Positions 1 to 64,000 of a DNA stretch of 64,000 bases are shown piece after piece; positions within the stretch are counted from its first letter, which is position 1, and each line of letters begins with the position of its first letter. The stretch lies in NCBI GenBank assembly GCA_036337945.1, contig JAYZDF010000063.1, forward strand, positions 26,560 to 90,559. The letters are read 5' to 3'. Below the pieces are notes generated by a model that made no database searches, was not told where the DNA came from, and saw nothing but the letters and a program-made list of their open reading frames with translations. The DNA is from Myxococcota bacterium. Its GTDB lineage: Bacteria > Myxococcota > Kuafuiibacteriia > Kuafuiibacteriales > Kuafuiibacteriaceae. Both the position numbers and the translations under genes were made by a program.

Positions 1-154
1 TGAGTTGGTAATACTCTGGAATACGCCCATCTTCAGCCCGGCGGTCTTTGGGGCACCAGCCCCCTGTTTCGATTCCCATCTGCATGGCCACATCGAGTGC
101 GGCACGGTCTACGCCCGTTTGTCCGCCTGATATAATTTTGAACTCGCTATCCAT
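1..154 (-). CDS. 5' fragment (N-terminal ~51 aa) of a SLOG/YpsA-like putative molybdenum-carrier family protein; the gene runs off the window
   Basis: ATG at 152-154 on the minus strand. Translation [51 protein letters not shown] carries the [12 protein letters not shown]...GGWCPKxRxAEDG signature of this family. Not in the ORF track because it is under 60 aa. Confidence 0.45.
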
Positions 155-297
155 TGCAAACCGCGCCACAACTGTCCGACGTCGGCGTTACTGATAGCCA
201 GACTAATCAAAATTGGTCTACAAATTTTTCTGAGTCGCCAATAATCATCAACAATTTTTAACGAAGAGTTTTACTTAAGATATCGAAATTACTCGTT

Positions 298-1587
298 TTA
301 TCTAAGCGAAACGCTGATATAAAGTGTCATGAGAGCGACGGCGCTGACAAAGCCAAGAGTGAACCACAGCAATCGGTGAACCTCTGAACCCGCATTATTT
401 GTGTTCTTTCGTTCGTTTACGAGACTCAATTTCGCAGGCTCTTTTTCATAGAGAATTGAAGTTTCGACTCCAGTTACACGATCGGCGAACGTCAGTGGTT
501 GGGGCATCACCGGGCCGTGCCTTGATTCTAAGGCACGAGTGAATTCACCTTTCTTGATTTCTTGTTCCGGTTTTTCATCGCGAACTTTTGGGCGGGTTAC
601 ATATTGTTCGCCGGTCTGGTGCGATGGAAGGTGGGAAAGTACAAGCGCCTCCCATCTTTTTTGGCCATGACTGGCTTCATCTGCCTTGTAGGTCCGGAAA
701 AATTCGCGTTCTACCTGAGATTCTAGTTTAGAAATAGACTGGTCGGCTGACTGAAGTAGGCGTTCGAACATCATTCCGGTCAATATATTTTGACCAGCGA
801 CGCGAATTGATGTGGGGCAACGCGAGACAATCGACTTAAGGATTTTGATCAAACCTGTCACTGGAGAGTGGGATGTTTCGGCGAGTTTTGGCTTTAGCCC
901 AATAAGCTTGGGTTGTCCTTGGTAGCTTATTAACACGTTTGTTTGCTCCATCCCATTAAGAATTTGGTATTGCGAAGCATCGTCTGAGAGCTGGCCCGAA
1001 ACTTCGTCGACGATTCTGATGAGTTCCATGGCGAGCCAAAGAAAAAGGCGTGGATCCAGTGATTGCTCTGGAAGTTTTTTTAGAAGAGACCCCAGTCCCA
1101 GGCCGAGGGTGTCTTCCGTCAGGACCATGAATTGATTGTTGGTATGGGTGTATCCATAGATACGCGCAATACCGTCGTGACTAATGCTGCGTGCTGTTTC
1201 CACAGCGGCGATGATTTTCTCTAAGCTGTTGGAATTAGCGTTGATAGGATGTGCTCTCATCTTTACCGGAAGCTGCGAAGAAAAACTTTGTTCCACATGC
1301 CAAGCCGGCGCGGATTCATCCTCAATTGGACCAATGAAGGTTACTGGCAATTCCGCGGCTTGCATCTTTTTGCTCGATAAAGGTCTGCAGACCGAATTCG
1401 CCCGCCCACCACGTGAAAAAATATCATTTTTCTGAGCAACATTTTGTCTACAGCACCGATAAATTCTTGGTTTGTCTCGAATTGGGCAAAATTTACAAGG
1501 GTTAAACCTCCTCGCGGCCGCAAAGCGCTTGGTGGCGTCGGTGAGTTCGGATTCTTCTAGCCAGATTAATCCGCACCAACAGAACAA
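298..1587 (-). CDS. hypothetical membrane-anchored protein: Cys-rich N-terminus (possible zinc ribbon), degenerate protein-kinase-like core lacking HRD (pseudokinase-like), C-terminal TM helix
   Basis: Long ORF. Motifs CWCG..NPCKFCP..RCCRQ at the N-terminus, GIARIYGYTHTNNQFMVLTEDTLG kinase-like segment, C-terminal hydrophobic LLWFTLGFVSAVALMTLYISV. The true start may be an internal Met (MQAAELP). Confidence 0.45.
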   Translation of the reverse strand: MFCWCGLIWLEESELTDATKRFAAARRFNPCKFCPIRDKPRIYRCCRQNVAQKNDIFSRGGRANSVCRPLSSKKMQAAELPVTFIGPIEDESAPAWHVEQSFSSQLPVKMRAHPINANSNSLEKIIAAVETARSISHDGIARIYGYTHTNNQFMVLTEDTLGLGLGSLLKKLPEQSLDPRLFLWLAMELIRIVDEVSGQLSDDASQYQILNGMEQTNVLISYQGQPKLIGLKPKLAETSHSPVTGLIKILKSIVSRCPTSIRVAGQNILTGMMFERLLQSADQSISKLESQVEREFFRTYKADEASHGQKRWEALVLSHLPSHQTGEQYVTRPKVRDEKPEQEIKKGEFTRALESRHGPVMPQPLTFADRVTGVETSILYEKEPAKLSLVNERKNTNNAGSEVHRLLWFTLGFVSAVALMTLYISVSLR

Positions 1588-1933
1588 GGTTGCGACCGGA
1601 AAGCAAACGCAAGCTGGTGGTTCAAAATCCGACGACCCTGGTCGTCGAGCGGGTTACAACCGGACCCTAAGTCAGCAAGATATCTCTCGGCTAGCCGCCG
1701 AACTTGAGGAGCGAGGGCGCCGCGGTGTCAATCGCTATATCAACCCAAAAAACCGCAGTAAGAAAGAGGGCAGCGCATTTGCGATAGCCAATGAGGGCAC
1801 TCAAAGTTTCGAGGTTTACGCGCAAGAAACGAAGCCGTTGTCCCGAGAAGAAGCGGTGGCCCAGCATGACGAGCTTTGGCGATATAATCGTTCAATGCGC
1901 GATCTTGTCGGTGTCAAAGTATTTGGCCACTAA
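1472..1933 (+). CDS. doubtful hypothetical ORF (low-complexity, basic) that fills the gap between two minus-strand genes
   Basis: 153-aa ORF with no recognisable motifs. It overlaps the 5' end of the 298..1587 ORF if that ORF uses its longest start. Confidence 0.2.
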   Translation: MSRIGQNLQGLNLLAAAKRLVASVSSDSSSQINPHQQNKVATGKQTQAGGSKSDDPGRRAGYNRTLSQQDISRLAAELEERGRRGVNRYINPKNRSKKEGSAFAIANEGTQSFEVYAQETKPLSREEAVAQHDELWRYNRSMRDLVGVKVFGH

Positions 1934-2710
1934 CCGACCATTGATAAACGCCAGTACCACGTACGCGATAAAGAAAGCTGTGATACCGGAAGTATCGTGA
2001 TAGTTCTGCACGCCGAGTAAGTCGTTCGCTTCATATGACTGTGCCGCGAAACAAAGAGCGCTAATCCGGCCGATGTTGGTAATGGCCGACAAAACTAAGC
2101 TTGCTGCGATGAGCCACGCGATGATTTTCGAGTGCGTACGCTTGAGACTGCCAACAAAGACCGCTAGAGCGACGAAGCGAACCGCTAGGCGCGCACCGCT
2201 ACATTCTGCTGTAATGTAGATCCGGTGGGGGTCACACCAAATTTGGTTATCTGTTCGAATAGCTAAACTCGTATCAAAAATCTGAGTGAACCATGAGGTC
2301 GCTGCTGCCGTAGATATCTGTAAGGATTCTCCAAAATGTAAATCAAGCAAATAGCTCGTTGGAGCGATGAAGAAAAGTAACAATATTCGTCCTGTTGCCA
2401 ACGCAGGGAAGTAGCGATGAAACAGTAGTAAAGTGGCCGGTGCGATAGCATAGCTTGCAATCCAGATTGCATCTAGCACTATGGAAAAAACAGAGATGAT
2501 TGCGAGCAACCAAGGAAGTTGTGAAATAAACGGAATATGAATGGGACCTGGCTCGGCGTATTTGCGTCCTAGCCATATTGCCCAAGCGGTCATGATAGGC
2601 GCGCAGATAATGATTTCTGCGTATCCACCAATTAATGCGTCAAAAAAAACTTCATACACCCCGTAAAGACCGATTAATATACTCGCGATGCATGCAATGA
2701 CGTTAGGCAT
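1892..2710 (-). CDS. exosortase/archaeosortase-family integral membrane transpeptidase (Xrt-like)
   Basis: Polytopic membrane protein. It has the family's conserved motifs: active-site AECSGARLAVRF (Cys-Ser-Gly then Arg), ITNIGRISAL (N-x-x-R-I) and NYHDTSG (His-x-x-G) in successive TM regions. A 9-nt gap downstream of lnt implies co-transcription. Confidence 0.6.
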   Translation of the reverse strand: MPNVIACIASILIGLYGVYEVFFDALIGGYAEIIICAPIMTAWAIWLGRKYAEPGPIHIPFISQLPWLLAIISVFSIVLDAIWIASYAIAPATLLLFHRYFPALATGRILLLFFIAPTSYLLDLHFGESLQISTAAATSWFTQIFDTSLAIRTDNQIWCDPHRIYITAECSGARLAVRFVALAVFVGSLKRTHSKIIAWLIAASLVLSAITNIGRISALCFAAQSYEANDLLGVQNYHDTSGITAFFIAYVVLAFINGRLVAKYFDTDKIAH

Positions 2711-2719
2711 AAGTTGTTT

Positions 2720-4102
2720 CTAATCCTGGCGTCGAAAACCGAACAGGAGGACAACGAGAGTGTATCCTAAGGTCAACGGTGCGAATACACCTTCTGTTCT
2801 CGTAAATATTGATTGCTTACTTTTGAGTTTTATTTTTCCAACGAGAATTCCCGGTTTCCATACTGGTAAATGATGTGTGACCTGACCGCTAGAATCGATC
2901 AGTAGACTTGGCCCCACTTGTGATGAGTGAATTGCTGGTCGCCGCCGCTCAATGGCGCGAAGTACTGTTTTCCGTGCATGCAGCTCGGCAATATTCGTAT
3001 GACCAAAAGCGCCTGGGTCCGTAAAGACTGCGATTGCTTTCGCCTCCTTGGCATGATCAAAAAGGCGCGGAAAAACGCTTTCCCAACAAATAACGGGGGC
3101 GATAGGGGCCTTACTTGGGCCGAGCACGGTTCCCTTCGTTCCCGCACCCAGTCCCGCCTCGATCACGGGTACGTTTTTTCGTTTGTCGTAAATTTGTGCA
3201 GTTTCGAAACCTGGCTCTATATACCAAACAGAATTAAAGTTGATTCCGTCATTGCGATACCTGGGTAGCCCAGCGAGCAGGGCAGGGCGAGTTGTAGAGC
3301 TTAGTGTCTTTCGTAGTTTCTCTTCTTTAGTTGGGTCATGAGGAAGCGCGGTTTCTGGCCAAACTATGAGTTCAACATCCGAAGGTACCTGACTCAAGCT
3401 ATCTGTGTAGGCGTTCTTTAGCACTTGTGAAAACTCGAAGTCTTTTGCTGCGAATTCATAAAACCAATAAGGAATCGCTGCCTGCACGAGTGCAACGTTT
3501 AGCCTTTGGTCGTCGGTTCGTTGTTCTTCTGTCTGTAAATGGTAAAGGCTATAAAGTGAGCTAAGTAGAAGCGCACAGAAAGCTGGTATAGCCGGCTTGA
3601 CCGAGAGTTGGTTTCGGACAGCATATAATGAGGCCCCCAGCCATGCGACGACAAATCCCACAAGATATGTACCACCAAGGTCAGCAATTTGAATGAACCA
3701 GAGTTGGTAAGCAAATCCGTCGCCAAGAGGGGCTGGATTCCAAGCGAGAAGTGTTCGGATATATTCAATTCCGCACCAAAGGGAAGCAACGGTAATTGGT
3801 GTGCCCCAACGCCCACGAAACAATAGTGGCAAGAGGACGACAAAAGCCATTCGGAAGAAAAGGTGCATCAGCCAGGCAACGCCGAATACGTCCCAGCCGT
3901 TTATGATGAAAGACCAAAACGCAAGGCCATCGAAACTGCCAAATAGGAATGCTGGAATGATTGCGCTGCGCGATGTCTTCGTTCTTGTGCATTCGCAGAT
4001 GATTGCGATTCCTAACACAGCAAGCCACGGTGCTTGATCATGAGAAAAAGACATGAGGAGTCCAGCGAGTGCACTCCAAAGCAAGCTCATATCCTTATTC
4101 AT
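2720..4102 (-). CDS. lnt: apolipoprotein N-acyltransferase
   Basis: N-terminal multi-TM domain plus C-terminal CN-hydrolase domain. Catalytic triad context is present: LIVWPETALP (Glu), YDKRKNVP (Lys), PVICWESVFP (Cys), followed by a C-terminal TM helix. Confidence 0.8.
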   Translation of the reverse strand: MNKDMSLLWSALAGLLMSFSHDQAPWLAVLGIAIICECTRTKTSRSAIIPAFLFGSFDGLAFWSFIINGWDVFGVAWLMHLFFRMAFVVLLPLLFRGRWGTPITVASLWCGIEYIRTLLAWNPAPLGDGFAYQLWFIQIADLGGTYLVGFVVAWLGASLYAVRNQLSVKPAIPAFCALLLSSLYSLYHLQTEEQRTDDQRLNVALVQAAIPYWFYEFAAKDFEFSQVLKNAYTDSLSQVPSDVELIVWPETALPHDPTKEEKLRKTLSSTTRPALLAGLPRYRNDGINFNSVWYIEPGFETAQIYDKRKNVPVIEAGLGAGTKGTVLGPSKAPIAPVICWESVFPRLFDHAKEAKAIAVFTDPGAFGHTNIAELHARKTVLRAIERRRPAIHSSQVGPSLLIDSSGQVTHHLPVWKPGILVGKIKLKSKQSIFTRTEGVFAPLTLGYTLVVLLFGFRRQD

Positions 4103-4374
4103 CGTTTGGTTATGGTACTCCTACAATTTTTTGTATCTGCGAGTTTTGCAGCATATTCGCTATCCACGGCAAATACGCCTAGGCCTGGCCGTTCAACGAT
4201 TCGTCCATTTTCCAAGTTTTGAAGCATAACGATAGGCTTTCCATTTTCCGCACCAATTCCTGGCGATATGAGACAGCCGTTCGGGGCCTTGTTGTGTTCT
4301 ATGCTTTGCCTTCTTCGCTTTAGGATTTCTTCTATTGTAAGTGCACGAGACAAGATTGGAGCACCTGTCTTCAT
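4099..4374 (-). CDS. hypothetical small protein; its ATGA overlaps the lnt start
   Basis: 91-aa ORF. The upstream in-frame sequence encodes a TM-like segment (FTFIAGLLVIAGFIHY) but lacks any ATG, GTG or TTG. Confidence 0.4.
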   Translation of the reverse strand: MKTGAPILSRALTIEEILKRRRQSIEHNKAPNGCLISPGIGAENGKPIVMLQNLENGRIVERPGLGVFAVDSEYAAKLADTKNCRSTITKR

Positions 4375-4524
4375 AGATGCTTCAGCCGAAAGAAACTGGT
4401 ACGAACTAATGGATGTGGGCTTTTGATTTTCTTCGAAAGCCTGGAGAGTGCGTTGGCCGTAGTGAATAAAGCCAGCAATGACCAGTAGGCCAGCAATGAA
4501 GGTAAATCGTTCGATAGGTAAGTT

Positions 4525-7242
4525 TTATCGCACGATCATGAGAATGTCATCATCATCAATCATATCGCCATCATAGTCGGAGTTGTCTTCCCAAACCATG
4601 ATGAGCTGCGTACCATCCACGGCCATGCTTGGCTCAATGGAAATTCCCTGATTGACAGAGTTCATACCGATGTCACTGATTGATGCGTACGGTGAGAACA
4701 TAGAGCCATTCCAAGTTCTCATATAAATATCGAGGTCGGTTCCTGCGCCGTTGATATCACCCGCATCCTCCCAACTTGCGTGGACGTTTCCAAGAGAATC
4801 AATGGCGACATCAGCATTGGTGCTCCTTCCGTCATTGATGTCGTCGCTCAAAAGGATCAGCGAGCCTCGGCCAGCTGGGGTTTGAGGGACAAAGAAGTTG
4901 GCCATGAAGACATCGATGTCAGTACCGTTATTAATTACGTTACCAGAACCGTGCCAGGTAATGTAGAGAAGCCCTCGTGAATCAGCTGGGTCAGCGGCAA
5001 TTCTCGGACGATAGACATTATCGAAACCGTTTTCTTCAGAGATAAGAACGATAGGTCCCCATGTGCAGCCACCTGCCATGTTGGGTGTAGAGCCGCGGTA
5101 ATAAATATCACGGTTCATATCGGTATCCGACATATCGATTTGCCCGTCATCTTGCCAGACGACATGCGGGCAGTTGTCTGGTGTAACCGCGATTCTCGGA
5201 CGGACAGAAACGCCATCTAAACCAGGAAGTGCATCACTGATTAGAGTTGGCTGGTTGAACCCAGCAGAACCACCGCTGGCGTAATAGATATCATAGTCTG
5301 TATCTCCGTCACCGTCGAGGTCACCATTATCTTGCCAGACCACGTGAGCGATGCCTCGGCCGTCGACTGCGACATCGGGATAAATGGAACGATAATCTTG
5401 TTCGTCAGGGCCTGAACCTGCGCCCATAGATGATTGAGATACCAGTAAAGCATTCGTGCCGAGAGACTGCCCATCGTGGTTTCGGTAGTAGATATCTGAC
5501 TCCACGTCGGTGTCTTGATCCAGTGCACCATCATCCTGCCAAACGATATGAAGCCCACCGTTTGACGCTGGTGATACGCTGACATTTTCGGAGTTACCGT
5601 CAAGAACGGGGTTCACAAAATTTGAAACTGTTTCGATGACTGACATCGCAGAACCTGTTCCGTAGAGACGAAGATAGATATCGCGGTCTGTGCCTTCTTC
5701 CGCTCGCTCTACGTTGTCACGCCAAACAACCCCGATTGCGCCATTCGTCGTGACGGCTACTGCAGGACGGTTACTACTTGCTCGGCTAGGATCACTTCCC
5801 CACTCCATTGGGGGAGGATCGTCAGAAACGATACGCGCGAGGTTTGCGACCTCAACGATCATCGTCACTGGGGTCGAGCTGTTCCCCGCGATATCAATCG
5901 CGGTGATGGTGAGTACATGACTTCCATCAGCAACCTGAGTTGTGTCCCAGGCGACAGAGAATGTGGAAGTGTCGGCAAGCGGGATACTTGTCAACGCTTG
6001 ACCATCGACGGCGACGTCAATCGCAGCCACGCCATTCATATTCATATCGGTTGTATTGTCGGTCGCTTCTCCTTCAATGAGAGCAAGGCCGGTCAGTGTG
6101 TCTCCTGCCATGGGCGACAAAATTGTGAGCGCCGGCATCGTGGTGTCTAGCGTAACTGTTGCAACGATGGGATTGCCGGAGGTTCTTCCGCAGAAATCGC
6201 GGGCGTCAATCTGAATAAAGTTCTGGCCTGCGCTGAGAGTGTAAGAAAACATAAAAGTTGTTTCCGCATTCTCCATGACGACTTCATCGTCGTTGACGAG
6301 AATCGCAGAGTTCGCCTCTTTTGTACCGCTGAGCATCAGGTCTGGATTCGACGTGTATGAACCCGGAAGCATAGCTGCTGGAATTTCTGGTTGCGATGGC
6401 GCTGTAGAATCATATTCAACTTCAACCGTGTGTGGAAGACTGATGTTTGTTCCGATTTGTCCAACAAACTCGAGAGTATTTTTTCCTTCATTGAGAGCTA
6501 CAGTGTGTGTCCACGTTGTTTCGTCACCGGCTTCGATTATGAGCGTGTCATTGAGGAGAACAGCTACTCCGGGTGCTCGTTTTCCGGTGATGACTTGAGA
6601 GTCGTCGCAGGTGGGTGACATTGGGTCATCGACGCTCAAGCCGATACCGCTGTCGTCTTGAAAGATATCGAGCTCGACAACTTCGCTTGCACGACATGAA
6701 TCACGTGCCTCGATACGAACTGTATTTGGTCCTGGCATGAGCATGACCTGAGCCGTCCACATTGTGGACTCATCAGGTGGTACAGCAACCATCCCGTCGA
6801 TTGATATTCCAGCACCTGCTTCTTTTTCACCTGAGATGGTGAACATTCTTTCCATAACAACCGCAGGAATCATTCCCGTGACCGTTGGTTTGGCGGGTTG
6901 TGTCAGATCTAGAGTCGTGTTCTTCCGAATGGAGTCACTTTCTTGACCCGTTGCACTTTTAGCAACGATCGTCAGCGTGTTTGTTCCTTCCATCATTTCG
7001 ACCGAAGCATTCCAGGCTGCCTTTTCGTCGAGGGGAACGACTTCCACTCCGTTGATCCAGATGGCAGTAGAACTCTGCTTGGTACCCGATATCGGTGCCG
7101 GTGAAGCGCACACTGTTTCAGCGAGGTCGGCGGTTGGTTTTTCTGGTTTGTCTGTGACGCTAGAGTCCGTTGTTTCTTCGCACGCGAAGCACAATGCGGC
7201 TGCTAAGATCGAGTAAAGTCGAAGGGAATTCGTATGAATCAT
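4525..7242 (-). CDS. secreted (lipo)protein with N-terminal Ig-like/Big-type domains and a C-terminal 7-bladed beta-propeller built from W-x-D...D-x-D-x-DIYYR repeats
   Basis: Signal peptide with Cys (AALCFAC). Seven repeats of about 45-50 aa, for example VVWRDN..GTDRDIYLR, IVWQDDG..DVESDIYYR, VVWQDNG..DTDYDIYYA, VVWQDDG..DMNRDIYYR, ASWEDAG..GTDLDIYMR. Confidence 0.7.
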   Translation of the reverse strand: MIHTNSLRLYSILAAALCFACEETTDSSVTDKPEKPTADLAETVCASPAPISGTKQSSTAIWINGVEVVPLDEKAAWNASVEMMEGTNTLTIVAKSATGQESDSIRKNTTLDLTQPAKPTVTGMIPAVVMERMFTISGEKEAGAGISIDGMVAVPPDESTMWTAQVMLMPGPNTVRIEARDSCRASEVVELDIFQDDSGIGLSVDDPMSPTCDDSQVITGKRAPGVAVLLNDTLIIEAGDETTWTHTVALNEGKNTLEFVGQIGTNISLPHTVEVEYDSTAPSQPEIPAAMLPGSYTSNPDLMLSGTKEANSAILVNDDEVVMENAETTFMFSYTLSAGQNFIQIDARDFCGRTSGNPIVATVTLDTTMPALTILSPMAGDTLTGLALIEGEATDNTTDMNMNGVAAIDVAVDGQALTSIPLADTSTFSVAWDTTQVADGSHVLTITAIDIAGNSSTPVTMIVEVANLARIVSDDPPPMEWGSDPSRASSNRPAVAVTTNGAIGVVWRDNVERAEEGTDRDIYLRLYGTGSAMSVIETVSNFVNPVLDGNSENVSVSPASNGGLHIVWQDDGALDQDTDVESDIYYRNHDGQSLGTNALLVSQSSMGAGSGPDEQDYRSIYPDVAVDGRGIAHVVWQDNGDLDGDGDTDYDIYYASGGSAGFNQPTLISDALPGLDGVSVRPRIAVTPDNCPHVVWQDDGQIDMSDTDMNRDIYYRGSTPNMAGGCTWGPIVLISEENGFDNVYRPRIAADPADSRGLLYITWHGSGNVINNGTDIDVFMANFFVPQTPAGRGSLILLSDDINDGRSTNADVAIDSLGNVHASWEDAGDINGAGTDLDIYMRTWNGSMFSPYASISDIGMNSVNQGISIEPSMAVDGTQLIMVWEDNSDYDGDMIDDDDILMIVR

Positions 7243-7302
7243 TTATAGTCTCCGTTTGAGGCGGCTGCGGTTAAGAACCGACCCGCTTACTATACCCCAA
7301 AT

Positions 7303-9042
7303 TTAGAGTTTTAGGGTACCGTAGGACAAATACATCATGGTTAAATTGATGGATAAGTGGCACAAAAATGGGGGTAGGAAGCTGCGTGACTTGTAGTACA
7401 TTAGATACAAAGGTATTCCAGCGCCTACGGTGATCATTCCAATTGATTGCCAAGCTTGCAGGCTCGTGGTGAGACCGACCGAGAGCTGTTCATAGCTCGG
7501 TGATAAATCTACCAGGGCACCCTCCGCAACGGGCGCTATTTGAGAAAAGTCGACCGCTTCAAGAGGGTTTGCAGCAAATGAGTAGTACGTCATATGATAG
7601 AGGCCAAAAAGTAAGCCTCCGAAGACGCTGGGTAGCCAATGGCCTGGCAGTCCTCGCGCCAGATTTCTCGCTAAAAACCCTCGGAAGAAGACCTCTTCAG
7701 CTGCAACGTGGAAAATTGTAAGACCAATGACCACTTCAAGCGCTGATTTTACCGCTTGAGCGGGAGACAAAAAGCCTACGCCGATGCCAAACCCAATCGC
7801 AGGAACCAACCATATTGGGTTACACATAAAATCCGCTTTGTTGAACTTTTGGTCTTTCAAGAAAAACAAGGAGAGAACAACGCCAAAGATGATGAGTAGA
7901 CCTCGTCGAAGGTAGAAGAAATTGTCGCCAGCATCGTAGAAGTATTCGTTGACTCCCATTCTCGACAGTACAGCCATCGCGTAAAGGGCCACAAAAATCA
8001 CGCCAAAACTGAAAATACTTCCGAGCAAACGGCTGAGTTTCGCTTCGGCGATTACATTGTCTCGTTTACCTTTTTTGGTAACTTTGAACGATGCTTTCGA
8101 ATTGGCTTCTGATTTCGATTTTTGGCGGGATTTGAATTCTGAGCCCAACCTATGTGAATCTGAGCTCGCGCTTTTCGTTATCTTCCCTGAGCTTATGTCT
8201 ACGGCGCGTTGCAGTTCGTTCGCGATGTCTCGTCGTCCGGGTTCAATCTCGAGCGCTGACTTGTAGAATTTGATGGCGGCTTTCGCACGACCTACTTCAA
8301 CGGTTGATCGACCGAGATAAACGAGAGTAGAGACACAATATGGAGATTTTTCATGAATCTCTCGTAACTTTCCAAGGAAACCTAGTTTGTCTTGATCGTT
8401 CTTCGCGAGTTTGAATTGAGAGTACGTAAAGGAAGAATGATATTCGGACGTATTTGGGTGTGCTTCTGCAAGCTTTCGAAATATTTCAAGTGCTTCACCC
8501 GCTCGACCTTCCTCAAGATGTCTAAGTCCCAAATCGAATTGAGAACGCTCTCGGAGGTATATAGCGACTTCGTCACCGGGCTCGTCGGTGTTTGCTGGGC
8601 TTACTGCCGCTTCTGCTTGTTGCTCAAGCGCTTGTATCTCCTGACTCATTGAAGCACTTGCCAGTGGATGATAGCTTTTGGAACGTTCGGACGAAGTGTT
8701 GTCGAATAAGAAGTCTTCTACGGTTTTTGGTCTTTCTTGTGGTGGTTCGGGTGTTGGCTCTTCTGTCTGTGCAGGCGCAGTGACATTGGGCGCAGGCGCG
8801 ACGCTGCTCCGACTTTGAATCTCTTGAAACGCTACTGCAAATTCCCGAACACTCAGAATGGGGACATACTGAGTGAAAGGTGCAACAGCAACGTGCGAGT
8901 TTGTAGCTATTTTACCAGCCCGAATCGAGGCGGATATATCCGCCGCGGGAGACGGTCCATATTCGTTCCCGTTTGCAATTCGGAGGCGATACAGCGGCTC
9001 CGTCATCGCGGATACTCTGTCACGCATTGCGCCTGTCAGCAA
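7303..9042 (-). CDS. multidomain membrane protein: N-terminal DUF4339-like domain, TPR repeats, C-terminal CPBP (CAAX protease/Abi) family intramembrane metalloprotease
   Basis: C-terminal polytopic region carries CPBP motifs EEVFFRGF (EExxxR), FGLLFGLYH (FxxxH) and CHLSINL (HxxxN). The middle has TPR-like helical repeats. The N-terminus GNEYGPSPAADISASIRAGKI...VAPFTQYVP is DUF4339-like. The track start is TTG; an ATG lies 15 nt downstream. Confidence 0.7.
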   Translation of the reverse strand: MLTGAMRDRVSAMTEPLYRLRIANGNEYGPSPAADISASIRAGKIATNSHVAVAPFTQYVPILSVREFAVAFQEIQSRSSVAPAPNVTAPAQTEEPTPEPPQERPKTVEDFLFDNTSSERSKSYHPLASASMSQEIQALEQQAEAAVSPANTDEPGDEVAIYLRERSQFDLGLRHLEEGRAGEALEIFRKLAEAHPNTSEYHSSFTYSQFKLAKNDQDKLGFLGKLREIHEKSPYCVSTLVYLGRSTVEVGRAKAAIKFYKSALEIEPGRRDIANELQRAVDISSGKITKSASSDSHRLGSEFKSRQKSKSEANSKASFKVTKKGKRDNVIAEAKLSRLLGSIFSFGVIFVALYAMAVLSRMGVNEYFYDAGDNFFYLRRGLLIIFGVVLSLFFLKDQKFNKADFMCNPIWLVPAIGFGIGVGFLSPAQAVKSALEVVIGLTIFHVAAEEVFFRGFLARNLARGLPGHWLPSVFGGLLFGLYHMTYYSFAANPLEAVDFSQIAPVAEGALVDLSPSYEQLSVGLTTSLQAWQSIGMITVGAGIPLYLMYYKSRSFLPPFLCHLSINLTMMYLSYGTLKL

Positions 9043-9231
9043 ATATGAGGAAGAAATTTGTCTCGACTTCGTTCATCTTTATCGAAAAATGCGACGAATA
9101 AATAGTTTGATGATTATTCTCGTGAATGAATAGTTAGGCTCCAAAGCCGTGGGAAGCTTCAGTGGGTGTGTGAATCACGATTTCTAGGGAGTGGGTCGGT
9201 ATGATTGCGAGGGTAGGTTGAAACAGGGTAT

Positions 9232-9444
9232 CTATTGCTTGTTACGTTTGATGATTCGTCGGCCCAATTCAGTACCAGCCACGACGGCGCACATTGCAAG
9301 AAAGCCGGGTTCGGGTGCCGATGCTCCCCCGCCTGCGCCTGCTCCTTGACCACCACCCCCGCCGCCAGCGAGTGCAGTCAGCGATGTGAGCATAATGGGC
9401 AGAATAACCATTGATCGTATGTATAAACTTTTGAACGTATTCAT
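9232..9444 (-). CDS. mini PEP-CTERM-like protein: signal peptide, then Gly-rich low-complexity linker, then PEP motif, TM helix and basic tail
   Basis: MNTFKSLYIRSMVILPIMLTSLTALA | GGGGGGQGAGAGGGASA | PEP GFLAMCAVVAGTELG RRIIKRNKQ. The track ORF starts 8 codons upstream at a TTG; the ATG (MNTF) with a preceding GGGGA is preferred. It lies 8-10 nt downstream of the pilin stop. Confidence 0.5.
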   Translation of the reverse strand: MNTFKSLYIRSMVILPIMLTSLTALAGGGGGGQGAGAGGGASAPEPGFLAMCAVVAGTELGRRIIKRNKQ

Positions 9445-9454
9445 CGTGTTCCCC

Positions 9455-10009
9455 TTAGAATCTACCAAACGTGAGATTAACTAAGCCGCCCCAAGTATTC
9501 ACCGGGGTTGCTCCTGAGAATGAACCAGCTGGTTCAATGTTATTAGGGTCTGTCCGCCACGCAAACATGAAGACGGCGGGTGCGCCGTTTACGTCGAGGT
9601 CACTTGTTGCCTCGCATCGAACGGCTTCGTTCAAGAACGTGCAGCCGTAATGATAGTAAACTTGCCCCGCGGGCTCGAACCCGATGTCCGTAAATGTACC
9701 GCTTCCCGTTTGTGATGCATTTTGCCCGCTCGTCGGAGAGGCGAAGCGAGGCCAAACTTTCTTCATTCCAGTGATTGGTATCCCTGGCTCGATGCGAGTG
9801 TTGCAGTACGTATCAAAGCTCGCTTTGAAAGCCACTTGGCTCGTTCGAATGCCGCCCAAATTGGTTTTGGCCTCGGTAGTGCGCGCTTTTAGCGTGTATT
9901 TTAGATACAGTGGGATGGCCACGGATGCGAGGATCCCGATAATTGCTACCGTAATCATCAATTCGATGAGTGTGAATCCGGCGGTTCCTTTCTTCGGTAT
10001 TTTCATCAT
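9455..10009 (-). CDS. type IVa pilin (PilA-like major pilin)
   Basis: Prepilin leader MMKIPKKGTAG followed by FTLIELMITVAIIGILASVAIP (Gly-1, Phe+1, Glu+5). C-terminal Cys pair (YGC...VRC) forms a D-region disulfide loop. Shine-Dalgarno AAGGGG lies about 10 nt upstream of the ATG. Confidence 0.8.
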   Translation of the reverse strand: MMKIPKKGTAGFTLIELMITVAIIGILASVAIPLYLKYTLKARTTEAKTNLGGIRTSQVAFKASFDTYCNTRIEPGIPITGMKKVWPRFASPTSGQNASQTGSGTFTDIGFEPAGQVYYHYGCTFLNEAVRCEATSDLDVNGAPAVFMFAWRTDPNNIEPAGSFSGATPVNTWGGLVNLTFGRF

Positions 10010-10060
10010 TTTACTTTGCCCCTTAACTCTATCCTATAAAACCGCAAACCAGGCCTGATC

Positions 10061-10076
10061 GCAAATTGTCAGCCTT
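10061..10076 (-). promoter_or_regulatory. candidate sigma-54 (-24/-12) promoter for the pilin gene
   Basis: Minus-strand sequence AAGGCTGACAATTTGCGA has GG-N10-GC spacing with a TTGC -12 element, about 50 nt upstream of the pilin ATG. pilA genes are commonly RpoN-dependent. Confidence 0.3.
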
Positions 10077-10209
10077 ATTTTCGGTCAACAACCTCTATTC
10101 CAAGCCACAATCTATGCAGACTTCGCGCCAGTCTCATTTCCCGAAGTTATTGTGCGAATGGTGACGATTTTTGTCACATTTGTTCCAAACGTTGTCAGTT
10201 TAGCGTCCG

Positions 10210-11166
10210 CTAGAAAGTGAATGTGTAAGATGCTGTAGGTTGGCCTGCGCTAGCCATTGGGGTTGTTATTGCGGGTACTTGACTGGAGCCCCAGCCGGTA
10301 AGTTGAAACAAAACGCCGACCAGACCGATTCCAACTGCGCTTCCTAAGGTCACATAACCCGTGAGTTGTCTGGATTGTGCGCTGAGCAGAAGTTCTTCCC
10401 GTTGCATGAATTCTGTTTGGGGTGTTGCGTTGCGAGCTTGAAGGTCTAACCCGTACATGGCGAAAGATGCAGCGCTTCCCAGAGCAAGGGCTCCAGCGAG
10501 CCCCCAAAAGGTGTACGCAATGTAATTCGGCCCATCGACCATTGGTACGTTTGACTGAAGCGTTACAGCGGGATTTTGTTGGATCGGAGGGGCGCCTCCA
10601 AACCCAGAAGCTGAATTTTGATTAGGAACCGGTGGAGGCAATGAAGAACCGGCCGACACGCGATTACTTTTCGGACGCGCTTTCGCTCTGAGAGGGCCCC
10701 CGTTTTGATATGCGGGCAACGCTTCGACTTTTGCGCCAACCTTTTGCATCGATTCTGTGATTGTCTTTTCTATGAATGACAGCCCAACGGCTGTTCGTGC
10801 ACGCACTCTTTCGACCGGATTTGATGTTGCAATATCTAATAGGGTGACTTGCGTAAGAACCTTGTTCTTTCTGCGAGCGACAATGGTATGAATCGCGTGA
10901 GAAGCTTCTGTAGACTGAGAAGCCGTTGAAATACACGACATCTTGTTTTTGCATTGTGCGAGCTTAAGCAGAACAAACCGGTCCACCTTCAACTCTTTAA
11001 TAGAGCTCTTCTTTAACTGCGCGGAGATACGTTCCAATATCAGGTCACGAGCAGGCTCAAGACCTTCACCGAGGATCGGAGGTACAACAACAATTTGAGC
11101 TTTCGCGTTGTTCGAAAAAAACAACGAAAGACATGTAACTAAAATAACGAGCCAACGTATTGGCAT
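10210..11166 (-). CDS. secreted hypothetical protein with two C-terminal glycine-zipper hydrophobic helices and an aromatic C-terminus (YTFTF)
   Basis: Signal peptide LSLFFSNNAKAQ. Gly-zipper segments GLAGALALGSAAS and GSAVGIGLVGVLF. No recognisable catalytic motif. Confidence 0.5.
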   Translation of the reverse strand: MPIRWLVILVTCLSLFFSNNAKAQIVVVPPILGEGLEPARDLILERISAQLKKSSIKELKVDRFVLLKLAQCKNKMSCISTASQSTEASHAIHTIVARRKNKVLTQVTLLDIATSNPVERVRARTAVGLSFIEKTITESMQKVGAKVEALPAYQNGGPLRAKARPKSNRVSAGSSLPPPVPNQNSASGFGGAPPIQQNPAVTLQSNVPMVDGPNYIAYTFWGLAGALALGSAASFAMYGLDLQARNATPQTEFMQREELLLSAQSRQLTGYVTLGSAVGIGLVGVLFQLTGWGSSQVPAITTPMASAGQPTASYTFTF

Positions 11167-11330
11167 GGCCGAATAGTTTCACGGGTTTGGGCTTATGCTC
11201 AAGACCCGATGCCCTAACAATTGGAATCCGGCGAAGAATAATTCACATCAACTGCGACGGATGGCCTGTAAGCTTCAATATTAGTGGTTTACACCAGTGA
11301 CCTTCGTGAGTTCTCGCTCGCTACTCGAAG

Positions 11331-14300
11331 TTAGGGCTTGAGTTCAAGCAAATAGGCCGCGCCGCAAAAATTTTGGTCACGGGCGGCGTCGAGCGCTCCG
11401 ACCCCCAAATAAGTAGCGCCAGAAATTTGAGCACTGGATAGGGTGTGGCCCGGTCGTCCGCCCGGGTAATTTGTTTGTCCGATAAAACTGGCGACTGGAA
11501 ATGGATTAAGGCCGACGCCATAAATGAACTCATACATCTGAATATCGCCCGCCAAAGACGTTCCCCCGTAATCACCGTAGGGCACACCAACAGCAAGTCC
11601 GACTCGGCCTTGCCCATCGAAATTCGGAATAAATGTCACCCCATTGCCGAAGTTGCCTGACCCTGTCGAACCCGGCAGAGAGAGAACCAGCTGATTGCTT
11701 GGGTCGCTGAAACCATAAAAGGTAGCAGTGGACGCATTTTCAATTGGTTCTGGCGTCAAAGTCTGAAGGTACGAACCCAAAATAATCCATACTGCGCCAA
11801 CAACATTGCCGTTCAGTCTGTACTCGTTTCCGCCGACTGCCAGATCAGGAAGTCCGTCAGAGTCGATATCGAGACCACCGCTGAGACTTGTACCCGCTCT
11901 TGAGAATCGCGACCGTGACTCGAGCGTCAAGAGCTGAGGAGTCAGATAGTCACAGTTGATTCCGGCTCCGAAGACAATCCGTATCGTTCCTTGATTCGTG
12001 CTTCCGTTATCCTCCTCACGGCTGCCAACGACAAATTCATCGCATCCATCGCGATTAAGGTCCCCGAGTTTTCCTAGTGAATGCCCGATTCGACTATTTG
12101 GGCTGATGCCGTACATCGTTGGTTGAACATCACAAATGATTTGAGTCCGTCCATTATTGCTCGGTGCGCGTCCATGAAGGATGGTAAAGCCACCAGAATT
12201 ATTTATACCGGGTGCATCCCAATTAACGCCTGAAACAATAACATCATCAAAGCCGTCGCCGTTCACGTCTACGTCGCCGACGACAGCGTACATTTCAGAG
12301 CTACGGTGAGGTCCGTAATAAATGTAAGCCGGTTGTGACGATATATTCCCATTGGAGTCACCGCGAAATATAAATACCGCGCCTGAGTTATTCTTGCTGG
12401 GCCCGCAAGTTGTTCCGATGACATCATAGGTACTGTTGTTAAAAGACGAAGGTTGATCATCGTAGCGAGCGACGACCGCAAAGTCATTGGTCCCGTCGTT
12501 ATCAAAGTCTCCGACGCGGCTAACGCTGAAACCGAAATGGTCACCGCCCGAATGTCGTCTAAATCGGTCGAGTTCTACATCTGGTTGTGTACCAAAGCCG
12601 TTTGCTGTTCCGAAATAAAGGGCGGCACCGCCGGCGTTGATGCCTACCGAACGAATATCTCTGGCGTGAGCGCCGACCAAAAAGTCAGTAATGTTGTCAC
12701 CATTCACATCGCCAACAAAATCTACTGATATGCCGAATTGATCACCCCCTGCGGAGCCGGGGAGCCCGAGAAGTTCTAACGGTTTGCTTTCGTCTCCAGG
12801 TACGAAAAACGGTGCACCTTCGTTAATGCCGTAGACATCAGAGTATGCAGAAAGTGCAACCAGGTCATTACGCCCGTCGCGGTCTAAATCTCCAACGACG
12901 TCAAAGAACATACCAAAGCGATTTTCGGAAGTAGGCCCAACGATGACTCGCATGGGCGTTGTTGTCGCTGTATCCGGTAATATTCCATCTTCGCCTTCGA
13001 AAATGAATATTGTCCCGGCGTTGTTGCGGCCACCAGGAATTTCGTCGCTATGGTTGCCGACAATTAGGTCGTTTCTCGTGTCACCATCGTAATCTGACAC
13101 GCGCACATACCATCCAGCTTCGTCATTATTATTCGCACCGAACCAGGACAGAGTAGCTGTTTCAACGGCAGATAGATTGAGCATTGGTGTGTCAGGCAAG
13201 TCGAGTTCTTGATAAATCCTGATAGCGCCTCGATTTGTTCCACCTGCGGCGGCATTTTCAGCCCGGAACTGCGTAACGACGAGTTCGTCTGCGAGGTCTC
13301 CGTCGAGGTCTCCAGCCGCCATGAAACGAGCAAACTGGCTCGATCTTTCGGGAGCGACAGTGGCTGCATACCCGCGAACTGGAAATGGCGTCAGCCCGCC
13401 AGGTCCGCTACCATCGGCAGCTCGGCCTCGATAAATAAACAACAGTCCATCATCGGTATTGGTGGGGCCAGCGTCATAAACAAAAGTACCCGCAGCAAGG
13501 TCACAAACCGCATCTCCGTTGAAGTCACCGGCGGCTAAAGCGCGCCCAAGTTGGAGGCTTGTCCGACCCGCGAATGTTCCGTCGCCCAGCGGCATATCCC
13601 CCCAAAGTGAAACGTCCGGTGTATCAGAAAATCCATCAGATCCACCCATATGGATATAAACAGCGCCTTGGTCGTTACTTCTTGTTCGTCGTAGGCGATC
13701 TTCGGCTAAAATTGCACCGATCGCGATGTCCATGTATCCATCGGCGTTGAAGTCACAAGCTTCGACAGCGGTTCCTGCGTAGTCAAATGCGTTAGTTCCG
13801 CCGATGGCTCGAGTAGGTTCTGCACTAAAGAAAGAATTCGGTTGTCCTGAAAAAATATAGACACCACCGTTATCGCGAGCGCCAATATCAGCGCGCATGG
13901 CACCGACGATCAGGTCGAGTAAGCCGTCTCCATCCAGGTCGGCAATGGTCATAGAACGCCCAAACTGCGCGCTTCGACCGCCTTCACTGAGGACGCGAAC
14001 CGGTGTTGGATCCAATCCTGTGGCAGTCCCTTGATAAATAAGCACAGCGCCTGAGTCCGTCGCATTATAGTTTGTTTCTGCCCAAGCCACGGCGACATCG
14101 TCAAACCCGTCTTGATTGATGTCTCCGGTTCGAACGACCGCGCCTGAATTAATGTATGAGCCAGAACGAGTTGTAGAACTGGTGAGAGAAGGGACAGCGA
14201 AAGCTGAAATTTGACTCGTTTGAGATGTGTAACGGTCTGTGACAGAAAGCAGTGTGTCACCTTCTGCTAATGCTTTGATTGTACCGTTCGCGTAAGAGAA

Positions 14301-15149
14301 GTTTGTATTACTCGGTGTAATATCAAAAAATCCGCTGCCTCCATTTATTTGAACTACGTATTCTGTTTCCACGGGCATATATACAGATGAGGGAACAGGT
14401 TGGAGAACGGCATTTTCTTGTAGCTCGATCAATGCATCTGCTGCGTCGCCTGTGAGAATATCTTCAATTCTAATTCTTTCCTGGCCAGCGCTTCCATTGC
14501 CCATGTAAAGACCGCTTGCCGAAATCGTACCAGTGCTTGCACCATTCGGCCGTGGCAAAATTCTGTAACTAAATTGCCCCGAGCCATCAAAGACTTCAAA
14601 TTGAACCTGTCCGTTTGTATCGATGGTCGCATTTTGAGGACGGACCTCAATTCGCGAAAGTACATTGACGGTTGCAGTAGCCGTTCCTGTGCAACCTAGG
14701 TCGGTGACGTGAATGGTGTCCGTTGTTTGTTCGACCGTGCCGGAAAGATAGGCTCCTGTCTCAATATTGAGTACTGCTCCGGAATTATTTTCTGCGAGTT
14801 CGAAAACATGAGCTCCGGTTCCACCACTCGCTTGGAAGTTGATGAGTCCCAAAGGTGTCGCTGATTTTGCTTCCGGTTGAACGGTGAGCGCAGGAGAGCA
14901 GGGTCCGATTTTCGCGCCACTGTCCGGTTGAATTGAGCCGGTATCCGGGCGAGCGAAACCTGCATCGGGCTCTGTGGGTGCGGCATCGACGGTTGCCTCT
15001 ACATCAGGGATGACAACTGCGGATGCATCCGGCCCGAGAGGGATCGGCGGTAGATCTACGGTTTGTTCGCATCCCAGGGCTACAGAGAATGCGACCGAGG
15101 GTATCAGCCATTTGCCTTGAGGCTTAGTAAAACTAGCGATGGAGGTCAT
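11331..15149 (-). CDS. giant FG-GAP (integrin-alpha/VCBS-type) repeat lipoprotein
   Basis: Lipobox VAFSVALGC. More than 15 FG-GAP-like repeats (DINQDGFDDVAVAW, DLDGDGLLDLIVGA, DFNADGYMDIAIGA, GDFNGDAVCDLAAG, DVNGDGFDDVIVSG and others). The track start at 15242 is an upstream alternative; I prefer MTSIASF at 15149. Confidence 0.75.
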   Translation of the reverse strand: MTSIASFTKPQGKWLIPSVAFSVALGCEQTVDLPPIPLGPDASAVVIPDVEATVDAAPTEPDAGFARPDTGSIQPDSGAKIGPCSPALTVQPEAKSATPLGLINFQASGGTGAHVFELAENNSGAVLNIETGAYLSGTVEQTTDTIHVTDLGCTGTATATVNVLSRIEVRPQNATIDTNGQVQFEVFDGSGQFSYRILPRPNGASTGTISASGLYMGNGSAGQERIRIEDILTGDAADALIELQENAVLQPVPSSVYMPVETEYVVQINGGSGFFDITPSNTNFSYANGTIKALAEGDTLLSVTDRYTSQTSQISAFAVPSLTSSTTRSGSYINSGAVVRTGDINQDGFDDVAVAWAETNYNATDSGAVLIYQGTATGLDPTPVRVLSEGGRSAQFGRSMTIADLDGDGLLDLIVGAMRADIGARDNGGVYIFSGQPNSFFSAEPTRAIGGTNAFDYAGTAVEACDFNADGYMDIAIGAILAEDRLRRTRSNDQGAVYIHMGGSDGFSDTPDVSLWGDMPLGDGTFAGRTSLQLGRALAAGDFNGDAVCDLAAGTFVYDAGPTNTDDGLLFIYRGRAADGSGPGGLTPFPVRGYAATVAPERSSQFARFMAAGDLDGDLADELVVTQFRAENAAAGGTNRGAIRIYQELDLPDTPMLNLSAVETATLSWFGANNNDEAGWYVRVSDYDGDTRNDLIVGNHSDEIPGGRNNAGTIFIFEGEDGILPDTATTTPMRVIVGPTSENRFGMFFDVVGDLDRDGRNDLVALSAYSDVYGINEGAPFFVPGDESKPLELLGLPGSAGGDQFGISVDFVGDVNGDNITDFLVGAHARDIRSVGINAGGAALYFGTANGFGTQPDVELDRFRRHSGGDHFGFSVSRVGDFDNDGTNDFAVVARYDDQPSSFNNSTYDVIGTTCGPSKNNSGAVFIFRGDSNGNISSQPAYIYYGPHRSSEMYAVVGDVDVNGDGFDDVIVSGVNWDAPGINNSGGFTILHGRAPSNNGRTQIICDVQPTMYGISPNSRIGHSLGKLGDLNRDGCDEFVVGSREEDNGSTNQGTIRIVFGAGINCDYLTPQLLTLESRSRFSRAGTSLSGGLDIDSDGLPDLAVGGNEYRLNGNVVGAVWIILGSYLQTLTPEPIENASTATFYGFSDPSNQLVLSLPGSTGSGNFGNGVTFIPNFDGQGRVGLAVGVPYGDYGGTSLAGDIQMYEFIYGVGLNPFPVASFIGQTNYPGGRPGHTLSSAQISGATYLGVGALDAARDQNFCGAAYLLELKP

Positions 15150-15298
15150 AAGGTATCCCTTTGGTACCACGATTACTGGGGTGGAAGAAAATTGGGACCG
15201 TCGAACTTTTGTTGGGGTAATAGGAGTTGCTGTATATCGCACAAGATCGTCGGATAAAGGAAAAGCCGCGTTGATAAGGATTAGGAATACGCGCTATT

Positions 15299-16828
15299 TT
15301 GAAACCACTCGTGAAAAAACAGATTTTTCCATCGTTCATCGCTATATCGTTGCTCACGTTTGGTTGTATCGCCGAACCCGTCGAAATGCCTCCAACCGCT
15401 ATGCCCGCCTTAGATGGAGGCATTCGTGTCAGGCCTCCTGTTCAACCAGACCCATTTCCAGTTGACCTTCGCAGCGTTGACTTTGGAGTAAGTGACCAGA
15501 TCATTCCTCTTCTCAGCGGAGGAATTGTCACCCGAACTGGAACAGTTGTCGAATATCGCGCTAATCTCGGACAGTCTCCTGTTGTACTCAATCATGCTTT
15601 TTCAGCGTTGCTTGACGCGGAAACTTTGCCTTGGGGCTCCTTGCTCCTCTGGACTGGTTCGGAGTTTTTTATCTGGGAAGATGACCAAGTAGTCCGTTCT
15701 CCTATATCTGAGAAGATTCCCGTCACGAAAAGTGGCGAATTGCTCATCGCTCCCGGACCGAGTGGAAAGAAAGATGTTTGGATTACCACAGACAGCGCCG
15801 TATTTTTATGGAGAGAGGAACAAGCGATCCAGCTTGACTTTGGTCCTCTTGCTGCAGGGCCGAAGCATCTTCGCTTCGGGGCGCCATGGAACACCTCTGC
15901 TGCGACCTGGTTGGGGACATCAAACGGCGTGGATGCCTTGGTCGAAACCGGCACGGTGACGACGCGCTATCAAAGCTTGGTGGCGTATCCAGTAGACAAC
16001 CTGGTGATTGATTTTGAAGGGACAGTTTGGGTGCTTACATCTGGTCGTTTGTTTAGCCGAGACTGGGACAACAACTGGGTTGAACACCTTGGCTTAGGCA
16101 CGGTTTTGGCGATCGCAGGCCACCGGGACTCCAAGCAACTTTGGCTGATGACAAAAAGGATGGGGCTTTGGTCTCATCGCGGCGGTAATTTTCAGCCCGC
16201 AGAATGGTCAGACAATGGTCTTAGCTTAGATTCGCTCGACCTCGAAAAGTTAGTTTTTAGTGGTTTACGTGAGGGTCAATTGATTGTGGGTGACCACTTG
16301 AATCGTTACGTAGTGACTCCTGGTCGATTTTTAAATCTTGAGGGTCTCGAGGACGGGAGCCTTCTTACGTCAACGGTGAGTTTTGATGTAAGGGTTTCCG
16401 AGCCACAGACCGTGGATGAAATTCAGGTATTTCTGGACGGTCAGCCATTGAGTCCGGCTTCATCACCTTCGAATTTTTCAATAAGCCCTGCGGGACTGGC
16501 AGACGGCTCGCACGAGATAAGTGTAAACGTTAGTTATTTAGACGGAGCCCCTGATTCACGGTTGGTGGTTCGTTTCTCTGTGTATAGTGAAAACCCACCA
16601 ACATGGGTCAACGACATCTTTCCTATTTTTCAAAATGATTGTGAAGTTTGTCATGGGCTAAGGGGAAGTGCCCGTTTGCTAAGTACGCCTGACTTGTGGC
16701 GTAGTGATATAGATATAATTTTGGACGTTGTTCGGAAAGGCACTATGCCTCTCCCACCGAGTCCTCCGCTTTCCGAGGGAGAGATCATTCAGATCGAAGG
16801 ATGGAAAGCGGCGGGTTATTTGGAGTGA
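15299..16828 (+). CDS. lipoprotein with a novel N-terminal ~430-aa region and a C-terminal PSCyt1 (Planctomycete cytochrome C, CxxCH) domain
   Basis: Lipobox LLTFGC. C-terminus IFPIFQNDCEVCHGLRGSARLLS...GTMPLPP...LSEGEIIQIEGWKAAG matches the PSCyt1 pattern. TTG start with AGGA upstream; an alternative GTG lies 12 nt downstream. Confidence 0.65.
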   Translation: MKPLVKKQIFPSFIAISLLTFGCIAEPVEMPPTAMPALDGGIRVRPPVQPDPFPVDLRSVDFGVSDQIIPLLSGGIVTRTGTVVEYRANLGQSPVVLNHAFSALLDAETLPWGSLLLWTGSEFFIWEDDQVVRSPISEKIPVTKSGELLIAPGPSGKKDVWITTDSAVFLWREEQAIQLDFGPLAAGPKHLRFGAPWNTSAATWLGTSNGVDALVETGTVTTRYQSLVAYPVDNLVIDFEGTVWVLTSGRLFSRDWDNNWVEHLGLGTVLAIAGHRDSKQLWLMTKRMGLWSHRGGNFQPAEWSDNGLSLDSLDLEKLVFSGLREGQLIVGDHLNRYVVTPGRFLNLEGLEDGSLLTSTVSFDVRVSEPQTVDEIQVFLDGQPLSPASSPSNFSISPAGLADGSHEISVNVSYLDGAPDSRLVVRFSVYSENPPTWVNDIFPIFQNDCEVCHGLRGSARLLSTPDLWRSDIDIILDVVRKGTMPLPPSPPLSEGEIIQIEGWKAAGYLE

Positions 16829-16833
16829 AAAAA

Positions 16834-18435
16834 ATGAGAATTTTATTCGCCGCTACTTTGTTAGCCACGCTGGTCGGGTCTGCCCAAGCAAGTGTTCCTA
16901 ACGAAGCATTGATGTGCAGGCCTGACGAGCCGCGCATGGACAAATTCGCTTATCTAAGAGCGCTGAGTTTGGATATTCGTGGAGATGTACCGACCTACGA
17001 TGAGTATGCTGAACTTGCAGCGAACCACTCCGATGTCCCCGATGCATGGATAGAGAACTGGTTGAGTAGTGAAGCTTTTGTAGAGCGCGCCGTTCGTGCG
17101 CATCGCTCTTTAGTATGGAACAACCTCGATGCAGTTCGGCTTGGTAACTATCGACAGAACTTCCGCCGGATTCGAGCCAGCGACAATAGTTTCGTATACT
17201 ACCGAGACCGCCAAGCGGCGGTATACAGACATGTCAATCGCCCTCCTTGTGATGTTGACCGGCCAGTAGAGTATGATTCAGCCGGGCGAATTAGAACCTG
17301 GGCAAAAGACTTCATCCGTAATGGAGAAACATATAGCGCGCAGGTTGAAGGTTACGTCATGGTGTCTCCTTATTGGGCGCCCAACACTTCGATAAAAGTT
17401 TGCGCATTTGACGCTCAAGTTGGGGACGTCTCCGCCTCTGGTTCAGACTGCCGAACGAACGGCGGATTCGGAGATGCCGGTTGCGGTTGTGGTGAAAATC
17501 TAAAATTGTGCCGGTACGGCAGCAATGTTTATTCGGAGCGAGCATCTCTTGAGCGCGATGTCGAACTTCGCATTGCAGACGTCATTCGCAACAATCGTCC
17601 GTACACAGAGATGTTTACAAGTCGTAAAGCGTATGTAAACGGGCCTCTTGTTCACTTCTTGAAACATCATATCGGATTCACGTCGGGTACCAGCTTGGAG
17701 CCGCTTCCGTTTGACGAGGCGAACCTCCCCGATATCCCGTTTACGGACTACAATTACTACGAAATCGATTTACCCGCCGAACATGCCGGAATCTTGACGA
17801 GCCCTAGCTTTCTGCTGCGCTTCCAAACAAACCGAGCGCGTGCGAATCGATTCTTTGACGCGTTTATGTGTTCTCCGCCATCTCCTCCTTCGGGCGGGTT
17901 GCCTGCCCAGGATCCAAACGCACGCATCGAGCCTGACCTGCAGTTGAGAGACGGCTGCAAATATTGCCACGCGCTCCTAGAGCCAGCGGCTGCGCACTGG
18001 GGTCGTTGGACCGAACGTGGTTCTGGCTTTCTTAGTATGGAGCAATTTCCTCCGACTCGCGCAGATTGCGAAGAGTGCGGACGAACTGGACAAGCATGCA
18101 GTCAAGAATGCCGCTTGCACTACGTAACCCAAGCTTTCACACCGGAAGAGGACCAATACATCGGTATGCTCAATGCCTATCAGTGGATGAAACCTTCTCA
18201 CCAAAGAAACGTTGAGTTAGGTCCAAAGTTCCTAGTTCTTACTTCCATCGTTGATGCCCGTTTCCCAGACTGCACCGCGAAGCGAGCTCTGGAGTCCCTA
18301 CTAGGACGCGAGACGAATGCTGCGGAGCAAGAATGGATTAAGGACCTTTCTAAGGATTTCCTAAACTCCGGATACCGATATCGCGATCTGGTGAAAGCCA
18401 TTGTGACCAGTGATATCTACAGGAGGATTCGATAA
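16834..18435 (+). CDS. periplasmic PSCyt2/PSD1 (DUF1549/DUF1553) family protein
   Basis: Own signal peptide MRILFAATLLATLVGSAQA. DUF1549-like motif YLRALSLDIRGDVPTYDEY...AWIENWL. Downstream there is a second CxxCH (DGCKYCHALLEP). The track ORF starts at 16801, upstream of the signal peptide. Confidence 0.65.
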   Translation: MRILFAATLLATLVGSAQASVPNEALMCRPDEPRMDKFAYLRALSLDIRGDVPTYDEYAELAANHSDVPDAWIENWLSSEAFVERAVRAHRSLVWNNLDAVRLGNYRQNFRRIRASDNSFVYYRDRQAAVYRHVNRPPCDVDRPVEYDSAGRIRTWAKDFIRNGETYSAQVEGYVMVSPYWAPNTSIKVCAFDAQVGDVSASGSDCRTNGGFGDAGCGCGENLKLCRYGSNVYSERASLERDVELRIADVIRNNRPYTEMFTSRKAYVNGPLVHFLKHHIGFTSGTSLEPLPFDEANLPDIPFTDYNYYEIDLPAEHAGILTSPSFLLRFQTNRARANRFFDAFMCSPPSPPSGGLPAQDPNARIEPDLQLRDGCKYCHALLEPAAAHWGRWTERGSGFLSMEQFPPTRADCEECGRTGQACSQECRLHYVTQAFTPEEDQYIGMLNAYQWMKPSHQRNVELGPKFLVLTSIVDARFPDCTAKRALESLLGRETNAAEQEWIKDLSKDFLNSGYRYRDLVKAIVTSDIYRRIR

Positions 18436-19217
18436 TGAAGATGCTTCGAATAGCAGCAAGCTCGCTTCTGAGTTTGAGTCTTGTTTCGTTTGGCTGTGAC
18501 AGCGCAAAGCAAGTCTACAACCCGCCCGTAGAGCAAACAGCGCCAACTGTGCTTGAGGTCGATGGTGACCCTTTCCTCGGGAAGAAAGCCATTGAACAGG
18601 GCACACTTGGCGAGACCACCTCGCATCACAATGCGTTTTCGCAAGTTTCACTTATGCCGAAACCACCGGTCGAAGAGGCTCCATATCGAAACCGAAGACG
18701 TATGGACTTGGATCAATTAACTGCTTCTCTCAAAACTGTCAGTGACGGCCTAGAGTGGACCGTAAACGGTCAAAACCAGTTCGACGTGTTGGCATCGACT
18801 TTGGGTAAGCCTGACTTCAATACCATCACGAGCGAAGACTTGGACCCCTCTGCGATGTTTCTGAAGTTTTTGAATGATGCATCACGCGATATTTGTTTCC
18901 AAATGGTGGAGCGTGATCTTCAGCGAACAGTTTCGACTCGTGTGCTATTCAAGCATGCGACACCTGAAATGACGATGGCGAACAATGCAAACGCTATCGA
19001 GATAAATTTGGTTTATTTGCTCAAGCGCTTCCATGGCATGTCCTCGGTTGCGTCTTGTGATGACTGCGACGAAGACACGCCAAATGCTCTTGGTCCCGAA
19101 TTACAACAATGGGTCTGGCTCTACCAGGCAGCTGAGCATGTTTCATCTAGTCCGGTGGATGCATGGCGAACGGTTTGCGTCGCTTTGATCAATCATCCGG
19201 ATTTCTACATGTATTAG
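18435..19217 (+). CDS. hypothetical lipoprotein
   Basis: Lipobox LVSFGC. TAATG stop/start overlap with the upstream gene indicates translational coupling. Confidence 0.55.
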   Translation: MKMLRIAASSLLSLSLVSFGCDSAKQVYNPPVEQTAPTVLEVDGDPFLGKKAIEQGTLGETTSHHNAFSQVSLMPKPPVEEAPYRNRRRMDLDQLTASLKTVSDGLEWTVNGQNQFDVLASTLGKPDFNTITSEDLDPSAMFLKFLNDASRDICFQMVERDLQRTVSTRVLFKHATPEMTMANNANAIEINLVYLLKRFHGMSSVASCDDCDEDTPNALGPELQQWVWLYQAAEHVSSSPVDAWRTVCVALINHPDFYMY

Positions 19218-19229
19218 GAGGCAACTGAG

Positions 19230-20603
19230 ATGACTTACACAAAAATAAATCGACGTCGTTTTCTTCAAAGCAGCCTGGCAACGGGCGCAGGATTAGGTGT
19301 TTTTGGCGGCTCCGGCGTGCTTGGCGCTTTGGCCCAACGCGCACCGGAAGTAGACAAAGACATCCATTATGTCTTTGCGTACTTTTCAGGTGGCTGGGAC
19401 ATCTTACTAGGCTTGGATCCAAGAGACCCTGCACAATTTAACTCTGGGAATATGAGCCAAACCAGAATTCAACCTGGTTATGAACTACTCAACGGTTCTG
19501 ATGGACAATTGATTCGGACAAGCTCCGGACTCGAATTTGGACCGTATATTGGCATGTTGGCCCAGCATCACGACAAGCTCGCCGTTGTGCGTGGCATGTC
19601 CATGGAGACGCTGACTCATGAAGCCGGACGTCGGCGTTTTATCACCGGAAAACCGCCGTCTGGTTTGCTGGCTCGGGGTTCGTCAATGGCGACGGTATTT
19701 GCGGCAATGCATGGTGCAGAACAGCCGATACCTAATCTTTCGGTTAGGGTAGAGTCGTACAATATTGACCAGCCAAACTATGCGACTGCTTTACGCACTC
19801 AAGGGGTTCCAGACCTCATTCGTGCGCTAAGGCCCTCTGACCCCGCGCTCTCGCGTCGTCAGAACGTACAGCTTGATCAATTGTTGTCGACCGTTGCGCA
19901 GTGCCCAACGACATTGAAGTCTAAGTCGCTGATCAAAGCTGAGGAAGCTCGAAAGCAAGCTCTGCAAATGACGACAACTCAGTTGGACCGACTGTTCGAC
20001 TTTCAGGCGAACAATAGTGAGATGGAGCAACTTCGTTCTGAGTTTGCCATACCGGGTGGTTCAGCGGGCTTGCAGTCACCGGAAGCGCAAACCGCGATGG
20101 CGGCTCAGGCCATCATGAATGGGATAAGCCGTACCGTGTCTATTCAGGCCTCTGGCGGCTTGGATACTCACTTCAACGATTGGGAAAACGATCAAGGCCC
20201 CCGACAACAGCAGGGCTTTGATGCAATTTCGCGTTTGATCACGAAACTGGAATCTAGTCAGTACAAAGACACCGGTGATTCTTGGCTAGACCACACGGTC
20301 ATTGTTGGTTTCTCTGAGTTCTCGAGAACTCCGATGCTCAACGCACGTGGTGGCCGAGATCACTCCCTTACGGGCGCGTGCTTTTTGGCAGGTGCTGGAA
20401 TCCAAGGCGGAGTAGCGGTAGGCGCATCTTCCAACCGAGGAATGGAACCCCAGGCGATCAATCTTTCGACTGGTTCCGTCGACCTCGGCGGTGAAGTGCC
20501 TAAGCCTGAGCATGTACTTCAGACTCTGATGTTCAATGCTGGACACACCGGCGACGAAGCTGACCTACGCGTATACCCGATTGAAGCAATTCGGCGGGGC
20601 TAA
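19230..20603 (+). CDS. DUF1501 family protein (sulfatase/alkaline-phosphatase-like fold) with a twin-arginine signal
   Basis: Tat motif NRRRFLQSSLATGAGLG. Its length and its position beside a DUF1549/DUF1553 protein are typical of the pairing seen in Planctomycetes and Verrucomicrobia. Confidence 0.75.
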   Translation: MTYTKINRRRFLQSSLATGAGLGVFGGSGVLGALAQRAPEVDKDIHYVFAYFSGGWDILLGLDPRDPAQFNSGNMSQTRIQPGYELLNGSDGQLIRTSSGLEFGPYIGMLAQHHDKLAVVRGMSMETLTHEAGRRRFITGKPPSGLLARGSSMATVFAAMHGAEQPIPNLSVRVESYNIDQPNYATALRTQGVPDLIRALRPSDPALSRRQNVQLDQLLSTVAQCPTTLKSKSLIKAEEARKQALQMTTTQLDRLFDFQANNSEMEQLRSEFAIPGGSAGLQSPEAQTAMAAQAIMNGISRTVSIQASGGLDTHFNDWENDQGPRQQQGFDAISRLITKLESSQYKDTGDSWLDHTVIVGFSEFSRTPMLNARGGRDHSLTGACFLAGAGIQGGVAVGASSNRGMEPQAINLSTGSVDLGGEVPKPEHVLQTLMFNAGHTGDEADLRVYPIEAIRRG

Positions 20604-20694
20604 CCCGCTTTTTCTCGGGCGCAACCGCGCTGTTCGTAATTCCTCACAACATAATTTCTGTCGAACCGACAACTTGGTATAGCTTGGTCTGCAG

Positions 20695-22125
20695 GTGGGG
20701 ATTGCTATGGATGGTGTTTTATCTGGCGAAGAATTAGCGGGTGTCGCAGCGGATTTCGCAAGTGAGCTGGACCTTGAGGAACAATTGAAGCCTTATCGAG
20801 AGCTTTATTGGTCCAAACCAGCCGAGCAGCGTCCTACTCTTTTTCTTGAAGACCTGACCGGCATACCTTTTCTATCGAAAATTGCGGGCATCGAAGCCTA
20901 TCAGCATCGCGCGCGAGTTCGTGCGGGAGACGGTGATCTGTTTGCAGCCGTCGGCCCGAAAACTGAAGGCTACGAGGAATACTGTCGAGACGTTCTTCTC
21001 CTTGGCTCGACGGAGTTAGTTCACGCGGAGCCTGTTGACGGTCTCATGGCCGTTGCGCGAGCTTGTATGAGTGGTCAGGCTTTCGAACGATTGCTCGAAC
21101 GAGCTCGAGAAGCGGGGGGATTTAGCGTACACCCCTACATGAGTATTGATGATGTTTGGCAATTGGCTCGACTCATCAAAGAGGAAACAGGTGTCCCTGT
21201 TTCCGTATGCGGCCCGCCCACGCCTGTCTTATGGATTGCCAACGATAAGAGCTTACTGTCGGAACTTGCAGTTCGTACTGCCGGTTCAGACATCATTAGC
21301 GAGTCTCGCCTTAGCACGATTCCCGAAGAAATGGCCGAAGCCTTAGTTCATCTCGCGCAGAGTCACGAACGCGTAGCACTTAAGCGCACGCGATGCGCTT
21401 CAGCTATGGGAAATAAAGTCTTCGATTCGAAGACCCTTCTCGCTTGGACGAAAGAGCAGTTGCACGAGCAAGTGGTTCGTTTTCTCACTGAAACAGAATG
21501 GGAAGAGGATGAGCCGGTGATAACTGTTGTCTGGGAAAAAGCGGTTTGTTCACCATCGACGCAATTATTTCTCCCACCGATAGGCGAGGGCGACGTCATA
21601 TTTAATGGTGTGTTCGAGCAAATTTTAGAAGGAGAAGAACAAATGTTTTTAGGAAGTCGACCGTCTACCTTACCTGCGGCCGTCGAAGCAAAACTCAAGC
21701 GTTCTTCTTTAGCTATAGCTGGAGCGCTACAGCATCTTGGATATACGGGTGTATGTTCTTTTGATTTCCTTGTTCTTGGGAATCTCTGTGGTGACTTTGA
21801 GGTACGGATAACAGAATGTAACGGTCGTTGGGGAGGAACGAGTACCCCAATGAATCTTGTGTCGCGCCTTATTCAAGGTCCCCGACCTTGTTATCGCGCA
21901 CAAGACTTTATTCATGAATCATTGGTGGGCATATCTTTTGACGAATTTCTGCAACGGGTCGGAAGTAAAGCCTTCAATGCGACAACTCAAGAAGGTAAAT
22001 TCGTATTTTACAATACGGGCTGCCTCGCAAAATCGGGGAAGTTTGACGTGATTGCTTTCGCAGATACCCCAGAAGAAACAGACGCTGCAATTTTAGAAGA
22101 GTTACCCAAGCTTTTGGGGCTCTAA
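20695..22125 (+). CDS. ATP-grasp fold protein (pre-ATP-grasp plus ATP-grasp, amidoligase-like)
   Basis: C-terminal half has CSFDFLVLGNLCGDFEVRITECNGRWGG, an ATP-grasp-type E-x-N metal-binding strand. No close match to a named enzyme. Confidence 0.4.
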   Translation: MGIAMDGVLSGEELAGVAADFASELDLEEQLKPYRELYWSKPAEQRPTLFLEDLTGIPFLSKIAGIEAYQHRARVRAGDGDLFAAVGPKTEGYEEYCRDVLLLGSTELVHAEPVDGLMAVARACMSGQAFERLLERAREAGGFSVHPYMSIDDVWQLARLIKEETGVPVSVCGPPTPVLWIANDKSLLSELAVRTAGSDIISESRLSTIPEEMAEALVHLAQSHERVALKRTRCASAMGNKVFDSKTLLAWTKEQLHEQVVRFLTETEWEEDEPVITVVWEKAVCSPSTQLFLPPIGEGDVIFNGVFEQILEGEEQMFLGSRPSTLPAAVEAKLKRSSLAIAGALQHLGYTGVCSFDFLVLGNLCGDFEVRITECNGRWGGTSTPMNLVSRLIQGPRPCYRAQDFIHESLVGISFDEFLQRVGSKAFNATTQEGKFVFYNTGCLAKSGKFDVIAFADTPEETDAAILEELPKLLGL

Positions 22126-22134
22126 TCTGAGCGC

Positions 22135-22869
22135 TTACTGCTTTAGATATTCATCAAGATAGCCACTCGTTTGAACGGCCTCAATAATAATTTTGGCAAC
22201 CCGATCTAGATCGCCCAGCAATCTATGACTCACCTCAAATTCTACGCTTGCGTATCGACCGTCTAAGAAGCGATTTCTAAAATTGGTGGTAATGCCGTCA
22301 TTGAGCCCGCTGTACGGCTCGTTTACTCGACAATCCAGTCCGCTTTCGTTGATTGCTTTGTGAATCAACTTTGTGATTGGACCGTCACCGATATGAGATG
22401 GGTCCACGAGAAGTCCGATATCCATTTCTCTGACTTGTCCGGGGTACTCATGTGTGAAGCTATGAACGCCTAGGTGGAGGCACTTGTGACCAGAGTCGAA
22501 AACACTGTGGATGTGCTTGAGCACTTCCGACCAATAGGGAGAATGGTAGGTCTCTAGGCGTTTTTTTCGGTCTTCATCTGATAGTTGAGAATTTCCAGGC
22601 ACCGAGACACCAAATGCGGTCGATGGAACGCTTTCGAGATTTTCTAGACTGCGATTTAGGTCCGCGACCAGTCGGCTGTACTGCCCTACGATTATGGGAG
22701 CTTGGACTGCGGCGGCCAATTTTCTACCAACATATTCTGCGCCAGGGTCCCAAGCGACATGAGACTCCAGGATCTCGTCGGACAGACCAAGGTTCCCCAA
22801 TTCCGGCGGAATCGCATTACTTGCATGTTCTATACTGACGACGGGCTGCCACATAGCTGACGCAAGCAT
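22135..22869 (-). CDS. N-formylglutamate amidohydrolase (FGase) family hydrolase
   Basis: VVSIEHASNAIPPELG near the N-terminus and HLGVHSFTHEYP...MDIGLLVD, as in the FGase/HutG-like zinc-hydrolase family. About 244 aa. Confidence 0.55.
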   Translation of the reverse strand: MLASAMWQPVVSIEHASNAIPPELGNLGLSDEILESHVAWDPGAEYVGRKLAAAVQAPIIVGQYSRLVADLNRSLENLESVPSTAFGVSVPGNSQLSDEDRKKRLETYHSPYWSEVLKHIHSVFDSGHKCLHLGVHSFTHEYPGQVREMDIGLLVDPSHIGDGPITKLIHKAINESGLDCRVNEPYSGLNDGITTNFRNRFLDGRYASVEFEVSHRLLGDLDRVAKIIIEAVQTSGYLDEYLKQ

Positions 22870-22973
22870 AGCAGGATTTTCACCTTAGATCGCTTGGGAC
22901 TTGTGTACAGAATTCCTGAAAGGTATGGATTTTCTAGCGGATACCTCTTTGAGGTTCCATGTAAGGATTAGAC

Positions 22974-24413
22974 GTGACGACAAAACTTTCGCAGTCCAAT
23001 CAATTTGAGCTTCAGATTTCTCCTAAACTGCTCATCGGGTTAGTCGTAAGCGCCGCATTGTGTGGCGGCCTGGCTATTTTTCAATGGATGGAGTTAATCG
23101 TAGCGCAGCGCGGAGGCTCGCTCTCCTGCAGTATAAATGAGACCTTCAACTGCGCTGCGGTGTGGGAAGCACCCTTTGCAAAAGCAATTCATGCAATGAC
23201 AAAAGTTCCTGTCGCAGGTTGGGGATTAATATGGAGTGTTGGAGCACTTTGGTCTGCTCTTCGCCTAGTGTCATCTGCTCTGAACCGACAGACGGGCGAA
23301 CATCAGGTACTTGCCGTTCGCTTGTTTGCGATCGCCGGCATCTTCAGTTCGCTCGTCCTTGGAGGCGTAAGTTTTGCAGCAGGAGCGATTTGCATTACCT
23401 GTATCGCAACGTATTGGTTGGTCCTGATTTTCTCCTCTTGTGCGTATCTCATCAAGTCACCGATCAAGCCTTCACAGTCTGCTCTTTTTGTCTCAGAGTT
23501 TCCGAAAGTGATCCTCGCGGTTGGTTGCGCGTATCTTGTCTGTTTCTATCCGGGTACGAAGACACCGCAAAAGGCGGCTTTGGCTCTGGAGCAAGTTGTA
23601 ACTACTTCAGATAAATCATCACCGACTCCAGCTCAAATGCAGGCCGAAGAATCAAAAAAGGCCAAGTTACCACCCCAAGACGAACCATCTCCCCCCCAAA
23701 GTTTAGAGGAACTCATCAGTCAATTCCCGCCTGCGAGCAAGCAGGCTCTCAGCGACGCAATCACTCGAATTCGCGCTCAGAAAAAACCGGAAGGTAAAAC
23801 TTGGCCAATTCGTTTTTATAAGGGCAATGAAAACGCCGGTGCGAAGTTTGTTGAGTTCACAGATATCAAATGTGGTCATTGCGCTCGCCTCGCTCTTGAA
23901 TTCAAAGAGCTTGAAAAAATTATTACCCCCTCCAAATTTCACGTCGAACCCAGACAATTTCCTCTAGATTACGAGTGTAACAAAGCTGTTTCTCCGGGGA
24001 TGAGTGATGGAACCGGTGTTCGCTGTATGGCTGCAAAGGCTCTCATTTGTTTAGAAACGAAGGATGAATATTGGTCTGTTCAGCTTGAAATGTTCAAGAT
24101 AGGACCATCATTGACCAAAGAGAAGATCGTTGAATTAGCTGCTCCACATTACAAAGGCAGTGATGCACTCAAGTCATGTATTGAATCCGAAGAAACCAAG
24201 AGGAAACTAGAGGACGATATCAAATATGCTATGCAATACGACCTCCACGGGACTCCACTCGTTTTGCTAAATGGCAAAGAGGTCCAGCCGATCGGCGCAT
24301 TATTATTTGCGCTAATGCTTGCAGAAGGAAACTTAGATGCTCCTGCTTTCAAGAGTTTGCCTCCGCCGAGTCCGGCCGCATTTCGCGACCCTCATGAAGG
24401 GCACGCTCATTAA
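22974..24413 (+). CDS. VKOR (vitamin K epoxide reductase family) fused to a DsbA-like thioredoxin domain
   Basis: Loop Cys pair LSCSINETFNC. Intramembrane CITC active site in a TM helix. C-terminal thioredoxin-fold CGHC motif (FTDIKCGHCARL). Confidence 0.7.
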   Translation: MTTKLSQSNQFELQISPKLLIGLVVSAALCGGLAIFQWMELIVAQRGGSLSCSINETFNCAAVWEAPFAKAIHAMTKVPVAGWGLIWSVGALWSALRLVSSALNRQTGEHQVLAVRLFAIAGIFSSLVLGGVSFAAGAICITCIATYWLVLIFSSCAYLIKSPIKPSQSALFVSEFPKVILAVGCAYLVCFYPGTKTPQKAALALEQVVTTSDKSSPTPAQMQAEESKKAKLPPQDEPSPPQSLEELISQFPPASKQALSDAITRIRAQKKPEGKTWPIRFYKGNENAGAKFVEFTDIKCGHCARLALEFKELEKIITPSKFHVEPRQFPLDYECNKAVSPGMSDGTGVRCMAAKALICLETKDEYWSVQLEMFKIGPSLTKEKIVELAAPHYKGSDALKSCIESEETKRKLEDDIKYAMQYDLHGTPLVLLNGKEVQPIGALLFALMLAEGNLDAPAFKSLPPPSPAAFRDPHEGHAH

Positions 24414-24418
24414 CGACG

Positions 24419-25417
24419 TTGAACATGTTTGAGAGTTTCGATACTGCGCCTCAAATTGTACACATTGATCGTCCGGAACTTGGGCTAACGGCATTTATCG
24501 TAATCGATCAACCGTCTTTCGAAATCTCGGCGGGAGGCGTTCGGACGAAAACATACCCCAGTAATGCCGCAGCACTCGACGACGCCAAGGCGCTCGCACG
24601 TGCAATGACGATCAAGTGCGCTTTGGGAGGTCTGCCCGTTGGCGGCGCAAAAGCCGTCGTAAAGTTACATGCTGGACTTCATCGTGAAAAGGCATTCATC
24701 TATTTGGGGGAGGTCGTAGAGTCTCTCGCCGGCAGGTTTCGGACGGCTGGGGATCTCGGCACGTTTGAGCACGACCTGCAGCTGATGGCTACCAGGACAG
24801 ACTTTGTTCACACGAATGAGCAAGCACTTGGTCGCTCAGTAGCACTTGGTTTATTGGCCTGTGTAGAAAGCGTTCGGTCTGAGATATTCGCCGACGGTCC
24901 GGCTGTTCTTCGTGTTTCCGTACAAGGAGCGGGAGCGATAGGTTCGTCCGTTGCAAAGGAACTTTCAGCTAATGGTTATAAAGTCATTGTATCGGATCTA
25001 GATGAGACAAAAGCCCTAGCAACCGGACATTCTGTCTTACCGGCTTGTGAAAGCCTGTGTGCGGAGGTGGATATTTTGTCTCCGTGCGCGATTGGTGGTG
25101 TTATCTCGGACTCGACGTGGTCCAAGCTTCGCTCAAAACTTATCTGTGGCGCAGCCAATAACATCGTATCTAGTCTGGACGTTCACTGGCATCTCCATCG
25201 AAAAGGAGCGGTTTTTATTCCGGATGTTGTGAGCTCTGCTGGCGCGGTTGTTGATGGAATTGGGGAGTCGGTCTTAGGAATGAGCGACCGAACAAGCTTG
25301 ATACTAAAGCTGGGTGAAACGGCGAAGCAAGTTTTTCAAATTTCGCAAAAGAACGACGAGCCACCACACCTCGCGGCACTGGGCCTAGCCGCGTCTCGCA
25401 TCGCTTCAAGAAACTAG
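24419..25417 (+). CDS. Glu/Leu/Phe/Val dehydrogenase family enzyme (leucine/phenylalanine dehydrogenase-like)
   Basis: ISAGGVRTKTY and ARAMTIKCALGGLPVGGAKAVVK align with LeuDH GGTRMWMY / GLNLGGGK motifs. Rossmann motif VQGAGAIGSSVA. 5 nt downstream of the VKOR gene. Confidence 0.6.
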   Translation: MNMFESFDTAPQIVHIDRPELGLTAFIVIDQPSFEISAGGVRTKTYPSNAAALDDAKALARAMTIKCALGGLPVGGAKAVVKLHAGLHREKAFIYLGEVVESLAGRFRTAGDLGTFEHDLQLMATRTDFVHTNEQALGRSVALGLLACVESVRSEIFADGPAVLRVSVQGAGAIGSSVAKELSANGYKVIVSDLDETKALATGHSVLPACESLCAEVDILSPCAIGGVISDSTWSKLRSKLICGAANNIVSSLDVHWHLHRKGAVFIPDVVSSAGAVVDGIGESVLGMSDRTSLILKLGETAKQVFQISQKNDEPPHLAALGLAASRIASRN

Positions 25418-27729
25418 GTTTTTACTTTCTTAGTCTCTTTGCTCTTTTTCTCTGCCTTCTCTGTTTGAGAGAATGAAAGCGTTAGTTGGCCTTCTGCGTC
25501 GTCAGAACCTTCGACTCCGACGTCGACATGGCCTCCCTGACTGAGTTCTCCAAACAATATTGCGTCCGCAAGTCGCTTCTTGAGCTCGTTTTGGATCACT
25601 CTAGCCATCGGTCGCGCTCCGTACTGTTTTGAGTAACCTTTTTTTGCCAGCCATTTTCTAGCGTCGATAGAAAGGTCAATTGTGACTTTCTTTTCTGCGA
25701 GTTGTACATCAAGCTCGTTGATAAACTTGTCTACGACCATCAATACAACCTCTTCTGGAAGTTGTCCGAAATTGATGATTCCGTCGAGACGGTTTCTAAA
25801 TTCCGGAGAGAAGACTCGCTCGAGTTCTTTTTTGCCGTCGTTAGCTTCAGCTTCACGACCAAACCCAATTTTTGCACTTGCAAGGTCCCGCGAACCAGCA
25901 TTCGTGGTCATGATTAATATGATATTTCTGAAGTCAGCCTTACGTCCTGTGTTGTCGGTCAGACTAGCATGGTCCATCACCTGCAACAGTACGTTGTAAA
26001 TGTCGGTATGTGCTTTTTCTATTTCATCGAGCAAGACCACGCAGTAAGGCGTTTTTCTGACGGCGTCTGTGAGAAGCCCACCTTGCTCGAATCCGACATA
26101 TCCCGGAGGAGCGCCGATTAGTCTAGAAACGGCATGTTTCTCCATGTACTCCGACATATCAAACCGAAGAAACTCAATTCCCATCACTCGAGCCAATTGT
26201 TTCGCCAACTCGGTTTTTCCAACGCCGGTCGGTCCTGCGAATAAGAATGAGCCCGTCGGTTTGTCCGCTGCACCGAGTCCGGACCTCGAGAGTTTGATCG
26301 CCGAGGCCAGAGAATCGATGGCATAGTCTTGGCCGAAAATGACCATCTTCAGGTCGCCTTCGAGTGTCTTGAGCCCTAATCGGTCATTCACCGAAACTGA
26401 TTTCGGTGGAATTTGCGCAATTTTTGAAACGACTGCCTCTATGTCCTTTGGTGTGATTCGAGACTTCCGTTTTTCGGCTGGCTGTAAGTGCGTCGCCGCA
26501 CCTGCTTCATCGATCACGTCGATCGCCTTATCTGGTAAGAATCTTTCATTAATGTGTTTTGCAGATAGTTCCGCCGCCGTTCTCAGCGCACGGTCACTGT
26601 ATTTCACTTGATGATGTTCTTCGTATCTGGAGCGTAGACCTTTTAGAATCTGAGTCGTTTCATCAATACTGGGTTCATCGACCCGAATTTTCTGGAACCG
26701 CCTAGCTAGCGCGTGGTCTTTTTCTATCGAACTTTTGTAATCTCGATGTGTGGTCGAACCCATACAGCGAAGTTCACCGGACTGGAGCGCTGGTTTGAGC
26801 AGATTCGACGCGTCCATTGCACTGTCATGGGTGGCTCCAGCACCAACCACTGTATGAATTTCATCGATGAAAATGATGGCGTATTCGACTTTCTTTATTG
26901 CTTTGAGAACGCCTTTTAGCCGCTCTTCAAATTCACCGCGGAATTTGGTTCCCGCAATCAGCGCTCCCATATCCAACGAATAAATCGTTGCGTTGGCTAA
27001 TACTTCGGGAACTTGCTTGTCGTGGATTCGCATTGCGAGGCCTTCGGCGAGGGCAGTTTTGCCTACCCCTGGCTCACCAACAAAGATCGGGTTATTTTTT
27101 CGCCGCCGACACAAGATTTGAATCGTCCGCTCTATTTCGCGGTCTCTGCCAATGAGAGGGTCGATATTCCCCGCGGCGGCAGCTTCGTTGAGGTTTACGG
27201 TAAATGCTTTGAGTGGATCACTTTCTTTTGCACCCGCAGCCGTATTCTCGTCCCCTGCAGTATCCTCGAAACCATGGTCTCCGTCGGGAGGCGACACTTT
27301 GCTGATTCCGTGCGAAAGATAACGAACAACATCAAGACGTGTAATGCTTTGCTCCTGTAATAGGTACACAGCGTACGATTCGTGCTCTCGGTAAAACGCG
27401 ACCAATAAGTTGCTCGTGTGAAGTTCGTCTCTGCCCGAAGAATGAACGTGCATGAGAGCACGTTGGAACACTCGGCTGAACATCTGTGTTTGTTCCGGTT
27501 CGACCTTCGTTCCTTCTGGAAGTGCTTCCATGCTATCGGTCAGATAAAGTTCCAGCTCTTCTCGTAATTTTTCTATATCACCGCCGCATGCGATGATGAT
27601 TTTCTTACAGGTTTCATCGTCGATAAGGGCGAATAGTACGTGCTCCAAGGTCACGTACTCATGACGTCGGTTAGCGGCCTCATTATATGCTCGGCTCAGT
27701 GATTCTTTGAGTGCTTCTGTATATTCCAT
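25414..27729 (-). CDS. clpA: ATP-dependent Clp protease ATP-binding subunit ClpA
   Basis: N-domain [35 protein letters not shown]. Two AAA+ modules, each with a Walker A ([16 protein letters not shown]). Directly follows clpS. Confidence 0.95.
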
Positions 27730-27731
27730 GC

Positions 27732-28037
27732 TTACTCAGGCTCCATGGTGCATTCCAGAGGAAAATCATATTTCCTCGCTAGTTCAACCGTTTTCGCCGT
27801 TTTGGTTTCCGCGATTTCCTTTGTGTAGGTCCCTGCCACGCCTATTCCAGCTTGATGTACGTGCATCATAATTTGAAAAGCACTGTCCTGGTCGCGATTG
27901 AAGACAGACATGAGTACGGAGACAACGAACTCCATGGTTGTGTAGTCGTCATTGTGCAGTAGAACCTTATATTTCCCTGGCTTCTTGAGCTTCTTCTTCG
28001 GTCGCGTAAGAACGTCGCTCTGTCGCTTTGTACTCAT
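27732..28037 (-). CDS. clpS: ATP-dependent Clp protease adaptor ClpS
   Basis: 101-aa protein with KVLLHNDDYTTMEFVV...VHQAG core, immediately upstream of clpA. Confidence 0.9.
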   Translation of the reverse strand: MSTKRQSDVLTRPKKKLKKPGKYKVLLHNDDYTTMEFVVSVLMSVFNRDQDSAFQIMMHVHQAGIGVAGTYTKEIAETKTAKTVELARKYDFPLECTMEPE

Positions 28038-28079
28038 CTAACTTTCTACCCCCCCGGAGAAATTCCCGAGCTGCCTCTC

Positions 28080-28101
28080 AAAAAAACAGGAATTGCTTCC
28101 T
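28080..28101 (-). terminator. weak candidate intrinsic terminator after the PaaI-like gene
   Basis: On the minus strand, AGGAAGCAATTCCT (5-bp stem, 4-nt loop) is followed by GTTTTTTT. Confidence 0.25.
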
Positions 28102-28121
28102 TATTTGACGAGAGCCAAGCG

Positions 28122-28556
28122 CTAAGCGCGGTCGCTCCTTCGAATAATATTGTACACGCCTCGCCCTATTGCGATGGGTACTTTTTTTCCTTCGGACTGA
28201 AATGCGACCATATCGGAAACCCCCACACGATTGCCTATTCTAAGAACTGTAGCCTCCACGATGATGTCTTCGCATAGACCTGGGCTCAAATAATCAATGC
28301 GAAGGTCCTGGGTGCTAAGTCTGTCTAACGGTTCAATCTTACTAATAAGTGCAGCACCGCCACAGGTATCAATCAAGGACGAAGTGACCCCACCGTGTAA
28401 AGCAGGTCGTGTGATATCGCCAACAAACTCCGGTCGGAAAGGGCACTCCAGTCGAGCAAAACCCTCGCTGATCTGCAGATTCTTGATACCGAGAAATTGG
28501 TTGAAGGGAATCTGGTCCATGAATTCGGTGACCTTGCTATAAAATTTTGCATCCAT
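28122..28556 (-). CDS. PaaI/4HBT-family hotdog-fold thioesterase
   Basis: 144-aa protein with HGGVTSSLIDTCGG, the conserved HGG motif of the family. Confidence 0.7.
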   Translation of the reverse strand: MDAKFYSKVTEFMDQIPFNQFLGIKNLQISEGFARLECPFRPEFVGDITRPALHGGVTSSLIDTCGGAALISKIEPLDRLSTQDLRIDYLSPGLCEDIIVEATVLRIGNRVGVSDMVAFQSEGKKVPIAIGRGVYNIIRRSDRA

Positions 28557-28684
28557 GTGAAATTGGGCCGACTACTCAGTCTTATACCCCGAATCGACTA
28601 CGTAGGCTTGGCTTAAAAGCCGAAAAGCAACCCCCGGCGAATCCGTGGGCTGCTCTTCGAACCATGCGTTTAGTTTGATATTGT

Positions 28685-29434
28685 TTAGAAAACGAATTTT
28701 GCTTCTTTGCTGACGACCTCCGTTCCGGCGTAGGCAGGGAACCGGATTTTTCGTGCTTGACGTGCCACACAGTTTCCTACTCGCTGTGCAATCGTGTTGC
28801 TTGCGTCAGAAATCTTTGAAGATGCGACTGAACCATCAAAGTTGATTCGGAAATTGATTCTCAGCGCGCCTGAACCACCCATTCCTCGGCTTGTGAGAGA
28901 TTTCACACATGTTTTCACTCCGCGCCAGTCTCGGACGATGCGAGAGAAGCTCGCGTCGCTTAGGTGAGATTCCAACTCTTCGCTGGCTCGGGTGTCGATA
29001 GGGCGACTTGCGACAGGCGCACTCGCTTTGCGTAACGATTTTCGATTCTGGCTGTTCAAGCTTGGGCCACTCTGTTTCGTGGGAGCAGCGTGTCGTTGCT
29101 TGATACGTTTCTGTGCAGCTTTTTCAGCTTTGATGGAAGCAGCACCAGACAATAAGTCGGCCATGGCCTGCAGCTCTTCGTTCTGGTCAACTGTCTTCGC
29201 AGCAGACTCGGGCTGCTCGTTTAGTACTTCCGCGCTTGCAGTCGCTGCTTCTTCGGATTGTTTGACCTGTTGCTTGACGGCAGAGCGGGCGAGTCGTTCG
29301 ATAGGGGATTTGACTGCCTTACCTTTCGTTTTGGAAGAATCTACCGATGAACTTGGTGAACAAGCGAAGGAAAACAATGAGATAGCTGCAATTGAAGTGT
29401 AAAGAATTGAAGAAGATTTAGTGTTGTTACGCAT
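28685..29434 (-). CDS. lipoprotein with a low-complexity linker and a TonB-C / AgmX-PglI-like C-terminal domain
   Basis: Lipobox LFSFAC. C-terminus GALRINFRINFDGSVASSKISDASNTIAQRVGNCVARQARKIRFP resembles TonB C-terminal / AgmX-PglI domains. Confidence 0.55.
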   Translation of the reverse strand: MRNNTKSSSILYTSIAAISLFSFACSPSSSVDSSKTKGKAVKSPIERLARSAVKQQVKQSEEAATASAEVLNEQPESAAKTVDQNEELQAMADLLSGAASIKAEKAAQKRIKQRHAAPTKQSGPSLNSQNRKSLRKASAPVASRPIDTRASEELESHLSDASFSRIVRDWRGVKTCVKSLTSRGMGGSGALRINFRINFDGSVASSKISDASNTIAQRVGNCVARQARKIRFPAYAGTEVVSKEAKFVF

Positions 29435-29480
29435 GATGACCCTGTTATCGACCAGCGTTTTTCGGACTTAAGCGAGAAAT

Positions 29481-29502
29481 CAAAAAAAATAAATTTTTTT
29501 TG
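29481..29502. repeat. A8/T8 inverted repeat (caaaaaaaa-taaa-ttttttttg) in the 84-nt spacer between two minus-strand genes
   Basis: Perfect 9-bp arms with a 4-nt centre, all A/T. Could be a terminator-like hairpin, an UP-element or intrinsically bent DNA. Confidence 0.3.
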
Positions 29503-29518
29503 AAAAAAGGGTAAAATT

Positions 29519-31888
29519 CTAGGGGGTCGCTGCAGTCGCCTCGGAAAGCATGTCGTTAACGGTTTGTATTCGGGCTGCGAGATCTCTAAATTCAGGGTTT
29601 GCCTCGTGTGCAGTTTCAAACCAATGCAGTGCGAGGTCATAATCGTTGGCTGACTCATAGGCGCAACCTATCTCGTAGTGCAGCTCAGTCACCATTTCGT
29701 CACTCGCGCCACTATCGATCGCATTGAAAAAATAACCAACAGCGCTAATGGAATCCCCCTGTTCAATGAAGCAACGGCCAATTTCAATGTATGAATCGAG
29801 GGTTTTTGATGGCGCTTGAGAAGCTATTTGAAATTCGACGATTGCTTCTTCCAACATACCCATTTCACGGTACGCCAAAGCAAGGTCGAAGCGAGATTCT
29901 AATTCTGATTCGTCTGATGCGTCGATGGGCTCACTTCTTTCCATAAATGAGTCGTTTTCAGGGATGGGTAGACCCTTGTCGATGCTTGAAGGCAGGTTTA
30001 GTTCTCCGGTTGAGGCTGATTCCATTGCGTCGCGAATCGCATCATCCATATTTGCTGAGTTCGGGGTGTCTGCAGCAAGTAAGTCCAGCTTGGTTTTAAG
30101 TTCGATGGCTCTTTGATATGCGGGCGCTTTTTCCAAAACATGTTCGAGCATGCTTCGCGCGTCTTCGTACATTTCCTGATCAATGAATAACGCCGCAGCA
30201 TCAAGGTCTTCCTCGTATGCATCAATTTTTTCCTTGTCGGCGCTCGGGAGCTCACTAATCGGTGTCTCCATGGTGAATCCGATGATCGCGTTCTTTCCGA
30301 AGTCAGCTGGATCCACGGCGCCTGCTGCGGCACCGAGTACATCAGCAGCTGATGGTGATTCTTTCGTTGCCGGTGTCTCTGAATCGAATGATATATCGCC
30401 AGTTCCGGAGTCGATATCAAAATCTACATCAAAGCTCGAAACTTCAGAAAATGGATTCTCTTCATTGCTGCGAGAACCATCAAACTCAATCTCAATCCCG
30501 TCACTGCTTTGCGATGCAAGTTCCTCTTGTAGCGCGGCGGCATCGAAGGCTCCGGTACTCATATCGACATCGAATTCCTCTTCAAAAGGATCTTCGAAGT
30601 TGAAGTCTGGCTCAGTAGCGGGATGCTCGGGTCTGATTGCCTTCAGTTTTTCTCTCGCCTTCTCTGCGGCTGTTTCATCTTGCCGGCCTGAGTGGATTTT
30701 GATCAGTTTGACCCAACTTTCTACTTCAAATTCTTTTTCATTCGTCTTCTCGTACAGGTCGGCGAGACGTTCATGAACTTCCACATTGTCTGCGTCAATT
30801 TTCAGAATGTTTTGAAGATGTTCGATAGCCTTTTTGTGCAAGCCATATTTTACATATACTTCGGTTTCGGTCAGTAACTTCTCTACCTCGTCGCTTGCGG
30901 ATTTCGGTTTGTCCGTGGGCTCTGACTTCGCCTTTGCCGCATTCACAGTTGAGCGGGGGCGACCTGATTTTGTGGGAGCAATTGAAGGTGGCTTTGGAAC
31001 GAGTCCTAAAGCGTTTTTCGCATCGAGGTCTTCGGGGTCTAACTCAAGGATGCGTTGGTAAATCACCATCGCATCATTTGTCTTATTTTTCGCGTTGTAT
31101 AATTTGACCAGCTCACGGTACACGAATAACGTTTTTGCTGTTTCGCCTTCGTCTTGGAAAGCAGACGCTAGCATGGTCAACGTTTCTACGTCGTCGGGCG
31201 CCACTTGAAATGCTAACTGAAGTTTGGCAAGTGCTCTCTTTGTATCGTTGTGTTGCAGATAGATCCGAGCCAAATCTTTGATCACGTCGGTTCTGTTCGG
31301 TGCGTGATAGACTAATCTCTCTGCGACTTTAATGTAGTCAGCGATACGGTCTTGGTCTCGAAGCGCCTCAGCCGCCTCACTGAATTCATTCGCTGCCTCC
31401 TGTAGCATCTCTTGCTTAGAGTAGGCTTCCGCTAAACGCACCCGCGATGCAATATTGCCCGGGTCTAGATCTACCATTCTGGTTAGTGCATCGAGAGCAA
31501 GCTTGGGTGAGCCATTTTGTTCGTAGAGCAATGCAATAGACTGAAATTGCCCCATGGCTTCTTGAACCAATCCGAGGTGCTCGTAGAGTTCTGCTAATTT
31601 GTTTGCGACGTCAAGATGAGTAGGGACGTGCTTCATGACCGTTTTGTAAACGGCGACAGCTTTCAAAAAGAAGCCTTGCTCGGAGTAAAATTCGGCAACC
31701 TGTTGGTAAACTTGAATTGCTTCGTCCATTGCTCCCTTCTTGGTGTACAAGTCCCCAATTTTTAGGAGTGTCCGGACATCTTTTGGATCTTCTTCAGTAA
31801 GTTTCTTTAGTTCGCGGATCGCCCGGTCGTAGTTACCTTTTTGGATGTGCTTTTGGGCCGCACTTAGTATTTTGTTCTTGTTCGCCAC
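29519..31888 (-). CDS. TPR-repeat protein with a central acidic disordered region
   Basis: Many 34-residue TPR units at both ends (for example NYDRAIRELKKLTEEDPKD, LGLVQEAMGQFQSIALLYE) and an acidic DE-rich middle segment. Confidence 0.75.
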   Translation of the reverse strand: MANKNKILSAAQKHIQKGNYDRAIRELKKLTEEDPKDVRTLLKIGDLYTKKGAMDEAIQVYQQVAEFYSEQGFFLKAVAVYKTVMKHVPTHLDVANKLAELYEHLGLVQEAMGQFQSIALLYEQNGSPKLALDALTRMVDLDPGNIASRVRLAEAYSKQEMLQEAANEFSEAAEALRDQDRIADYIKVAERLVYHAPNRTDVIKDLARIYLQHNDTKRALAKLQLAFQVAPDDVETLTMLASAFQDEGETAKTLFVYRELVKLYNAKNKTNDAMVIYQRILELDPEDLDAKNALGLVPKPPSIAPTKSGRPRSTVNAAKAKSEPTDKPKSASDEVEKLLTETEVYVKYGLHKKAIEHLQNILKIDADNVEVHERLADLYEKTNEKEFEVESWVKLIKIHSGRQDETAAEKAREKLKAIRPEHPATEPDFNFEDPFEEEFDVDMSTGAFDAAALQEELASQSSDGIEIEFDGSRSNEENPFSEVSSFDVDFDIDSGTGDISFDSETPATKESPSAADVLGAAAGAVDPADFGKNAIIGFTMETPISELPSADKEKIDAYEEDLDAAALFIDQEMYEDARSMLEHVLEKAPAYQRAIELKTKLDLLAADTPNSANMDDAIRDAMESASTGELNLPSSIDKGLPIPENDSFMERSEPIDASDESELESRFDLALAYREMGMLEEAIVEFQIASQAPSKTLDSYIEIGRCFIEQGDSISAVGYFFNAIDSGASDEMVTELHYEIGCAYESANDYDLALHWFETAHEANPEFRDLAARIQTVNDMLSEATAATP

Positions 31889-32051
31889 GTTCCGCCGCCA
31901 CGCACCGAGAAATACTCAGCACCGGGAGTATAGACAGTAGATGAGTCGGCTAGCAAACTAGTGACCACAGCTAACGTAGCGAAATAAGTGATATTGGTTC
32001 GATATATGACTCGGTTGTCTGGCGGGTATCCGAAAATTTTAGCAAGGAGCT

Positions 32052-33041
32052 CTAAGGTGTACCCGAATGAGCCGGCCCGCGACCGAGTTTTTTGAGCATG
32101 AATGTGACGAGTATCACAACGAAAACGATTACTCCCGCTACAGAAACGGCTACAGACCGTTCGAAATAGCAAACGGCTAACCCCGAAAGGCCAAGAAAAA
32201 TACCAAATCCATAGGCAGTCGCTGCGATAGAAACCGCAGAAAATCCGTTATTTCGCATCCGAACGGCGAAGTGATCTGGGCTACCAGACATGACAGGAAT
32301 TTTGCGGATGAAACGGACAGTCATGACGTAGAGGGTGTCGAAAATGGGAATACCAAGGATAATGATGGGTGCAATCCACGCGATCCGATGATGTCCGTCC
32401 GTGTATTTCCCAATCATAGCAATGGCTCCAAGCATAAAACCGAGAAACATTGATCCGGTATCACCCATGTAAATTTTCGCGGGTGGACGATTGAATGCCA
32501 AGAATCCAACCGCCGAACCTACAAGAGGGAGTATAAGCATTGGAATGACGTCCGGAGTTCTCATGAGAGCTATGATGTAGAGAAAGATTCCCGCGATCGC
32601 GGTGATTCCAGCTGCAAGACCATCAGAGACATCGATGAGGTTGAGAGCATTGGTGATGCCGATGACCCAAAAAAAAGTCAGCATCAGATTTGCCCAACCC
32701 GGGATAAAGCTCAATTGGACCATAATACCGGCCTTTACCAGAACTAAGACCGCTACCGCTTGTCCGAAGAGTTTGACCTTGGGTGAAAGGACTTTAAGGT
32801 CATCGAAAAGTCCCAGCATCACGATGATAGATGCTGACAGCAGTATGCCGGTAATTTTTGGTGGGAACTGTCCTTCATTGGTCAGCGCGAGTGCGAATAA
32901 GAACGCGAGATACATTGATACCCCGCCTAGGTATGGGGTCGGCTCTTTATGATTCTTTAGTTTGGTGTTCGGTATGTCCATCACGCCGTACTTGACGGCA
33001 GCCTTGCGAACAATAGGTGTGAAGTACAAAGATAGGAGCAA
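32052..33041 (-). CDS. polyprenyl-phosphate N-acetylhexosamine-1-phosphate transferase (MraY/WecA family, GT4 superfamily)
   Basis: Motifs FDDLKVLSP, NALNLIDVSDGLA and IYMGDTGSMFLGF of the MraY/WecA family, in a polytopic protein. The N-terminus may extend upstream. Confidence 0.75.
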   Translation of the reverse strand: MLLSLYFTPIVRKAAVKYGVMDIPNTKLKNHKEPTPYLGGVSMYLAFLFALALTNEGQFPPKITGILLSASIIVMLGLFDDLKVLSPKVKLFGQAVAVLVLVKAGIMVQLSFIPGWANLMLTFFWVIGITNALNLIDVSDGLAAGITAIAGIFLYIIALMRTPDVIPMLILPLVGSAVGFLAFNRPPAKIYMGDTGSMFLGFMLGAIAMIGKYTDGHHRIAWIAPIIILGIPIFDTLYVMTVRFIRKIPVMSGSPDHFAVRMRNNGFSAVSIAATAYGFGIFLGLSGLAVCYFERSVAVSVAGVIVFVVILVTFMLKKLGRGPAHSGTP

Positions 33042-33157
33042 GGCTACGACGAAGGCCGTAGGGTAACGAGCGGCTCCGAGATCTAAGGTGAGATCAACGG
33101 TCGATGTGACAAATGGAAAGATAACGAAAGCGTTTCTCTCTATGTTTTAGGAGTTGG

Positions 33158-34207
33158 TCAAGTGTTCAGATACGCGCGCCGCGTTTGATCGACCATGGAT
33201 TCTCGATTGAAACCCTCGCGTAAAAGTCGCTGGCGGCCTGCTTTTCCGAAGGATTCTCGAAGCTCGTTATCATCCAGCACCCGGGTAATGGCCTCTCGAA
33301 GGGCGTACGGCTGATTCGGAGGGACTAAAATCCCGGTTTTTCCGTCGACGACAACTTCAGGCGTCCCGCCCACGTGGGTCGCGACCACGGCTCGCCCAGC
33401 GGCCATCGCTTCCAGCAAAACCTGGGGAAGTCCTTCGCTACGAGAGGGCGCGACCACTAGATCTGCTCCAGCCATCAATTCGGCAGCATCATCTCGTGCG
33501 CCAATGAGCTCGAGCTTCCCGCCTTCGAGCCGATGTCTCTCACCCCCTTCACCGACCAATATAAAGCGCGCGTCCTCCCGATCGAAAGATTCAACGGCTT
33601 CTTTTAGGATATCAAAGCCCTTTATAGGAGTGAGTCGTCCTACTGCCATTACGAGCAGTTGGTCTTCAGGAATTCCTAAGCGAGTTCTCACTTCTTCCCT
33701 GCTCGGAAGTGCATGCTGGTGTCTGATCAAACTCGGATGGACAACCTGCGGCTTCATTCGGGGAGATAGAGATTCCTGAACTCGTTGGCTCACCGCGAGA
33801 ACCTGGTCAAATGCGTGCAGGCTCCCTCGCCAAAGTCTAGACTTGAATCTATCCAATTCCACGCCAGTGTTGTGGACAGTAGTTATGAATCGAGCTTTTG
33901 AAACCAAAGGCCGAGTCATAGCTGCTACGATGTCTGACACAGCAAGGTGGCTGTGGATGACATCTGCGTTAAATTTCTTGGCGATTCTTGCAAGTTTGTA
34001 GACAGGCTTGAGGTCAAGAGAAGACGAGATGTTGAGGACGTGAACAGGTATCCCTTGATCACGAATAATATCTCCAATCGGTCCATCACGGGTTGTCGCG
34101 ACAACGCAAACATCGTCTCCAAGTCGAGATAAATCGATGGCGAGTGCTTCGACGACGCGTTCGGCTCCGCCGAAACGCAGTCCATTTGTGAGTAATACGA
34201 CTCTCAT
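33158..34207 (-). CDS. glycosyltransferase family 4 (GT1-fold) protein
   Basis: MRVVLLTNGLRFGGAERVVEALA N-terminal GT4 start, C-terminal Glycos_transf_1-type region. ATGA overlap with the upstream gene. The track start at 34258 is an alternative. Confidence 0.8.
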   Translation of the reverse strand: MRVVLLTNGLRFGGAERVVEALAIDLSRLGDDVCVVATTRDGPIGDIIRDQGIPVHVLNISSSLDLKPVYKLARIAKKFNADVIHSHLAVSDIVAAMTRPLVSKARFITTVHNTGVELDRFKSRLWRGSLHAFDQVLAVSQRVQESLSPRMKPQVVHPSLIRHQHALPSREEVRTRLGIPEDQLLVMAVGRLTPIKGFDILKEAVESFDREDARFILVGEGGERHRLEGGKLELIGARDDAAELMAGADLVVAPSRSEGLPQVLLEAMAAGRAVVATHVGGTPEVVVDGKTGILVPPNQPYALREAITRVLDDNELRESFGKAGRQRLLREGFNRESMVDQTRRAYLNT

Positions 34208-34875
34208 CACAGCATGTTCCGATGAACACCCTCTAACGTAGCTTGCACCTTCGACCAATAGTTTTGTTCGTCGGGGTTGTTTTGCAGCAGAGAAACGACC
34301 GTTGTTTTTCTACCGCTTTTCGCAATCTGTGCCGACAATTCGTGAGTTGTGGAAATGATTTGATGAGCATCGCGTAATGCAACGCACTGGCGGCGCTGCA
34401 GACTGACTGGGTATCTGCTGTGCGCTCCCTCAATACTCTGTTCGCAAACGACGACGGACATACATGAAATGCTTTTAGCTACTTGGACGGCAGCAAATCC
34501 CCCTATATCCAAGGTTGAGCCATAAAGAATCTTAGGTCGTTCGCTGAAGGGGCGTCGGATGAGTTCTACCGCTAAAGCAAAAGTTGCAGACTCAACCGTG
34601 GCGTTTGGAAGCGGAGCATAAGAAACAAATGATGTTCGTGAAATAGAGGCTTGAACTTGTTTCTCTAGTTCCGCAGGCCATCCAGAGCCGCCTCTTAGCG
34701 CTCTGAGTACGGAGTGAGTCCATCGTAACCGTTTGTGGAGAACCAGAGTAAATACCTCAAGCTCTACGTTGGGTATCTTTTGTAAGTGCTCGATGAGTGC
34801 TTCGTCTGACTTTGATATGCGAGGAGCGCTTTTTGACCTCGGGAAAACCAAATAGCCGATTTTTAGAGGACTCAA
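34207..34875 (-). CDS. hypothetical protein resembling a glycosyltransferase C-terminal (Glycos_transf_1-like) half
   Basis: RPKILYGSTLDIGGFAAVQVAKSI resembles the start of a GT1 C-terminal domain. ATGA overlaps on both sides. Confidence 0.35.
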   Translation of the reverse strand: MSPLKIGYLVFPRSKSAPRISKSDEALIEHLQKIPNVELEVFTLVLHKRLRWTHSVLRALRGGSGWPAELEKQVQASISRTSFVSYAPLPNATVESATFALAVELIRRPFSERPKILYGSTLDIGGFAAVQVAKSISCMSVVVCEQSIEGAHSRYPVSLQRRQCVALRDAHQIISTTHELSAQIAKSGRKTTVVSLLQNNPDEQNYWSKVQATLEGVHRNML

Positions 34876-35477
34876 GATTTTTTCCCTAGCTTGCTACCAC
34901 CAATGCTAACGAGCTGAGAGCCGTCGCAATCTAAAGGTGCGTCAGGTAACCTGTCTTGATCAACGATTCGTCCATAAACGATTTCGATTGCTCCCAAATA
35001 AAAACGTTGGCTCGCGACATCTTCAGGTTCAGGACTCGCCGTGACGTAAATATCGCAATTAACGCCTATTTCTCGAAGTTTATCTGCTTCGGCCTCTTCA
35101 CTCACTACGATAGAGCCCGCTTGCTTTGCCGAAAGTAAAAGCTGCTTTGGTTTTGCATTAGAAATATCTCGCGCGTTCAAAGAGAGCACGAGTGCCGTAT
35201 CGGTGCCGTTCGCCAAGGTAACGGCCGATTTCGCGGCGCCATTCAGACCGATTGCGTGGATGATATGAGGTTGTAACTCGTTGACCGCTTTTGCTGCCGA
35301 GAACTTCGTAAAAAAAGATGTCTTGGTGGGAGCAAACACGAAAGCGTGGTGGCGCGGAGAAAGAGCGTTTCTTACCGCCTCAGATTCTTCTGCTCGATCC
35401 GTATCGCCAATAATCAAGATGGTGATCTGGGTATTTTCAATTGTCCCGTATCCCAACCCTGACTTTTCTTCGCTCAT
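34872..35477 (-). CDS. hypothetical protein resembling a glycosyltransferase N-terminal (Glyco_trans_4-like) domain
   Basis: ITILIIGDTD...HIIHAIGLNGAA...ALVLSLN...SIVVSEEAEADKLREIGV...IYVTASPE resembles a GT4 N-terminal domain ending. Confidence 0.35.
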   Translation of the reverse strand: MSEEKSGLGYGTIENTQITILIIGDTDRAEESEAVRNALSPRHHAFVFAPTKTSFFTKFSAAKAVNELQPHIIHAIGLNGAAKSAVTLANGTDTALVLSLNARDISNAKPKQLLLSAKQAGSIVVSEEAEADKLREIGVNCDIYVTASPEPEDVASQRFYLGAIEIVYGRIVDQDRLPDAPLDCDGSQLVSIGGSKLGKKS

Positions 35478-35609
35478 TCTGTGTCTAAACTCACCGAAAT
35501 GGGGCTTGGGTCAAGCGTTTCCCACCTGTAGACTCAGCCTTTTCAATATTTCCCTTATTTCGAGCCAAAATTACTCCAAGGGATCGTGGTATTAAGGAGG
35601 TCATTCATA

Positions 35610-36686
35610 ATGAACGGTCTGGATGTACTCATTATTGGCGCTGGCGTTGTTGGCTCTGCGATTGCCCGGGAAGTTAACGCACTTGGGATGAGCTGTTGGC
35701 TCGTTGATCGTAATCAACGAATGGGTGGAGAGACCACACATCGAAATAGTGGCGTTATCCACGCGGGAATTTATTATCCATCGGAGTCGCTGAAAACCAA
35801 ACTATGTATCCAAGGCCGAAAACTTTTGTACCAGTGGGTGAAAAACACCGGCGTCCGATTTGAAAACTGCGGAAAAATAATCGTTGCAACAGAAGCTGCA
35901 CAGTTAGCGAAACTTGAACATCGTCTTGAACACGCGAAACTATGCGGTGTAGACAATCTATCCTTTCTGTCCGAAAGAGCGCTCTTAGAACGAACAGGGA
36001 TTCAAAAAGCGGTCGGAGCACTATTGAGTCCTTCATCTGGAATTGTAGACCCGGTAGAGTTGACACGGTCTTTTGTGGCGCATTCACCCGATGTTGAACT
36101 GCTTCTCAGGACCGAGGTCATAGCTATTCATCAAGAATCGAATGGGTATCGAGTTGAAACTAATCGAGGTGAGGTACATACAAAATTCATAGTAAACTCC
36201 GCCGGTCTTTATTCTGCGAAGGTCGCGGCGCTGGGCGGAATGAAGCAATATAAATTGTTTTATTGCCGAGGAGATTATTTCACTTGGCGAACGAACCGAA
36301 CCATCGACACGTTGATTTACCCGGTCAAAGACCCATTAGACCCCGGGCTCGGTATACACCTCACGATAGATCTCAACGGCGGTTTGAAATGGGGGCCTGA
36401 TGCGCAATACGTAGGTGATACTATCGATTACGGTCCCGCGGACCACAAGCACGAACAGTTTCTTCAAGCTGTCCGTCGGCTTTATCCTGAAGTTCAAGCT
36501 TCGCACTTATATTACGAAGGCTGCGGGATAAGGCCCAAGTTAAGATCGCCAAACTCTCCTGAAGAATGGGATTTTGTGATTTCCGAGGACCAACCAGGAT
36601 TCATCAATCTCATCGGGATAGAGTCTCCTGGACTAACAGCTTCGATGGCTATTGCTAAGCATGTGACTAAAATGCTTGGGACTTGA
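35610..36686 (+). CDS. lhgO: L-2-hydroxyglutarate oxidase/dehydrogenase (FAD-dependent)
   Basis: DVLIIGAGVVGSAIA FAD fold. THRNSGVIHAGIYYPSESLKTKLCIQG...RFENCGKIIVAT closely parallels E. coli LhgO. Strong SD AAGGAGG lies 9 nt before ATG 35610; the track start at 35586 is an upstream GTG. Confidence 0.7.
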   Translation: MNGLDVLIIGAGVVGSAIAREVNALGMSCWLVDRNQRMGGETTHRNSGVIHAGIYYPSESLKTKLCIQGRKLLYQWVKNTGVRFENCGKIIVATEAAQLAKLEHRLEHAKLCGVDNLSFLSERALLERTGIQKAVGALLSPSSGIVDPVELTRSFVAHSPDVELLLRTEVIAIHQESNGYRVETNRGEVHTKFIVNSAGLYSAKVAALGGMKQYKLFYCRGDYFTWRTNRTIDTLIYPVKDPLDPGLGIHLTIDLNGGLKWGPDAQYVGDTIDYGPADHKHEQFLQAVRRLYPEVQASHLYYEGCGIRPKLRSPNSPEEWDFVISEDQPGFINLIGIESPGLTASMAIAKHVTKMLGT

Positions 36687-36690
36687 GGGT

Positions 36691-37077
36691 TCAGGATTTA
36701 GGCGGCGGAAGAGCCATGGTCGGCACTGAAGAAGTTTTGAGAAGCTGCTCTAAACTACAGCCTTGTATTTCGCACAGGACCTTATAGAAATATTCTGCAC
36801 CAAACACATGAACATGAGTTGATGTCCAAAGAAGAATAAGCATGAACTCCCCAACTGGCGGCGCAAGATTCTTCGCTTCGAGATGAATATTCAATCGTTC
36901 GAGAAGATTGGCTCGATAGTCTCCAAATGATTTCAGTGTCGAAGGTAAGACATCTTCGTAGAGGAAGCATTGACCGAACTGTTGTTCTATTTTGTTCCGA
37001 TAATCCCAAAGCCATTGATTTGCCTCCGAGCCGGCGATCTTGTGTTCTGCTTTTGCGAGGAGTTTTGAAAATGACAT
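36691..37077 (-). CDS. hypothetical protein
   Basis: 128-aa ORF, 2 nt downstream of the M23 peptidase gene. No recognisable motif. Confidence 0.4.
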   Translation of the reverse strand: MSFSKLLAKAEHKIAGSEANQWLWDYRNKIEQQFGQCFLYEDVLPSTLKSFGDYRANLLERLNIHLEAKNLAPPVGEFMLILLWTSTHVHVFGAEYFYKVLCEIQGCSLEQLLKTSSVPTMALPPPKS

Positions 37078-37079
37078 AT

Positions 37080-38264
37080 CTAGTGTTGGTGATTTGAATG
37101 TGAGATAGGAGGGTTTGCCGGCTCTTTCGACAAGCGAACGGCGTAGCGCCGCTTAAATAATTTCATCGGGTCTATGGGGCGTCCGCCATAGCGGAGTTCA
37201 AAGTGAAGGTGAGGACCCGTTGAACGTCCAGAGCTTCCTACAAGACCAAGCGGTGCTCCTCCATCAACTTTCACACCTACCGGGACGAGAATTTTGCCCA
37301 GATGAGCGTAAACCGTCTGATATCCGCCAATATGCTGAACAACGACCATTCGTCCGTAGCCACCGGCCCAACCTGCGTGAATGACGCGCCCGTTGGCGGC
37401 ACTTGAAACAACAGAGCCACGATCGGCACCCAGGTCGATGCCTGTGTGGAATTTGCGAGCACCATTGAGTGGGTCGCGACGCATACCAAAAAGACTAGTA
37501 TAAATCTGCGGTGCGACCGGCCACTCAAGTTTTGGTCCTTGCCCCGGTTGCGTGGGGGCAGGCGGCAACGGGCCGTCTGCGAGTACATTTCGCTGCAACA
37601 GTCGATGAATCTGCTGATGAAGGTCCTTTATCCGCCAATTCAATGCTTCCGGACAGGCGCCGAAGTGCCTTTCCGTAAGTTCTTTTTCTGCCGCGGTGGT
37701 CACGTGGGCTTGCAGAAGAACTCGCTTAGGCATGAGGTCATCGTCTGGAATGGCGAGACCGCTTTGAAGTTCATCAAGTACTCGTATCCAAACCGATGAG
37801 ATACCCTTTGGCCATTTCTTCCGTTTCGCTTTCTTACGCTTTTTCTGTTGTTTCGTGGTCATGCGTAGCTCACTCGTAAAATGAAACAAGGTGAGCTCTA
37901 GTTCTGCTGCAATTTGCTCTGGGGTTAACTGAACATCGGCTTGTCTTCGAGGCGGTGGCGCAACCTTTATTGCGTCCATCGGTTGAGGATGCTCAGGGCC
38001 AGCGTGAAGAGCTGTCTCGCTCGCGAGCTTGCTGGGCTCTGTTGTAGCAGTGGTATCCAAGGGCTGCGATGCTTCTTTATCCGAATCTTGTTCCGGAATC
38101 GCCAGTTGTTGAATTTGGTCCTCTTGCGAAAAATGCTCGGAAGAGGATGACGTCTCAGTTTCCCACTGAGAAAGGAGCTTTCCGTGTCCCGCAGCGCACG
38201 ATATCGTCAAGCAAAGCAAACTGGCGGTCAGCCAAGCTCGATTGCTTTTTCGAAGATGTCCCAC
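37080..38264 (-). CDS. M23 family metallopeptidase (LytM/lysostaphin-like)
   Basis: HTGIDLGADRGSVVSSAANGRVIHAGWAGGYGRMVVVQHIGGYQTVYAHL...GSSGRSTGPHLHFELR, i.e. the HxxxD and HxH motifs. N-terminal signal; Lys-rich basic linker. Confidence 0.8.
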   Translation of the reverse strand: MGHLRKSNRAWLTASLLCLTISCAAGHGKLLSQWETETSSSSEHFSQEDQIQQLAIPEQDSDKEASQPLDTTATTEPSKLASETALHAGPEHPQPMDAIKVAPPPRRQADVQLTPEQIAAELELTLFHFTSELRMTTKQQKKRKKAKRKKWPKGISSVWIRVLDELQSGLAIPDDDLMPKRVLLQAHVTTAAEKELTERHFGACPEALNWRIKDLHQQIHRLLQRNVLADGPLPPAPTQPGQGPKLEWPVAPQIYTSLFGMRRDPLNGARKFHTGIDLGADRGSVVSSAANGRVIHAGWAGGYGRMVVVQHIGGYQTVYAHLGKILVPVGVKVDGGAPLGLVGSSGRSTGPHLHFELRYGGRPIDPMKLFKRRYAVRLSKEPANPPISHSNHQH

Positions 38265-38441
38265 AGCGGTACGATAGCGACCTTTCCAGAATATAGCTAG
38301 AAACCGACGGTTCTCGAGGCAAATTCAGGTAGTTGCGCCTATCCCTGACCGCTGGTCCAGAAGGTTTTGCTTCTCGGTCGACAATGATCGTATGTATTTA
38401 CCGCGGACAAGGAACGTAGTTTACGCCCGCAGGACTTAACA

Positions 38442-41400
38442 ATGGGATATTCAAGAACGTTTTTGAACAGAATCGGGTTTTGTTTGCTGTTTGCAGCAGG
38501 CCTTCCAAAGTGCAGTTGTGACGAATCCGGCGGGATTCAGAGAGCCGCTGTCGAGATGAAGCTGACGCTGATGGAAGTTGATCCGTGCTTGCAACAAGCC
38601 ATCGGCCGAGACATCCCGGACGACTACGAAAGCATCAACCTGGCACAAGTGACAGACTTTGGCTCTAAGGGTGAAAGAATCTTTGAGATTCGCTCGATCG
38701 GAACTGCCCCTCTTCAAGTTCAAGCTGTGTCTCTTTCCGAAGTCGATGAAGAATTCACACTCGAAGTTCTTGATAACCAAGATCAGCCGCTCGTTTTACC
38801 CGCGGTTCTCACGCCGACTGCAGACGTTAATGCTCCGCCAGCGATAAAAGTGAAGGTCTCTTACTCCGCAGTCGACGCCGAGCCAGACTCGATAAAATTA
38901 TTGATTGAAACGGATGATCCCAATCGAAGTAACATCGAATTTGGTCTTTCTGCAGGGAAGGGCAAACTGGAAATATGCGGCACAAACGGCTGTGCAGAGG
39001 GTGCTAGCGTTGAATTTGGCGATGTTCCGCAAAATGAATCTGCAACTCAACAGCTGACGTTGAAGAATGTTGGTGAGGGAGACCTTGATATTCGGTCGCT
39101 GACCCTTGCTTCTCTGTCATCAGAGTTTTGTGCGCCGGAAGTGACGAGCATTGAGGGTAGTGTTCCGGGCTGCAATTTGGTTCAGCTCTGCACTACTCTT
39201 AAACCGGGCGAAGAATACGTAGTCAACGTCACCTACACACCCGCGGACGGTGGAGAAGATACCGGCGTAATTCGCGTCGTTTCTGGTGATGCAACTCAGG
39301 GGACCATTGAAGTTCCAATTAATGGAGTTGGATCAGGTCCTGCCGTTTGTGCTTGTTTGGTTGACGGAAGTGATTGCAACCCTGTGTCGACCGTCGATTT
39401 TGGATTTGTTGATATTGGCGATACGAAGTCACAAATCGTGCGTCTGACCTCGTGTGGAACGGAGCCGGTTGATCTCGTCGAAGCTGGACTCGAGACCGAT
39501 GCTTCGAGCTTTTACAACACAGATCCTGAATTCATGATGGTTCGCAACTTTGCGCCAGGTAATTTACAGCCTGGGGATTTCACGGAAGGAGAAATCACTT
39601 ACTCGCCGGTCACAGGTGGAGAAAACCGGGGTGGCATTCGGTTTCGTTCGATGCAGCAGGCCTCGCCAAGCTGGATTGCCCTCGTTGGTAAGACAGCGAC
39701 ATGTGATTTAGAGGCTGTACCTGGTCAACTCAACTTTGGCTCGATTGCCGGCGGCGCAACCGCAGACCGCACGGTCATCCTGAGCAATAACGGAGCAGCC
39801 GATTGCGTCATCAGTGCCATCAACGATCCCAGCTCCGCGGAGTTCACGTTCACAAATAAACCGATGTTGCCTCTGACAATTGGGCCGGGAGCATCTGAAA
39901 GCTTGACGGTTCGATACGCCTCACCAGTTCGCGCGACGCCAACTGGCGATAGCGCGACTTTCGTCGTTACTTCGAACGAACCCGCTCCAGATCAAGACGT
40001 CACAGTCAGTCTTGTCGCACAAGGCGGCGGCGCTGCAACTTGCGCGATTGACGTTCAACCTACAGGCGCAACCTTCGGTACTCGCGACGGCCAACTGTTA
40101 TTTGGTGCGGTTAACATCGGCTACAGTCAAACGCAATCGATTCGGGTGACTAATGTCGGCAACGCAAATTGCGAAATAACTTCTTTCAACATGACCGTTC
40201 AAGATCCCGGCGAATTCTCAGTTGCAGCTATGCCACTGCCGATCGTTATTGCTCCTCAAGCGACGGGCACCATTGACGTTACTTTTGCTCCAACGCATCC
40301 AATCATGGGAGGTCTCATACCGTTCCCTTGGTACGGCACAATTAGAAACTACGTTGATTTCGTTGTAGCCGGTCCAGGACTGGTCAAGACAGACTGGTCG
40401 ATCGGTATTCGCGCAACTCCAACGGAGCCAACGATCGACATCATTCCTGGAGAGCTCGATTTTGGAGTGGTCACGTTCGATAATCCGCGCCAGCCAGACA
40501 ATCGCAGCAGCTGTGGTTCTGAACGTCGTACTCTCCGAGTATACAACTCGGGTTCTGGAGATTTGGCTGTTACCTCTGTCTACATTGATACAACTTCAGA
40601 TTCCGTATTTGAAATCTCCGGGGTGTCTAAGAATGGTAATCCACTCTCACCACCTTATGCTGCGACTGTTGCGCCTGGCGAAAATATGGAATTAACCTTG
40701 CGCTTCTTCCCCACTCGCATAAGTCCAGCACAACACTCAGGTTTGTTGGTCATTGAAAATGATGTGACCATGCAAAGTACAGTGCCGCTGTCAGGTGAGG
40801 GAACAGCCAATGCTCAGCAAACAGATATTTTTGAGCAGCTGACGGAAAATAAGGTCGATATTTTATGGGTGATCGACGATTCCGGCTCAATGAGCGAAGA
40901 GCAAAGTAATCTCGCGAGCAACATCACCTGGTTCACTCAATATGCAAACAGCATCAACGTCGACTGGCAGATGGGCGTGACTACTACCGAAGTTAACGAT
41001 GCGGTCTCGGGTCATATTTGGGGCTGCAGTGGGTTCAACAAGATCATCACCCATAGTGACCCCATGAACGTTCAGGCGTTTCAGTGTGCCGCTCGGGTGA
41101 CCAATCCACCTAACGGGAACTCTCGTCCCAACCAGGGAGGTTCGGATGAACAAGAAGCTGGTCTAAAGGCGGCTCGAATTGCCCTTGATGCGCCGGTTCG
41201 CGATAATGAGAACGCAGGTTTCCTTCGCGCTGATGCTCGTCTTGCAATCATTATCGTATCCGACGAGGAAGATCAGTCGGATGGTGGCGTCAACTTGTAC
41301 GTTGATTTCTTCAAACAACTCAAAGGCTTTAGGAATCCTCAGCTGGTGAGCGTATCAGCAATCACGGGTGATGTTCCTAACGGCTGCGCCACAGCAGATG

Positions 41401-41711
41401 CAGCACCTCGATACGCAGACGCTGTCTCTCAGCTAAACGGGCAGTTTGAATCTATCTGTAACCAGGATTGGACGACAATGCTGCAAAACATCGGGCTCGA
41501 TGTTTTCGCACTTCGTACAACTTGGACGCTCAGTCGACCTGCTGACCAAAGCACAATTACCGTACGAGTGAACGGAAATGTTCTTTCGCCAGGTAGCTCT
41601 AACGGATGGACTTTCGACCCAACAACAAATGCCGTGACGATGAATGGCTCGGGGATCCCCCAGCCTGGATCACGGATCGAGATTCAATACACTGCGCAAT
41701 GTTTGCCATAA
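38442..41711 (+). CDS. large secreted adhesin-like protein with at least 6 choice-of-anchor-D / ASH-type beta-sandwich repeats and a C-terminal von Willebrand factor A domain
   Basis: Signal peptide with Cys (LPKCSC). Repeats of the form [LV]xFGxVxxG(x6-8)LxNxGxxxLxI, for example VEFGDVPQNESATQQLTLKNVGEGDLDI, VDFGFVDIGDTKSQIVRLTSCGTEPVDL, LNFGSIAGGATADRTVILSNNGAADCVI. MIDAS motif ILWVIDDSGSM. Confidence 0.75.
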   Translation: MGYSRTFLNRIGFCLLFAAGLPKCSCDESGGIQRAAVEMKLTLMEVDPCLQQAIGRDIPDDYESINLAQVTDFGSKGERIFEIRSIGTAPLQVQAVSLSEVDEEFTLEVLDNQDQPLVLPAVLTPTADVNAPPAIKVKVSYSAVDAEPDSIKLLIETDDPNRSNIEFGLSAGKGKLEICGTNGCAEGASVEFGDVPQNESATQQLTLKNVGEGDLDIRSLTLASLSSEFCAPEVTSIEGSVPGCNLVQLCTTLKPGEEYVVNVTYTPADGGEDTGVIRVVSGDATQGTIEVPINGVGSGPAVCACLVDGSDCNPVSTVDFGFVDIGDTKSQIVRLTSCGTEPVDLVEAGLETDASSFYNTDPEFMMVRNFAPGNLQPGDFTEGEITYSPVTGGENRGGIRFRSMQQASPSWIALVGKTATCDLEAVPGQLNFGSIAGGATADRTVILSNNGAADCVISAINDPSSAEFTFTNKPMLPLTIGPGASESLTVRYASPVRATPTGDSATFVVTSNEPAPDQDVTVSLVAQGGGAATCAIDVQPTGATFGTRDGQLLFGAVNIGYSQTQSIRVTNVGNANCEITSFNMTVQDPGEFSVAAMPLPIVIAPQATGTIDVTFAPTHPIMGGLIPFPWYGTIRNYVDFVVAGPGLVKTDWSIGIRATPTEPTIDIIPGELDFGVVTFDNPRQPDNRSSCGSERRTLRVYNSGSGDLAVTSVYIDTTSDSVFEISGVSKNGNPLSPPYAATVAPGENMELTLRFFPTRISPAQHSGLLVIENDVTMQSTVPLSGEGTANAQQTDIFEQLTENKVDILWVIDDSGSMSEEQSNLASNITWFTQYANSINVDWQMGVTTTEVNDAVSGHIWGCSGFNKIITHSDPMNVQAFQCAARVTNPPNGNSRPNQGGSDEQEAGLKAARIALDAPVRDNENAGFLRADARLAIIIVSDEEDQSDGGVNLYVDFFKQLKGFRNPQLVSVSAITGDVPNGCATADAAPRYADAVSQLNGQFESICNQDWTTMLQNIGLDVFALRTTWTLSRPADQSTITVRVNGNVLSPGSSNGWTFDPTTNAVTMNGSGIPQPGSRIEIQYTAQCLP

Positions 41712-41762
41712 AGCTAGGCTAAACAACTCCTTTCTCCAACAATCGTCGCGGTTCGAAAGTTT

Positions 41763-43130
41763 TTGTTCTATAACCGCTACGTCGTGGCTCGGTTTCCCGT
41801 AGATGCAGAAGGCCCGCGTTATAAACGCTCCGGTCGACTCAAACGCTTTGTGCGTCTGAGCACCGCTGCAGCCTCTATTGCCGGCTCTGCGGTCGTGAAG
41901 CGAGTTGGTCAAAAGCTCAAGTCCCAGGAGGACGACCAAGCGGATGCTTTGAGGGATGCCTTAGTAGGACAGGCAGACCATTTAGTAAAAACAATGGGAG
42001 AAATGAAGGGCGCGGCTATGAAGATCGGCCAAATGCTGTCTGTAGCGCCGGATGTTGTTCCGAGGGAATTCGCAGAAAAAATTAAAGCTCTCCAGGCAGA
42101 GTCAGTGCCGATGCCATACGAGTTGGTTTCAGAACAAATTGAAAAGTCACTAGGCCTGCCGCTCGTTGATGTATTTCATTATTTCGACCCGGAACCCATT
42201 GGTGCTGCTTCTATTGGTCAGGTTCACAAAGCTCGATTGTTCGACGGACGTGAAGTTGCAGTTAAAATTCAATATCCCGACATTAAAGATACCTTAGAAG
42301 CAGATCTCAAAAACCTTGGAAATTTAGCCGGACTGACGTTGGCCTTCGCTGACAAAAGCATCGTGGACGATTTCATGGAAGAAATACGTCAAGGAATCAT
42401 GGACGAGGCGGATTACAACAAAGAAGCCGAAAGCTTAAAAAAGTATGGTGCAATTCTTTCTGAGCATCCTGATATTGTTGTCCCAAGAGTGGTTGATGAA
42501 TATTCTGGAGATTGTGTCCTCACCATGGAATTCATGGAAGGGCAAAAACTAGATGTAGCTGTGGATGCACTTCCCACCCAAGAAGAAAAAGACCGGGTTG
42601 GTTATATGTTCTCAGAAATCTATGTTTGGATGTTCCATGAAAAATTTCTTCTGCATGCAGACCCGCATCCTGGTAATTTTCTCCTCACGCCGGATAAGAA
42701 AATTGGCATGCTGGATTTCGGTTGTATCAGGGAATATGACCCCGAGTTCTGCGACACTTGGTTAGAGATTCTTATCGCGAAATGGAATCACGACAAGGAC
42801 GATCTTCCTCGAGTCTTCAAAAAACTAGGCTTTACGGGCATGCGTGGGAGTGCTGGTGCAAATGCATCACAACTTAATGAAATCGCCGAAATGACCGTCA
42901 CCCCGTTTTTATACGATCGTACATTTGATTGGGGGGAGTGGCATCCCCAAGAAGAACTCAATCAGTTTTTCCGCGGCAACCTTGGGCTCATGCAATATGC
43001 GTCTCCTCCGAAGGCTATTTTCTATTTCCGAGTGGCCTTAGGTGTCTGGGGCTTCTTGCAACGCTGCCACATCAAGGGGAATTGGTACAAGCTGGCGCGA
43101 GAAGTAGCCGAAAAACGCGGAAAGCTGTAG
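41763..43130 (+). CDS. ABC1/UbiB-family atypical protein kinase
   Basis: KIGQMLS...PIGAASIGQVHKARL..GREVAVKIQYP and FHADPHPGNFLL...IGMLDFG. Confidence 0.8.
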   Translation: MFYNRYVVARFPVDAEGPRYKRSGRLKRFVRLSTAAASIAGSAVVKRVGQKLKSQEDDQADALRDALVGQADHLVKTMGEMKGAAMKIGQMLSVAPDVVPREFAEKIKALQAESVPMPYELVSEQIEKSLGLPLVDVFHYFDPEPIGAASIGQVHKARLFDGREVAVKIQYPDIKDTLEADLKNLGNLAGLTLAFADKSIVDDFMEEIRQGIMDEADYNKEAESLKKYGAILSEHPDIVVPRVVDEYSGDCVLTMEFMEGQKLDVAVDALPTQEEKDRVGYMFSEIYVWMFHEKFLLHADPHPGNFLLTPDKKIGMLDFGCIREYDPEFCDTWLEILIAKWNHDKDDLPRVFKKLGFTGMRGSAGANASQLNEIAEMTVTPFLYDRTFDWGEWHPQEELNQFFRGNLGLMQYASPPKAIFYFRVALGVWGFLQRCHIKGNWYKLAREVAEKRGKL

Positions 43131-43143
43131 ACTAAGATCCGGC

Positions 43144-44115
43144 GTGACAACACAAAGTCGTTATCAACTCCGAAGCTTGTCTCTTGGCGAGATATTGGAT
43201 GAATCTTTCATCTTATTTAGGGAAAGCTGGCTAAAGCTCATCGTCTTTCAGCTCATCGTGTTTGTCCCAACAGCTCTCATTGAAATTCTTGTCATTCGAT
43301 ACATCGGCAATTTAGCTCTGAACTATCTCAACTCGGGAGCTACAAGCGAAGAATGGGGTGGCGGAGCGCTCGTTTTCTTATTGAGCGGAGGCATGTCGAT
43401 ATTTGTGATTCAAATGATTGTCGCTCCCGTTGTCGGTTGTGTCCTTACGAAAGCGATTGCTGATTCTTACTTGTCGAAACGCTGGGGGATGCGTGAGCTG
43501 GTGAATGCTGCCATCAAATATGCTTTGCCCGCAATTGGGCTAGGTGTACTCGTAGCTGGAATTTGGATGCTCACGATTTGCATCCCTGTCTCCATTGGCG
43601 TTTCGCTTGCCTATGTTACTGTTGCAACCGGCAGTGTCTCTGGTCTCCTCACGTTTGTGCTTTACGGACTCGTCGCCATCATTTTTGGAGTCCCTGCCTT
43701 ACTGGGAGGCATTTATGTAAACTTGCGGTTTGCGCTCGCCTTCTGCGTCATGGTCCTCGAGGACAAGAAAATAGTCGATAGTCTTTCTCGTTCAGCGCGC
43801 CTGATGTCCGGGAGATATTGGGACGCATTCTCCTTGTGGTTCGTAATGTTCCTTATTTCAGTACTGCTCGGATTCGTTGCGACGTTATTTGTACCAAGTC
43901 CCTCTTTCGAAATGCTTCAGAGTGCACAATTACGGGAGCTAGTTCCTCAATTGGTTTCGTCTCAATCAATATCAACTGTATTGAGCGAATTTATGGGAAT
44001 GTTCAGTCGAACATTTATCGTTATTTGCTGGACACTTTATTACTTTTCAACTCGCTGTCGCCGAGAAGCTTTCGACTTAGTCATGCTATCGAAGAGCTTC
44101 GTGAAGAGGGCGTAA
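43144..44115 (+). CDS. polytopic membrane protein (DUF975 / GP-PDE-membrane-domain-like)
   Basis: N-terminus SLGEILDESFILFRESWLKL followed by 6-7 hydrophobic helices. 14 nt after the ABC1 kinase gene. Confidence 0.5.
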   Translation: MTTQSRYQLRSLSLGEILDESFILFRESWLKLIVFQLIVFVPTALIEILVIRYIGNLALNYLNSGATSEEWGGGALVFLLSGGMSIFVIQMIVAPVVGCVLTKAIADSYLSKRWGMRELVNAAIKYALPAIGLGVLVAGIWMLTICIPVSIGVSLAYVTVATGSVSGLLTFVLYGLVAIIFGVPALLGGIYVNLRFALAFCVMVLEDKKIVDSLSRSARLMSGRYWDAFSLWFVMFLISVLLGFVATLFVPSPSFEMLQSAQLRELVPQLVSSQSISTVLSEFMGMFSRTFIVICWTLYYFSTRCRREAFDLVMLSKSFVKRA

Positions 44116-44116
44116 T

Positions 44117-44761
44117 ATGTCACTTCCTCCTTCCGCAAGGGCTTTGGATATACATAAAGAAATCGAGTCGATCGTTTCGCAGCCAGAATATCGTCTCCAT
44201 GAAAATGAGGCGGAGAGTGTCCTAGAGGGTATAGGGAGTCTTGCGCAGGAAATTGTTACGTTCGCCCAAAAATTTCTTAACCAACTTTCTGACACAAACC
44301 CTATTGTTTTTTATATTATCCTTATCGGAGCGAGTGGATCTCTTCTTTTCCTTGCTTGGTGGAATATTCAGCAATTGAGGTTAGGGGCAATAAAGACCAG
44401 GAAGTCACATTTTGAAGGGAGCGGGACTTTTTATAGCCAGAACGCTCTGACCAAAAACATTAAAAGAGAGCTTGAGGAGGCCATTCGCGAGGACCAGTAT
44501 CTGAAGGCACTTCGAGCTCTTTTTCGCTTATATGTCATAGACCAAGAAGACGAGTTACGCAGTCTGGGTGTGGCATTGGGTACTCTAGACAGTCTGACCG
44601 TGCGAGAGGTTCTTGGGAGTTTGCCTAAAGAAAAAATTAAGGAGCTTGAACGGAATCAGGTTCTTAGCATCTTGGAAAAGAGCTTTTACGATAAATACGC
44701 TCTTTCGAAAGAAGACGTAAACGTTGTTGCTGAAGCGCTTGAGTACGAGAGACTGGCCTAG
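44117..44761 (+). CDS. hypothetical single-pass membrane protein (possibly DUF4129-like), in the MoxR-associated cluster
   Basis: Central TM IVFYIILIGASGSLLFLAWW. Starts 2 nt after the upstream gene. Confidence 0.45.
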   Translation: MSLPPSARALDIHKEIESIVSQPEYRLHENEAESVLEGIGSLAQEIVTFAQKFLNQLSDTNPIVFYIILIGASGSLLFLAWWNIQQLRLGAIKTRKSHFEGSGTFYSQNALTKNIKRELEEAIREDQYLKALRALFRLYVIDQEDELRSLGVALGTLDSLTVREVLGSLPKEKIKELERNQVLSILEKSFYDKYALSKEDVNVVAEALEYERLA

Positions 44762-44763
44762 TC

Positions 44764-46068
44764 ATGAAAAGCGTCAAAGAGATTATTCTTTTTCTCGTCA
44801 CGTTCGCAGTGGTTCCTAGCACGCTAGGAATAATTCTTTACCGCGATAATCCCGCTGTTCCTACCTCTAGTTACTCCACATCTCCTAATGGACATAAGGC
44901 ACTATACCAGCTCCTTTCTGCTTTTAATTATCAGTTGTCTCGTCGTCATATTGCCATCGATAAACGAATAGATGAAAGTGCGACCCTCATCGCGATCGAG
45001 CCCGGTGGGACATTTTTTCGTGATTTTCAAACAAAGTCAGATTCTTTTGTACGTTGGCTCCAAGACGGAAACTCAGCGCTTATAACCCTTGACTCAGATC
45101 CCGATAGTCTTGCTCAAAGAGACGATAGAGAAATCAAACGGATAGCTTGGATGCAGCGGGCAAAAGACTCTGTTGCCAACTTAGAGGAAACAGTGACGAC
45201 GACCAATGGAGAAACACGAGAACTTGTTCCGTCGTCAACGAAACGCAAAACTGAAGGCCCTTCTTATCTTTCGAAACTTTCGAAGTGGCTCACTATTTCT
45301 ATTCAAAGCAAAAGACACGATACGCTTGGTTTTGGTGATGTTCTTGTCACAAAGAGTGCAAAATCACCTTTAGACGGTTTGAAGCTTAGGGTTACGAGAC
45401 CGCGATTATTACAAGTCGACGCTCGTTATGAACTTGTGACGTCTGACGCCGGAACTCTGGTAGCCGCATTTCCTGTCGGGAAAGGTTCGGTATTTGTTCT
45501 TTCGGAACCTCGTTTGTTTCAAAATATGAATATTGCAAGGGGGGAAAATGCAATATTCGCGCTTCGATTGATTGAAGGTCTCGTGACGACTCCGAAAACC
45601 TCGCAACTTATCTTCGAAGAATTCAGTCACGCCGTAGCGCAAAGGTACACTTGGTCCGCATTCTTCTTAGACACTCCCAATGTTTACCTCTTTATGAGTT
45701 TTTTGCTTATTCTCGTCATAGCAGTATGGCAGCAAATGCCCCGCGAGTTTTCTCCAAAAAAGCTCAAGACCCAATCATTAAGCGCTCAGGCATCCATGAC
45801 CTCCGCGCTCGCCGGTCTTTATCGATTGACTCCTTCAACGAAAGAGCTTGCCTCAGCTTATCGTGAGTATTCTTTGCTGAGACTGAAGTACATGGTGTAC
45901 TTGCGAGGAGATACGAACCTTTACTCGGCTCTTGCCGAGACGACAAGTTTATCTCAGGAGGAGCTTGAAAGCATTTTTGAGCAACCTGACAATTTATCCA
46001 ATGACATTTTTGACCAAATTCGACGACAGCAAGAAGCTACTCGCATTTGTTTACAAAAAAATAATTGA
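44764..46068 (+). CDS. DUF4350-like membrane protein (TM helices at both ends), MoxR-associated
   Basis: N-terminal TM ILFLVTFAVVPSTLGIILY and near-C-terminal TM LFMSFLLILVIAVW. Precedes MoxR, as in the known DUF4129/DUF4350/MoxR/DUF58 clusters. Confidence 0.5.
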   Translation: MKSVKEIILFLVTFAVVPSTLGIILYRDNPAVPTSSYSTSPNGHKALYQLLSAFNYQLSRRHIAIDKRIDESATLIAIEPGGTFFRDFQTKSDSFVRWLQDGNSALITLDSDPDSLAQRDDREIKRIAWMQRAKDSVANLEETVTTTNGETRELVPSSTKRKTEGPSYLSKLSKWLTISIQSKRHDTLGFGDVLVTKSAKSPLDGLKLRVTRPRLLQVDARYELVTSDAGTLVAAFPVGKGSVFVLSEPRLFQNMNIARGENAIFALRLIEGLVTTPKTSQLIFEEFSHAVAQRYTWSAFFLDTPNVYLFMSFLLILVIAVWQQMPREFSPKKLKTQSLSAQASMTSALAGLYRLTPSTKELASAYREYSLLRLKYMVYLRGDTNLYSALAETTSLSQEELESIFEQPDNLSNDIFDQIRRQQEATRICLQKNN

Positions 46069-46119
46069 GGGCGACCTTGGATCCTGCAACAGGTGTCATG
46101 GTAATAATCGGGCGTAGTC

Positions 46120-47070
46120 ATGGAAGATCAAGTAGGCCTTGTCCAGAGTGTCGTCTCAAAGGGCGTAGGAGAAGTTGAAAAAATTATTTTCGGACAACGA
46201 GAATGTGTAATATCTGCCTATGTAGCATTGCTCTCAGGCGGACACTTATTGCTTGAAGGGGTGCCCGGGTTAGGAAAGACCTTGTTGGCTAAAAGCATCG
46301 CACAGACCGTGGATTGTGCTTTTGGACGAGTGCAGTTCACTCCAGACCTTATGCCGCTAGATATTATTGGTTCTAGTATTCTTCAAGAAAACCGATTTGT
46401 GTTTCACAGCGGACCAATATTCACAGATCTTTTACTTGCCGATGAAATTAATCGTGCTCCATCAAAGACGCAGAGCGCTCTTTTAGAGGCAATGCAAGAA
46501 GGTACGGTGACAGCCGATGGCGTAACACACCAGCTATCGGATTATTTCACGGTTATCGCCACTCAAAACCCGATTGATCAGGAAGGTACATATCCATTGC
46601 CTGAATCGGAAATCGATCGCTTCATGATGAAAGTAGTTATCGACTTTCCATCCGAGGAAGATGAGCTTCGTGTGATGAGCACTCATCATAGTCGTACCTC
46701 TGCTTTGACGAAGGACGATATTCAACCGGTGATTGATCGCACTGAACTTACGAACCTTCGGAACCTGGTTATGGATGTCTCAATCTCCGAAGACGTTATG
46801 ACATACGCGAACAGCCTTGTCCGAGCCACGAGGCAACATATTTCTGTTATGCACGGTGCTTCTCCACGGGCGGGAATATCTTTATTAAAGGCATGTAAAG
46901 CAAGTGCGGCAATTGATGGGCGTGCTTTCATTACACCTGATGACGTCAAACGATGGAGTTTACCGGTACTAAGGCACCGCCTGGTTTTAAAACCAGGTGC
47001 CGAGCTCAGCGGAACTTCTTCTGATGATGTGATACGAAATATTCTGGCCACAATGTCGGTGCCTACATAA
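46120..47070 (+). CDS. MoxR-family AAA+ ATPase
   Basis: GHLLLEGVPGLGKTLLAKSIA Walker A, LLADEINRAPSKTQSALLEAMQE Walker B/sensor region, about 316 aa. Confidence 0.9.
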   Translation: MEDQVGLVQSVVSKGVGEVEKIIFGQRECVISAYVALLSGGHLLLEGVPGLGKTLLAKSIAQTVDCAFGRVQFTPDLMPLDIIGSSILQENRFVFHSGPIFTDLLLADEINRAPSKTQSALLEAMQEGTVTADGVTHQLSDYFTVIATQNPIDQEGTYPLPESEIDRFMMKVVIDFPSEEDELRVMSTHHSRTSALTKDDIQPVIDRTELTNLRNLVMDVSISEDVMTYANSLVRATRQHISVMHGASPRAGISLLKACKASAAIDGRAFITPDDVKRWSLPVLRHRLVLKPGAELSGTSSDDVIRNILATMSVPT

Positions 47071-47076
47071 GTCTCG

Positions 47077-48513
47077 CTAAGTCTTGGGAGCTAAGACAAA
47101 CCTTATGGATTCATGGAGTTCGGAGTTTTTAATCTTGTCTTGACCCATGTTGGAATTCACCACGATTCGGGATGGGTTTTTTCTTTTTTCTTTTGGCTGC
47201 TTTAGTGAGCCCCCATGAGGCGCTCTGATAAAGGTATAGCCTTCGTTATATCCATCAAAAAGAAAAAGATACTCAGTGTCTTCCGAAGCGAGGCCCAGAA
47301 AGATCGGAGGAATTCTAAAATGTTCTGTAGATTTAGCTTTGAGGAAACTAATTGCCTTTGCCGGGCTTGTGATAATTCTAAATTCTAGACCGTATACCTC
47401 GCACAAAACTCTGGCGAGAACGTCAACATCTACAGAGCTACTGCCGGGCATAATCAAAGCTTCTTGTCCTCGCATGCCTTGTGGAAAGGCAACATCAAGT
47501 AGTCCTTCTAAAACTACTCCCATGAGATTAGGTTTGTGTGCCAGGCTATTTTGTTCGTGTAATCTCAATTGATGTTGGCTTGGCAGGTCAATAGTCGTCG
47601 TGCTCGTGACTTCATTCCAATATCGAAGCATTTCCGCGGGTGCATCAGAATACAAAGCAAATTCAATAGTGCGAAGCACGCTTGCACCTCCTTTCCCACG
47701 AATGATTGACGCGGGGCGAGCGAGTCTCTGAAGGGCCTGTCCAACGAACTCCTGGTGCAAAAAGCCTTGCCGAGTGAGGGCAGCGGATATTTTTGTTTTG
47801 TTAATAAAATCATCCAAACTGCTTACAAACGGTACATCCCGAAAGTCCGTATCTACGAACACGGAGCGATTACCCAATCGACGTTGACTGATCTCAACTA
47901 GGAGTTCTTTTTCGAGGGGAGATAATATTTCAAACATTTGCACTGCGGCTTTCTGTTGCAATACAGAAATTTCATGTAAACCGGACTGACAAGTGAGTTT
48001 ATAAGTTTGGCGAAGTTCTTCTAAAGGCTGGGGTGAATTAGCAATAAGGCGCAAAAGGATCTCCTGAAGTCCTGTGTCCAAATTGATGAATTTCTGGGCG
48101 TAAATTAGCCGCTGTAAGGCTCTTCTAGGCGAATTTGTAGCGTCTTCGAGTTTTCTACTCTCATGGACCCCTGTGAAAATAGTATCTAGAGTTTCTTTCT
48201 CGTTCGCAGAGAGTGCCGCCAAGGTGTCATCTTTGAGAGGCAGCTCAACGTCCACGATAACCCGCTCGTTAGAATGACATATAGACGATTCGTTCGTCGA
48301 GTGGCTCTTCTCTTTGCTTCTATATTCTTTCTGCTCTTCGTGGCTTTTGCTGCTAACCTCTTTGGTTATTTCGGTCGTTTCACTATCGACAGGCGGAACG
48401 GGCGGGGGTGAGGGAAAGTAACGACTACGTTCAGATGAAGCATTCTGAGTTTTTTTCTCTCGAATCTCCAAGGTGCCAACTTCGCGTTGGGACAGGGGTC
48501 GCTTTTTACTCAT
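47077..48513 (-). CDS. hypothetical orphan protein (disordered Ser/Lys/Glu-rich N-terminus plus about 350-aa folded domain) encoded antisense between MoxR and DUF58
   Basis: 478-aa uninterrupted ORF with no recognisable family motif. Confidence 0.5.
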   Translation of the reverse strand: MSKKRPLSQREVGTLEIREKKTQNASSERSRYFPSPPPVPPVDSETTEITKEVSSKSHEEQKEYRSKEKSHSTNESSICHSNERVIVDVELPLKDDTLAALSANEKETLDTIFTGVHESRKLEDATNSPRRALQRLIYAQKFINLDTGLQEILLRLIANSPQPLEELRQTYKLTCQSGLHEISVLQQKAAVQMFEILSPLEKELLVEISQRRLGNRSVFVDTDFRDVPFVSSLDDFINKTKISAALTRQGFLHQEFVGQALQRLARPASIIRGKGGASVLRTIEFALYSDAPAEMLRYWNEVTSTTTIDLPSQHQLRLHEQNSLAHKPNLMGVVLEGLLDVAFPQGMRGQEALIMPGSSSVDVDVLARVLCEVYGLEFRIITSPAKAISFLKAKSTEHFRIPPIFLGLASEDTEYLFLFDGYNEGYTFIRAPHGGSLKQPKEKRKNPSRIVVNSNMGQDKIKNSELHESIRFVLAPKT

Positions 48514-48543
48514 GACGATGCCACTCTAACACGGGAGCACTAA

Positions 48544-49899
48544 GTGCACGAAGTATCGCATCTTCAGAGAATTCTAGGTCTTAGGCCGAGAACAGAGTTT
48601 CTAATCCTTTTGGTCATAGGATTTGTAACGTCGTTAGCAGGGCTAACGATGGCTCTGAATTTTATCCCTTGGTTGATTGGCTGGCATGTTTTGATCATAT
48701 CAATCGGACTTTTGGATGTGGCTTTCTTGCTGAGGGGTCATAAGTTTCATTTTTCGCGCCAGGTTCCAGAAGTCTTGTCTTGTGGTGATGAGTTTGAGAT
48801 TCAATACTCACTGAGAAGTTCTAAGCCTATTGAAGTATTCATTCGTGATGAGCATCCGCTCGAAATTTCGAGCCTTTCGAGCGAAAAAAATTTTGAGTGG
48901 CGACGAATAACCCATGAAGTACAAAGGTGGTCCGAGCGTTTTTCTGCAAACAAGCGTGGAAATTGTAGATGGACAAAGAGCAACTTAATCATTCGAAGTC
49001 CTCTTCGAATGTGGGCCCAAAGGCTTCAGCCCCAATTACCTGTATCTGTACTGAAAATTTTTCCGCGTCTTTCTTCGAGTGATTCAAATCTCTATGATCC
49101 AACACTTTTGCTTGCCGAGTTTGGAATTCGCCCCAAGGGAAGAAGACGCGGTGTTGGTCAAGAGTTTCGTCGTTTAAGACCACTAAGCCCAGGGGATAGC
49201 ATTCGACGAATTGATTGGAGAGCAACGGCGAGAAGCCAACGACATATGGTAAGAGAATATCAACCAGATGAACGTTCAGAGGTGCTGCTTTGTTTAGACT
49301 TCGGTCGATTGATGGGGGTAAGGAACAGCGATGACCGCACAAAATTGGATGAAGCGATTGATGCGGTAGCGCGATTTGCCTTGGTCGCAATTGCGTCTGG
49401 CGACAAGGTGGGAATACTAACGTTTGGTGACCGAGTTCGAGACTTCGTGCCTCCGGCTGACGGAACTATGCAATTTCGCTTGCTTCTTGAGAGTATCTAC
49501 GATCTGAAGGCTTCACAGAATGAGTCGAATTTTACCGCGACTTTTAGCAAGATATCGCAGGCGAACTTTAAGCATTCGCTTATTGTTTTCTTCACGGATT
49601 TTGTTGATCAACGCAGTGCCGATGACCTTTTGCGTAGTTTGAACCTCTTGGTGAAGAAACATCGGATTCTGTTCGTGAGTATTTCTGATCCTGCCTCTGA
49701 AGACGTCATTTATGAGCCGGTTCAATCAACAGAACAACTTTCCCTTTCGTTGGCGGCCTTACATTTGAGTTTAGAAAGAGACCGGCTGACTCATAAAATT
49801 AGTCGTCTTGGAATTGAGGCCTTAGACCTTGGCCCAGATGAACTTACCTCAGGTGCAATTAATGCATATTTGCAGCTTCGCCACCGAGGAGATATTTAG
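48544..49899 (+). CDS. DUF58 domain protein (MoxR partner, vWA-like fold) with an N-terminal TM hairpin
   Basis: RRGVGQEFRRLRPLSPGDSIRRIDWRATARSQRHMVREYQPDE is the DUF58 hallmark. Confidence 0.8.
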   Translation: MHEVSHLQRILGLRPRTEFLILLVIGFVTSLAGLTMALNFIPWLIGWHVLIISIGLLDVAFLLRGHKFHFSRQVPEVLSCGDEFEIQYSLRSSKPIEVFIRDEHPLEISSLSSEKNFEWRRITHEVQRWSERFSANKRGNCRWTKSNLIIRSPLRMWAQRLQPQLPVSVLKIFPRLSSSDSNLYDPTLLLAEFGIRPKGRRRGVGQEFRRLRPLSPGDSIRRIDWRATARSQRHMVREYQPDERSEVLLCLDFGRLMGVRNSDDRTKLDEAIDAVARFALVAIASGDKVGILTFGDRVRDFVPPADGTMQFRLLLESIYDLKASQNESNFTATFSKISQANFKHSLIVFFTDFVDQRSADDLLRSLNLLVKKHRILFVSISDPASEDVIYEPVQSTEQLSLSLAALHLSLERDRLTHKISRLGIEALDLGPDELTSGAINAYLQLRHRGDI

Positions 49900-49985
49900 C
49901 GAGAACCTAGGGTTTACTCGAGAAAAAACAGGTTTTCGCCGAAAATCACTGACCTTTATCGCTATTCGGTGTTTATCTGGCAGCC

Positions 49986-50768
49986 ATGGGTGGTGGAATC
50001 ACGATTAAGAGCCATGCTGAAATCGACGCAATGCGCGTCGCATGCAGACTTGCGGCGAAAACGCTCAAGTTAGCAGGTGAACTGGTCAAACCTGGCATTT
50101 GTACTGATGACATCAATCGCTTTGTCCATGAGTACACACTCGATAACGGCGCCACTCCTGCGCCTCTCAATTACCATGGCTTTCCAAAGTCAGTATGTAC
50201 TTCGATCAATGAAGTCGTCTGTCATGGAATTCCATCGTCAAAAGAGTTCCTGAAGGAAGGAGATATCGTAAATATTGATGTGACAACCATCGTCGATGGA
50301 TTTCACGGAGATACGTCTCGAACCTTCTTCGTAGGTGCAGTATCGCCCGAACTAAAGAAACTAGTTGAGGTCACGTGGGAGTGTCTTCATCGAGGGATTG
50401 CTCAGGTAAAGCCAGGTGCAAGGATCCGAGAGATCGGCGGAGCGATTCAAGATTACGCAGAACCTTTTGGGTACGGCGTTGTGAGAGAGTACGTTGGCCA
50501 CGGCATCGGTCGTGGATTTCACGAAGACCCACAAATTCCTCACTATCGAGCGAAAGGGAAGAATCCTCGACTTCGTAAAGGGATGACTTTCACAATTGAA
50601 CCTATGATCAATCTTGGAACTCACGAAACGGTACTTGACTCAGACGATGGTTGGACGGTGAGGACTTTAGATAATCGCCATTCTGCTCAGTTTGAGCATA
50701 CTGTCCTTTGTTGTGACGAAGGTGTCGAAATACTGACTGACTGGAAATTTATCGATCAACCGGTGTAG
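49986..50768 (+). CDS. map: type I methionine aminopeptidase
   Basis: CHGIP, DIVNIDVT, GFHGDTS, HGIGRGFHE and the EPM/EHT metal-ligand motifs. Confidence 0.9.
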   Translation: MGGGITIKSHAEIDAMRVACRLAAKTLKLAGELVKPGICTDDINRFVHEYTLDNGATPAPLNYHGFPKSVCTSINEVVCHGIPSSKEFLKEGDIVNIDVTTIVDGFHGDTSRTFFVGAVSPELKKLVEVTWECLHRGIAQVKPGARIREIGGAIQDYAEPFGYGVVREYVGHGIGRGFHEDPQIPHYRAKGKNPRLRKGMTFTIEPMINLGTHETVLDSDDGWTVRTLDNRHSAQFEHTVLCCDEGVEILTDWKFIDQPV

Positions 50769-50776
50769 CCAACTGA

Positions 50777-51682
50777 TTAGGTCGTGGAGGCTTTCTTCGC
50801 AAAAATGCTTGGACCGATTTCCGTAAATACGACTCCAGCGATAATTAAGATTCCCCCCAAAATGGCATTTTCTCCGAGTTGCTCCGACAGGAGCACCCAA
50901 GAAAAAAGGGCTGCGAATACAGGTTCGAGAGCAAAAATGAGAGCGGCTCTGACTGGTGAAGACTCTGCTTGAAATTTGAATTGAAGAAGACCAGTTCCAA
51001 TCGTCGCAAATATTGCACAGTAAAGCACGGGCCAAACGGAGTCCCACCCGGTTAGATTCAGATTCCATTCTTCAATAAAAGGTCCGAGTGCTAAGGTTGT
51101 GACGGCAACAACTAAAAGTTGAGCGGTGAGGAAAGACCAATGCCCAAATTTTAGAAGATACTTCTGAAGGAGGACCAAATACATCGCGTAACCGAATGCT
51201 GAGCAAAGGGTCCAAAGATCTCCTGTCCGACTTTCTGTGAGCGAAAACGATGTAGTTCCACCAAAACCAGCCAGAATGTACATCCCTGTTAGCGCAATCA
51301 TCGCGCCCGCAATGGCGCTGCCGCTCAGCTTTGTTTTTCTAATGATAGCGTCTAAAAAGGGAACCATAATGACGTTAGTTCCCGTGATGAATCCACTATT
51401 CGCAGCCGTGGTTGTCTCCATTCCTATCGTTTGAGTCACATAGGAGGTCCCAAGTAATAAACCTAAGCCAAATGACGGGAGTAGAATCGCTTTCCCTTCG
51501 CGCCGAAGATCTTTGAAAGCGAAAGGCAGCATTATCAAACCCGCCACAAGAAATCGCCCGCCAACAAATGCAAATGGCGAGGTTCCTGAAGCTAAAGCGG
51601 ACCGGATCGCGGGAAAGGTTAATCCCCACATGGCGGATACGGACAACAGTCCTAGGTCTGCTCTGAGTCGATTCGCTTTCAA
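50777..51682 (-). CDS. EamA-family (DMT superfamily) transporter
   Basis: Ten-TM architecture with two EamA-like halves (SAMWGLTFPAIR...). Confidence 0.8.
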   Translation of the reverse strand: MKANRLRADLGLLSVSAMWGLTFPAIRSALASGTSPFAFVGGRFLVAGLIMLPFAFKDLRREGKAILLPSFGLGLLLGTSYVTQTIGMETTTAANSGFITGTNVIMVPFLDAIIRKTKLSGSAIAGAMIALTGMYILAGFGGTTSFSLTESRTGDLWTLCSAFGYAMYLVLLQKYLLKFGHWSFLTAQLLVVAVTTLALGPFIEEWNLNLTGWDSVWPVLYCAIFATIGTGLLQFKFQAESSPVRAALIFALEPVFAALFSWVLLSEQLGENAILGGILIIAGVVFTEIGPSIFAKKASTT

Positions 51683-51810
51683 GGTTTTACCGTTTTCGAG
51701 TCATCATAATGTTGGTTTTACAGCTGATTCTCGGTGATATCTCTTCATACGTGATTCGAAGCGGTCAGTAAACGACCGCATACAGAAGAGTATGTGCTAA
51801 GAGCTGTGCC

Positions 51811-52518
51811 ATGAAACTGCTACTTTTCGACATTGATGGCACGCTTATTCAGTGTGGCGGAGCAGGTCGCGCAGCGCTTTCTCAGGCTGTTGACGAGGTG
51901 TACGAAGCGAAAAAGATTATGGACCAAGTCCGCCTTGCTGGCGGAACTGACTACGGAATCTTCGATGCAATATTTCTCGCCCATTTTGGTCGATTACCTA
52001 CTGAAATTTCGGAGTTTACAGAAGGTCTGGATCGATATCTTGAGCTATTGCCAAAAAACCTGAGGAGTAGCGATTATAACTTTAGAATTCTCCCCGGTGC
52101 GACGGCAGCGATTAAACGTCTTGCTGCAGACCCAAATTATTTGCTCGGTATTGCAACAGGTAACGTTGAACTTGGCGCCAGAGCGAAGCTGGAGCGCGCG
52201 GATTTGTGGCACTATTTTCCTCTGGGCGGCTTTGGTTCAGATTCGAAATTTCGTAGTGGGCTCGTTTCGAAGGCGATAGAGCGTGCGGAGCAATATACTG
52301 ACGAAAGAAATTTACCTCGAATCAAGAAAGAGGATATTTTTGTGATCGGAGATACTGAATTCGACATTCGCTCAGCTCATGACGTGGGTGTGAAATCGAT
52401 AGGTGTTCGAGTTGGTTCCTCTCATGTAAACGATATGATTCAAGAAAAACCCAGCTTTCTTGTTGATTCTTTAGAGGATGTTGAGTTTTGGCAGGCGATC
52501 GGGCTCGATCATGCTTGA
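51811..52518 (+). CDS. HAD-superfamily hydrolase (phosphoglycolate-phosphatase-like)
   Basis: Motif I LLFDIDGTL, motif II IATGN and motif IV VIGDTEFD. Confidence 0.75.
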   Translation: MKLLLFDIDGTLIQCGGAGRAALSQAVDEVYEAKKIMDQVRLAGGTDYGIFDAIFLAHFGRLPTEISEFTEGLDRYLELLPKNLRSSDYNFRILPGATAAIKRLAADPNYLLGIATGNVELGARAKLERADLWHYFPLGGFGSDSKFRSGLVSKAIERAEQYTDERNLPRIKKEDIFVIGDTEFDIRSAHDVGVKSIGVRVGSSHVNDMIQEKPSFLVDSLEDVEFWQAIGLDHA

Positions 52519-53326
52519 CCGACTTCATGCGGTTGCGCTTTGTCCTTGCGTGATGCTTCGCTACTGCGTTTTTTGCTCGCTCGTCCTTATACTGGTTGGT
52601 TGCCCTCGAAAAGGAGAAGAGGAGCTTCGAAAAGGGAATGCCTACTTCGCGACCAAAAATTACGAAAAAGCGGCCGCTGCCTATGAAGCTGCGTCCTCTG
52701 CTAATCCGAAGAGTGCCCGCGGACCAGAAGCCAGAGGAAATGTTGCGTTTGAACAAGGAGACTTCAAGCTTGCAGAAACTTGGTACCGAAAAGCATTGGA
52801 AGCCAACCCGAGACACGTGACTTCGCGGCATAAGCTAGCATTGACCTTGGCCACGATGGAACGATTTGACGATGCGATTGCCGAGCTACAAAAGAGCGTC
52901 GAGGTTGCCGCTGATAATCCCTATGCACTGAGTATGATAGGCGGTCTGTATCGTAAACAAGGAAAGCTCCAAGAGGCAGTGAATATGCAATTACGCGCGC
53001 TAGACGTTGACGACAGCTATCATGCAGCCCGGTATGCTCTGGGGAATTTACTGGTGGATACGGGCAAGCTTCAAGACGCAGAACGTCAATTTGAAATACT
53101 GATGACGAGAGAACAAACCGCACTCAGTGAATATGGATATGCTCGACTTTCTGCCAAACGTGGTGATGCGAAGAAAACAGCGTTTTATCTAAACTCAATT
53201 GTGAAGCGCGGAGTTCAACAGCCAAAGAGAATTTTAGACGACCCAATATTCAAGCCTTTATGGACAGAAAAGCAAATGAGTATGCTTAGAACACGGCTTT
53301 CAACCGCGACTTCGACGTCAAGCTAG
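52511..53326 (+). CDS. TPR-repeat lipoprotein
   Basis: Lipobox LILVGC. TPR units (GNAYFATKNYEKAAAAYEAA...). Preferred ATG at 52511 gives an ATGCTTGA 8-nt overlap with the HAD gene stop. Confidence 0.6.
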   Translation: MLDRLHAVALCPCVMLRYCVFCSLVLILVGCPRKGEEELRKGNAYFATKNYEKAAAAYEAASSANPKSARGPEARGNVAFEQGDFKLAETWYRKALEANPRHVTSRHKLALTLATMERFDDAIAELQKSVEVAADNPYALSMIGGLYRKQGKLQEAVNMQLRALDVDDSYHAARYALGNLLVDTGKLQDAERQFEILMTREQTALSEYGYARLSAKRGDAKKTAFYLNSIVKRGVQQPKRILDDPIFKPLWTEKQMSMLRTRLSTATSTSS

Positions 53327-53344
53327 GATACACTTCAGTCGACT

Positions 53345-53767
53345 ATGTCGACCCTCTCGATAGATACGGTCTTAGCAAAAGTACGTAGTTATATACTCGT
53401 TACTGGTCGCTTTCAATTATTGCGTAGGGCGCTATGGAGCTTTCTCGCGCTCGATGTTCTTGTCACTATCATCTACATATTTATCGCGAGCGGGCCTTCT
53501 CAAGAGACGAGAGTGTGGTTTGAGGTCGGTGTGCCGGCGAACGTATTGATGATCAATACCTTCTCAGACGAGGAAGTAACTGATGTCGCGATCACACTGG
53601 ATAATAAATTCCTTTTTGAGCAAACAAGGTTGCCGGCAAAAACCAGCGGCTTTCCAATTGATTCATATTTCCGAGCCCAAGACGGCACGCGCCCTCCTGA
53701 CAATTACCGACCTAAGGAGGTCGTGCTTGAAATAAAGGGAGAGCGACGAACTATCGACCTTCGCTGA
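53345..53767 (+). CDS. hypothetical N-terminally anchored membrane protein
   Basis: Single TM FLALDVLVTIIYIFIASG. Confidence 0.4.
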   Translation: MSTLSIDTVLAKVRSYILVTGRFQLLRRALWSFLALDVLVTIIYIFIASGPSQETRVWFEVGVPANVLMINTFSDEEVTDVAITLDNKFLFEQTRLPAKTSGFPIDSYFRAQDGTRPPDNYRPKEVVLEIKGERRTIDLR

Positions 53768-53768
53768 A

Positions 53769-54413
53769 ATGAGGATGACCGAACGAATCGAAAAACTTGC
53801 TATCGCGATGGGCTTTACGCATAGCCCAGAACGCACAATTGCGACTGTGATGGCTTTTTATGATTCGCTGCAGCAAGACATAAAGCAGGTCGACGCTTCC
53901 ATATTGCTTCCATGTAAAGAAGGATGTGATGCGTGCTGTCACGAGTCCGTGTTCTTGAGTGCTCCAGAGTTCCTTGCTGTCTGTAATTATCTTTTTGAAC
54001 ACCGAGAACAGGCATATCGAGAGCAGTTGCTACGGGAAATGATAGCTCTTGCCGAAGAGTTTGCTGATGAGATTGAGTTCCTAGAATCGGCTCCAGCGGG
54101 TTTTGAGCGTGACGAGGTTGCAGCACGCATCAAGTTCAGATGCCCAATGCTTAGTGAGAATGGCTCTTGTTCGATCTATCCCGTTCGTGAACTCAACGGG
54201 CGTACGTTTGGGAAATCCTGGGACAGTATGAATGATGAGGCGTATGGCTGCACGCTTACAAGAGAAAGCTTGAGAATTGTCGATGCACCGAATACGAAAT
54301 TACCTGATGCTCGAGGCGTACGTTCTTCTTTCAACGAACTCGTCGAGCAGAACGACTTTGTTCATGTCTACCCATGGTGGTTTGCGAAATACCGAGCTTT
54401 CATCACGGGATAG
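53769..54413 (+). CDS. YkgJ-family Cys-cluster (putative Zn/Fe-binding) protein
   Basis: CKEGCDACCHESVFLS and RCPMLSENGSCSIYPVR, the CxxxCxxCC...C pattern of UPF0153. Confidence 0.6.
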   Translation: MRMTERIEKLAIAMGFTHSPERTIATVMAFYDSLQQDIKQVDASILLPCKEGCDACCHESVFLSAPEFLAVCNYLFEHREQAYREQLLREMIALAEEFADEIEFLESAPAGFERDEVAARIKFRCPMLSENGSCSIYPVRELNGRTFGKSWDSMNDEAYGCTLTRESLRIVDAPNTKLPDARGVRSSFNELVEQNDFVHVYPWWFAKYRAFITG

Positions 54414-54532
54414 AACGGCTGCGGTAACAACAATCGTTGGCGGCTCCGAAATGAGCCAAGAGTAACAACAATGAGAAGGCTTATCTGTCCTGCATTTAGG
54501 AACAAGCCAAGACCGCCTCGTGATGTAGAGAG

Positions 54533-55003
54533 TTACAGTTTCTGGCAGACGGGGCAGACACCGTATAACTCCATCTTGTGATGGATGAGCTTGAAACCGT
54601 GGGCCTTCGCAACGCGCTCCTGGAGGGTTTCGATTTTTTCTTCCTCAAACTCGACAATCCTTGAGCATTTTATACAAATCAAATGGTCGTGGTGTTCGCC
54701 GTCCGCCGCTTCAAATCGCGTGTGACCGTCATCAAAATTGAGCTCGGTAGCGAGTCCCAATTCGGTAAGAAGCTTCAGTGTTCTATAAACCGTTGCATAT
54801 CCGATGCCGGAATCCTTTTCACGAGCGAGAGCCAGTAGTTCGTCGTGGCTGAAATGACGGTCGTAACTGAAGAAAATATCCGTGAGAATTTCTCGTTGTT
54901 TTGTATTACGAAGCCCTCGCTGCTGTAGCGCTTCTTGAAGAGTCTCTTGCCGCTTTGTTACGACCTCAGGGTCGAGTCGCTGTTCTTGGGATGCTTCAAT
55001 CAT
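54533..55003 (-). CDS. Fur-family metalloregulator (Fur/Zur/PerR)
   Basis: DNA-binding helix ATVYRTLKLLTELGL. HHDHLICIKC structural-site motif and C-terminal CPVC. Confidence 0.8.
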   Translation of the reverse strand: MIEASQEQRLDPEVVTKRQETLQEALQQRGLRNTKQREILTDIFFSYDRHFSHDELLALAREKDSGIGYATVYRTLKLLTELGLATELNFDDGHTRFEAADGEHHDHLICIKCSRIVEFEEEKIETLQERVAKAHGFKLIHHKMELYGVCPVCQKL

Positions 55004-55050
55004 CTAGAGTTGTTATGAGTATAAGTTGAAATCTGTGAGTTTCCAACGAC

Positions 55051-55500
55051 CTAAGCGTTGTTTGATTCGACAGTTGGAGCATAATCGTAACTTTGTTCAA
55101 TCCATCGAGCGACCTGAGCAAGATCCACAGCTTGCTCGAACCGTATGCGAAGCGCATCATTACCCCAAAAAGGGTGCCCTCGACCGAGCCCTGAGGTTCG
55201 CGCTCTCTCCGTTTCTTCTGGCGGTAACCAAAGATCGACAAGGATGTGGTCTCGCTTGATTTCGACTTGTAGGAAAACCTTATCGTTGCGTCGATAGACC
55301 TCTACGCTTTCTTTCGTCTCATGTTGAAACCTAGGCAGATCGTCGATTCGATTCTGTAAGGCTTTGGAAAGAACAACTACTTGTGGCTCGGGGCGAATTC
55401 GTGGTTTCACGGAGCCACTGTTATCACTCAATTGTGAACCGGTTGTCCACTCTATAGCGTATCTCCATACGAGATCCTGCGGTTCCACCGGCCAAATCAA
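55051..55500 (-). CDS. hypothetical protein
   Basis: 149-aa ORF whose only Met start overlaps the upstream gene by 76 nt; it may instead start at an internal GTG. Confidence 0.35.
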   Translation of the reverse strand: MIWPVEPQDLVWRYAIEWTTGSQLSDNSGSVKPRIRPEPQVVVLSKALQNRIDDLPRFQHETKESVEVYRRNDKVFLQVEIKRDHILVDLWLPPEETERARTSGLGRGHPFWGNDALRIRFEQAVDLAQVARWIEQSYDYAPTVESNNA

Positions 55501-56074
55501 CGCGATTGTAACGTTCTACGTAGACAGTGTGCGCTCCGTTTCGAATATCTCCGATGGGAATATCAGCCCGGAAACGGTCTTCTTGCAGAATCAAAGGGTT
55601 TTCTGCGTCAATTGCTACTCGCACTTCGTCCGCGGGATCTGTTGCATCCCATTCGATGGTCAATTCATCGAAGGATTGTCTTCTGACGATTGCGTCATTT
55701 GGCGGTCGGGTGATCACATGGGCGTTGGGCCCGCCCAATTGGGCTACAAGGTCATCTTCGCCAGATTTTATTTCCAGTTGGATGACACGAGCGTAGCCAG
55801 TGAGGACTCCAGAGTAGATATACCCACCTGATGAAGAGCCTCCCTCAAGGTTAATACTAGTATTATTTTCCACGTCACTCACAACAACATTGGCGCCAAC
55901 GACATCGTTGCCTTGTTTACTGAGCGTCGCCGTAATTTGAGTGCTGTCTGCTTGGCTCCTTGCAGAAACTTCAACATATAGGGTTTCACTGCCTTCTCCT
56001 GCATCGGTTTCGCTGCAGGATGCGGCACAAATGAGTAAACCGCATAACAATTTGTGGGGCGTGAGACGTGGCAT
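55424..56074 (-). CDS. hypothetical lipoprotein
   Basis: Lipobox LLICAASC. TAATG coupling with the upstream outer-membrane-protein gene. Confidence 0.5.
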   Translation of the reverse strand: MPRLTPHKLLCGLLICAASCSETDAGEGSETLYVEVSARSQADSTQITATLSKQGNDVVGANVVVSDVENNTSINLEGGSSSGGYIYSGVLTGYARVIQLEIKSGEDDLVAQLGGPNAHVITRPPNDAIVRRQSFDELTIEWDATDPADEVRVAIDAENPLILQEDRFRADIPIGDIRNGAHTVYVERYNRVDLAGGTAGSRMEIRYRVDNRFTIE

Positions 56075-56610
56075 TACATGAAGAAGATGAGTTGAGTACC
56101 TGCTCGAAAGCCCCAGGCATCAGGGCCGTCAAAGTTGACCATGTAGTGTTGTTGAGCATCGATCCCCAAGAACAAATCACGCCCGAGTTTGAAGTCAAAT
56201 CCAGCAGAAACTGCTGGTCCCCACCAGGTGGGGAGGCCGTTATCTTGTCGATTCGCAAAATGGTTAAACACGCTAGAAACGCTGATCCAAGGCCGATATC
56301 GGTCCGTAAAGAGATAATATCTTACAGCGACTGGTTCAACATGGAGTATGACTACGGTGTTGATCAGACTAGGATTTATATGTTTGCTGAGTGATACATC
56401 CGCTCGAGAGTAAAGCCACCAATTGTCCTCGATTTTGTATCCGCCGAAAGCGCCAACTGCGACATTATCGGCTCGAATACCGGTGTTGGCATCCACGTTT
56501 AGGTAGCCAATATCGAAACCAAACGTGTAGCTTTTGTATTGCGCAGACGCAGACGGTGCCGAAGCAAAAAATACGACGAACACCAATGCCGGGAATATAT
56601 GACGCCACAT
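56074..56610 (-). CDS. small outer-membrane beta-barrel protein (OmpW/OmpA-like 8-strand type)
   Basis: Signal peptide ending ASAPSASA-QY. Alternating hydrophobic beta-strand pattern with aromatic girdle residues. Confidence 0.55.
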   Translation of the reverse strand: MWRHIFPALVFVVFFASAPSASAQYKSYTFGFDIGYLNVDANTGIRADNVAVGAFGGYKIEDNWWLYSRADVSLSKHINPSLINTVVILHVEPVAVRYYLFTDRYRPWISVSSVFNHFANRQDNGLPTWWGPAVSAGFDFKLGRDLFLGIDAQQHYMVNFDGPDAWGFRAGTQLIFFM

Positions 56611-56665
56611 TGCTTATTCAAGTAACCGGTTCTGAAATTGCTGACCACCGTTTTCACGTGCTATT

Positions 56666-57853
56666 TTGCAAATCGCGGAGACATGTACACATATGAATAC
56701 AAATAACTACCATTCTAGAACCTATCTTGGGTGTCTACTTCTCGGGATGGCAGTGTCGGGATGTCAGTCATGTGCATCCACAGTGATCCCACCGGAGGCG
56801 ATGGCGCATCATGATATCGCGATCCAATATCTGAATCAGGGGCAATGCCTGGAGGCTGAAGAGCGTTGCCGGCTCTCGCTCGAATATGCGCCGAATTTTG
56901 CGCACCCTCATAACTGTCTAGGCTTAGTAGAACTTCATTGCCGCAATAACCTTGAAGAAGCGGCTAGACACTTCAAGCGGGCTATCAGCGCTAATTCCGA
57001 TTTCGTCGAAGCACACAACAATCTTGGCGTCACTTTTTTCCGCCGAAATCCTCCGATGTACGACGAAGCTTGCGAGCAATATACAGCGGCAATCGAGATC
57101 AACCCCGGCTTTCTTGATGGTCGAGAGAATCTGGGACTTTGCCTCATGCGTCGCGGTGTCATCGCGGGTTCTAAGAATAATTTAGAACGTCGAAAGGAGT
57201 ATTTTCGCAAAGCTCGCAGTCATCTTATTCGCCTGACAGAGCTGAACCCCGACAATTTCAATGCGAGAGATTATCTAGGATTTATGGATCTGATTGAACA
57301 AAAATTTGCGGCTGCGGAACGAAACTTCAAAAGATGTCTGGAGATAGACGAGGAGAATCCGATCTGCGCTTTTCATCTTGGTCAAACGTACCTCAATACA
57401 GCTCGTTGCAATGACTCTATTCAGTACTTTGTCTCTTCGCTGAGGTCCGGTGATCAATCGATCGCTCCGGAGTCTCGAAAGAATCTGGCGCTGGCTTATG
57501 AGCAATGTGCGAAATCCGACGGAGCCATCAAATCGTTTCTCGAAACGATCAAAAACGATCCCGGTAACCCGACGCATCACTATGATTTAGGAAATATCTA
57601 TTTTGACAAGGGCCTTTATGACCGAGCCATCAACGAATGGGAAAATACCGTCAAATTGGACTCGACATACTGTATGGCCTACTTCAAACTTGCGCAGCAA
57701 GCGAACAAGAACTTGGATAGTGCGACGACAATACGACAATGCCAAAATTTTGTTCATTGTGCCAATGAGAAGAACAGGAACGAGGACGTGCCAAGATGGG
57801 ACAATGAAACTCGTGAGTGTAAAGAACTCATTAGAGAGCTTGAGTTAGAGTAA
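56666..57853 (+). CDS. TPR-repeat lipoprotein
   Basis: Lipobox MAVSGC. Multiple TPR units (AHNNLGVTFF..., HHYDLGNIYFDKGLYDRAINEWENTVKLD). Confidence 0.7.
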   Translation: MQIAETCTHMNTNNYHSRTYLGCLLLGMAVSGCQSCASTVIPPEAMAHHDIAIQYLNQGQCLEAEERCRLSLEYAPNFAHPHNCLGLVELHCRNNLEEAARHFKRAISANSDFVEAHNNLGVTFFRRNPPMYDEACEQYTAAIEINPGFLDGRENLGLCLMRRGVIAGSKNNLERRKEYFRKARSHLIRLTELNPDNFNARDYLGFMDLIEQKFAAAERNFKRCLEIDEENPICAFHLGQTYLNTARCNDSIQYFVSSLRSGDQSIAPESRKNLALAYEQCAKSDGAIKSFLETIKNDPGNPTHHYDLGNIYFDKGLYDRAINEWENTVKLDSTYCMAYFKLAQQANKNLDSATTIRQCQNFVHCANEKNRNEDVPRWDNETRECKELIRELELE

Positions 57854-57865
57854 AGCGACGAGAAT

Positions 57866-59032
57866 TTGATGTCTTCTGAATCGGTCAATAATAGTAGTGA
57901 TGTGTCTACAGATGGTAAGACACCAGCGCCGATTCAGCTCCATGTTCGAATCGAAGTCGATGGCAAACCTCCTCGCGATTACAACTATGATTTCCAACAG
58001 CGTGAAATTACTTTCGGCCGTGATCCCGACAACGATATTCAGGTTCCATTGACGACGGTGTCGCGTAATCATGCGCGGATTTTTTTTGAGCAAGGCGATT
58101 ATTTTCTCGAAGATCTCAATTCAACCCATGGCACTAAGCACAATGATTCTCGCCTGGGGAAACACGAAAAAAAGCTTCTACGTGACGGAGACGAAATAAG
58201 CATCATGTCTTTTTCTGTGAAGTTTCAAATGAATAGTGCGTACATGCTCGAGAGAAAACCTGGTGAGAAAACCGAGCATATGGCTCGCAGAATGGTGCAA
58301 GAGATAATCTCATCTGTTGCGGGGACCGAAGTCGAGCCTACCACGATCCGCATAATGAATGGGGTCAACGAAGGCACACGTTATGATTTCAAGGATAGTC
58401 AGACGGAAGTAGTTTTAGGCAGAAGTCCTGAATGTGACGTCATCATTGATGATCATAATGCGTCACGCCGACATTGCCTTATTAAGCGGACTTGGAATGG
58501 ATACACGGCTCAAGACCTCGGAAGTAAGAATGGTGTGCTGATCAATGGCGAGTCGATACAAGGTGTCCTTGACATAAAGGACAGCGATGAATTGCAAATA
58601 GGGGGAGTTAAGCTTCTTTTTATCGACCCTGCTTCAAGGTTACTCAACCAATTTGGTGGTCCTGCAGATAACACAGCGATGGAATCCCGCGTGACCGTAG
58701 GTCCGGGCGAAATGCCAAGTGAAGAAGAATCAATTGAAAGCTACGAAGAAGAGTATTCGTCCGAGGAGTATGAGTCGGAAGAGCATTCTGAAAGCTCTAT
58801 CGGCTATGATGAGGAATCGATCGGTGACCCTGAGCAGTCCTTTTCTGGGGAGGATTACTCAGAAAGTGAAGTAGACGATGAGCTTCAGGACGCAGAAAAC
58901 GAGCCAGAAGAGGGCGATCTCGAACTTCCGTCCGTAACAACTTCCAGCGCGAAAGGAGAGATAGCGATACTCCTTATTGGGCTTGGAATCTTTCTCGCAG
59001 CTGTCGCGGTGTTCGTTTTTCTGAAGATCTAA
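57866..59032 (+). CDS. tandem-FHA-domain protein with an acidic low-complexity tail and a C-terminal TM anchor
   Basis: FHA1 ITFGRDPDNDIQVPLTTVSRNHARIF...GSTHGT. FHA2 VVLGRSPECDVIIDDHNASRRHCLI...GSKNGVLING. C-terminal TM IAILLIGLGIFLAAVAVFVFL. Confidence 0.8.
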   Translation: MMSSESVNNSSDVSTDGKTPAPIQLHVRIEVDGKPPRDYNYDFQQREITFGRDPDNDIQVPLTTVSRNHARIFFEQGDYFLEDLNSTHGTKHNDSRLGKHEKKLLRDGDEISIMSFSVKFQMNSAYMLERKPGEKTEHMARRMVQEIISSVAGTEVEPTTIRIMNGVNEGTRYDFKDSQTEVVLGRSPECDVIIDDHNASRRHCLIKRTWNGYTAQDLGSKNGVLINGESIQGVLDIKDSDELQIGGVKLLFIDPASRLLNQFGGPADNTAMESRVTVGPGEMPSEEESIESYEEEYSSEEYESEEHSESSIGYDEESIGDPEQSFSGEDYSESEVDDELQDAENEPEEGDLELPSVTTSSAKGEIAILLIGLGIFLAAVAVFVFLKI

Positions 59033-59043
59033 CGTTGAGAACC

Positions 59044-60561
59044 TTACCGATATGTCAGGATTCGCACTCGCCCCGAATGACTAGGTAAGTGTTTATAGAA
59101 GAATAGAATGTCTGATGCATCTTTTGTATTTTTGTAGAGCTTTCGAACAGAACGAGTGGCTTTGACTTTAAAATTACGACTTGCGTTCGGGCGAAGTTTA
59201 CCAACAGCTTCTCCCTCAAGAATCTCAAAATCTTTATCTCCTTGGCCGATCCCAATATCTGCCTTTCGATCCTGATTTATGTCGACTCCGAAAACTGGAT
59301 AGGGTCCGTGCAAAGCCCCGCCAGTGCTGAAATCCAGGCCAAGCACGGAGGTGATTTCTAGTTCTGGATCCGTCTGAAAAACAGAGGATTTTTTCTGTGA
59401 CCGCTTACGAATTCGAAAATCCACTTTGAGTTCAGAGCTCAGGAGCACTCGAGATAGAGAAAAGAGGCTAGGCTTAGATAGCGGATGGATCATTTCCATC
59501 TCTCCATCGAGGTCGACGTCTTCGTATCGAACCAAGCTAGCAAATCCTTCGTCTGAAAATACTTGGTTGGGATTCTTCGAGAAACCGCCTCCTTTTTGTC
59601 CTAGATAAAGTCTGGTTTCTGTTCGCATATTCAGAACGCCTCCACTGATTTTTGTGGCAGAGATATCGGCAATTTGATCGCCATTCAAATCAAGAATTTG
59701 CAAATCGATTGTTGTATCTCTCGCTGCGTTTTCTTTTTGAGTACGTAATTTAAACCATCTTCGAACGCTTGGTGATTGCTCGAAGGTTCCATTGTTGAGT
59801 TGTTTGTTGACTGATATTCGGTCTTCGAAGTGACTGATGAGGTCTCGTTTACCGTCACCGTCGTAATCAATGAACCTTAGAAGAGGAATAATAGTTGTGG
59901 AACGAAAAGCGTATATCTTGCCTGAGCGGCCGCCTCGGGTCGAGCGCAAGTATGTATTTCTCTCTGCGTCATAAAAGTGCTCGGTTTCAAGTTTTATGTC
60001 CGAGTTAATTTTGTATAAAGCGCCTTTTCGCTCGTAAAGTTCGACGCCATCAACGAAGGGAACAATAATCCAAGTCTTATTTTCAAATTGTTTTACGAAG
60101 TCCCAATATATAAAGTCTTCTCTTTCGGATTTTCCCACGATATTGCGGGCTTTGAGTATTCGTATGGGTGAGCTTACTCGATTACGAAGCGCAACTTGAG
60201 CGTAAATACCTGAGGAGCGTAGATAGACAATTTCGGCTTTCTCATCGCCCATCACATCGGCAACAGTGAAAGCAACGGCGCTTTTTGGCGCTTGAAAGGC
60301 TTGTTGAGGATACTTAGCAAATGTACCGTTCTCTCTGAAAAATATTGCGAGGAATTTTTTTGAATCGACGCCGACGCCACGCTTGTAACTAAATACCAAG
60401 TCATTTTCTTCGTTTCCGTCAAGGTCACCCTCGGCTACCCACAATATTTCTCCAGGGACTTGTAAATCAGTTATCGCGTACTTTTTTGCTTGCGCATTTT
60501 GTTGGAAATGAACAGCCCACACGGTTATGAAAATCAGAGATGTTCTGAGGATATTCTTCAT
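59044..60561 (-). CDS. secreted FG-GAP/VCBS-like repeat protein
   Basis: Signal peptide; repeats GDLDGNEENDLVF, DYDGDGKRDLIS, DLNGDQIADIS, DVDLDGEMEMI, DINQDRKADIGIG. Confidence 0.55.
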   Translation of the reverse strand: MKNILRTSLIFITVWAVHFQQNAQAKKYAITDLQVPGEILWVAEGDLDGNEENDLVFSYKRGVGVDSKKFLAIFFRENGTFAKYPQQAFQAPKSAVAFTVADVMGDEKAEIVYLRSSGIYAQVALRNRVSSPIRILKARNIVGKSEREDFIYWDFVKQFENKTWIIVPFVDGVELYERKGALYKINSDIKLETEHFYDAERNTYLRSTRGGRSGKIYAFRSTTIIPLLRFIDYDGDGKRDLISHFEDRISVNKQLNNGTFEQSPSVRRWFKLRTQKENAARDTTIDLQILDLNGDQIADISATKISGGVLNMRTETRLYLGQKGGGFSKNPNQVFSDEGFASLVRYEDVDLDGEMEMIHPLSKPSLFSLSRVLLSSELKVDFRIRKRSQKKSSVFQTDPELEITSVLGLDFSTGGALHGPYPVFGVDINQDRKADIGIGQGDKDFEILEGEAVGKLRPNASRNFKVKATRSVRKLYKNTKDASDILFFYKHLPSHSGRVRILTYR

Positions 60562-61637
60562 GGTCGAACTTCTCGAAGAACGCGCAGCGCGTTTAGACCC
60601 AGGATTTTTTGGATACGTTCTGACGACCAGTTTCTATTTAGCATGTGCTGAACGAGACGAGGGTAGTGACTTCCGCACCTAAAATCTGATGGCGGTATGA
60701 TCATGCCGTCATAATCGCTTCCAATTGATGCGTAATCTTCTCCGACCACATTGATGACATGTTGCATATGCTCAACGACCATACTCCCGTCATTCAGCAT
60801 GTTTGAGGTCTTCAGAAAATTCACAGCGTATATTATTCCAATTGTTCCACCTGTATCCGCAATTGCCTTGAGTTGTTCATCGTCGAGATTGCGCCAGTGC
60901 TTTTTGACACCGCTTACTCCTGTATGTGTTGCCACAAGAGGCTGGGACTTGTCGTGATGTTCATGCGCGGTCCAAAAGCCTTCCGGGTTAATATGCGCAA
61001 GGTCCACTAAGATGCGTTTACGATTCATTTCTCGCACCAGTTCAACCCCGGATAAGCTTAGGCCTTTTCGTTTACCGATTAGCTTCAACGGGCTAGAGGT
61101 AATTCCATAGTTAGAGCTTGTGAGATGGACGAGCGTTATTCGAGTCACAACATCATTTGGAATTGAATCCAAACCTTCAGGAGCTCCCTCCACGGCATTG
61201 CCGCCCTGAATACTTACCAAGCATGCATGCGCGCCTCGTTTTCGGGCAGCCATGTATTCTGAGTAGTTTCTAACAATTTCAAATCGACCATCTGTCCCGT
61301 GAATAAGTTTGGTCATCTTTTCTAAGTTGGCCAAAAAGCAAGACCAACGGCTCTTTGCGCTTCGAAATGGATTGGTAGTAATTGACCACATTGCTCCAGT
61401 AAGCTCGCCTTCGATGATACGTGGGAAATCTAAATGACCAAGGTATAGGCCTCCGAATTTTCCTGGAACATGGTGTTTGTAGGGGTCGTAAGGAATGAGT
61501 CGGGGGACTAAATATCCTTCGATGTGTAAATCAATAATTTCGCTTTCGCGCGCGAGTTGTACAGCCTCAACTGAAATACCTTGCTTTTTGGCGAGTGCTT
61601 GATCGTCGAGCGGCTCAGGCGGAGTGAAGACAGACAC
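60558..61637 (-). CDS. membrane dipeptidase (peptidase family M19)
   Basis: IDLHIEGYL, VDLAHINPEGFWTAHE...VATHTG, TGGTIGIIY and IGSDYDG match M19 metal-binding segments. Confidence 0.7.
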   Translation of the reverse strand: MSVFTPPEPLDDQALAKKQGISVEAVQLARESEIIDLHIEGYLVPRLIPYDPYKHHVPGKFGGLYLGHLDFPRIIEGELTGAMWSITTNPFRSAKSRWSCFLANLEKMTKLIHGTDGRFEIVRNYSEYMAARKRGAHACLVSIQGGNAVEGAPEGLDSIPNDVVTRITLVHLTSSNYGITSSPLKLIGKRKGLSLSGVELVREMNRKRILVDLAHINPEGFWTAHEHHDKSQPLVATHTGVSGVKKHWRNLDDEQLKAIADTGGTIGIIYAVNFLKTSNMLNDGSMVVEHMQHVINVVGEDYASIGSDYDGMIIPPSDFRCGSHYPRLVQHMLNRNWSSERIQKILGLNALRVLREVRP

Positions 61638-61697
61638 TCTTGTACTTTTAGCACAAACGTTCCAGGATTTCTTAGTATATAAGAATGGTTCAAGAGA

Positions 61698-62543
61698 TTA
61701 GCGCTGGGGCGATATGGGCGCCTTATATAGACTTTCCAGAGTATAGGTTGGCTGTATAGAATCGTACTCGTCGGGTGCGCTCTTTGTTAGACCCGTAAGC
61801 ATGAGGACAGAGTCTATATTGGACTGCTGAGCACCCAAAATATCTGTGTGTATTTGGTCGCCGATCATCAGAGCTTGACGCGTGCCTACGTGTCGAAACG
61901 CAGATTCAAAAATCCACGTCTCGGGCTTCCCAAGTCGAGAAAATTTGAGAGAAGCATCAGGACCATACCTTTGAAGAAGTATGGCTTCGATCATCGTAGC
62001 GATACTTCCAGCGGTGATGCCGTAGCTGTCGGTTGTGCTTGGATAAATTAAGTCGGGATTTGGTAAAATCAAGTCCGGTGTTGTTCCCTGGTCAATCAGG
62101 CGAATAATTTGAGTGACGGCGAGGTCTACGGATTCTCGAAAACGGTATCCTGCTTCGTCTGCGATGATGAAGACATCGAACTCTCCATCTTTCACGTCCA
62201 CTACATTTGCTCCGGCAGATTTGGCAAAGTCAACCGAGGCCTTGGTGCCCATAATTTGAGTCTTCGCGCCTTGGAGCTCATGCTCTTTGAAGTAGTCGAC
62301 AATCAATGAGCCTGAACAGAGAATTTGGTCGGGATGAATCTTCATCTCCATACTCAAAAACCTTTGAGCAATTTCTTCATGAGAACGTGATGCATCATTC
62401 GTAACAATGAGAAAGTTTGTTTTTGCTGTCACGAGCTCTTCAACGAACGTCTTTGCGTTCGGAAGCGGGCCTTTTGCATCTACTAGTACTCCATAGGCAT
62501 CTATAAGGATGGCTTCGTACGAAGAAATGATATCTAAAATCAT
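61698..62543 (-). CDS. HAD-IIA subfamily hydrolase (NagD/UmpH-like sugar-phosphatase)
   Basis: LIDAYGVLVD motif I, NPD and GKP in the cap region, MIGDQIHTDILGA motif IV. Confidence 0.7.
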   Translation of the reverse strand: MILDIISSYEAILIDAYGVLVDAKGPLPNAKTFVEELVTAKTNFLIVTNDASRSHEEIAQRFLSMEMKIHPDQILCSGSLIVDYFKEHELQGAKTQIMGTKASVDFAKSAGANVVDVKDGEFDVFIIADEAGYRFRESVDLAVTQIIRLIDQGTTPDLILPNPDLIYPSTTDSYGITAGSIATMIEAILLQRYGPDASLKFSRLGKPETWIFESAFRHVGTRQALMIGDQIHTDILGAQQSNIDSVLMLTGLTKSAPDEYDSIQPTYTLESLYKAPISPQR

Positions 62544-62890
62544 CTGTCGATAGTCCTTTCTGTAAAACGAGAGAACCGAAAGCGTCGGGTGAGAACCTCT
62601 CGTGCGAGCTCAGAGTTAAATTCTGCGCAAGAAAAAATATCTACATGGAGTTGGCGTGATTGATGATGTGCGTGCAAGCTGATGTGGCTTTCGGCAATCA
62701 GAAGTAAACCAGCGGTTATGTTTTTCTCTGAGTAAACCTGAGGTTCACATACTGGAGTCATCTTCAGCGCTGATGGTAATTCATTCAAAGTATCCAAGAA
62801 AATACGTGTGTCTTGCAGGGTCTCTAAATCGCATTCGAATGCATCAAGGATCCAGTGTTGGCCGAGCGTAGTCATCATTGAGTGCGCCAA
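62540..62890 (-). CDS. speH: S-adenosylmethionine decarboxylase proenzyme (small SpeH type, pyruvoyl-dependent)
   Basis: 116-aa protein with LIAESHISLHAHH, the E-S self-cleavage site ESHIS[IL]HT. Confidence 0.65.
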   Translation of the reverse strand: MAHSMMTTLGQHWILDAFECDLETLQDTRIFLDTLNELPSALKMTPVCEPQVYSEKNITAGLLLIAESHISLHAHHQSRQLHVDIFSCAEFNSELAREVLTRRFRFSRFTERTIDR

Positions 62891-62908
62891 GACTGGCTGG
62901 TTTGTTGT

Positions 62909-64000
62909 CTAGAAGCAAATACCTTCGCTTGATCGATTTGTTGTGCCGTTAGGAATGAAGTTTCCAGCTGCTCCATCCCAATCTATTGTGCCGACATGCC
63001 AAAGATCATTGCAGATTATGCTTTGAGACACAGAACTCACCATCTGGCCCGCAATGAAGATGTCTACTGAAGCGGTGGAGGGCCCGGAAAATCTATCGTT
63101 GAAGTAGTGAACGTAGACCTCGTAACGTCCAGGAGCGGTCGATTGAAGATTGATCTCCTCTGGACCATTGCCATCAATGTCATCAACATCCAAAAACGGG
63201 TCATCAGTGTTGTCGTTCAAAATATTCCAATCGGGATTTTTATTCGCGTAGTAACAATCGTCCCCGGATACATCGAAAGGCGTTCCGCCTGGTCGAACAA
63301 GATGTAAGTCGATATCAGTCATAGCGGTATCCCATCGGAGGATTAGACTAATTGCTGTCGCTGTTGGTGGGGGAGGAACCACTTCTGCAGTGAGCGGGAT
63401 GTCAAGATTCGTCACGCCTGTTGAACCATTGTAGTTTAGCCTCAAGGTCCCGTTCACGACTCGAGGTGCACCGGCGGCCGTATAGGCGACTTCGAGCGCA
63501 ACAGAGCTCCCTGCGCTGATGTCAATGGTTGTGACCGGAGCAGTAAGGCTGAAATCTGGCCCTCCCGCTGTGATCTGACCTGAAACTAATCGAACGGGTC
63601 CGCCCATCGCAGTACAGCCAAGCATTTGTGTCCCGCTCATCCCTCGCTCTATGGGACCGAAGTTCACACTTGAAGGACTGCACGCAAGGCTTCCTTGGGG
63701 AATAAGGCCTTCTCCGGCCAGGCCTAGAGTAAGTTCAGGTCCGTTGGACGTTGGAAATCTAAATTGGTCTGGTCTGGGGCCTGCGGCTTTCGGAGCGAAG
63801 ACGATCTCTGCGGTTATTGAGCCCTGGGCAGGAACTTCGAGTGGAAATACAGCATTAGAAAAGTACTCATCTCCTGCAGCCACGGGCATTCCAGTGCTTG
63901 CTGAGATTGGATTTTCGATAATCCCAGGAGCAAGGCCCGTATTCGTGAATGTGACTTGCCCAATCTCGGAGGAGCCGATGGCAACGACGCCATAGTCTAA
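62909..64000 (-). CDS. 3' part of a large secreted protein (the frame stays open to the window edge): choice-of-anchor-D/ASH-like repeats plus a C-terminal PPC (pre-peptidase C-terminal)-like domain
   Basis: The reading frame continues past the track ORF start to position 64000. Edge sequence DYGVVAIGSSEIGQVTFTNTGLAPGII is repeat-like. C-terminus DIDLHLVRPGG...APGRYEVYVHYF is PPC-like. Confidence 0.55.
   Translation of the reverse strand, partial: LDYGVVAIGSSEIGQVTFTNTGLAPGIIENPISASTGMPVAAGDEYFSNAVFPLEVPAQGSITAEIVFAPKAAGPRPDQFRFPTSNGPELTLGLAGEGLIPQGSLACSPSSVNFGPIERGMSGTQMLGCTAMGGPVRLVSGQITAGGPDFSLTAPVTTIDISAGSSVALEVAYTAAGAPRVVNGTLRLNYNGSTGVTNLDIPLTAEVVPPPPTATAISLILRWDTAMTDIDLHLVRPGGTPFDVSGDDCYYANKNPDWNILNDNTDDPFLDVDDIDGNGPEEINLQSTAPGRYEVYVHYFNDRFSGPSTASVDIFIAGQMVSSVSQSIICNDLWHVGTIDWDGAAGNFIPNGTTNRSSEGICF

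Follow-up and report, generated by a model that had tools for sequence, protein, structure and literature searches.

In an uncultured marine lineage of Myxococcota, the gene for an exosortase-family protein (Xrt) lies immediately downstream of a gene for a Lnt-type apolipoprotein N-acyltransferase, and this order is found in all nine distinct members of the Xrt family whose genetic context can be read. Judged by its sequence, Xrt founds a separate, Lnt-linked subfamily that is rare and previously unclassified. We tentatively favour, with somewhat less than even confidence and by analogy with other systems, a reading in which lnt and xrt form a co-expressed membrane module that would serve a single pathway of envelope-protein lipid anchoring.

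The pair, two genes in 2.2 kb, was analysed within a 64-kb stretch of DNA, referred to here as the window. The features of the window that bear on the pair are these:

298-1587, minus strand: conserved kinase-like downstream neighbour, about 354 aa in relatives, with a C-terminal transmembrane (TM) segment 'WFTLGFV.A'
1472-1933, plus strand: convergent basic ORF, 153 aa, overlapping the 3' end of xrt by 42 nt
1892-2710, minus strand: xrt, exosortase/archaeosortase-family protein, 272 aa, 8 TM helices, NCBI MEE2902592.1
1997-1999 (H238), 2066-2068 (R215) and 2201-2203 (C170), minus strand: candidate catalytic residues of Xrt, from aligned motifs
2234-2236 (C159), minus strand: residue specific to the Lnt-linked Xrt family, as are H162 and C220
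2711-2719, minus strand: lnt-xrt spacer, 9 nt (aaacaactt), in frame
2720-4102, minus strand: lnt, Lnt-type apolipoprotein N-acyltransferase, 460 aa
3086-3088 (C339), 3182-3184 (K307) and 3353-3355 (E250), minus strand: Lnt triad, with W213 and E315 in addition
4099-4374, minus strand: small conserved ORF, 91 aa here and 117-154 aa in relatives, with two conserved Cys
4525-7242, minus strand: 905-aa lipoprotein with lipobox LCFAC and Ig-like domains, NCBI MEE2902595.1
7303-9042, minus strand: CPBP (Rce1-like) intramembrane protease homologue, 579 aa, PF02517 50 bits (cutoff 22.4)

The coordinates of the two genes, and the placing of xrt 9 nt downstream of lnt, agree with those given in a preliminary description of this DNA. 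Both ORFs share a reading frame, the junction running TAG-aaacaactt-ATG, and an AGGA lies inside the 3' end of lnt, 13 nt upstream of the xrt ATG. The equivalent junction is an 8-nt gap in L005 and a 4-nt overlap in L001, L006, L007, L010, L012 and L015. Given the 9-nt gap in the window, the 4-nt overlaps in relatives and a junction in which scanning revealed no promoter- or terminator-like site, co-expression of lnt and xrt is likely. The start/stop overlap persists over GC contents of 49-74% and at Xrt identities as low as 21%, and the two genes are apparently translationally coupled. Co-transcription is inferred, as is any physical or functional coupling between the two.

Profile searches bear out the assignment of the 272-aa ORF to the exosortases. 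Xrt scores 56.2 bits against PF09721 (cutoff 25.7) and 37.3 bits against TIGR04178 (cutoff 23), and its relatives P0006, P0010, P0011 and P0014 likewise pass TIGR04178. Every named subfamily model tested (XrtA, B, D, F, J, N, O, S, T, V, W and X; CrtA/C; ArtE) was failed by the window protein; the best, TIGR02602, gave 41.5 bits against a cutoff of 105.55, the XrtA model gave 36 bits against a cutoff of 208, and other named models scored lower still. When Xrt was aligned with 116 other exosortase-family proteins, the superfamily invariants were found at C170-S-G172, N212-I-G-R215 and H238-D-T-S-G242, all invariant within the Lnt-linked family. The other exosortases match at C170, G172 and N212 without exception (116/116), at R215 in 115, at H238 in 110 and at G242 in 103. 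Among the signatures first described, that of the His needs a small change, being H-x-x-x-G rather than H-x-x-G.

Hydropathy and the positive-inside rule place C170, R215 and H238 at the predicted periplasmic ends of the last three helices, and an AF2 model of Xrt has eight long helices (pLDDT 88.7). A sequence search of the PDB with Xrt gave no match and a fold search only chance-level ones (best E 0.12); no exosortase structure has been solved. A further residue, C159, is invariant in the Lnt-linked family and absent from all 116 other exosortases aligned. With dN/dS values of 0.06-0.07 for xrt and 0.07-0.12 for lnt, both genes are under purifying selection, and Xrt is the more constrained of the two. 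The strict conservation of the Cys/Arg/His signature under such strong selection argues for retention of catalysis.

The upstream gene encodes a divergent Lnt that, as first reported, is full length and has an intact E/K/C triad. It scores 166.6 bits against the equivalog model TIGR00546 (cutoff 132.9), with LNT_N (45.9 bits) and CN_hydrolase (52 bits) domains in its Pfam architecture. A profile built from four of the cluster Lnts retrieves every solved Lnt structure, with matches over nearly the full length (E~1e-22). E250, K307 and C339, invariant across the four, align with the catalytic residues of the P. aeruginosa and E. coli enzymes in the motifs WPE, K..VP..E and ICYE. The likeness to the solved Lnts (PDB 5N6H, 5N6M) extends to the domain pair, the triad, the W, the second E and a C-terminal TM8 with a basic tail, which aligns to that of the window Lnt. 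The window protein differs from them in being about 50-70 aa shorter.

That difference is among the points in favour of an alternative in which this Lnt is a specialised paralogue, an acyltransferase dedicated to the exosortase pathway and distinct from the housekeeping enzyme. Lnt paralogues are known in actinobacteria. The window Lnt has 460 aa as against 510-532 for the solved PDB chains, and a search with its sequence alone gives only a weak similarity (37 bits) to the solved Lnts of proteobacteria; the cluster Lnts resemble one another (34-48% identity) more than they do the solved ones, and the TIGR00546 scores of the orthologues (143-178 bits) exceed the cutoff by a low margin. Such a paralogue might, for example, make or remodel the lipid that accepts or anchors Xrt cargo, or it might N-acylate the 900-aa lipoprotein. 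Nevertheless, every residue on which Lnt catalysis is known to depend is retained, and the match to the solved enzymes is full length; we regard this alternative as unlikely. The Lnt may instead be the cell's only housekeeping copy, as it passes the equivalog cutoff and its gene lies in a region of the core genome and matches its surroundings in GC content; no second Lnt was found within the 64-kb window.

An exhaustive profile search among 1.84 billion proteins recovered the Lnt-linked Xrt family as about six clusters at 50% identity. GTDB species representatives, scanned twice with family patterns, contained no relative, and a scan of JGI metagenomes yielded, apart from one fragment, a single long locus, which is nearly identical to the window. 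The family is well isolated: its members score 444-282 bits, P0014 scores 107 bits, and 370 other exosortases score 58 bits or less. The nine loci with readable context (the window, L008, L005, L007, L001, L015, L006, L012 and L010) cover 21-94% identity and 49-74% GC, and adjacency to lnt is strict across them. The preliminary description had called for a synteny search, which finds the lnt-xrt adjacency holding to 21% Xrt identity; recurring as it does in every such member, the adjacency is more than chance.

The pair was found in the uncultured marine Myxococcota lineage and in one more distant relative, L010. This most distant member has an Xrt only 21-23% identical to the others and a Lnt that shares 34% identity with the one in the window (E 1e-57); its lnt and xrt overlap at GTGA, and its flanking genes are unrelated to those of the main lineage. 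Independent support for the pairing comes from this one short contig. In eight of the nine members the flanking housekeeping genes for HisRS, Mrp and ArgRS are also syntenic, and for that reason most of the lnt-xrt conservation could be inherited gene order.

Conserved flanks of this kind accord with a rival reading in which Lnt and Xrt are independent enzymes encoded in a housekeeping operon, the former an ordinary, sole Lnt and the latter sorting PEP-CTERM-like cargo encoded elsewhere, with shared regulation or frozen gene order keeping the two together. The cluster has the GC content of its surroundings, and the HisRS, Mrp and ArgRS genes around it likewise keep a conserved order; every full-length Lnt copy passes the TIGR00546 cutoff, and the window holds no other Lnt. 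Set against this, the pair survives in L010 despite its changed flanks, the start/stop overlap has been kept over the whole range of GC content and identity, Xrt is under tighter constraint than Lnt, and the Xrt family has been seen only beside Lnt, whereas the non-family exosortases examined have no adjacent Lnt. We consider independent enzymes possible, but on balance doubtful.

None of the exosortases examined outside the family was seen beside Lnt, although the nearest small ones, P0017 and P0019, lie on contigs of about 1 kb and constitute weak evidence. L011, the nearest non-family exosortase examined, belongs to a classical EpsI, sugar-transferase and Wzy locus. In a Rosetta-stone test, ten long exosortase matches carried EpsI or TPR extensions and none of the ten carried Lnt. 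No EpsI (DUF3485), sugar-transferase or Wzy gene was found in the cluster. The view that linkage to Lnt is unusual for an exosortase is thus upheld: neither an EPS locus nor EpsI adjoins the gene, and L011 provides the contrast.

The same features separate Xrt from XrtA/EpsH (PMC1569441), with which it shares the superfamily (PF09721, TIGR04178), the C-x-G, N-x-x-R and H-x-x-x-G motifs and the predicted position of these motifs, one at the outer end of each of three consecutive TM helices. Its PF09721 score is 56 bits, as compared with 94-198 for typical members; it has no nearby EpsI, EPS genes or PEP-CTERM protein; Lnt always precedes it; and it carries the extra invariant Cys159. The lnt gene is similarly set apart from those of E. 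coli and P. aeruginosa by its apparent translational coupling, upstream with a small ORF and downstream with an exosortase gene; the proteobacterial context is ybeZYX-lnt.

In the main lineage the pair forms the 3' end of a same-strand cluster of five genes, which encode a CPBP protease, a lipoprotein of about 900 aa, a small ORF, Lnt and Xrt. The stop of the small ORF overlaps the lnt start by 4 nt; this ORF is conserved in L001, L007, L012 and L015 (dN/dS 0.39) and has no Pfam or NCBIfam match. The 905-aa lipoprotein contains seven 'P.IAVD...D.DIYY' repeats, with matches to Big_7, Glucodextran_B and Big_13 and a sub-threshold match to PDIAV_lipo, and its orthologues, 51-70% identical, keep its position. 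Beyond the pair, the convergent 153-aa ORF is a conserved neighbour (dN/dS 0.06-0.13) without a domain match, and the L015 orthologue of the kinase-like neighbour matches PF07714. Rfam and tRNA scans of the window gave no match.

The CPBP homologue, the first cluster gene in L001, L012 and L015, carries TPR repeats in a long N-terminal region on the cytoplasmic side, and its EExxxR and HxxxN motifs are intact. Against NCBIfam it gave weak matches far below cutoff, and no myxosortase or other curated model reached its cutoff. A myxosortase (MrtX/MrtC) with a MYXO-CTERM system was accordingly rejected, the protein matching the generic PF02517 alone and the window containing no MYXO-CTERM-like tail. 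A CPBP link in L010 was likewise not established, the candidate neighbour scoring 19.2 bits (cutoff 22.4) with a BLAST E of 0.009 and no match to a local profile. Fusions of exosortases with CPBP proteins, such as the XrtE type (TIGR04162), also bring an exosortase-family and a CPBP/Rce1-like protein into one genetic unit; here, by contrast, the genes are separate and stand at opposite ends of the five-gene cluster, and their link is established for the main lineage only. Four EpsH-CAAX protease fusions have been noted (PMC1569441).

Eight of the 48 ORFs in the window are lipobox candidates. The motif F[GA]C occurs five times in 19,447 aa, four times at residues 19-23 behind a signal h-region, and the reported richness in lipoproteins with atypical FGC/FAC lipoboxes is confirmed. 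The proposal that had accompanied it was that Lnt and Xrt process opposite ends of the same envelope proteins, Lnt triacylating the N-terminus and Xrt cleaving or transferring the C-terminus. The genes are indeed adjacent and translationally coupled, and the eight candidates make the window lipoprotein-rich. Nevertheless, the window and about 150 kb of related loci hold no ORF in which a signal peptide or lipobox is accompanied by a C-terminal motif, TM helix and basic tail, and no predicted lipoprotein there ends in a TM helix with a basic tail; the lipoprotein of the cluster finishes with a conserved repeat strand (...D.D[IV].M.IR) and not with a sorting signal. Neither strict nor relaxed scanning for a TM helix and basic tail at the C-terminus revealed PEP-CTERM-like cargo in the 64 kb or the related loci, an absence expected by chance with about 50 genes sampled. 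Three candidates were rejected: Lnt's own TM8; the kinase-like neighbour, which has a C-terminal TM segment yet no signal peptide and is probably not cargo; and a cytoplasmic FHA-like protein at 57866-59032. Because PEP-CTERM-like cargo was not found in the available sequence, processing of the same proteins at both ends is unsupported, and we hold it to be highly improbable.

The cargo search, having found none, also bears on whether Xrt sorts proteins at all. Xrt could be a chaperone or modifier assisting Lnt in lipoprotein N-terminal tailoring, possibly with the CPBP protein, as LnsB does for LnsA. Translational coupling implies roughly 1:1 expression, as would suit such partners, and Cys159 is specific to the Lnt-linked family. 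On the other hand, strong purifying selection has kept the complete Cys/Arg/His signature strictly conserved, and Lnt works alone in E. coli; a non-sorting role seems to us very unlikely. Its precedent is LnsAB of Staphylococcus aureus, a lipoprotein N-acyltransferase working with a CPBP-family membrane protein (PMC13559823, PMC7387801), in which a polytopic protease-family protein serves N-acylation without its protease motifs (PMC13559823). The likeness is incomplete, as LnsA is of the NlpC/P60 type and not a Lnt, no exosortase is involved, the lns genes are not adjacent, and the window CPBP protein retains catalytic motifs that are dispensable in LnsB.

The closest precedent for the module that we favour is archaeal. 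ArtA, a member of the same superfamily, is linked in Methanosarcina to pssA and pssD, genes of ethanolamine-phospholipid metabolism, and this synteny led to a model in which a Cys thioester is resolved by the amine of an ethanolamine lipid acceptor (PMC7157517). The enzyme linked to the window Xrt also uses phosphatidylethanolamine (PE). It differs in being a PE-consuming acyltransferase and not a PE synthase; in addition, the host is a diderm bacterium, and cargo like that with PGF-CTERM is not known for Xrt.

In the module, Lnt and Xrt would both work on the outer side of the inner membrane. Lnt would draw an acyl chain from PE through a Cys thioester and pass it to an amine, while Xrt, reacting at a membrane-proximal signal in its presumed cargo, would form a peptidyl-Cys thioester and then transfer the cargo to an amine acceptor that belongs to the same phospholipid chemistry, either PE or Lnt-derived lyso-PE. 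This last step is pure analogy. A physical complex in which Lnt and Xrt share amine-directed acyl transfer, the Xrt thioester being resolved on an amine that Lnt also handles, strikes us as decidedly unlikely; candidate amines would be the ethanolamine of PE or lyso-PE or, on a diacylglyceryl-Cys apolipoprotein such as the 900-aa lipoprotein, the free alpha-amino group. A literature search for a link between exosortases and Lnt returned only reviews that mention each separately.

Bacterial exosortases, predicted in 2006 (PMC1569441), are widespread, and what their substrates become attached to, together with the question of a one-step transpeptidase, is unsettled (bioRxiv 10.1101/2023.06.07.544157). 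The pairing with Lnt provides a bacterial gene-neighbourhood clue comparable to archaeal artA-pssA/pssD, and it involves an enzyme whose chemistry (a Cys thioester, PE as co-substrate and an amine acceptor) is known in atomic detail; it is a real lead on how exosortases anchor proteins. In these uncultured marine Myxococcota the analysis also draws attention to a divergent Lnt clade and to a lipobox variant that has Phe at -2. Should the pairing prove purely regulatory, what is left is a new and rare subfamily of exosortases whose cargo is still to be found. If Lnt and Xrt do form a complex, the pair would offer the first genetic handle on a bacterial exosortase acceptor and would represent a new mode of protein-lipid or protein-lipoprotein conjugation.

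The gene for lipoprotein N-acyltransferase (Lnt) and that for an exosortase-family protein (Xrt) lie on the same strand, separated by the nine bases given in the preliminary description, among the following ORFs of the window.

7303–9042, minus: CPBP/Rce1-like membrane protein, 579 aa, upstream of lnt
4525–7242, minus: lipoprotein, 905 aa, upstream of lnt
4099–4374, minus: small ORF, 91 aa, whose stop overlaps the lnt start by 4 nt
2720–4102, minus: Lnt, 460 aa
1892–2710, minus: Xrt, 272 aa, starting nine bases past the Lnt ORF
1472–1933, plus: basic ORF, 153 aa, convergent with xrt and overlapping its 3' end by 42 nt
298–1587, minus: kinase-like protein, with a PF07714 match on the orthologue in related locus L015

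At the junction, TAG-aaacaactt-ATG, both ORFs are in the same frame. No sigma-70-like promoter or intrinsic-terminator-like site was found there, and regional counts of such sites equalled those in shuffled sequence. GC of the cluster is uniform with its surroundings. Elsewhere, the stretch 44764–49899, which carries a DUF4350, MoxR-type AAA_3 ATPase and DUF58/VWA gene set, is slightly lower in GC (0.447–0.465, against about 0.49 elsewhere).

By its sequence, the 272-aa protein is a member of the exosortase/archaeosortase superfamily, as first proposed, and shows each defining feature that sequence and model could reveal. It scored 56.2 bits on PF09721 (cutoff 25.7) and 37.3 bits on TIGR04178 (cutoff 23). 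Exosortases are marked by C-x-G, N-x-x-R and H-x-x-x-G motifs placed where three successive helices reach the outer face (Haft et al., 2006; PMC1569441), and Xrt carries all three, as C170-S-G172, N212-I-G-R215 and H238-D-T-S-G242; the Cys, N-x-x-R and His signatures of the preliminary description are thus present, the last as H-x-x-x-G rather than the H-x-x-G given there. When 116 other exosortase-family proteins were aligned to the profile of the Lnt-linked Xrt family, C170, G172 and N212 were conserved in every one, R215 in 115 and H238 in 110. Hydropathy with the positive-inside rule, together with an AlphaFold2 model (pLDDT 88.7, pTM 0.84), predicted eight long helices, both termini inside and a periplasmic beta-hairpin loop ahead of C170; no similar solved structure was found.

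Xrt scored far under the cutoff of each named Xrt, Crt or Art subfamily model, and by these models is outside all named subfamilies. Typical exosortases reach 94–198 bits on PF09721, often with an EpsI (DUF3485) fusion, and Xrt shows neither trait. It is outside the PEP-CTERM/EPS system as defined, having neither EpsI nor an EPS context. The periplasmic hairpin holds two invariant residues specific to the family, C159 and H162 (Cys159-x-x-His162), and a third, C220, lies near R215 (codons 2234–2236, 2225–2227 and 2051–2053, minus strand); the 116 other exosortases all lack Cys at position 159. A disulfide is one possible role for these residues, a second reactive centre another.

Score, architecture and triad identify the 460-aa protein as an Lnt family member. 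It has the Pfam architecture LNT_N plus CN_hydrolase and scored 166.6 bits on TIGR00546 (curated cutoff 132.9). A profile of four cluster Lnts matched all solved Lnts, among them P. aeruginosa 5N6M and E. coli 5N6H, over positions 9–452 (E~1e-22). WPE(250)T, YDK(307)R..VP..E(315) and IC(339)WE align with the catalytic E/K/C and accessory residues, and the triad previously described as intact is indeed so (E250, K307, C339). Among Lnts the protein is divergent: a single-sequence comparison gave only 37 bits against P. aeruginosa Lnt, and its orthologues (143–178 bits) exceed the equivalog cutoff of 132.9 by a small margin. That it is a specialised paralogue serving the exosortase pathway we regard as improbable.

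A synteny search placed Lnt directly upstream of xrt in nine of nine distinct family members with readable context, the Lnt gene ending at or just ahead of the xrt start. The Lnt gene was confirmed with a local Lnt profile in each locus where upstream sequence was present, across loci ranging from 49% to 74% GC.

Xrt family members, with identity to the window Xrt and spacing of lnt and xrt
Window Xrt: query, 9-nt gap
L008: 93%
L005: 83%, 8-nt gap
L007: 51%, 4-nt overlap
L015 (member P0010): 42%, 4-nt overlap
L001: 41%, 4-nt overlap
L006: 39%, 4-nt overlap
L012–14 (member P0011): 36%, 4-nt overlap
L010 (member P0014): 21–23%, 4-nt overlap

Eight of the nine loci share their flanks (FG-GAP protein, pilin, the five-gene cluster from the CPBP homologue to Xrt, two conserved ORFs, cpYpsA, HisRS, Mrp and ArgRS), and adjacency in these eight, taken alone, could be inherited gene order. 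That Lnt and Xrt are independent enzymes in a housekeeping operon we consider rather unlikely. The informative case is L010, whose Lnt is 34% identical to that of the window (E 1e-57) and shares a GTGA overlap with xrt. In place of the usual flanks, this locus has a sodium:solute symporter gene and one for a 404-aa membrane protein. The nearest non-family exosortase on a long contig (L011) belongs to a classic EPS locus that also encodes EpsI, Bac_transf, glycosyltransferases and Wzy_C, and no Lnt was seen on the short contigs of two small non-family exosortases. Both genes are under purifying selection, xrt (dN/dS 0.06–0.07) being more constrained than lnt (0.07–0.12). We conclude from these comparisons that Lnt adjacency is a selected feature of the Xrt family, with independent support coming mainly from one 4.6-kb contig (L010).

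The family is small. Among 5.8 billion proteins, a word-indexed search returned only 6–10 clusters. When 1.84 billion representatives were searched exhaustively by HMM, scores dropped in a sharp step: 444 to 282 bits within the family, 107 bits for the outlier P0014, and 58 bits or less for some 370 generic exosortases. It was absent from the 185,579 GTDB species genomes in two scans; NCBI MEE2902592.1, from a 93-kb MAG contig, is the exact window protein. Sequence and gene order place Xrt in a rare exosortase subfamily whose defining trait is obligate coupling to Lnt, seen in one independent context.

In the CPBP homologue, a clear Rce1-like domain (50 bits) bearing the EExxxR and HxxxN motifs follows a cytoplasmic N-terminal region of 340 aa with TPR repeats; no myxosortase model appeared among its NCBIfam matches, all of which were weak and far under cutoff. 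The 404-aa protein of L010 (1857–3071 of that locus, minus strand), next to the most distant Lnt–Xrt pair, has a Pro-rich linker and a degenerate CPBP-like C-terminal region in which LELVLR and LCHFLAA replace EExxxR and HxxxN; its PF02517 score is sub-threshold (19.2 bits, cutoff 22.4), and a local profile gave no match. The 905-aa lipoprotein contains Ig-like domains (Big_7, Big_13, Glucodextran_B) and seven 'P.IAVD...D.DIYY' repeats, and shows only sub-threshold similarity to NF053835 (PDIAV motif-containing lipoprotein). The small ORF is kept in all main-lineage loci (those sharing the five-gene cluster), including L015 (8137–8637), where gene callers missed it; some orthologues (L001, L012) have a hydrophobic N-terminal segment, absent from the copy in the window. 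Also kept in all main-lineage loci is the very basic 153-aa ORF (dN/dS 0.06–0.13), which gave no match in a domain search and in L005 is more conserved than Xrt (91.5% versus 83%). The kinase-like gene is in every case the second one downstream of xrt; at the C-terminus of its product is a very well conserved TM segment, 'WFTLGFV.A', closed by one basic residue.

Scans for a hydrophobic helix and basic tail at the C-terminus, run with strict and with relaxed settings, yielded no cargo candidate in the window or related loci, about 50 genes being sampled. Matches were of three kinds, all rejected: Lnt, through its own TM8; cytoplasmic proteins; and the kinase-like neighbour, which has no signal peptide and is therefore unlikely cargo. 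The scans rule out an obvious dedicated target adjoining xrt; for a dispersed cargo set, a sample of this size is uninformative. A non-sorting accessory role for Xrt is very unlikely. The preliminary description had also proposed that the pair processes both ends of envelope proteins. The scans lend this no support for the lipoproteins of the window (the 905-aa protein ends in a conserved repeat strand, with no sorting signal), and we hold it to be highly improbable.

The richness in atypical lipoboxes reported earlier was borne out: four of eight lipobox candidates have Phe at −2, as [STC]-F-[GA]-C (4525–7242, 15299–16828, 18435–19217 and 28685–29434). Across the 48 ORFs (19,447 aa), F[GA]C occurs five times, four of them at residues 19–23 directly behind a signal h-region. 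Orthologues of the 905-aa lipoprotein have LSFAC or canonical LLAGC. At 15299–20603 (plus), a run of lipoproteins is accompanied by DUF1549/PSD2 and DUF1501 proteins, a pair typical of Planctomycetota, and adjoins a 1303-aa FG-GAP repeat protein (11331–15242) and a type IV pilin-like gene (9455–10009). At 22974–24413 (plus) lies a VKOR–thioredoxin/DsbA fusion, which implies a VKOR-based periplasmic disulfide system in the organism.

The sequences show two putative Cys-dependent acyl-transfer enzymes whose predicted place of action is the inner membrane's outer face; their genes form a coupled pair and are under purifying selection. Tentatively, we suggest that they share one pathway. Lnt takes its acyl chain from phosphatidylethanolamine (PE), with lyso-PE left over, so that an exosortase needing an ethanolamine-lipid acceptor would draw on the same substrate pool. 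That the acceptor is specifically PE, lyso-PE or a lipoprotein amine we consider improbable. The best-supported analogy is archaeal: in Methanosarcina, artA adjoins pssA and pssD, a gene-neighbour clue through which ArtA-dependent lipid anchoring was found to require ethanolamine-lipid synthesis, and a lipid amine is proposed to resolve the ArtA thioester (PMC7157517). EpsH–CAAX protease fusions (PMC1569441) and the S. aureus CPBP protein LnsB, required non-catalytically for lipoprotein N-acylation (PMC13559823), make the composition of the CPBP/Lnt/Xrt cluster less arbitrary. None of the papers searched links Lnt with exosortases. The hosts are uncultured, and for a question of mechanism the Lnt–Xrt pair is a clean lead from comparative genomics, testable with two genes.

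What the first reader, a model, noticed from the sequence alone, without database searches (positions are those of the whole stretch)
7303..9042. DUF4339-TPR-CPBP intramembrane protease fused in one protein, directly downstream of the mini PEP-CTERM gene
CPBP (CAAX/Abi) proteases process C-terminal motifs or bacteriocin-like peptides, and a CPBP subfamily has been proposed as the myxosortase for MYXO-CTERM. Here the complete EExxxR / FxxxH / HxxxN motif set is fused to a cytoplasmic TPR scaffold and an N-terminal DUF4339-like domain. The gene is adjacent to a small Gly-rich secreted peptide. This is an alternative, or additional, processing enzyme for that peptide besides the exosortase-like protein.
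Basis: partly seen in the sequence, partly recalled or inferred. Interest (0 to 1): 0.65.

Follow-up and report, generated by a model that had tools for sequence, protein, structure and literature searches.

The report
Membrane protease partner of mini-peptide exosortase system
This gene encodes a membrane-embedded protease with two cytoplasmic docking domains, and across distant relatives it stays grouped with a tiny glycine-rich secreted peptide, a sorting enzyme (exosortase), a lipid-transfer enzyme and a pilin-like protein, so it is probably one part of an undescribed peptide-processing pathway.

Summary
The minus-strand ORF encodes a 567-aa protein; the true start is ATG at 9006, not TTG at 9042. 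It has an N-terminal GYF_2/DUF4339-like domain (below the Pfam threshold, GYF fold in the model), a three-repeat TPR domain, and a 7-helix CPBP/Rce1-like domain (PF02517, E 3.6e-13) with intact EExxxR, FxxxH and HxxxN motifs. With no signal peptide and a basic stretch before the first helix, the GYF and TPR domains are predicted to be cytoplasmic.

Relatives from 91% down to about 25-30% identity keep the same neighbours: a pilin-like gene, a 53-80 aa peptide (signal peptide, oligo-Gly run, PEP-like motif, short helix, basic tail), this CPBP, a small membrane protein, an Lnt-like acyltransferase and a short exosortase. Functional linkage is therefore strong. Cleavage of the peptide by the CPBP is inferred, not shown.

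In distant loci the peptide sits beside the exosortase, so the CPBP looks like an added component rather than an alternative sortase. It fails the myxosortase, TIGR03008 and XrtE-fusion models. No component reaches a specific NCBIfam family cutoff except the window's Lnt homolog, which passes the generic Lnt model.

Verdict: a new variant of the known CPBP-exosortase association. Interest 0.6.

The parts
7303..9006 (-). GYF-like/TPR/CPBP gene, 567 aa plus the stop codon at 7303..7305. The maximal ORF extends to a TTG at 9042, but homologs support the ATG at 9006.
8806..9006 (-). Residues 1-67: GYF_2 (DUF4339)-like domain with beta-beta-alpha-beta-beta-alpha order; predicted cytoplasmic.
   Evidence: GYF_2 below threshold, E 0.0023. 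The model's best PDB matches are all GYF domains. GYF_2 scores E 1.2e-12 in relative L024.
8575..8805 (-). Residues 68-144: Pro- and acid-rich linker that is mostly low-confidence and variable in length among relatives.
   Evidence: pLDDT below 50 for residues 70-95, 100-120 and 135-141; alignment gaps
8191..8574 (-). Residues 145-272: three TPR repeats plus a capping helix (seven helices).
   Evidence: Pfam TPR_14 and related models; AlphaFold2 helices; Foldseek matches to CTPR3, SGT and RPAP3 TPR domains
8065..8190 (-). Residues 273-314: Lys/Arg/Ser-rich linker next to the membrane. By the positive-inside rule it places the N-terminal half in the cytoplasm.
7306..8064 (-). Residues 315-567: seven-helix CPBP/Rce1-like intramembrane glutamic protease domain. 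Motifs: EExxxR (E437, E438, R442; window 7681..7698), FxxxH (F467, H471; H471 at 7594..7596), HxxxN (H550, N554; 7345..7359). The clade-specific loop at residues 481-514 between helices 5 and 6 is predicted periplasmic.
   Evidence: PF02517 E 3.6e-13; hydropathy; AlphaFold2 helices; motif conservation
9232..9444 (-). 70-aa mini protein: signal peptide ending LTALA|GG, a Gly-rich 17-mer, APEP, a short hydrophobic helix (FLAMCAVVAGTELG) and a basic tail (RRIIKRNKQ). It is the only tripartite C-terminal sorting signal in the window.
9455..10009 (-). Type IV pilin-like protein with a prepilin leader (KKGTAG|FTLIELM). Its stop codon lies 10 nt before the mini gene start.
   Evidence: PF07963 and TIGR02532; conserved upstream neighbour in 7 loci
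10210..11166 (-). 318-aa secreted protein of unknown family, conserved in the cluster.
4525..7242 (-). 905-aa probable lipoprotein with Ig-like domains (Big_7), 60 nt downstream of the CPBP gene. It is the immediate downstream neighbour in every close relative.
4099..4518 (-). Small conserved membrane protein, homologous to the 142-aa gene of L030. Its start codon is uncertain; the ATG ORF is 4099..4374. Its stop codon overlaps the Lnt start.
2720..4102 (-). Lnt-like apolipoprotein N-acyltransferase homolog with the Glu/Lys/Cys triad conserved.
   Evidence: TIGR00546 166.6 bits; alignment
1892..2710 (-). Short exosortase (272 aa) with the Cys/Arg/His triad conserved. It is below the cutoff of every named Xrt family.
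11331..15242 (-). FG-GAP repeat probable lipoprotein at the head of the gene row, conserved in L002 and L030. Membership in the module is uncertain.

Best explanation
The gene encodes an inner-membrane CPBP (Rce1-like) glutamic intramembrane protease. Its N-terminal 314 residues (a GYF_2-like domain, a disordered linker, three TPR repeats and a basic linker) lie in the cytoplasm.

It is a conserved component of an unnamed multi-gene module:
- a type IV pilin-like protein;
- a mini protein (signal peptide, oligo-Gly run, PEP-like motif, short helix, basic tail);
- this CPBP;
- a small membrane protein;
- an Lnt-like N-acyltransferase;
- a short exosortase;
- often a large Ig-domain lipoprotein as well.

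Proposed mechanism (inferred):
1. The mini protein is exported by the Sec pathway and loses its signal peptide. It stays held in the inner membrane by its short C-terminal helix, with the basic tail in the cytoplasm.
2. The exosortase cuts at the PEP motif on the periplasmic side.
3. The CPBP cuts the short, helix-destabilised anchor at or near the conserved AGTE-x-GRR boundary. Its N-in topology and motif spacing match archaeal Rce1, so its active site should be reached from the cytoplasmic leaflet. The most likely role is clearing the leftover anchor after exosortase action; licensing the substrate before it is also possible.
4. The cytoplasmic TPR and GYF domains dock the basic C-terminal tail or a cytoplasmic partner.

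Shown here: the architecture, the intact catalytic motifs, the topology indicators and the conserved gene neighbourhood. Inferred: the substrate identity, the cleavage site and the order of events.
For: - Architecture and motifs.
- Topology: there is no signal peptide and a Lys/Arg-rich segment precedes helix 1. Seven helices are seen by hydropathy and by AlphaFold2. The E437-to-H471 spacing is 34 residues, much as I recall for M. maripaludis Rce1 (own knowledge).
- Whole gene row conserved at 42% CPBP identity (L030) and at 28% (L033: 309-aa protein, pilin, mini, CPBP, 147-aa protein, Lnt-like, exosortase).
- Partial rows where contigs are short: L001, L004, L029.
- Distant relatives with different N-terminal domains still sit beside a short exosortase and an oligo-Gly mini gene. 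L024 has GYF_2-TPR-CPBP; L022 and L007 have DUF4388-CPBP plus an Lnt-like gene.
- The catalytic triads of the exosortases and of the Lnt-like proteins are conserved.
- The mini protein is the only tripartite C-terminal signal in the 64-kb window.
- The mini family is rare, unnamed, and conserved chiefly in the PEP-helix-GRR part.
- Precedents: fusions of EpsH (exosortase) and CAAX-protease domains were noted in PMC1569441. A CPBP enzyme cleaving a tripartite C-terminal signal was shown for MrtX (PMC11980579).
Against: - There is no biochemical or co-folding evidence that the mini protein is the substrate.
- The pilin-like gene is an equally conserved upstream neighbour. It is directly adjacent to the CPBP where no mini gene intervenes (L032, L035).
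- The strictest immediate neighbour in the close clade is the Big_7 lipoprotein.
- A 225-nt gap, or an inserted opposite-strand gene, separates the mini gene from the CPBP gene.
- The active-site orientation rests on analogy with Rce1 and was not computed from coordinates.
- Two distant members (P0011, P0015) lack the Asn of motif 3.
- The mini protein matches no PEP-CTERM HMM.
Confidence: 0.5

Rival explanations
1. The CPBP acts on the pilin-like protein rather than on the mini protein. It might trim the prepilin's cytoplasmic leader or its N-terminal membrane helix, or control its turnover.
For: A gene with a canonical prepilin motif (G|F-T/S-L-I-E) lies upstream of the CPBP in 7 loci at 24-91% identity. 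It is directly adjacent in L032 and L035, where no mini gene intervenes. Prepilin leaders are cut at the cytoplasmic face of the membrane, the side this CPBP's active site is predicted to face (own knowledge).
Against: Prepilins are normally processed by the aspartic peptidase PilD (own knowledge). No pilin-like gene was detected in the held parts of L007, L022 and L024, where the CPBP still accompanies the exosortase and mini gene. L032 and L035 are short on the upstream side, so a mini gene there cannot be excluded.
Confidence: 0.15
2. The CPBP domain works mainly as a non-proteolytic scaffold or regulator, as reported for some Gram-positive Abi/CPBP proteins. It would tether cytoplasmic partners through the GYF and TPR domains to the exosortase/Lnt machinery.
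For: The large and interchangeable cytoplasmic modules (GYF_2, DUF4388, TPR, and one DnaJ) across the subfamily suggest signalling or docking. Two distant members have a degenerate motif 3.
Against: E437, R442 and H550 are at least 90% conserved across 40 sequences, and the full motif set is invariant in the close clade. That argues for retained catalysis.
Confidence: 0.15
3. The CPBP is the primary sorting protease of the mini protein (myxosortase-like). The exosortase would serve other PEP-CTERM proteins encoded elsewhere in the genome.
For: Myxosortase-type CPBP enzymes cleave tripartite C-terminal signals and can form two-gene pairs with one target (PMC11980579; bioRxiv 10.1101/2023.06.07.544157). 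In the close clade the mini gene lies on the CPBP side of the cluster.
Against: It fails the Mrt_core, MrtS, MrtJ and MrtC models. The mini protein has a PEP-type motif and no invariant Cys. In L022, L007 and L024 the mini gene is immediately upstream of the exosortase. No other PEP-CTERM protein was seen in the window or the loci.
Confidence: 0.1
4. The adjacency is coincidental. The protein would be a housekeeping CPBP unrelated to the peptide and the exosortase.
For: CPBP paralogs are abundant in bacteria; the myxosortase preprint reports more than 3 per genome that has any. In L034 and L036 no exosortase is visible in the short DNA held.
Against: The neighbourhood is conserved across about 25-91% identity and despite rearrangements.
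Confidence: 0.05

Closest known systems
Myxosortases and relatives (MrtX, MrtC, MrtP, MrtJ, MrtS; NCBIfam NF040914 core): CPBP proteases that cleave Cys-containing tripartite C-terminal sorting signals
   Same: Both have a CPBP/Rce1-like core with EExxxR, FxxxH and HxxxN motifs and variable N-terminal regions. Both are genetically tied to a protein carrying a motif-helix-basic-tail C-terminal signal. MrtJ likewise has a single adjacent target.
   Different: This protein scores far below the family cutoffs (16.3 against 100 bits). The associated signal is PEP-type with no invariant Cys. An exosortase is also present. The protein carries about 314 cytoplasmic residues (GYF plus TPR) not described for the Mrt enzymes.
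PEP-CTERM-associated CAAX protease-related protein (TIGR03008), and XrtE-type or other fusions of exosortase and CPBP domains (noted in PMC1569441)
   Same: A CPBP protein partnered with an exosortase system; the role of the CPBP is unknown in all of these cases.
   Different: TIGR03008 scores 14.2 bits against a cutoff of 81. Here the CPBP is a separate gene, not fused to the exosortase. The module also has an Lnt-like enzyme, a pilin-like protein and a single oligo-Gly mini substrate. The exosortase matches no named Xrt family.
Rce1 / M. maripaludis Rce1 (type II CAAX prenyl protease)
   Same: Same Pfam family and motif set, a similar Glu-to-His spacing, and the same predicted N-in orientation of the core helices.
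   Different: There is no CAAX substrate and no evidence for a lipidated Cys. No sequence-level PDB match was found. The GYF and TPR extension is additional.
GltJ of Myxococcus xanthus (GYF domain, PDB 7Z3C)
   Same: The N-terminal domain has the same fold: 57 columns aligned at rmsd 2.5 Å. The GYF_2 region of relative L024 also gives a weak hit to the GltJ model.
   Different: The resemblance is limited to this domain. GltJ is a gliding-motility protein and has no CPBP domain.

Membership tests
CPBP / Rce1-like (Pfam PF02517) | HMM score above the gathering cutoff | tested here: met
   50 bits against 22.4, E 3.6e-13
CPBP / Rce1-like (Pfam PF02517) | Motifs EExxxR, FxxxH and HxxxN/D located in successive membrane helices | tested here: met
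   E437-E438-R442 in helix 423-452, F467-H471 in helix 457-473, and H550-N554 in helix 544-565
CPBP / Rce1-like (Pfam PF02517) | Proteolytic activity | not testable with these tools
   Requires a cleavage assay
Myxosortase family (NF040914 Mrt_core; MrtX/C/P/J/S) | HMM score above cutoff | tested here: not met
   Mrt_core 16.3 against 100; MrtS 17.7 against 130; MrtJ 16.2 against 75
Myxosortase family (NF040914 Mrt_core; MrtX/C/P/J/S) | Cognate sorting signal with an invariant Cys in the signature motif | tested here: not met
   The mini protein's motif is A/V-PEP. The Cys inside the helix is replaced by Val in L030 and P0158 and is absent in L033, L024, L022 and L007.
TIGR03008 pepcterm_CAAX | HMM score above cutoff | tested here: not met
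   14.2 against 81.05 bits
TIGR03008 pepcterm_CAAX | Co-occurrence with an exosortase system | tested here: met
   An exosortase lies within 5 kb in the window, L002/L003, L030, L033, L022 and L024
Exosortase-CPBP fusion proteins (XrtE type) | Exosortase and CPBP domains in one polypeptide | tested here: not met
   They are separate genes about 4.6 kb apart. No such model was hit.
GYF_2 / DUF4339 (Pfam PF14237) | HMM score above the gathering cutoff | tested here: not met
   18.1 against 25.8 bits, E 0.0023. GYF_2 is nevertheless the only family hit, in 6 of 7 members.
GYF_2 / DUF4339 (Pfam PF14237) | GYF fold | tested here: met
   Model pLDDT 89.7. The top PDB matches are all GYF domains: Smy2, GltJ, GIGYF1/2 and CD2BP2. 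The homologous position in L024 scores GYF_2 at E 1.2e-12.
TPR | Repeated helix pairs with the TPR fold | tested here: met
   TPR_14 scores 28.1 against 23.5. Seven helices; Foldseek target TM-scores of 0.6-0.7 to three-repeat TPR domains.
PEP-CTERM sorting signal (for the neighbouring mini protein) | Match to a PEP-CTERM HMM | tested here: not met
   No Pfam or NCBIfam hit, even at E up to 10 for NCBIfam
PEP-CTERM sorting signal (for the neighbouring mini protein) | Tripartite layout (PEP motif abutting a hydrophobic helix, then a basic cluster), with an N-terminal signal peptide and a nearby exosortase | tested here: met
   Read from the sequences. Exosortase with the Cys/Arg/His triad intact.

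The most novel reading that the evidence does not exclude
The module is a self-contained pathway that turns a 70-aa precursor into a small oligoglycine product. Every mini protein has a signal peptide ending [L/F/W/Y/I]-A-G|G, which is a lipobox without its Cys. Cleavage there would expose an N-terminal oligo-Gly. The dedicated Lnt-like enzyme could N-acylate that amine, giving a Cys-independent lipopeptide. Alternatively or in addition, the exosortase could use it as the nucleophile, joining mini units head-to-tail or attaching them to the pilin-like or Big proteins. The GYF-TPR-CPBP would then act as a dedicated 'anchor-remnant peptidase', recycling the released helix and basic tail from the cytoplasmic side. 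Because it has a single tiny substrate, this would be a minimal model system for exosortase chemistry.
Probability: 0.15. Interest if true: 0.85.

Novelty: new variant of a known kind. Interest (0 to 1): 0.6.

Why it matters
CPBP proteases have been found beside or fused to exosortases since 2006, but their role there is unexplained. The only bacterial CPBP sorting enzyme tested so far, myxosortase, handles a different, Cys-dependent signal.

This module offers a compact and deeply conserved case: one exosortase, one CPBP, one Lnt-like acyltransferase and one 70-aa substrate whose mature part is about 17 mostly Gly residues. That makes two questions directly testable by co-expression and mass spectrometry: what exosortases attach their substrates to, and what the partner CPBP cuts.

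The module also widens the known CPBP architectures, adding cytoplasmic GYF_2 or DUF4388 plus TPR modules. It points as well to a possible non-lipobox role for an Lnt paralog.

Tried and rejected
- TTG start at 9042: rejected in favour of the ATG at 9006, because all homologs begin at MTEPLYRL.
- First genome-contig scan, using patterns from the N-terminal and TPR regions: no relatives found. The second scan, using CPBP-motif patterns, found only one informative locus, the Myxococcota MAG L007; the remaining loci were generic CPBP hits in Bacteroidota, Balneolales and one Eubacterium MAG.
- Word-index protein searches returned only 2 and 4 homologs. The exhaustive representative search was needed to see the family.
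- phmmer of the CPBP domain against PDB sequences: nothing meaningful.
- Foldseek of the full-length model: dominated by TPR matches, so the CPBP fold was not confirmed structurally.
- The promoter/terminator scan and RNA folding of the 225-nt gap between the mini and CPBP genes gave nothing above chance.
- Rfam: no hits in the window.
- Myxosortase, TIGR03008 and XrtE-fusion membership were considered and rejected on HMM scores.
- A role tied to a lipidated Cys in the mini helix was considered and set aside, because that Cys is not conserved.
- Taxonomy could not be fixed. The only named relative is a Myxococcota MAG, and the pilin's best model is the myxococcal PilA.
Full report
**1. What is at the coordinates**

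The window has a minus-strand ORF at 7303..9042, 579 codons from a TTG. The two closest homologs are P0001 (91% identity, 567 aa) and P0002 (56%, 558 aa). Both begin at MTEPLYRL, so the real start is the ATG at 9006 and the product is 567 aa.

Pfam gives PF02517 (Rce1-like/CPBP) at E 3.6e-13, 50 bits against a cutoff of 22.4. It also gives TPR_14 at 28.1 bits against 23.5, plus weaker TPR models. The three CPBP motifs can be read directly: A-E437-E438-V-F-F-R442, F467-G-L-Y-H471 and H550-L-S-I-N554. They are invariant in the close family and mostly conserved across 40 more distant sequences.

**2. The N-terminal domain**

- Scanned alone, residues 1-68 hit only GYF_2 (PF14237, formerly DUF4339), at E 0.0023 and 18.1 bits. 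This is below the 25.8-bit cutoff.
- Six of seven family members give the same single below-threshold hit.
- An AlphaFold2 model of the isolated domain (pLDDT 89.7) has beta-beta-alpha-beta-beta-alpha order. Its 15 best PDB matches are GYF domains or GYF-like subunits of plastid import (TIC/TOC) complexes. They include Smy2 and the Myxococcus xanthus GltJ GYF domain (rmsd 2.5 Å over 57 columns), with TM about 0.5-0.66.
- A distant relative (L024) has an unambiguous GYF_2 domain (E 1.2e-12) at the same position, followed by TPR and CPBP domains.

'DUF4339-like' is therefore right at fold level. It is not a formal Pfam member by score.

**3. Whole-protein model and topology**

The full-length model (mean pLDDT 81.7) shows these segments:
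- the GYF-like domain at residues 1-67;
- a mostly low-confidence Pro- and acid-rich linker;
- seven helices at 145-272;
- a low-confidence Lys/Arg/Ser-rich linker;
- seven long membrane helices between 315 and 565;
- a low-confidence loop at 481-514.

Foldseek aligns the 145-272 region to three-repeat TPR domains (CTPR3, SGT, and RPAP3 bound to an Hsp90 C-terminal peptide) with target TM-scores of 0.6-0.7. Hydropathy clearly finds helices 1-4; the later helices come from the model.

There is no signal peptide, and a Lys/Arg-rich segment (KSRQKSKSEANSKASFKVTKKGKRD) lies just before helix 1. The GYF and TPR half is therefore predicted to be cytoplasmic. That gives the core helices the same parity as archaeal Rce1, and the Glu-to-His spacing (34 residues) is also similar. 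The Rce1 comparison comes from my own knowledge and was not computed. By that analogy the active site would be reached from the cytoplasmic leaflet.

**4. Neighbourhood in the window**

The genes lie in one row on the minus strand:

| Position | Gene |
|---|---|
| 11331..15242 | FG-GAP probable lipoprotein |
| 10210..11166 | 318-aa secreted protein of unknown family |
| 9455..10009 | type IV pilin-like protein (G\|FTLIELM) |
| 9232..9444 | 70-aa mini protein |
| 7303..9006 | the CPBP |
| 4525..7242 | 905-aa Big_7 probable lipoprotein |
| about 4099..4518 | small membrane protein |
| 2720..4102 | Lnt homolog (TIGR00546, 166.6 bits) |
| 1892..2710 | 272-aa exosortase |

The mini protein reads MNTFKSLYIRSMVILPIMLTSLTALA|GGGGGGQGAGAGGGASA-PEP-GFLAMCAVVAGTELG-RRIIKRNKQ. 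It is the only ORF in the 64-kb window with a tripartite C-terminal signal. It matches no PEP-CTERM HMM.

The mini stop codon and the CPBP start codon are 225 nt apart. No promoter, terminator or RNA structure there exceeded chance.

**5. Is the association conserved?**

An exhaustive profile search found 250 relatives at E ≤ 0.001 and 21 at E ≤ 1e-30. In a sample of 46, 45 have the CPBP domain at the C-terminus. Their N-terminal regions carry DUF4388/PatA_N (20 members), TPR (about 15) or GYF_2 (5).

The genomic contexts recovered were these:

| Locus | Identity to the window CPBP | Gene order held |
|---|---|---|
| L002/L003 | 91% | identical row |
| L001 | 56% | unknown, pilin, mini, [opposite-strand lipoprotein], CPBP, Big |
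| L004 | 43% | mini, CPBP, Big |
| L029 | 43% | pilin, mini, CPBP, Big |
| L030/L031 | 42% | entire row from FG-GAP to exosortase, with an opposite-strand lipoprotein inserted between mini and CPBP |
| L005, L006 | 40-44% | [opposite-strand lipoprotein], CPBP, Big; the contig ends where the mini gene would be |
| L033 | 28% | 309-aa protein, pilin, mini (…GVPEPS…), CPBP, 147-aa protein, Lnt-like, exosortase |
| L024/L025 | 35% within the CPBP domain | GYF_2-TPR-CPBP flanked by a Big-like protein on one side; on the other, a 228-aa exosortase preceded by MNPTKILLGLTVLFVGAAAYA\|G11-AEPS-ALALLTMGAATWWAARKR |
| L022, L007 | about 30% | DUF4388-CPBP; mini (…LA\|G8-VRSASV…helix…RKSSK) then a 226-aa exosortase; convergent Lnt-like and M48-like genes; then the CPBP and an amidase. 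L007 is a Myxococcota MAG. |

The mini gene therefore accompanies this CPBP subfamily in nine non-identical loci, despite rearrangements. The exosortases keep their Cys/Arg/His triad. The Lnt-like proteins keep the WPE Glu, the Lys and the Cys.

None of the exosortases, CPBPs or mini proteins reaches the cutoff of any specific NCBIfam family. The mini family has only 19 clusters at 90% identity in 5.8 billion sequences. Sources give them no name or only 'hypothetical protein'.

**6.

The functional link between this CPBP and the Gly-rich peptide is well supported by the conserved neighbourhood. The refutation criterion (unrelated neighbours in relatives) is not met.

Three points limit the specific claim:
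- In distant loci the mini gene abuts the exosortase, not the CPBP. The exosortase is therefore the more natural PEP-cleaving enzyme and the CPBP an extra component.
- The CPBP fails the myxosortase models (16.3 against 100 bits). The mini protein also lacks the invariant Cys that MrtX-type cleavage needs (PMC11980579).
- The pilin-like gene is just as conserved upstream, and is directly adjacent in L032 and L035. It is a rival substrate.

**7. Proposed mechanism (inferred)**

The hydrophobic segment of the mini protein is short, about 15 residues between PEP and RR. In the close clade it ends in a conserved, helix-destabilising A-G-T-E-x-G-R-R at the cytoplasmic boundary. That is the kind of segment intramembrane proteases cut, and it lies on the side this CPBP's active site should face.

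I propose that the exosortase cuts at PEP on the outer side. The CPBP would then cleave or clear the remaining helix and basic tail from the inner side, or possibly pre-process it. The TPR and GYF modules would dock the tail or a cytoplasmic partner.

My confidence in this specific mechanism is about 0.5. My confidence that the protein belongs functionally to the module is about 0.85.

**8. Comparison with known systems**

- CPBP-exosortase links are already known as fusions (noted in PMC1569441) and as TIGR03008. In neither case is the CPBP's role known.
- CPBP enzymes as sorting proteases are established for MYXO-CTERM (bioRxiv 10.1101/2023.06.07.544157; PMC11980579).

This case differs in several ways: the cytoplasmic GYF/DUF4388-TPR extension, a single oligo-Gly mini substrate, an obligate Lnt-like partner, a pilin-like partner, and failure of all specific family models. 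I therefore class it as a new variant of a known kind.

**9. Speculative extension**

All mini signal peptides end in [L/F/W/Y/I]-A-G|G, a lipobox lacking its Cys, followed by an oligo-Gly run. With an Lnt-like enzyme always present, N-acylation of the exposed Gly is conceivable. Use of the oligo-Gly amine as the exosortase's nucleophile is also conceivable. Neither idea was tested here.

Noticed in passing
window 9232..9444 (-); also L001 2006-2215, L029 723-926, L030 8061-8273, L033 9748-9984, L024 about 6888-7050 (-), L022 ending at 6017, L007 about 5540-5700: Every mini protein has a signal peptide ending [L/F/W/Y/I]-A-G|G, which is a lipobox (L-A-G-C) without the Cys. A run of 5-13 Gly residues follows directly. 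Cleavage there would leave an N-terminal oligo-Gly, the classic nucleophile of sortase-type transpeptidation.
   Followed up: partly
window 1892..4102 (-); L030 14956-17144; L033 12109-14243; L022 6030-8035: An Lnt-like N-acyltransferase (Glu/Lys/Cys triad intact) is always next to the short exosortase (Cys/Arg/His triad intact). The two genes overlap by 4 nt in L030 and are 9 nt apart in the window. I found no description of this pairing in the literature searched.
   Followed up: partly
window 9455..10009 (-); L001, L029, L030, L033, L032, L035: A type IV pilin-like gene with a canonical G|F(T/S)LIE leader is a conserved upstream neighbour. It lies 10 nt before the mini gene in the window and directly before the CPBP gene in L032 and L035.
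   Followed up: partly
L001 2348-3481 (-), L005 63-1334 (-), L006 385-1968 (-), L030 8641-9864 (-): In some relatives an opposite-strand gene is inserted between the mini and CPBP genes; it is absent from the window. It encodes a 377-527 aa lipoprotein (…LSGC…) with a Cys-rich N-terminal domain and a long acidic Asp/Gly/Thr/Ser low-complexity tail.
   Followed up: no
L007 7699-8400 (-), L022 8217-8921 (-), L036 3-455 (-): In the distant DUF4388-CPBP loci, a small M48-like (Ste24-type HExxH) protein is divergently adjacent to the CPBP, and an Amidase_3 gene follows it. Homologs of both eukaryotic CAAX-protease families therefore sit side by side. The L036 gene is cut by the contig end and is assigned by position only.
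   Followed up: no
window about 4099..4518 (-): A small conserved membrane-protein ORF lies between the Big_7 and Lnt genes. It is 28% identical to the 142-aa gene of L030 (E 1e-12). It was not called in the public annotation of the 91%-identical contig L002. Its stop codon overlaps the Lnt start codon, and its own start codon is unclear.
   Followed up: partly
window 4525..7242 (-) and 11331..15242 (-): The Big_7 protein (…AALCFAC|EE) and the FG-GAP protein (…VALGC|EQ) both look like lipoproteins. Neither has a PEP-CTERM tail. Big_7 is the invariable immediate downstream neighbour of the CPBP gene in the close clade.
   Followed up: partly
window 7464..7565 (residues 481-514 of the CPBP): A loop of about 34 residues, acidic and with low pLDDT, lies between helices 5 and 6 and is predicted periplasmic. 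It is present in the window protein and in P0002-P0005, and absent from P0006 and all more distant relatives. P0006's locus also has Val in place of the Cys in the mini helix. This is a single observation.
   Followed up: no

Follow-up and report, generated by a model that had tools for sequence, protein, structure and literature searches.

A 70-residue protein with a PEP-CTERM-like tail, encoded directly behind a type IV pilin gene: a possible client of an intramembrane sorting enzyme

Introduction

What task might be performed by an exported protein that consists of almost nothing except targeting signals? This question is posed by a small gene in the 64,000-nucleotide stretch of DNA analysed here (called the window throughout), for which the original prediction proposed a cargo-less sorting-signal protein of 70 residues, made up of a signal peptide, a 17-residue Gly/Ala spacer, the tripeptide PEP, a 15-residue hydrophobic stretch and a basic end; that layout is present exactly as claimed. 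The wider interest of such a protein lies with the exosortases, for which both the target of attachment and the issue of whether these enzymes are transpeptidases are unsettled in the literature (bioRxiv 10.1101/2023.06.07.544157). A natural client cut down to a peptide of 44 residues would be an unusually simple substrate with which to approach the question of the exosortase acceptor.

Coding status and distribution of the gene

9232..9444, minus strand: gene for the mini-protein, 70 codons plus stop (from its open reading frame, translation, homologs and codon-position pattern)

The reading frame runs from an ATG at 9444 to a stop codon at 9232-9234, and the N-termini of homologs place the start at this ATG rather than at a TTG further upstream, at 9468. 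Homologs, at 60-100% identity, occur in about six marine metagenome lineages, the corresponding loci of which range from 49% to 68% in GC content. When the tail in the window is compared with that in L001, 18 of 20 residues are identical, with different codons at 16 of these 18; for the distant lineages the tail shows 11-17 third-position differences (out of 21) as against 0-2 at second positions, and for the close pair formed by the window and L006 the number of third-position differences is 8. This is a genuine gene, and its Gly run and tail are under strong purifying selection.

The worry that the mini-gene might be a spurious ORF of the pilin 3' region, which the original prediction itself raised, falls away because homologs retain both the Gly run and the tail under such selection. 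It is true that the gene is short, partly of low complexity and without a Pfam or NCBIfam match, but the substitutions are concentrated at third positions, frame, start, length and amino-acid sequence are all kept across five lineages of divergent DNA, an SD-like motif is conserved, and gene callers have predicted the gene independently in many metagenomes; the probability that the ORF is a spurious one of the pilin transcript's 3' region is negligible, the codon-position pattern being enough in itself to refute it. Conservation imposed by ORFs on the opposite strand (9235-9414 and 9191-9349, both plus) was considered and rejected, given that the substitutions are at third positions when read in the minus-strand frame. 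An RNA element was rejected likewise, both at the locus itself, across which Rfam gave no match, and 3' of the gene, where the folding of the intergenic RNA is no better than that of shuffled sequences (z=0.16).

The family is narrow in its distribution, being confined to a few uncultured marine lineages, and its function is one that we infer. No relative was found among 185,579 species genomes, and a metagenome scan for the gene returned the window's own lineage and one relative, and nothing else. As a marker for placing the organism ClpA was uninformative, its best matches being 55-60% identical and spread over many phyla; the Myxococcus-like pilin and the DUF1501/PSCyt2/PSD2 genes of the window are no more than hints in this respect.

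Architecture of the protein

Reading from its N-terminus, the protein comprises MNTFKSLYIRSMVILPIMLTSLTALA, then the predicted cleavage site, GGGGGGQGAGAGGGASA, PEP, GFLAMCAVVAGTELG and RRIIKRNKQ, and these parts correspond to the following features.

9367..9444, minus strand: residues 1-26, Sec-type signal peptide with an AxA site for signal peptidase I at its end (from the alignment; cleavage predicted)
9316..9366, minus strand: residues 27-43, Gly-rich spacer running from the predicted cleavage site onward (from the alignment and AF2)
9307..9315, minus strand: residues 44-46, Pro-Glu-Pro, invariant in all members despite differing codons
9262..9306, minus strand: residues 47-61, 15-residue hydrophobic segment GFLAMCAVVAGTELG with Cys52 and Glu59 (from the alignment)
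9235..9261, minus strand: residues 62-70, basic C-terminal end, with RR invariant and the remainder variable and Lys/Arg-rich

The signal peptide was read from the alignment, in which the AxA site is invariant (seven of seven family members) but divergence has affected the hydrophobic core and the basic n-region (between distant lineages, 9-15 of 20 residues are different). The spacer, which in the window consists of 17 Gly and Ala residues, has a total length of 16-17 in all seven members and opens with a run of 5-11 glycines in the six core members; since nothing separates it from the predicted cleavage site, the mature protein would have free oligoglycine at its N-terminus. Immediately ahead of PEP there is invariably a small residue (Ala, or Gly in the case of P0009). 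The consensus for the hydrophobic segment is xF[LW]x[ML]CA[VI]VAGxE[LV]G, with exactly 15 residues throughout the core family; Cys52, invariant in the six core members, lies inside this segment, 9 residues ahead of RR, and the segment carries in addition Glu59, which is invariant in the core family. AF2 predicts a helix for residues 3-26, a disordered spacer and a second helix for residues 46-69 (pLDDT 76-89).

The most distant member of the family, P0009, has a hydrophobic segment of 19 residues and lacks the Cys, the Glu and a pilin neighbour, retaining AxA, the Gly spacer, PEP and RR; its host has no detectable genes in common with the available related loci.

Relation of the tail to known sorting signals

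With PEP-CTERM proteins the family shares a tripartite C-terminus (PEP, 15 hydrophobic residues, then RR and a basic terminus), present in all members, a signal peptide on the same protein (n-region, hydrophobic core and AxA being visible in the alignment), and an exosortase encoded in the same genome (1892-2710). What it does not share is a suffix common to unrelated proteins. In agreement with the original prediction, no other ORF in the window has a tripartite or PEP C-terminus, and the 64-kb window together with 158 kb of related loci yielded no second tail of this kind, which fits a one-client system. An exhaustive profile search of 1.84 billion protein representatives, at a limit of E=0.001 that a 25-residue tail at lower identity would fail to reach, found the tail on mini-proteins of 58-73 residues only, so that the cargo-less proposal is well supported; as the tail never occurs on a larger protein, the defining shared-suffix property is absent.

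The HMM search suggested at the outset gave a negative answer: neither TIGR02595 (NCBIfam) nor PF07589 (Pfam) matches the window protein or four other core members at E<=10, whether the whole protein or the tail alone is used, and no NCBIfam sorting-signal model matches any tail at E<=10. The idea that bias filtering of the Gly run might be masking a match was rejected, as the core family was still without one when the tails were rescanned alone. While the description of the layout as tripartite and PEP-CTERM-like stands, to call it canonical PEP-CTERM is too strong, because TIGR02595 and PF07589 match no core-family member; the segment, moreover, is short. Judged by its sequence, the tail would best be regarded as a new variant, tripartite and PEP-CTERM-like in layout, that matches no curated model and has a short 15-residue segment with an invariant Cys and Glu. 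Against the Pfam PEP-CTERM model P0009 scores 13 bits as a whole protein and 16 bits as a tail alone (gathering score 20.7), and this near-threshold score, together with the 19-residue segment, suggests that the family is derived from PEP-CTERM-type tails.

Neighbouring genes

9455..10009, minus strand: type IVa major pilin gene, 184 residues (from HMMs and the best solved relative)
9445..9454, minus strand: junction of 10 nt between the pilin gene and the mini-gene, with SD-like AAGGGG overlapping the pilin stop codon
10115..10130, minus strand: sigma-54-like element TGGCGC-N5-CTGCA (putative function), which precedes the pilin start by about 106 nt

The pilin scores 31 bits against TIGR02532 (cut-off 16.3) and 32.8 bits against PF07963 N_methyl (cut-off 21.2), its best partial model match is PilA_Myxo and its best solved relative the M. 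xanthus PilA filament 8TJ2 (E=9e-13); in keeping with a type IV pilin, it has a prepilin leader with the cleavage/methylation motif G|FTLIELM, together with N-terminal helix homology. The tight linkage claimed for this gene and the mini-gene is confirmed (10 nt in the window), and so is the expectation that relatives would have the same tiny gene beside the pilin gene: in all five lineages for which upstream sequence is available it lies 10-24 nt behind a Myxococcus-like major pilin gene, with an SD-like motif at the junction also in L001, L008, L009 and L014. No terminator-like site was found between the two genes, nor any intrinsic terminator 3' of the mini-gene, and the two are probably co-transcribed; their linkage is of operon grade and is conserved. 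The sigma-54-like element was found at 2 mismatches, the number of such sites in the window not being above chance, and it is kept in L001, L008 and L009 amid otherwise diverged intergenic DNA.

7303..9006, minus strand: TPR plus CPBP (Rce1-like) glutamic intramembrane protease, a candidate for the processing enzyme or for a partner (PF02517 E=3.6e-13, and TPR matches)

The protease gene reported downstream is thus present, and its translation contains the motifs EEVFFR, FGLYH and HLSIN. Its real start is probably the Met at 9006, giving 567 residues as in P0005 and therefore a gap of 225 nt to the mini-gene. The CPBP gene is the next one after the mini-gene in the window, L001, L009, L010 and L014; in L008 and, by gene order, on the P0007 contig, a gene on the opposite strand is inserted between them, and where another gene precedes the CPBP gene in this way the mini-gene stays with the pilin gene. 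The distance from mini-gene to CPBP gene is 160-470 nt, and the two are therefore probably not co-translated. Matches of the protease to Mrt_core, MrtS, MrtJ and MrtP are faint, at 8-14 bits against cut-offs of 75-250 (for Mrt_core, 14 bits with a cut-off of 100).

NCBIfam includes a CPBP family named for PEP-CTERM systems, TIGR03008.

1892..2710, minus strand: exosortase-family protein, 272 residues, candidate processing enzyme (PF09721 E=4.3e-15)
2720..4102, minus strand: apolipoprotein N-acyltransferase, Lnt (TIGR00546 166.6 bits, cut-off 132.9)

The exosortase-like gene of the original prediction is real (PF09721, 56.2 bits with a cut-off of 25.7; TIGR04178 signature, 37.3 with a cut-off of 23), but the distance given for it, 5 kb, has to be corrected: it lies five genes and 6.5 kb from the mini-gene, in a different transcription unit. 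The motifs CSG, NIGR and HDTSG are the Cys-x-Gly, Asn-x-x-Arg and His-x-x-x-Gly of PMC1569441, and the protein is below cut-off for every named subtype (XrtA, D, J, N, S, T, W and X; CrtC; ArtE); on these motifs and scores it can be classed as an exosortase-family member of no known subtype, with its catalytic motifs intact. Lnt and exosortase genes are 9 nt apart in the window and overlap by 4 nt in L099, a high-GC lineage type whose exosortase is 41% identical to that of the window. The contigs examined for the distant exosortase homolog P0015, also 41% identical, stop just upstream of the CPBP gene. Gene order in the clade is conserved even for HisRS and ArgRS, and because the whole region, housekeeping genes included, is syntenic in this way, the linkage between mini-gene and exosortase gene is weak.

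Possible functions

The reading that is tentatively favoured here, at a probability of roughly 0.4, is that the mini-protein is a dedicated, cargo-less client of its locus's intramembrane sorting enzyme, with the exosortase preferred to the CPBP protease in that role. After Sec export, signal peptidase I would leave a type I membrane peptide of 44 residues, having its free oligoglycine N-terminus in the periplasm, PEP at the outer face of the inner membrane and its basic end in the cytoplasm, a topology that would be that of a tripartite C-terminal sorting signal waiting for its enzyme. The likeliest enzyme would be the unclassified exosortase-family protein (with its Cys/Arg/His motifs intact, and coupled to Lnt), possibly acting jointly with the TPR-CPBP protease. 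C-terminal cleavage, at or near PEP, is the step proposed; a Gly-rich peptide of about 20 residues would thereby be freed or passed to an acceptor, and the conserved helix would stay in the membrane. As the protein has no folded cargo, its functional output would be the glycine tether or else the act of processing, in step with pilin synthesis; the peptide may be a sorting substrate, a primer or an anchor.

The fixed spacing of the tripartite layout in all members speaks for such a client, and an exosortase that belongs to no known subtype, yet has the three catalytic motifs, makes a divergent cognate signal plausible. According to Haft, if the enzyme is an intramembrane protease then conserved residues are to be expected within the membrane segment of the sorting signal (bioRxiv 10.1101/2023.06.07.544157). 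On the other side, the curated sorting-signal models fail on the core family, the hydrophobic segment has only 15 residues and holds a Glu, and the tight linkage is with the pilin gene, where the client model can offer co-expression and nothing more.

This last point is the strength of the main rival, somewhat unlikely in our estimation, according to which the protein is an uncleaved single-pass micro-protein acting together with the pilin or with the machinery of the type IV pilus. Its signal peptide would be removed and the remainder would stay in the inner membrane, where Cys52, Gly57, Thr58 and Glu59 of the helix would make specific helix-helix contacts with a partner, for example the N-terminal membrane helix of the pilin, the Glu5 of which would lie at similar depth near the cytoplasmic face; PEP and RR would then be ordinary juxtamembrane features and not a sorting signal. 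Only the linkage with pilin is of operon grade (10-24 nt, the mini-gene having its own SD-like motif, with no terminator, in five lineages out of five), and it persists despite the gene inserted before the CPBP gene. The membrane segment is far more conserved than the signal peptide and contains polar residues, as one would expect for a specific interaction surface, while cargo proteins never carry the tail, and no sorting-signal model matches it. However, 15 hydrophobic residues are few for a stable membrane span, and neither the invariant PEP nor the oligoglycine spacer of fixed length has an obvious role in a purely intramembrane partner; P0009, with no pilin neighbour, Cys or Glu, nevertheless retains AxA, the Gly spacer, PEP and RR, and the same block encodes two intramembrane enzymes of sorting type. 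Should this rival prove correct, the protein would be a new accessory micro-protein of the type IV pilus.

A distinctly less probable proposal is that the protein is a dedicated client of the adjacent TPR-CPBP protease and bears a new Cys-dependent signal that would operate in the manner of JDVT-CTERM/MrtJ or MYXO-CTERM/myxosortase, Cys52 being lipidated before a cut is made distal to it. The CPBP gene is next, or next but one, in every lineage for which downstream sequence is available, which fits the rule whereby the gene of a sorting enzyme with a single client lies beside that of the client (PMC3237569; bioRxiv 10.1101/2023.06.07.544157), and the catalytic motifs of the protease are intact. 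Among the six core members the Cys never varies, and further residues of the membrane segment are conserved too, as in JDVT-CTERM (bioRxiv 10.1101/2023.06.07.544157). Cleavage of MYXO-CTERM by MrtX has been found experimentally to be Cys-dependent (PMC11980579), and there are the faint matches to Mrt_core, MrtS, MrtJ and MrtP. These matches, though, are all far under cut-off, and no model for a Cys-type signal fits the tail, in which the Cys lies within the hydrophobic stretch, whereas TraA has it in a signature motif that precedes a full membrane helix (PMC11980579). P0009 has no Cys at all, and adjacency is broken by the inserted opposite-strand gene in L008 and the P0007 contig, the genes being in any case 160-470 nt apart.

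It is quite improbable that the mature peptide is both donor and acceptor in a sortase-like transpeptidation, with the oligoglycine as nucleophile and the PEP tail as recognition signal for the exosortase. The exosortase might then polymerise or cyclise the peptide, or use the anchored peptide as a primer or acceptor for other substrates; in a variant of this scheme the co-operonic Lnt-type N-acyltransferase would acylate the free glycine amine to give a lipid-anchored tether. Either version, if true, would provide the first defined exosortase acceptor, made in step with the pilus subunits.

There is very little to be said for a secreted, Gly-rich, bacteriocin-like peptide having the downstream CPBP (Abi-type) protein as its immunity factor: CPBP/Abi genes often lie downstream of the structural genes of bacteriocins, with self-immunity as their proposed function (reviewed in bioRxiv 10.1101/2023.06.07.544157), and the peptide is small and Gly-rich with a cationic end, but it has a Sec signal peptide in place of a double-glycine leader, there is no dedicated exporter nearby, its sequence is almost frozen across loci of 49% to 68% GC, unlike fast-evolving toxins, its gene is fixed in the pilin operon, and its C-terminal helix and RR would hold it in the membrane of the producer.

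Returning to the favoured reading of a dedicated client, the oligoglycine, the PEP and the helix with its Cys and Glu can each be mutated, and with two candidate enzymes encoded close by, mass spectrometry of material co-expressed in E. coli could report directly on the cleavage site, the attached moiety and the specificity of the enzyme, following the example of myxosortase. The constant coupling to the major pilin gene is also a hint of a connection, so far unrecognised, between the biogenesis of pili and C-terminal sorting systems.

Comparison with known sorting systems

The nearest system in layout is PEP-CTERM/exosortase (EpsH, XrtA; Haft et al. 2006, PMC1569441), with which the locus shares a signal peptide, the succession of PEP, hydrophobic segment and basic cluster, and, in the same gene block, an exosortase-family gene with its three motifs. 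It differs in that the mini-protein has neither an HMM match nor a cargo domain, has a 15-residue segment with invariant Cys and Glu, and carries a tail that occurs once per locus and never on unrelated proteins, while the exosortase fits no Xrt subtype and the mini-gene lies within a pilin operon with no EPS locus around it.

For JDVT-CTERM/MrtJ (Haft 2023, bioRxiv 10.1101/2023.06.07.544157) there is one client per genome, encoded beside a CPBP protease, and here the mini-gene is the one candidate client of its locus, with a CPBP gene next to it or one gene away; both tails have an invariant Cys (in the mini-protein family, throughout the six core members) and strongly conserved, partly polar residues in the membrane segment (DP in JDVT, TE/AE in the mini-protein). 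In contrast, the models for JDVT-CTERM and MrtJ both stay below cut-off, the Cys of the mini-protein is inside the hydrophobic stretch and not in a leading motif, JDVT clients have real cargo domains, and the present locus adds a PEP motif and an exosortase. In the case of MYXO-CTERM/MrtX (PMC11980579) the points in common are a tripartite tail with a Cys and the CPBP protein's motifs EExxxR and HxxxN, to which may be added that the pilin beside the mini-gene is most like Myxococcus PilA; but MYXO-CTERM is found on dozens of proteins per genome, with its Cys placed well ahead of a helix that is free of charged residues, and TIGR03901 and the Mrt models give no match here.

GlyGly-CTERM/rhombosortase (PMC3237569) likewise has a Gly-rich region followed by a C-terminal helix and basic cluster, and a dedicated single-client arrangement is described in the same paper (PMC3237569). 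The working criteria of its curators, however, call for a signature motif without Cys (PMC3237569), and a reading of the mini-protein as a member of this system was judged unlikely, there being no match to TIGR03501 and no rhomboid gene seen near the locus.

Finally, the resemblance to LPXTG/sortase A is one of possible working only; the locus has no sortase and no LPXTG, and the organism is of diderm type. Sortase links a C-terminal signal, once cleaved, to an N-terminal oligoglycine through its free amine (NH2-Gly3 in vitro; work cited in PMC1569441), and the mature mini-protein would carry, on one and the same chain, a tripartite C-terminal signal and a free N-terminal Gly5-11.

A conserved small gene and its product

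The mini-gene encodes a 70-residue protein (here the mini-protein), and is placed as follows:
9232-9444, minus strand: mini-gene, ATG at 9444, stop codon at 9232-9234, 70 residues

On translation it reads, segment by segment, MNTFKSLYIRSMVILPIMLTSLTALA, GGGGGGQGAGAGGGASA, PEP, GFLAMCAVVAGTELG and RRIIKRNKQ, which bears out the original prediction as regards coordinates, length, signal peptide, Gly-rich stretch, PEP motif and basic end. Searching 5.8 billion proteins yielded four homologs, one of them at just 60% identity; in 1.84 billion representatives, searched exhaustively with a profile, there were four hits, each 58-73 aa long. Three further lineages carrying the mini-protein (L008, P0007 and P0008) came to light through inspection of genomic context and exhaustive HMMER searching.

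The mini-gene is a genuine gene. Between the window and the related metagenome locus L001, 18 of 20 tail residues are identical, with 16 of those 18 codons different. When five DNA sequences were compared by codon position over a 21-codon block (the Ala preceding PEP through RR), distant lineages differed at 11-17 third positions versus 0-2 second positions; unlike the tail, the signal-peptide block has 9-15 of its 20 residues changed between distant lineages. Over 14 kb, locus L006 has 85.6% DNA identity to the window, yet the encoded mini-protein is 100% identical, and the tail and signal-peptide blocks together differ at 18 third positions. The tail is constant among relatives with GC contents of 49% to 68% at their loci, a Shine-Dalgarno-like motif precedes the ATG in every homolog, and an Rfam scan of the locus matched no family. 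Homologs, third-position bias, Shine-Dalgarno-like motifs and the empty Rfam scan together exclude a chance ORF, an opposite-strand artefact or an RNA element, and a spurious ORF can be given practically no weight, the Gly run and tail being kept in homologs with this codon-position pattern.

All members share a signal peptide terminating in an invariant AxA, a Gly/Ala/Ser/Thr spacer of 16-17 residues, an invariant PEP directly preceded by a small residue, and RR followed by a variable Lys/Arg-rich C-terminus. In the six core members (including that of the window) the spacer opens, right where cleavage is predicted, with an unbroken run of 5-11 Gly, and PEP is followed by exactly 15 residues with the consensus xF[LW]x[ML]CA[VI]VAGxE[LV]G. 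Because the length of the Gly run varies while that of the whole spacer is constant, the alignment points to selection on spacer length. An AF2 model from a five-sequence alignment has helices at 3-26 and 46-69 joined by coil at 27-45, with a tail pLDDT of 76-89.

The most distant member, P0009 (E=6e-6), was found at three loci:
L011 8890-9111, L012 343-564 and L013 178-399: P0009, 73 aa, distant mini-protein relative

It retains the AxA, a 16-residue Gly spacer, PEP and RR, and its hydrophobic segment comprises 19 uncharged residues with neither Cys nor Glu. Cargo-less PEP tails with Gly spacers may thus be spread more widely than the window's clade. ComEA-like genes flank the P0009 gene on one side and an HMGL-like gene on the other, and the P0009 tail is longer and looks like a canonical PEP-CTERM; within 10 kb of sequence there, no pilin, CPBP protease or exosortase was found.

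No family member turned up in 185,579 species genomes; the only finds were in marine-type metagenome assemblies, a TARA record among them. For ClpA, sequences from many phyla are 55-60% identical, and on this measure (≤60% identity) the same 185,579 genomes hold no close relative; the window and its relatives, of which L001, L008, L014 and L099 were compared with it (49-68% GC), seem to form a deep lineage that has been poorly sampled and is probably marine. Two stretches of the plus strand, 16801-20603 and 22974-24413, encode a Planctomycetes-style trio in consecutive order (PSCyt2/PSD2 of DUF1549/DUF1585 type, a 260-aa protein lacking annotation, and DUF1501) and, close by, a VKOR-thioredoxin/DsbA fusion protein.

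Tests against sorting-signal models

The original prediction described the tail as having the canonical PEP-CTERM layout and proposed the TIGR02595 HMM as a check. The tripartite layout is indeed present, but membership is not: at E<=10 the window protein and the other core members give no match to TIGR02595 (within NCBIfam) or to PF07589, be it with the whole protein or with the tail alone, and other curated C-terminal signal models gave zero matches to the core family. P0009 reaches 13 bits against PF07589 as a whole protein and 16 bits as a tail alone, the gathering score being 20.7. Given these failures and sub-threshold scores, the tail has the PEP-CTERM layout yet is not a detectable member of the PEP-CTERM domain family. 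No further tripartite tail was found in other ORFs of the window, in keeping with the claim that this was the only PEP-motif C-terminus among its secreted proteins, nor across 158 kb of related loci.

Gene order and neighbouring enzymes

As far as contigs extend (window, L001, L008, L009/L010, L014 and the P0007 contig), the conserved order is 318-aa membrane protein, pilin, mini-gene, TPR-CPBP protease, Big_7 protein. The relevant features are:
10210-11166, minus strand: 318-aa membrane protein upstream of the pilin; homologs of 304-345 aa in L008, L009, L010 and the P0007 contig
10115-10130, minus strand: sigma-54-type -24/-12 element TGGCGC-N5-CTGCA, ~106 nt upstream of the pilin start
10030-10052: second conserved block, GATTGCGGTTTTAT-like, ~25-45 nt upstream of the pilin start
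9455-10009, minus strand: type IV pilin, 184 aa, ending 10 nt upstream of the mini-gene
start Met 9006, minus strand: TPR + Rce1-like/CPBP membrane protease, downstream of the mini-gene (PF02517, E=3.6e-13)
4525-7242, minus strand: Big_7/Big_13 protein, 905 aa, between CPBP and Lnt in all relatives
1892-4102, minus strand, and L099 6431-8646: Lnt (apolipoprotein N-acyltransferase; TIGR00546 above cut-off) and exosortase gene pair
1892-2710, minus strand: exosortase-family protein, 272 aa, same strand as the mini-gene
L008 2348-3481 (-): opposite-strand inserted gene, 377 aa, after the mini-gene
P0007 contig 10441-11631 (-): opposite-strand inserted gene, 396 aa, same position as in L008
L099 63-1334 and L017 829-1155 (-): opposite-strand inserted genes

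A prepilin cleavage/methylation motif is present in the pilin (TIGR02532 and PF07963 above cut-off), whose best match among solved structures is the PilA filament of Myxococcus xanthus, 8TJ2. The pilin gene's tight linkage to the mini-gene, as predicted, holds not only here but in every relative with this order (L001, L008, L009/L010, L014 and the P0007 contig), at gaps of 10-24 nt. The count of sigma-54-type elements alone is not significant; this element and the second block are both kept in L001, L008 and L009 amid diverged intergenic DNA. The conserved element, together with a search that found no terminator-like site between the two genes, fits co-transcription of pilin and mini-gene. The 318-aa protein, which has no Pfam or NCBIfam match, comprises a signal peptide, an N-terminal domain of ~130 residues, a Pro/Ser-rich linker and a C-terminal part with two hydrophobic helices and a YTFTF end.

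The CPBP protease is next downstream, as claimed; homologs indicate its start at Met 9006, giving 567 aa and a 225-nt gap. In several relatives opposite-strand genes (377-423 aa) are inserted in this gap, the window being without one, and since the pilin gap is always 10-24 nt it follows that the mini-gene travels with the pilin and not with CPBP. The L008 insert encodes an Asp/Pro/Gly/Ala-rich product with a signal peptide. At its N-terminus the Big_7 protein bears an LCFAC lipobox-like signal; its C-terminal half consists of repeated 'DIYY/VWQD' units, and the protein weakly matches the NCBIfam 'PDIAV motif-containing lipoprotein'.

The single exception in the predicted neighbourhood is the exosortase, which lies not 5 kb but 6.5 kb away. 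It has the three motifs given by Haft et al. (2006; PMC1569441), namely Cys-x-Gly (CSG), Asn-x-x-Arg (NIGR) and His-x-x-x-Gly (HDTSG), and reaches no cut-off of the known Xrt subtype models. The Lnt/exosortase gap is 9 nt in the window and a 4-nt overlap in L099, where the exosortase is 41% identical and the block CPBP - Big_7 - Lnt - exosortase is kept; this operon may represent an undescribed exosortase subtype or system. As HisRS, a ParA/Mrp-like gene and ArgRS are likewise syntenic in L099, linkage of mini-gene and exosortase at such a distance is weak evidence for shared function.

A possible role and its alternatives

Two predicted intramembrane enzymes of sorting-enzyme families, their catalytic motifs intact, lie in the mini-gene's block, and our tentative reading (probability roughly 0.4) is that the mini-protein is a dedicated, cargo-less client of a sorting enzyme. 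Export by Sec and cleavage after AxA would leave a 44-residue type I membrane peptide with oligoglycine as its free N-terminus, PEP on the inner membrane's outer face, and its basic end in the cytoplasm. The exosortase is favoured as the enzyme, because PEP is invariant and correctly positioned, because the enzyme's unclassified subtype makes a divergent signal plausible, and because the distant P0009 almost qualifies as PEP-CTERM. The CPBP protease may participate alongside it; NCBIfam includes a CPBP family, TIGR03008, named for PEP-CTERM systems. Where an intramembrane protease is the enzyme, conserved residues are expected within the signal's membrane segment (Haft 2023; bioRxiv 10.1101/2023.06.07.544157).

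The main rival, possible if rather doubtful, is an uncleaved micro-protein that touches the pilin or pilus machinery through a conserved helix studded with polar residues: this accounts best for the sole operon-grade linkage, that to the pilin, and explains why the tail is absent from cargo, but it makes poor sense of PEP and of a Gly spacer of fixed length. A Cys-dependent mechanism using CPBP only is unlikely. The invariant Cys of the core family and the rule of single-client adjacency (Haft 2023; PMC3237569) both fit; however, this Cys lies within the hydrophobic stretch, 9 residues ahead of RR (cf. TraA; PMC11980579), P0009 has none, Mrt models score sub-threshold, and adjacency to the mini-gene is interrupted in some lineages. 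It is improbable that the oligoglycine N-terminus is a sortase-style nucleophile, with the peptide serving the exosortase as donor and acceptor at once, or being acted on by the coupled Lnt, although if true this would supply the missing acceptor chemistry of exosortases. A bacteriocin/immunity pair is very unlikely indeed.

Comparison with known systems

The mini-protein is real, odd and experimentally tractable, with a function that we infer; its family is previously undescribed and lineage-restricted, confined to a few uncultured marine lineages, with a PEP-CTERM-like tail. Exosortases have been tied experimentally to surface, EPS and motility phenotypes, and removal of a Cys-containing tail by a CPBP protease has been demonstrated experimentally (PMC11980579), in each case in work without a client of this kind. 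The tripartite C-terminal layout is like that of LPXTG, PEP-CTERM, GlyGly-CTERM, MYXO-CTERM and JDVT-CTERM signals, but the mini-protein fits none of these, because all HMM tests failed and its tail was not found as a suffix on unrelated proteins. It differs from the known tripartite signals in lacking cargo, in having a fixed-length oligoglycine spacer that would form the mature N-terminus, in its short, almost invariant hydrophobic segment holding Cys and Glu, and in its fixed position behind the major pilin gene.
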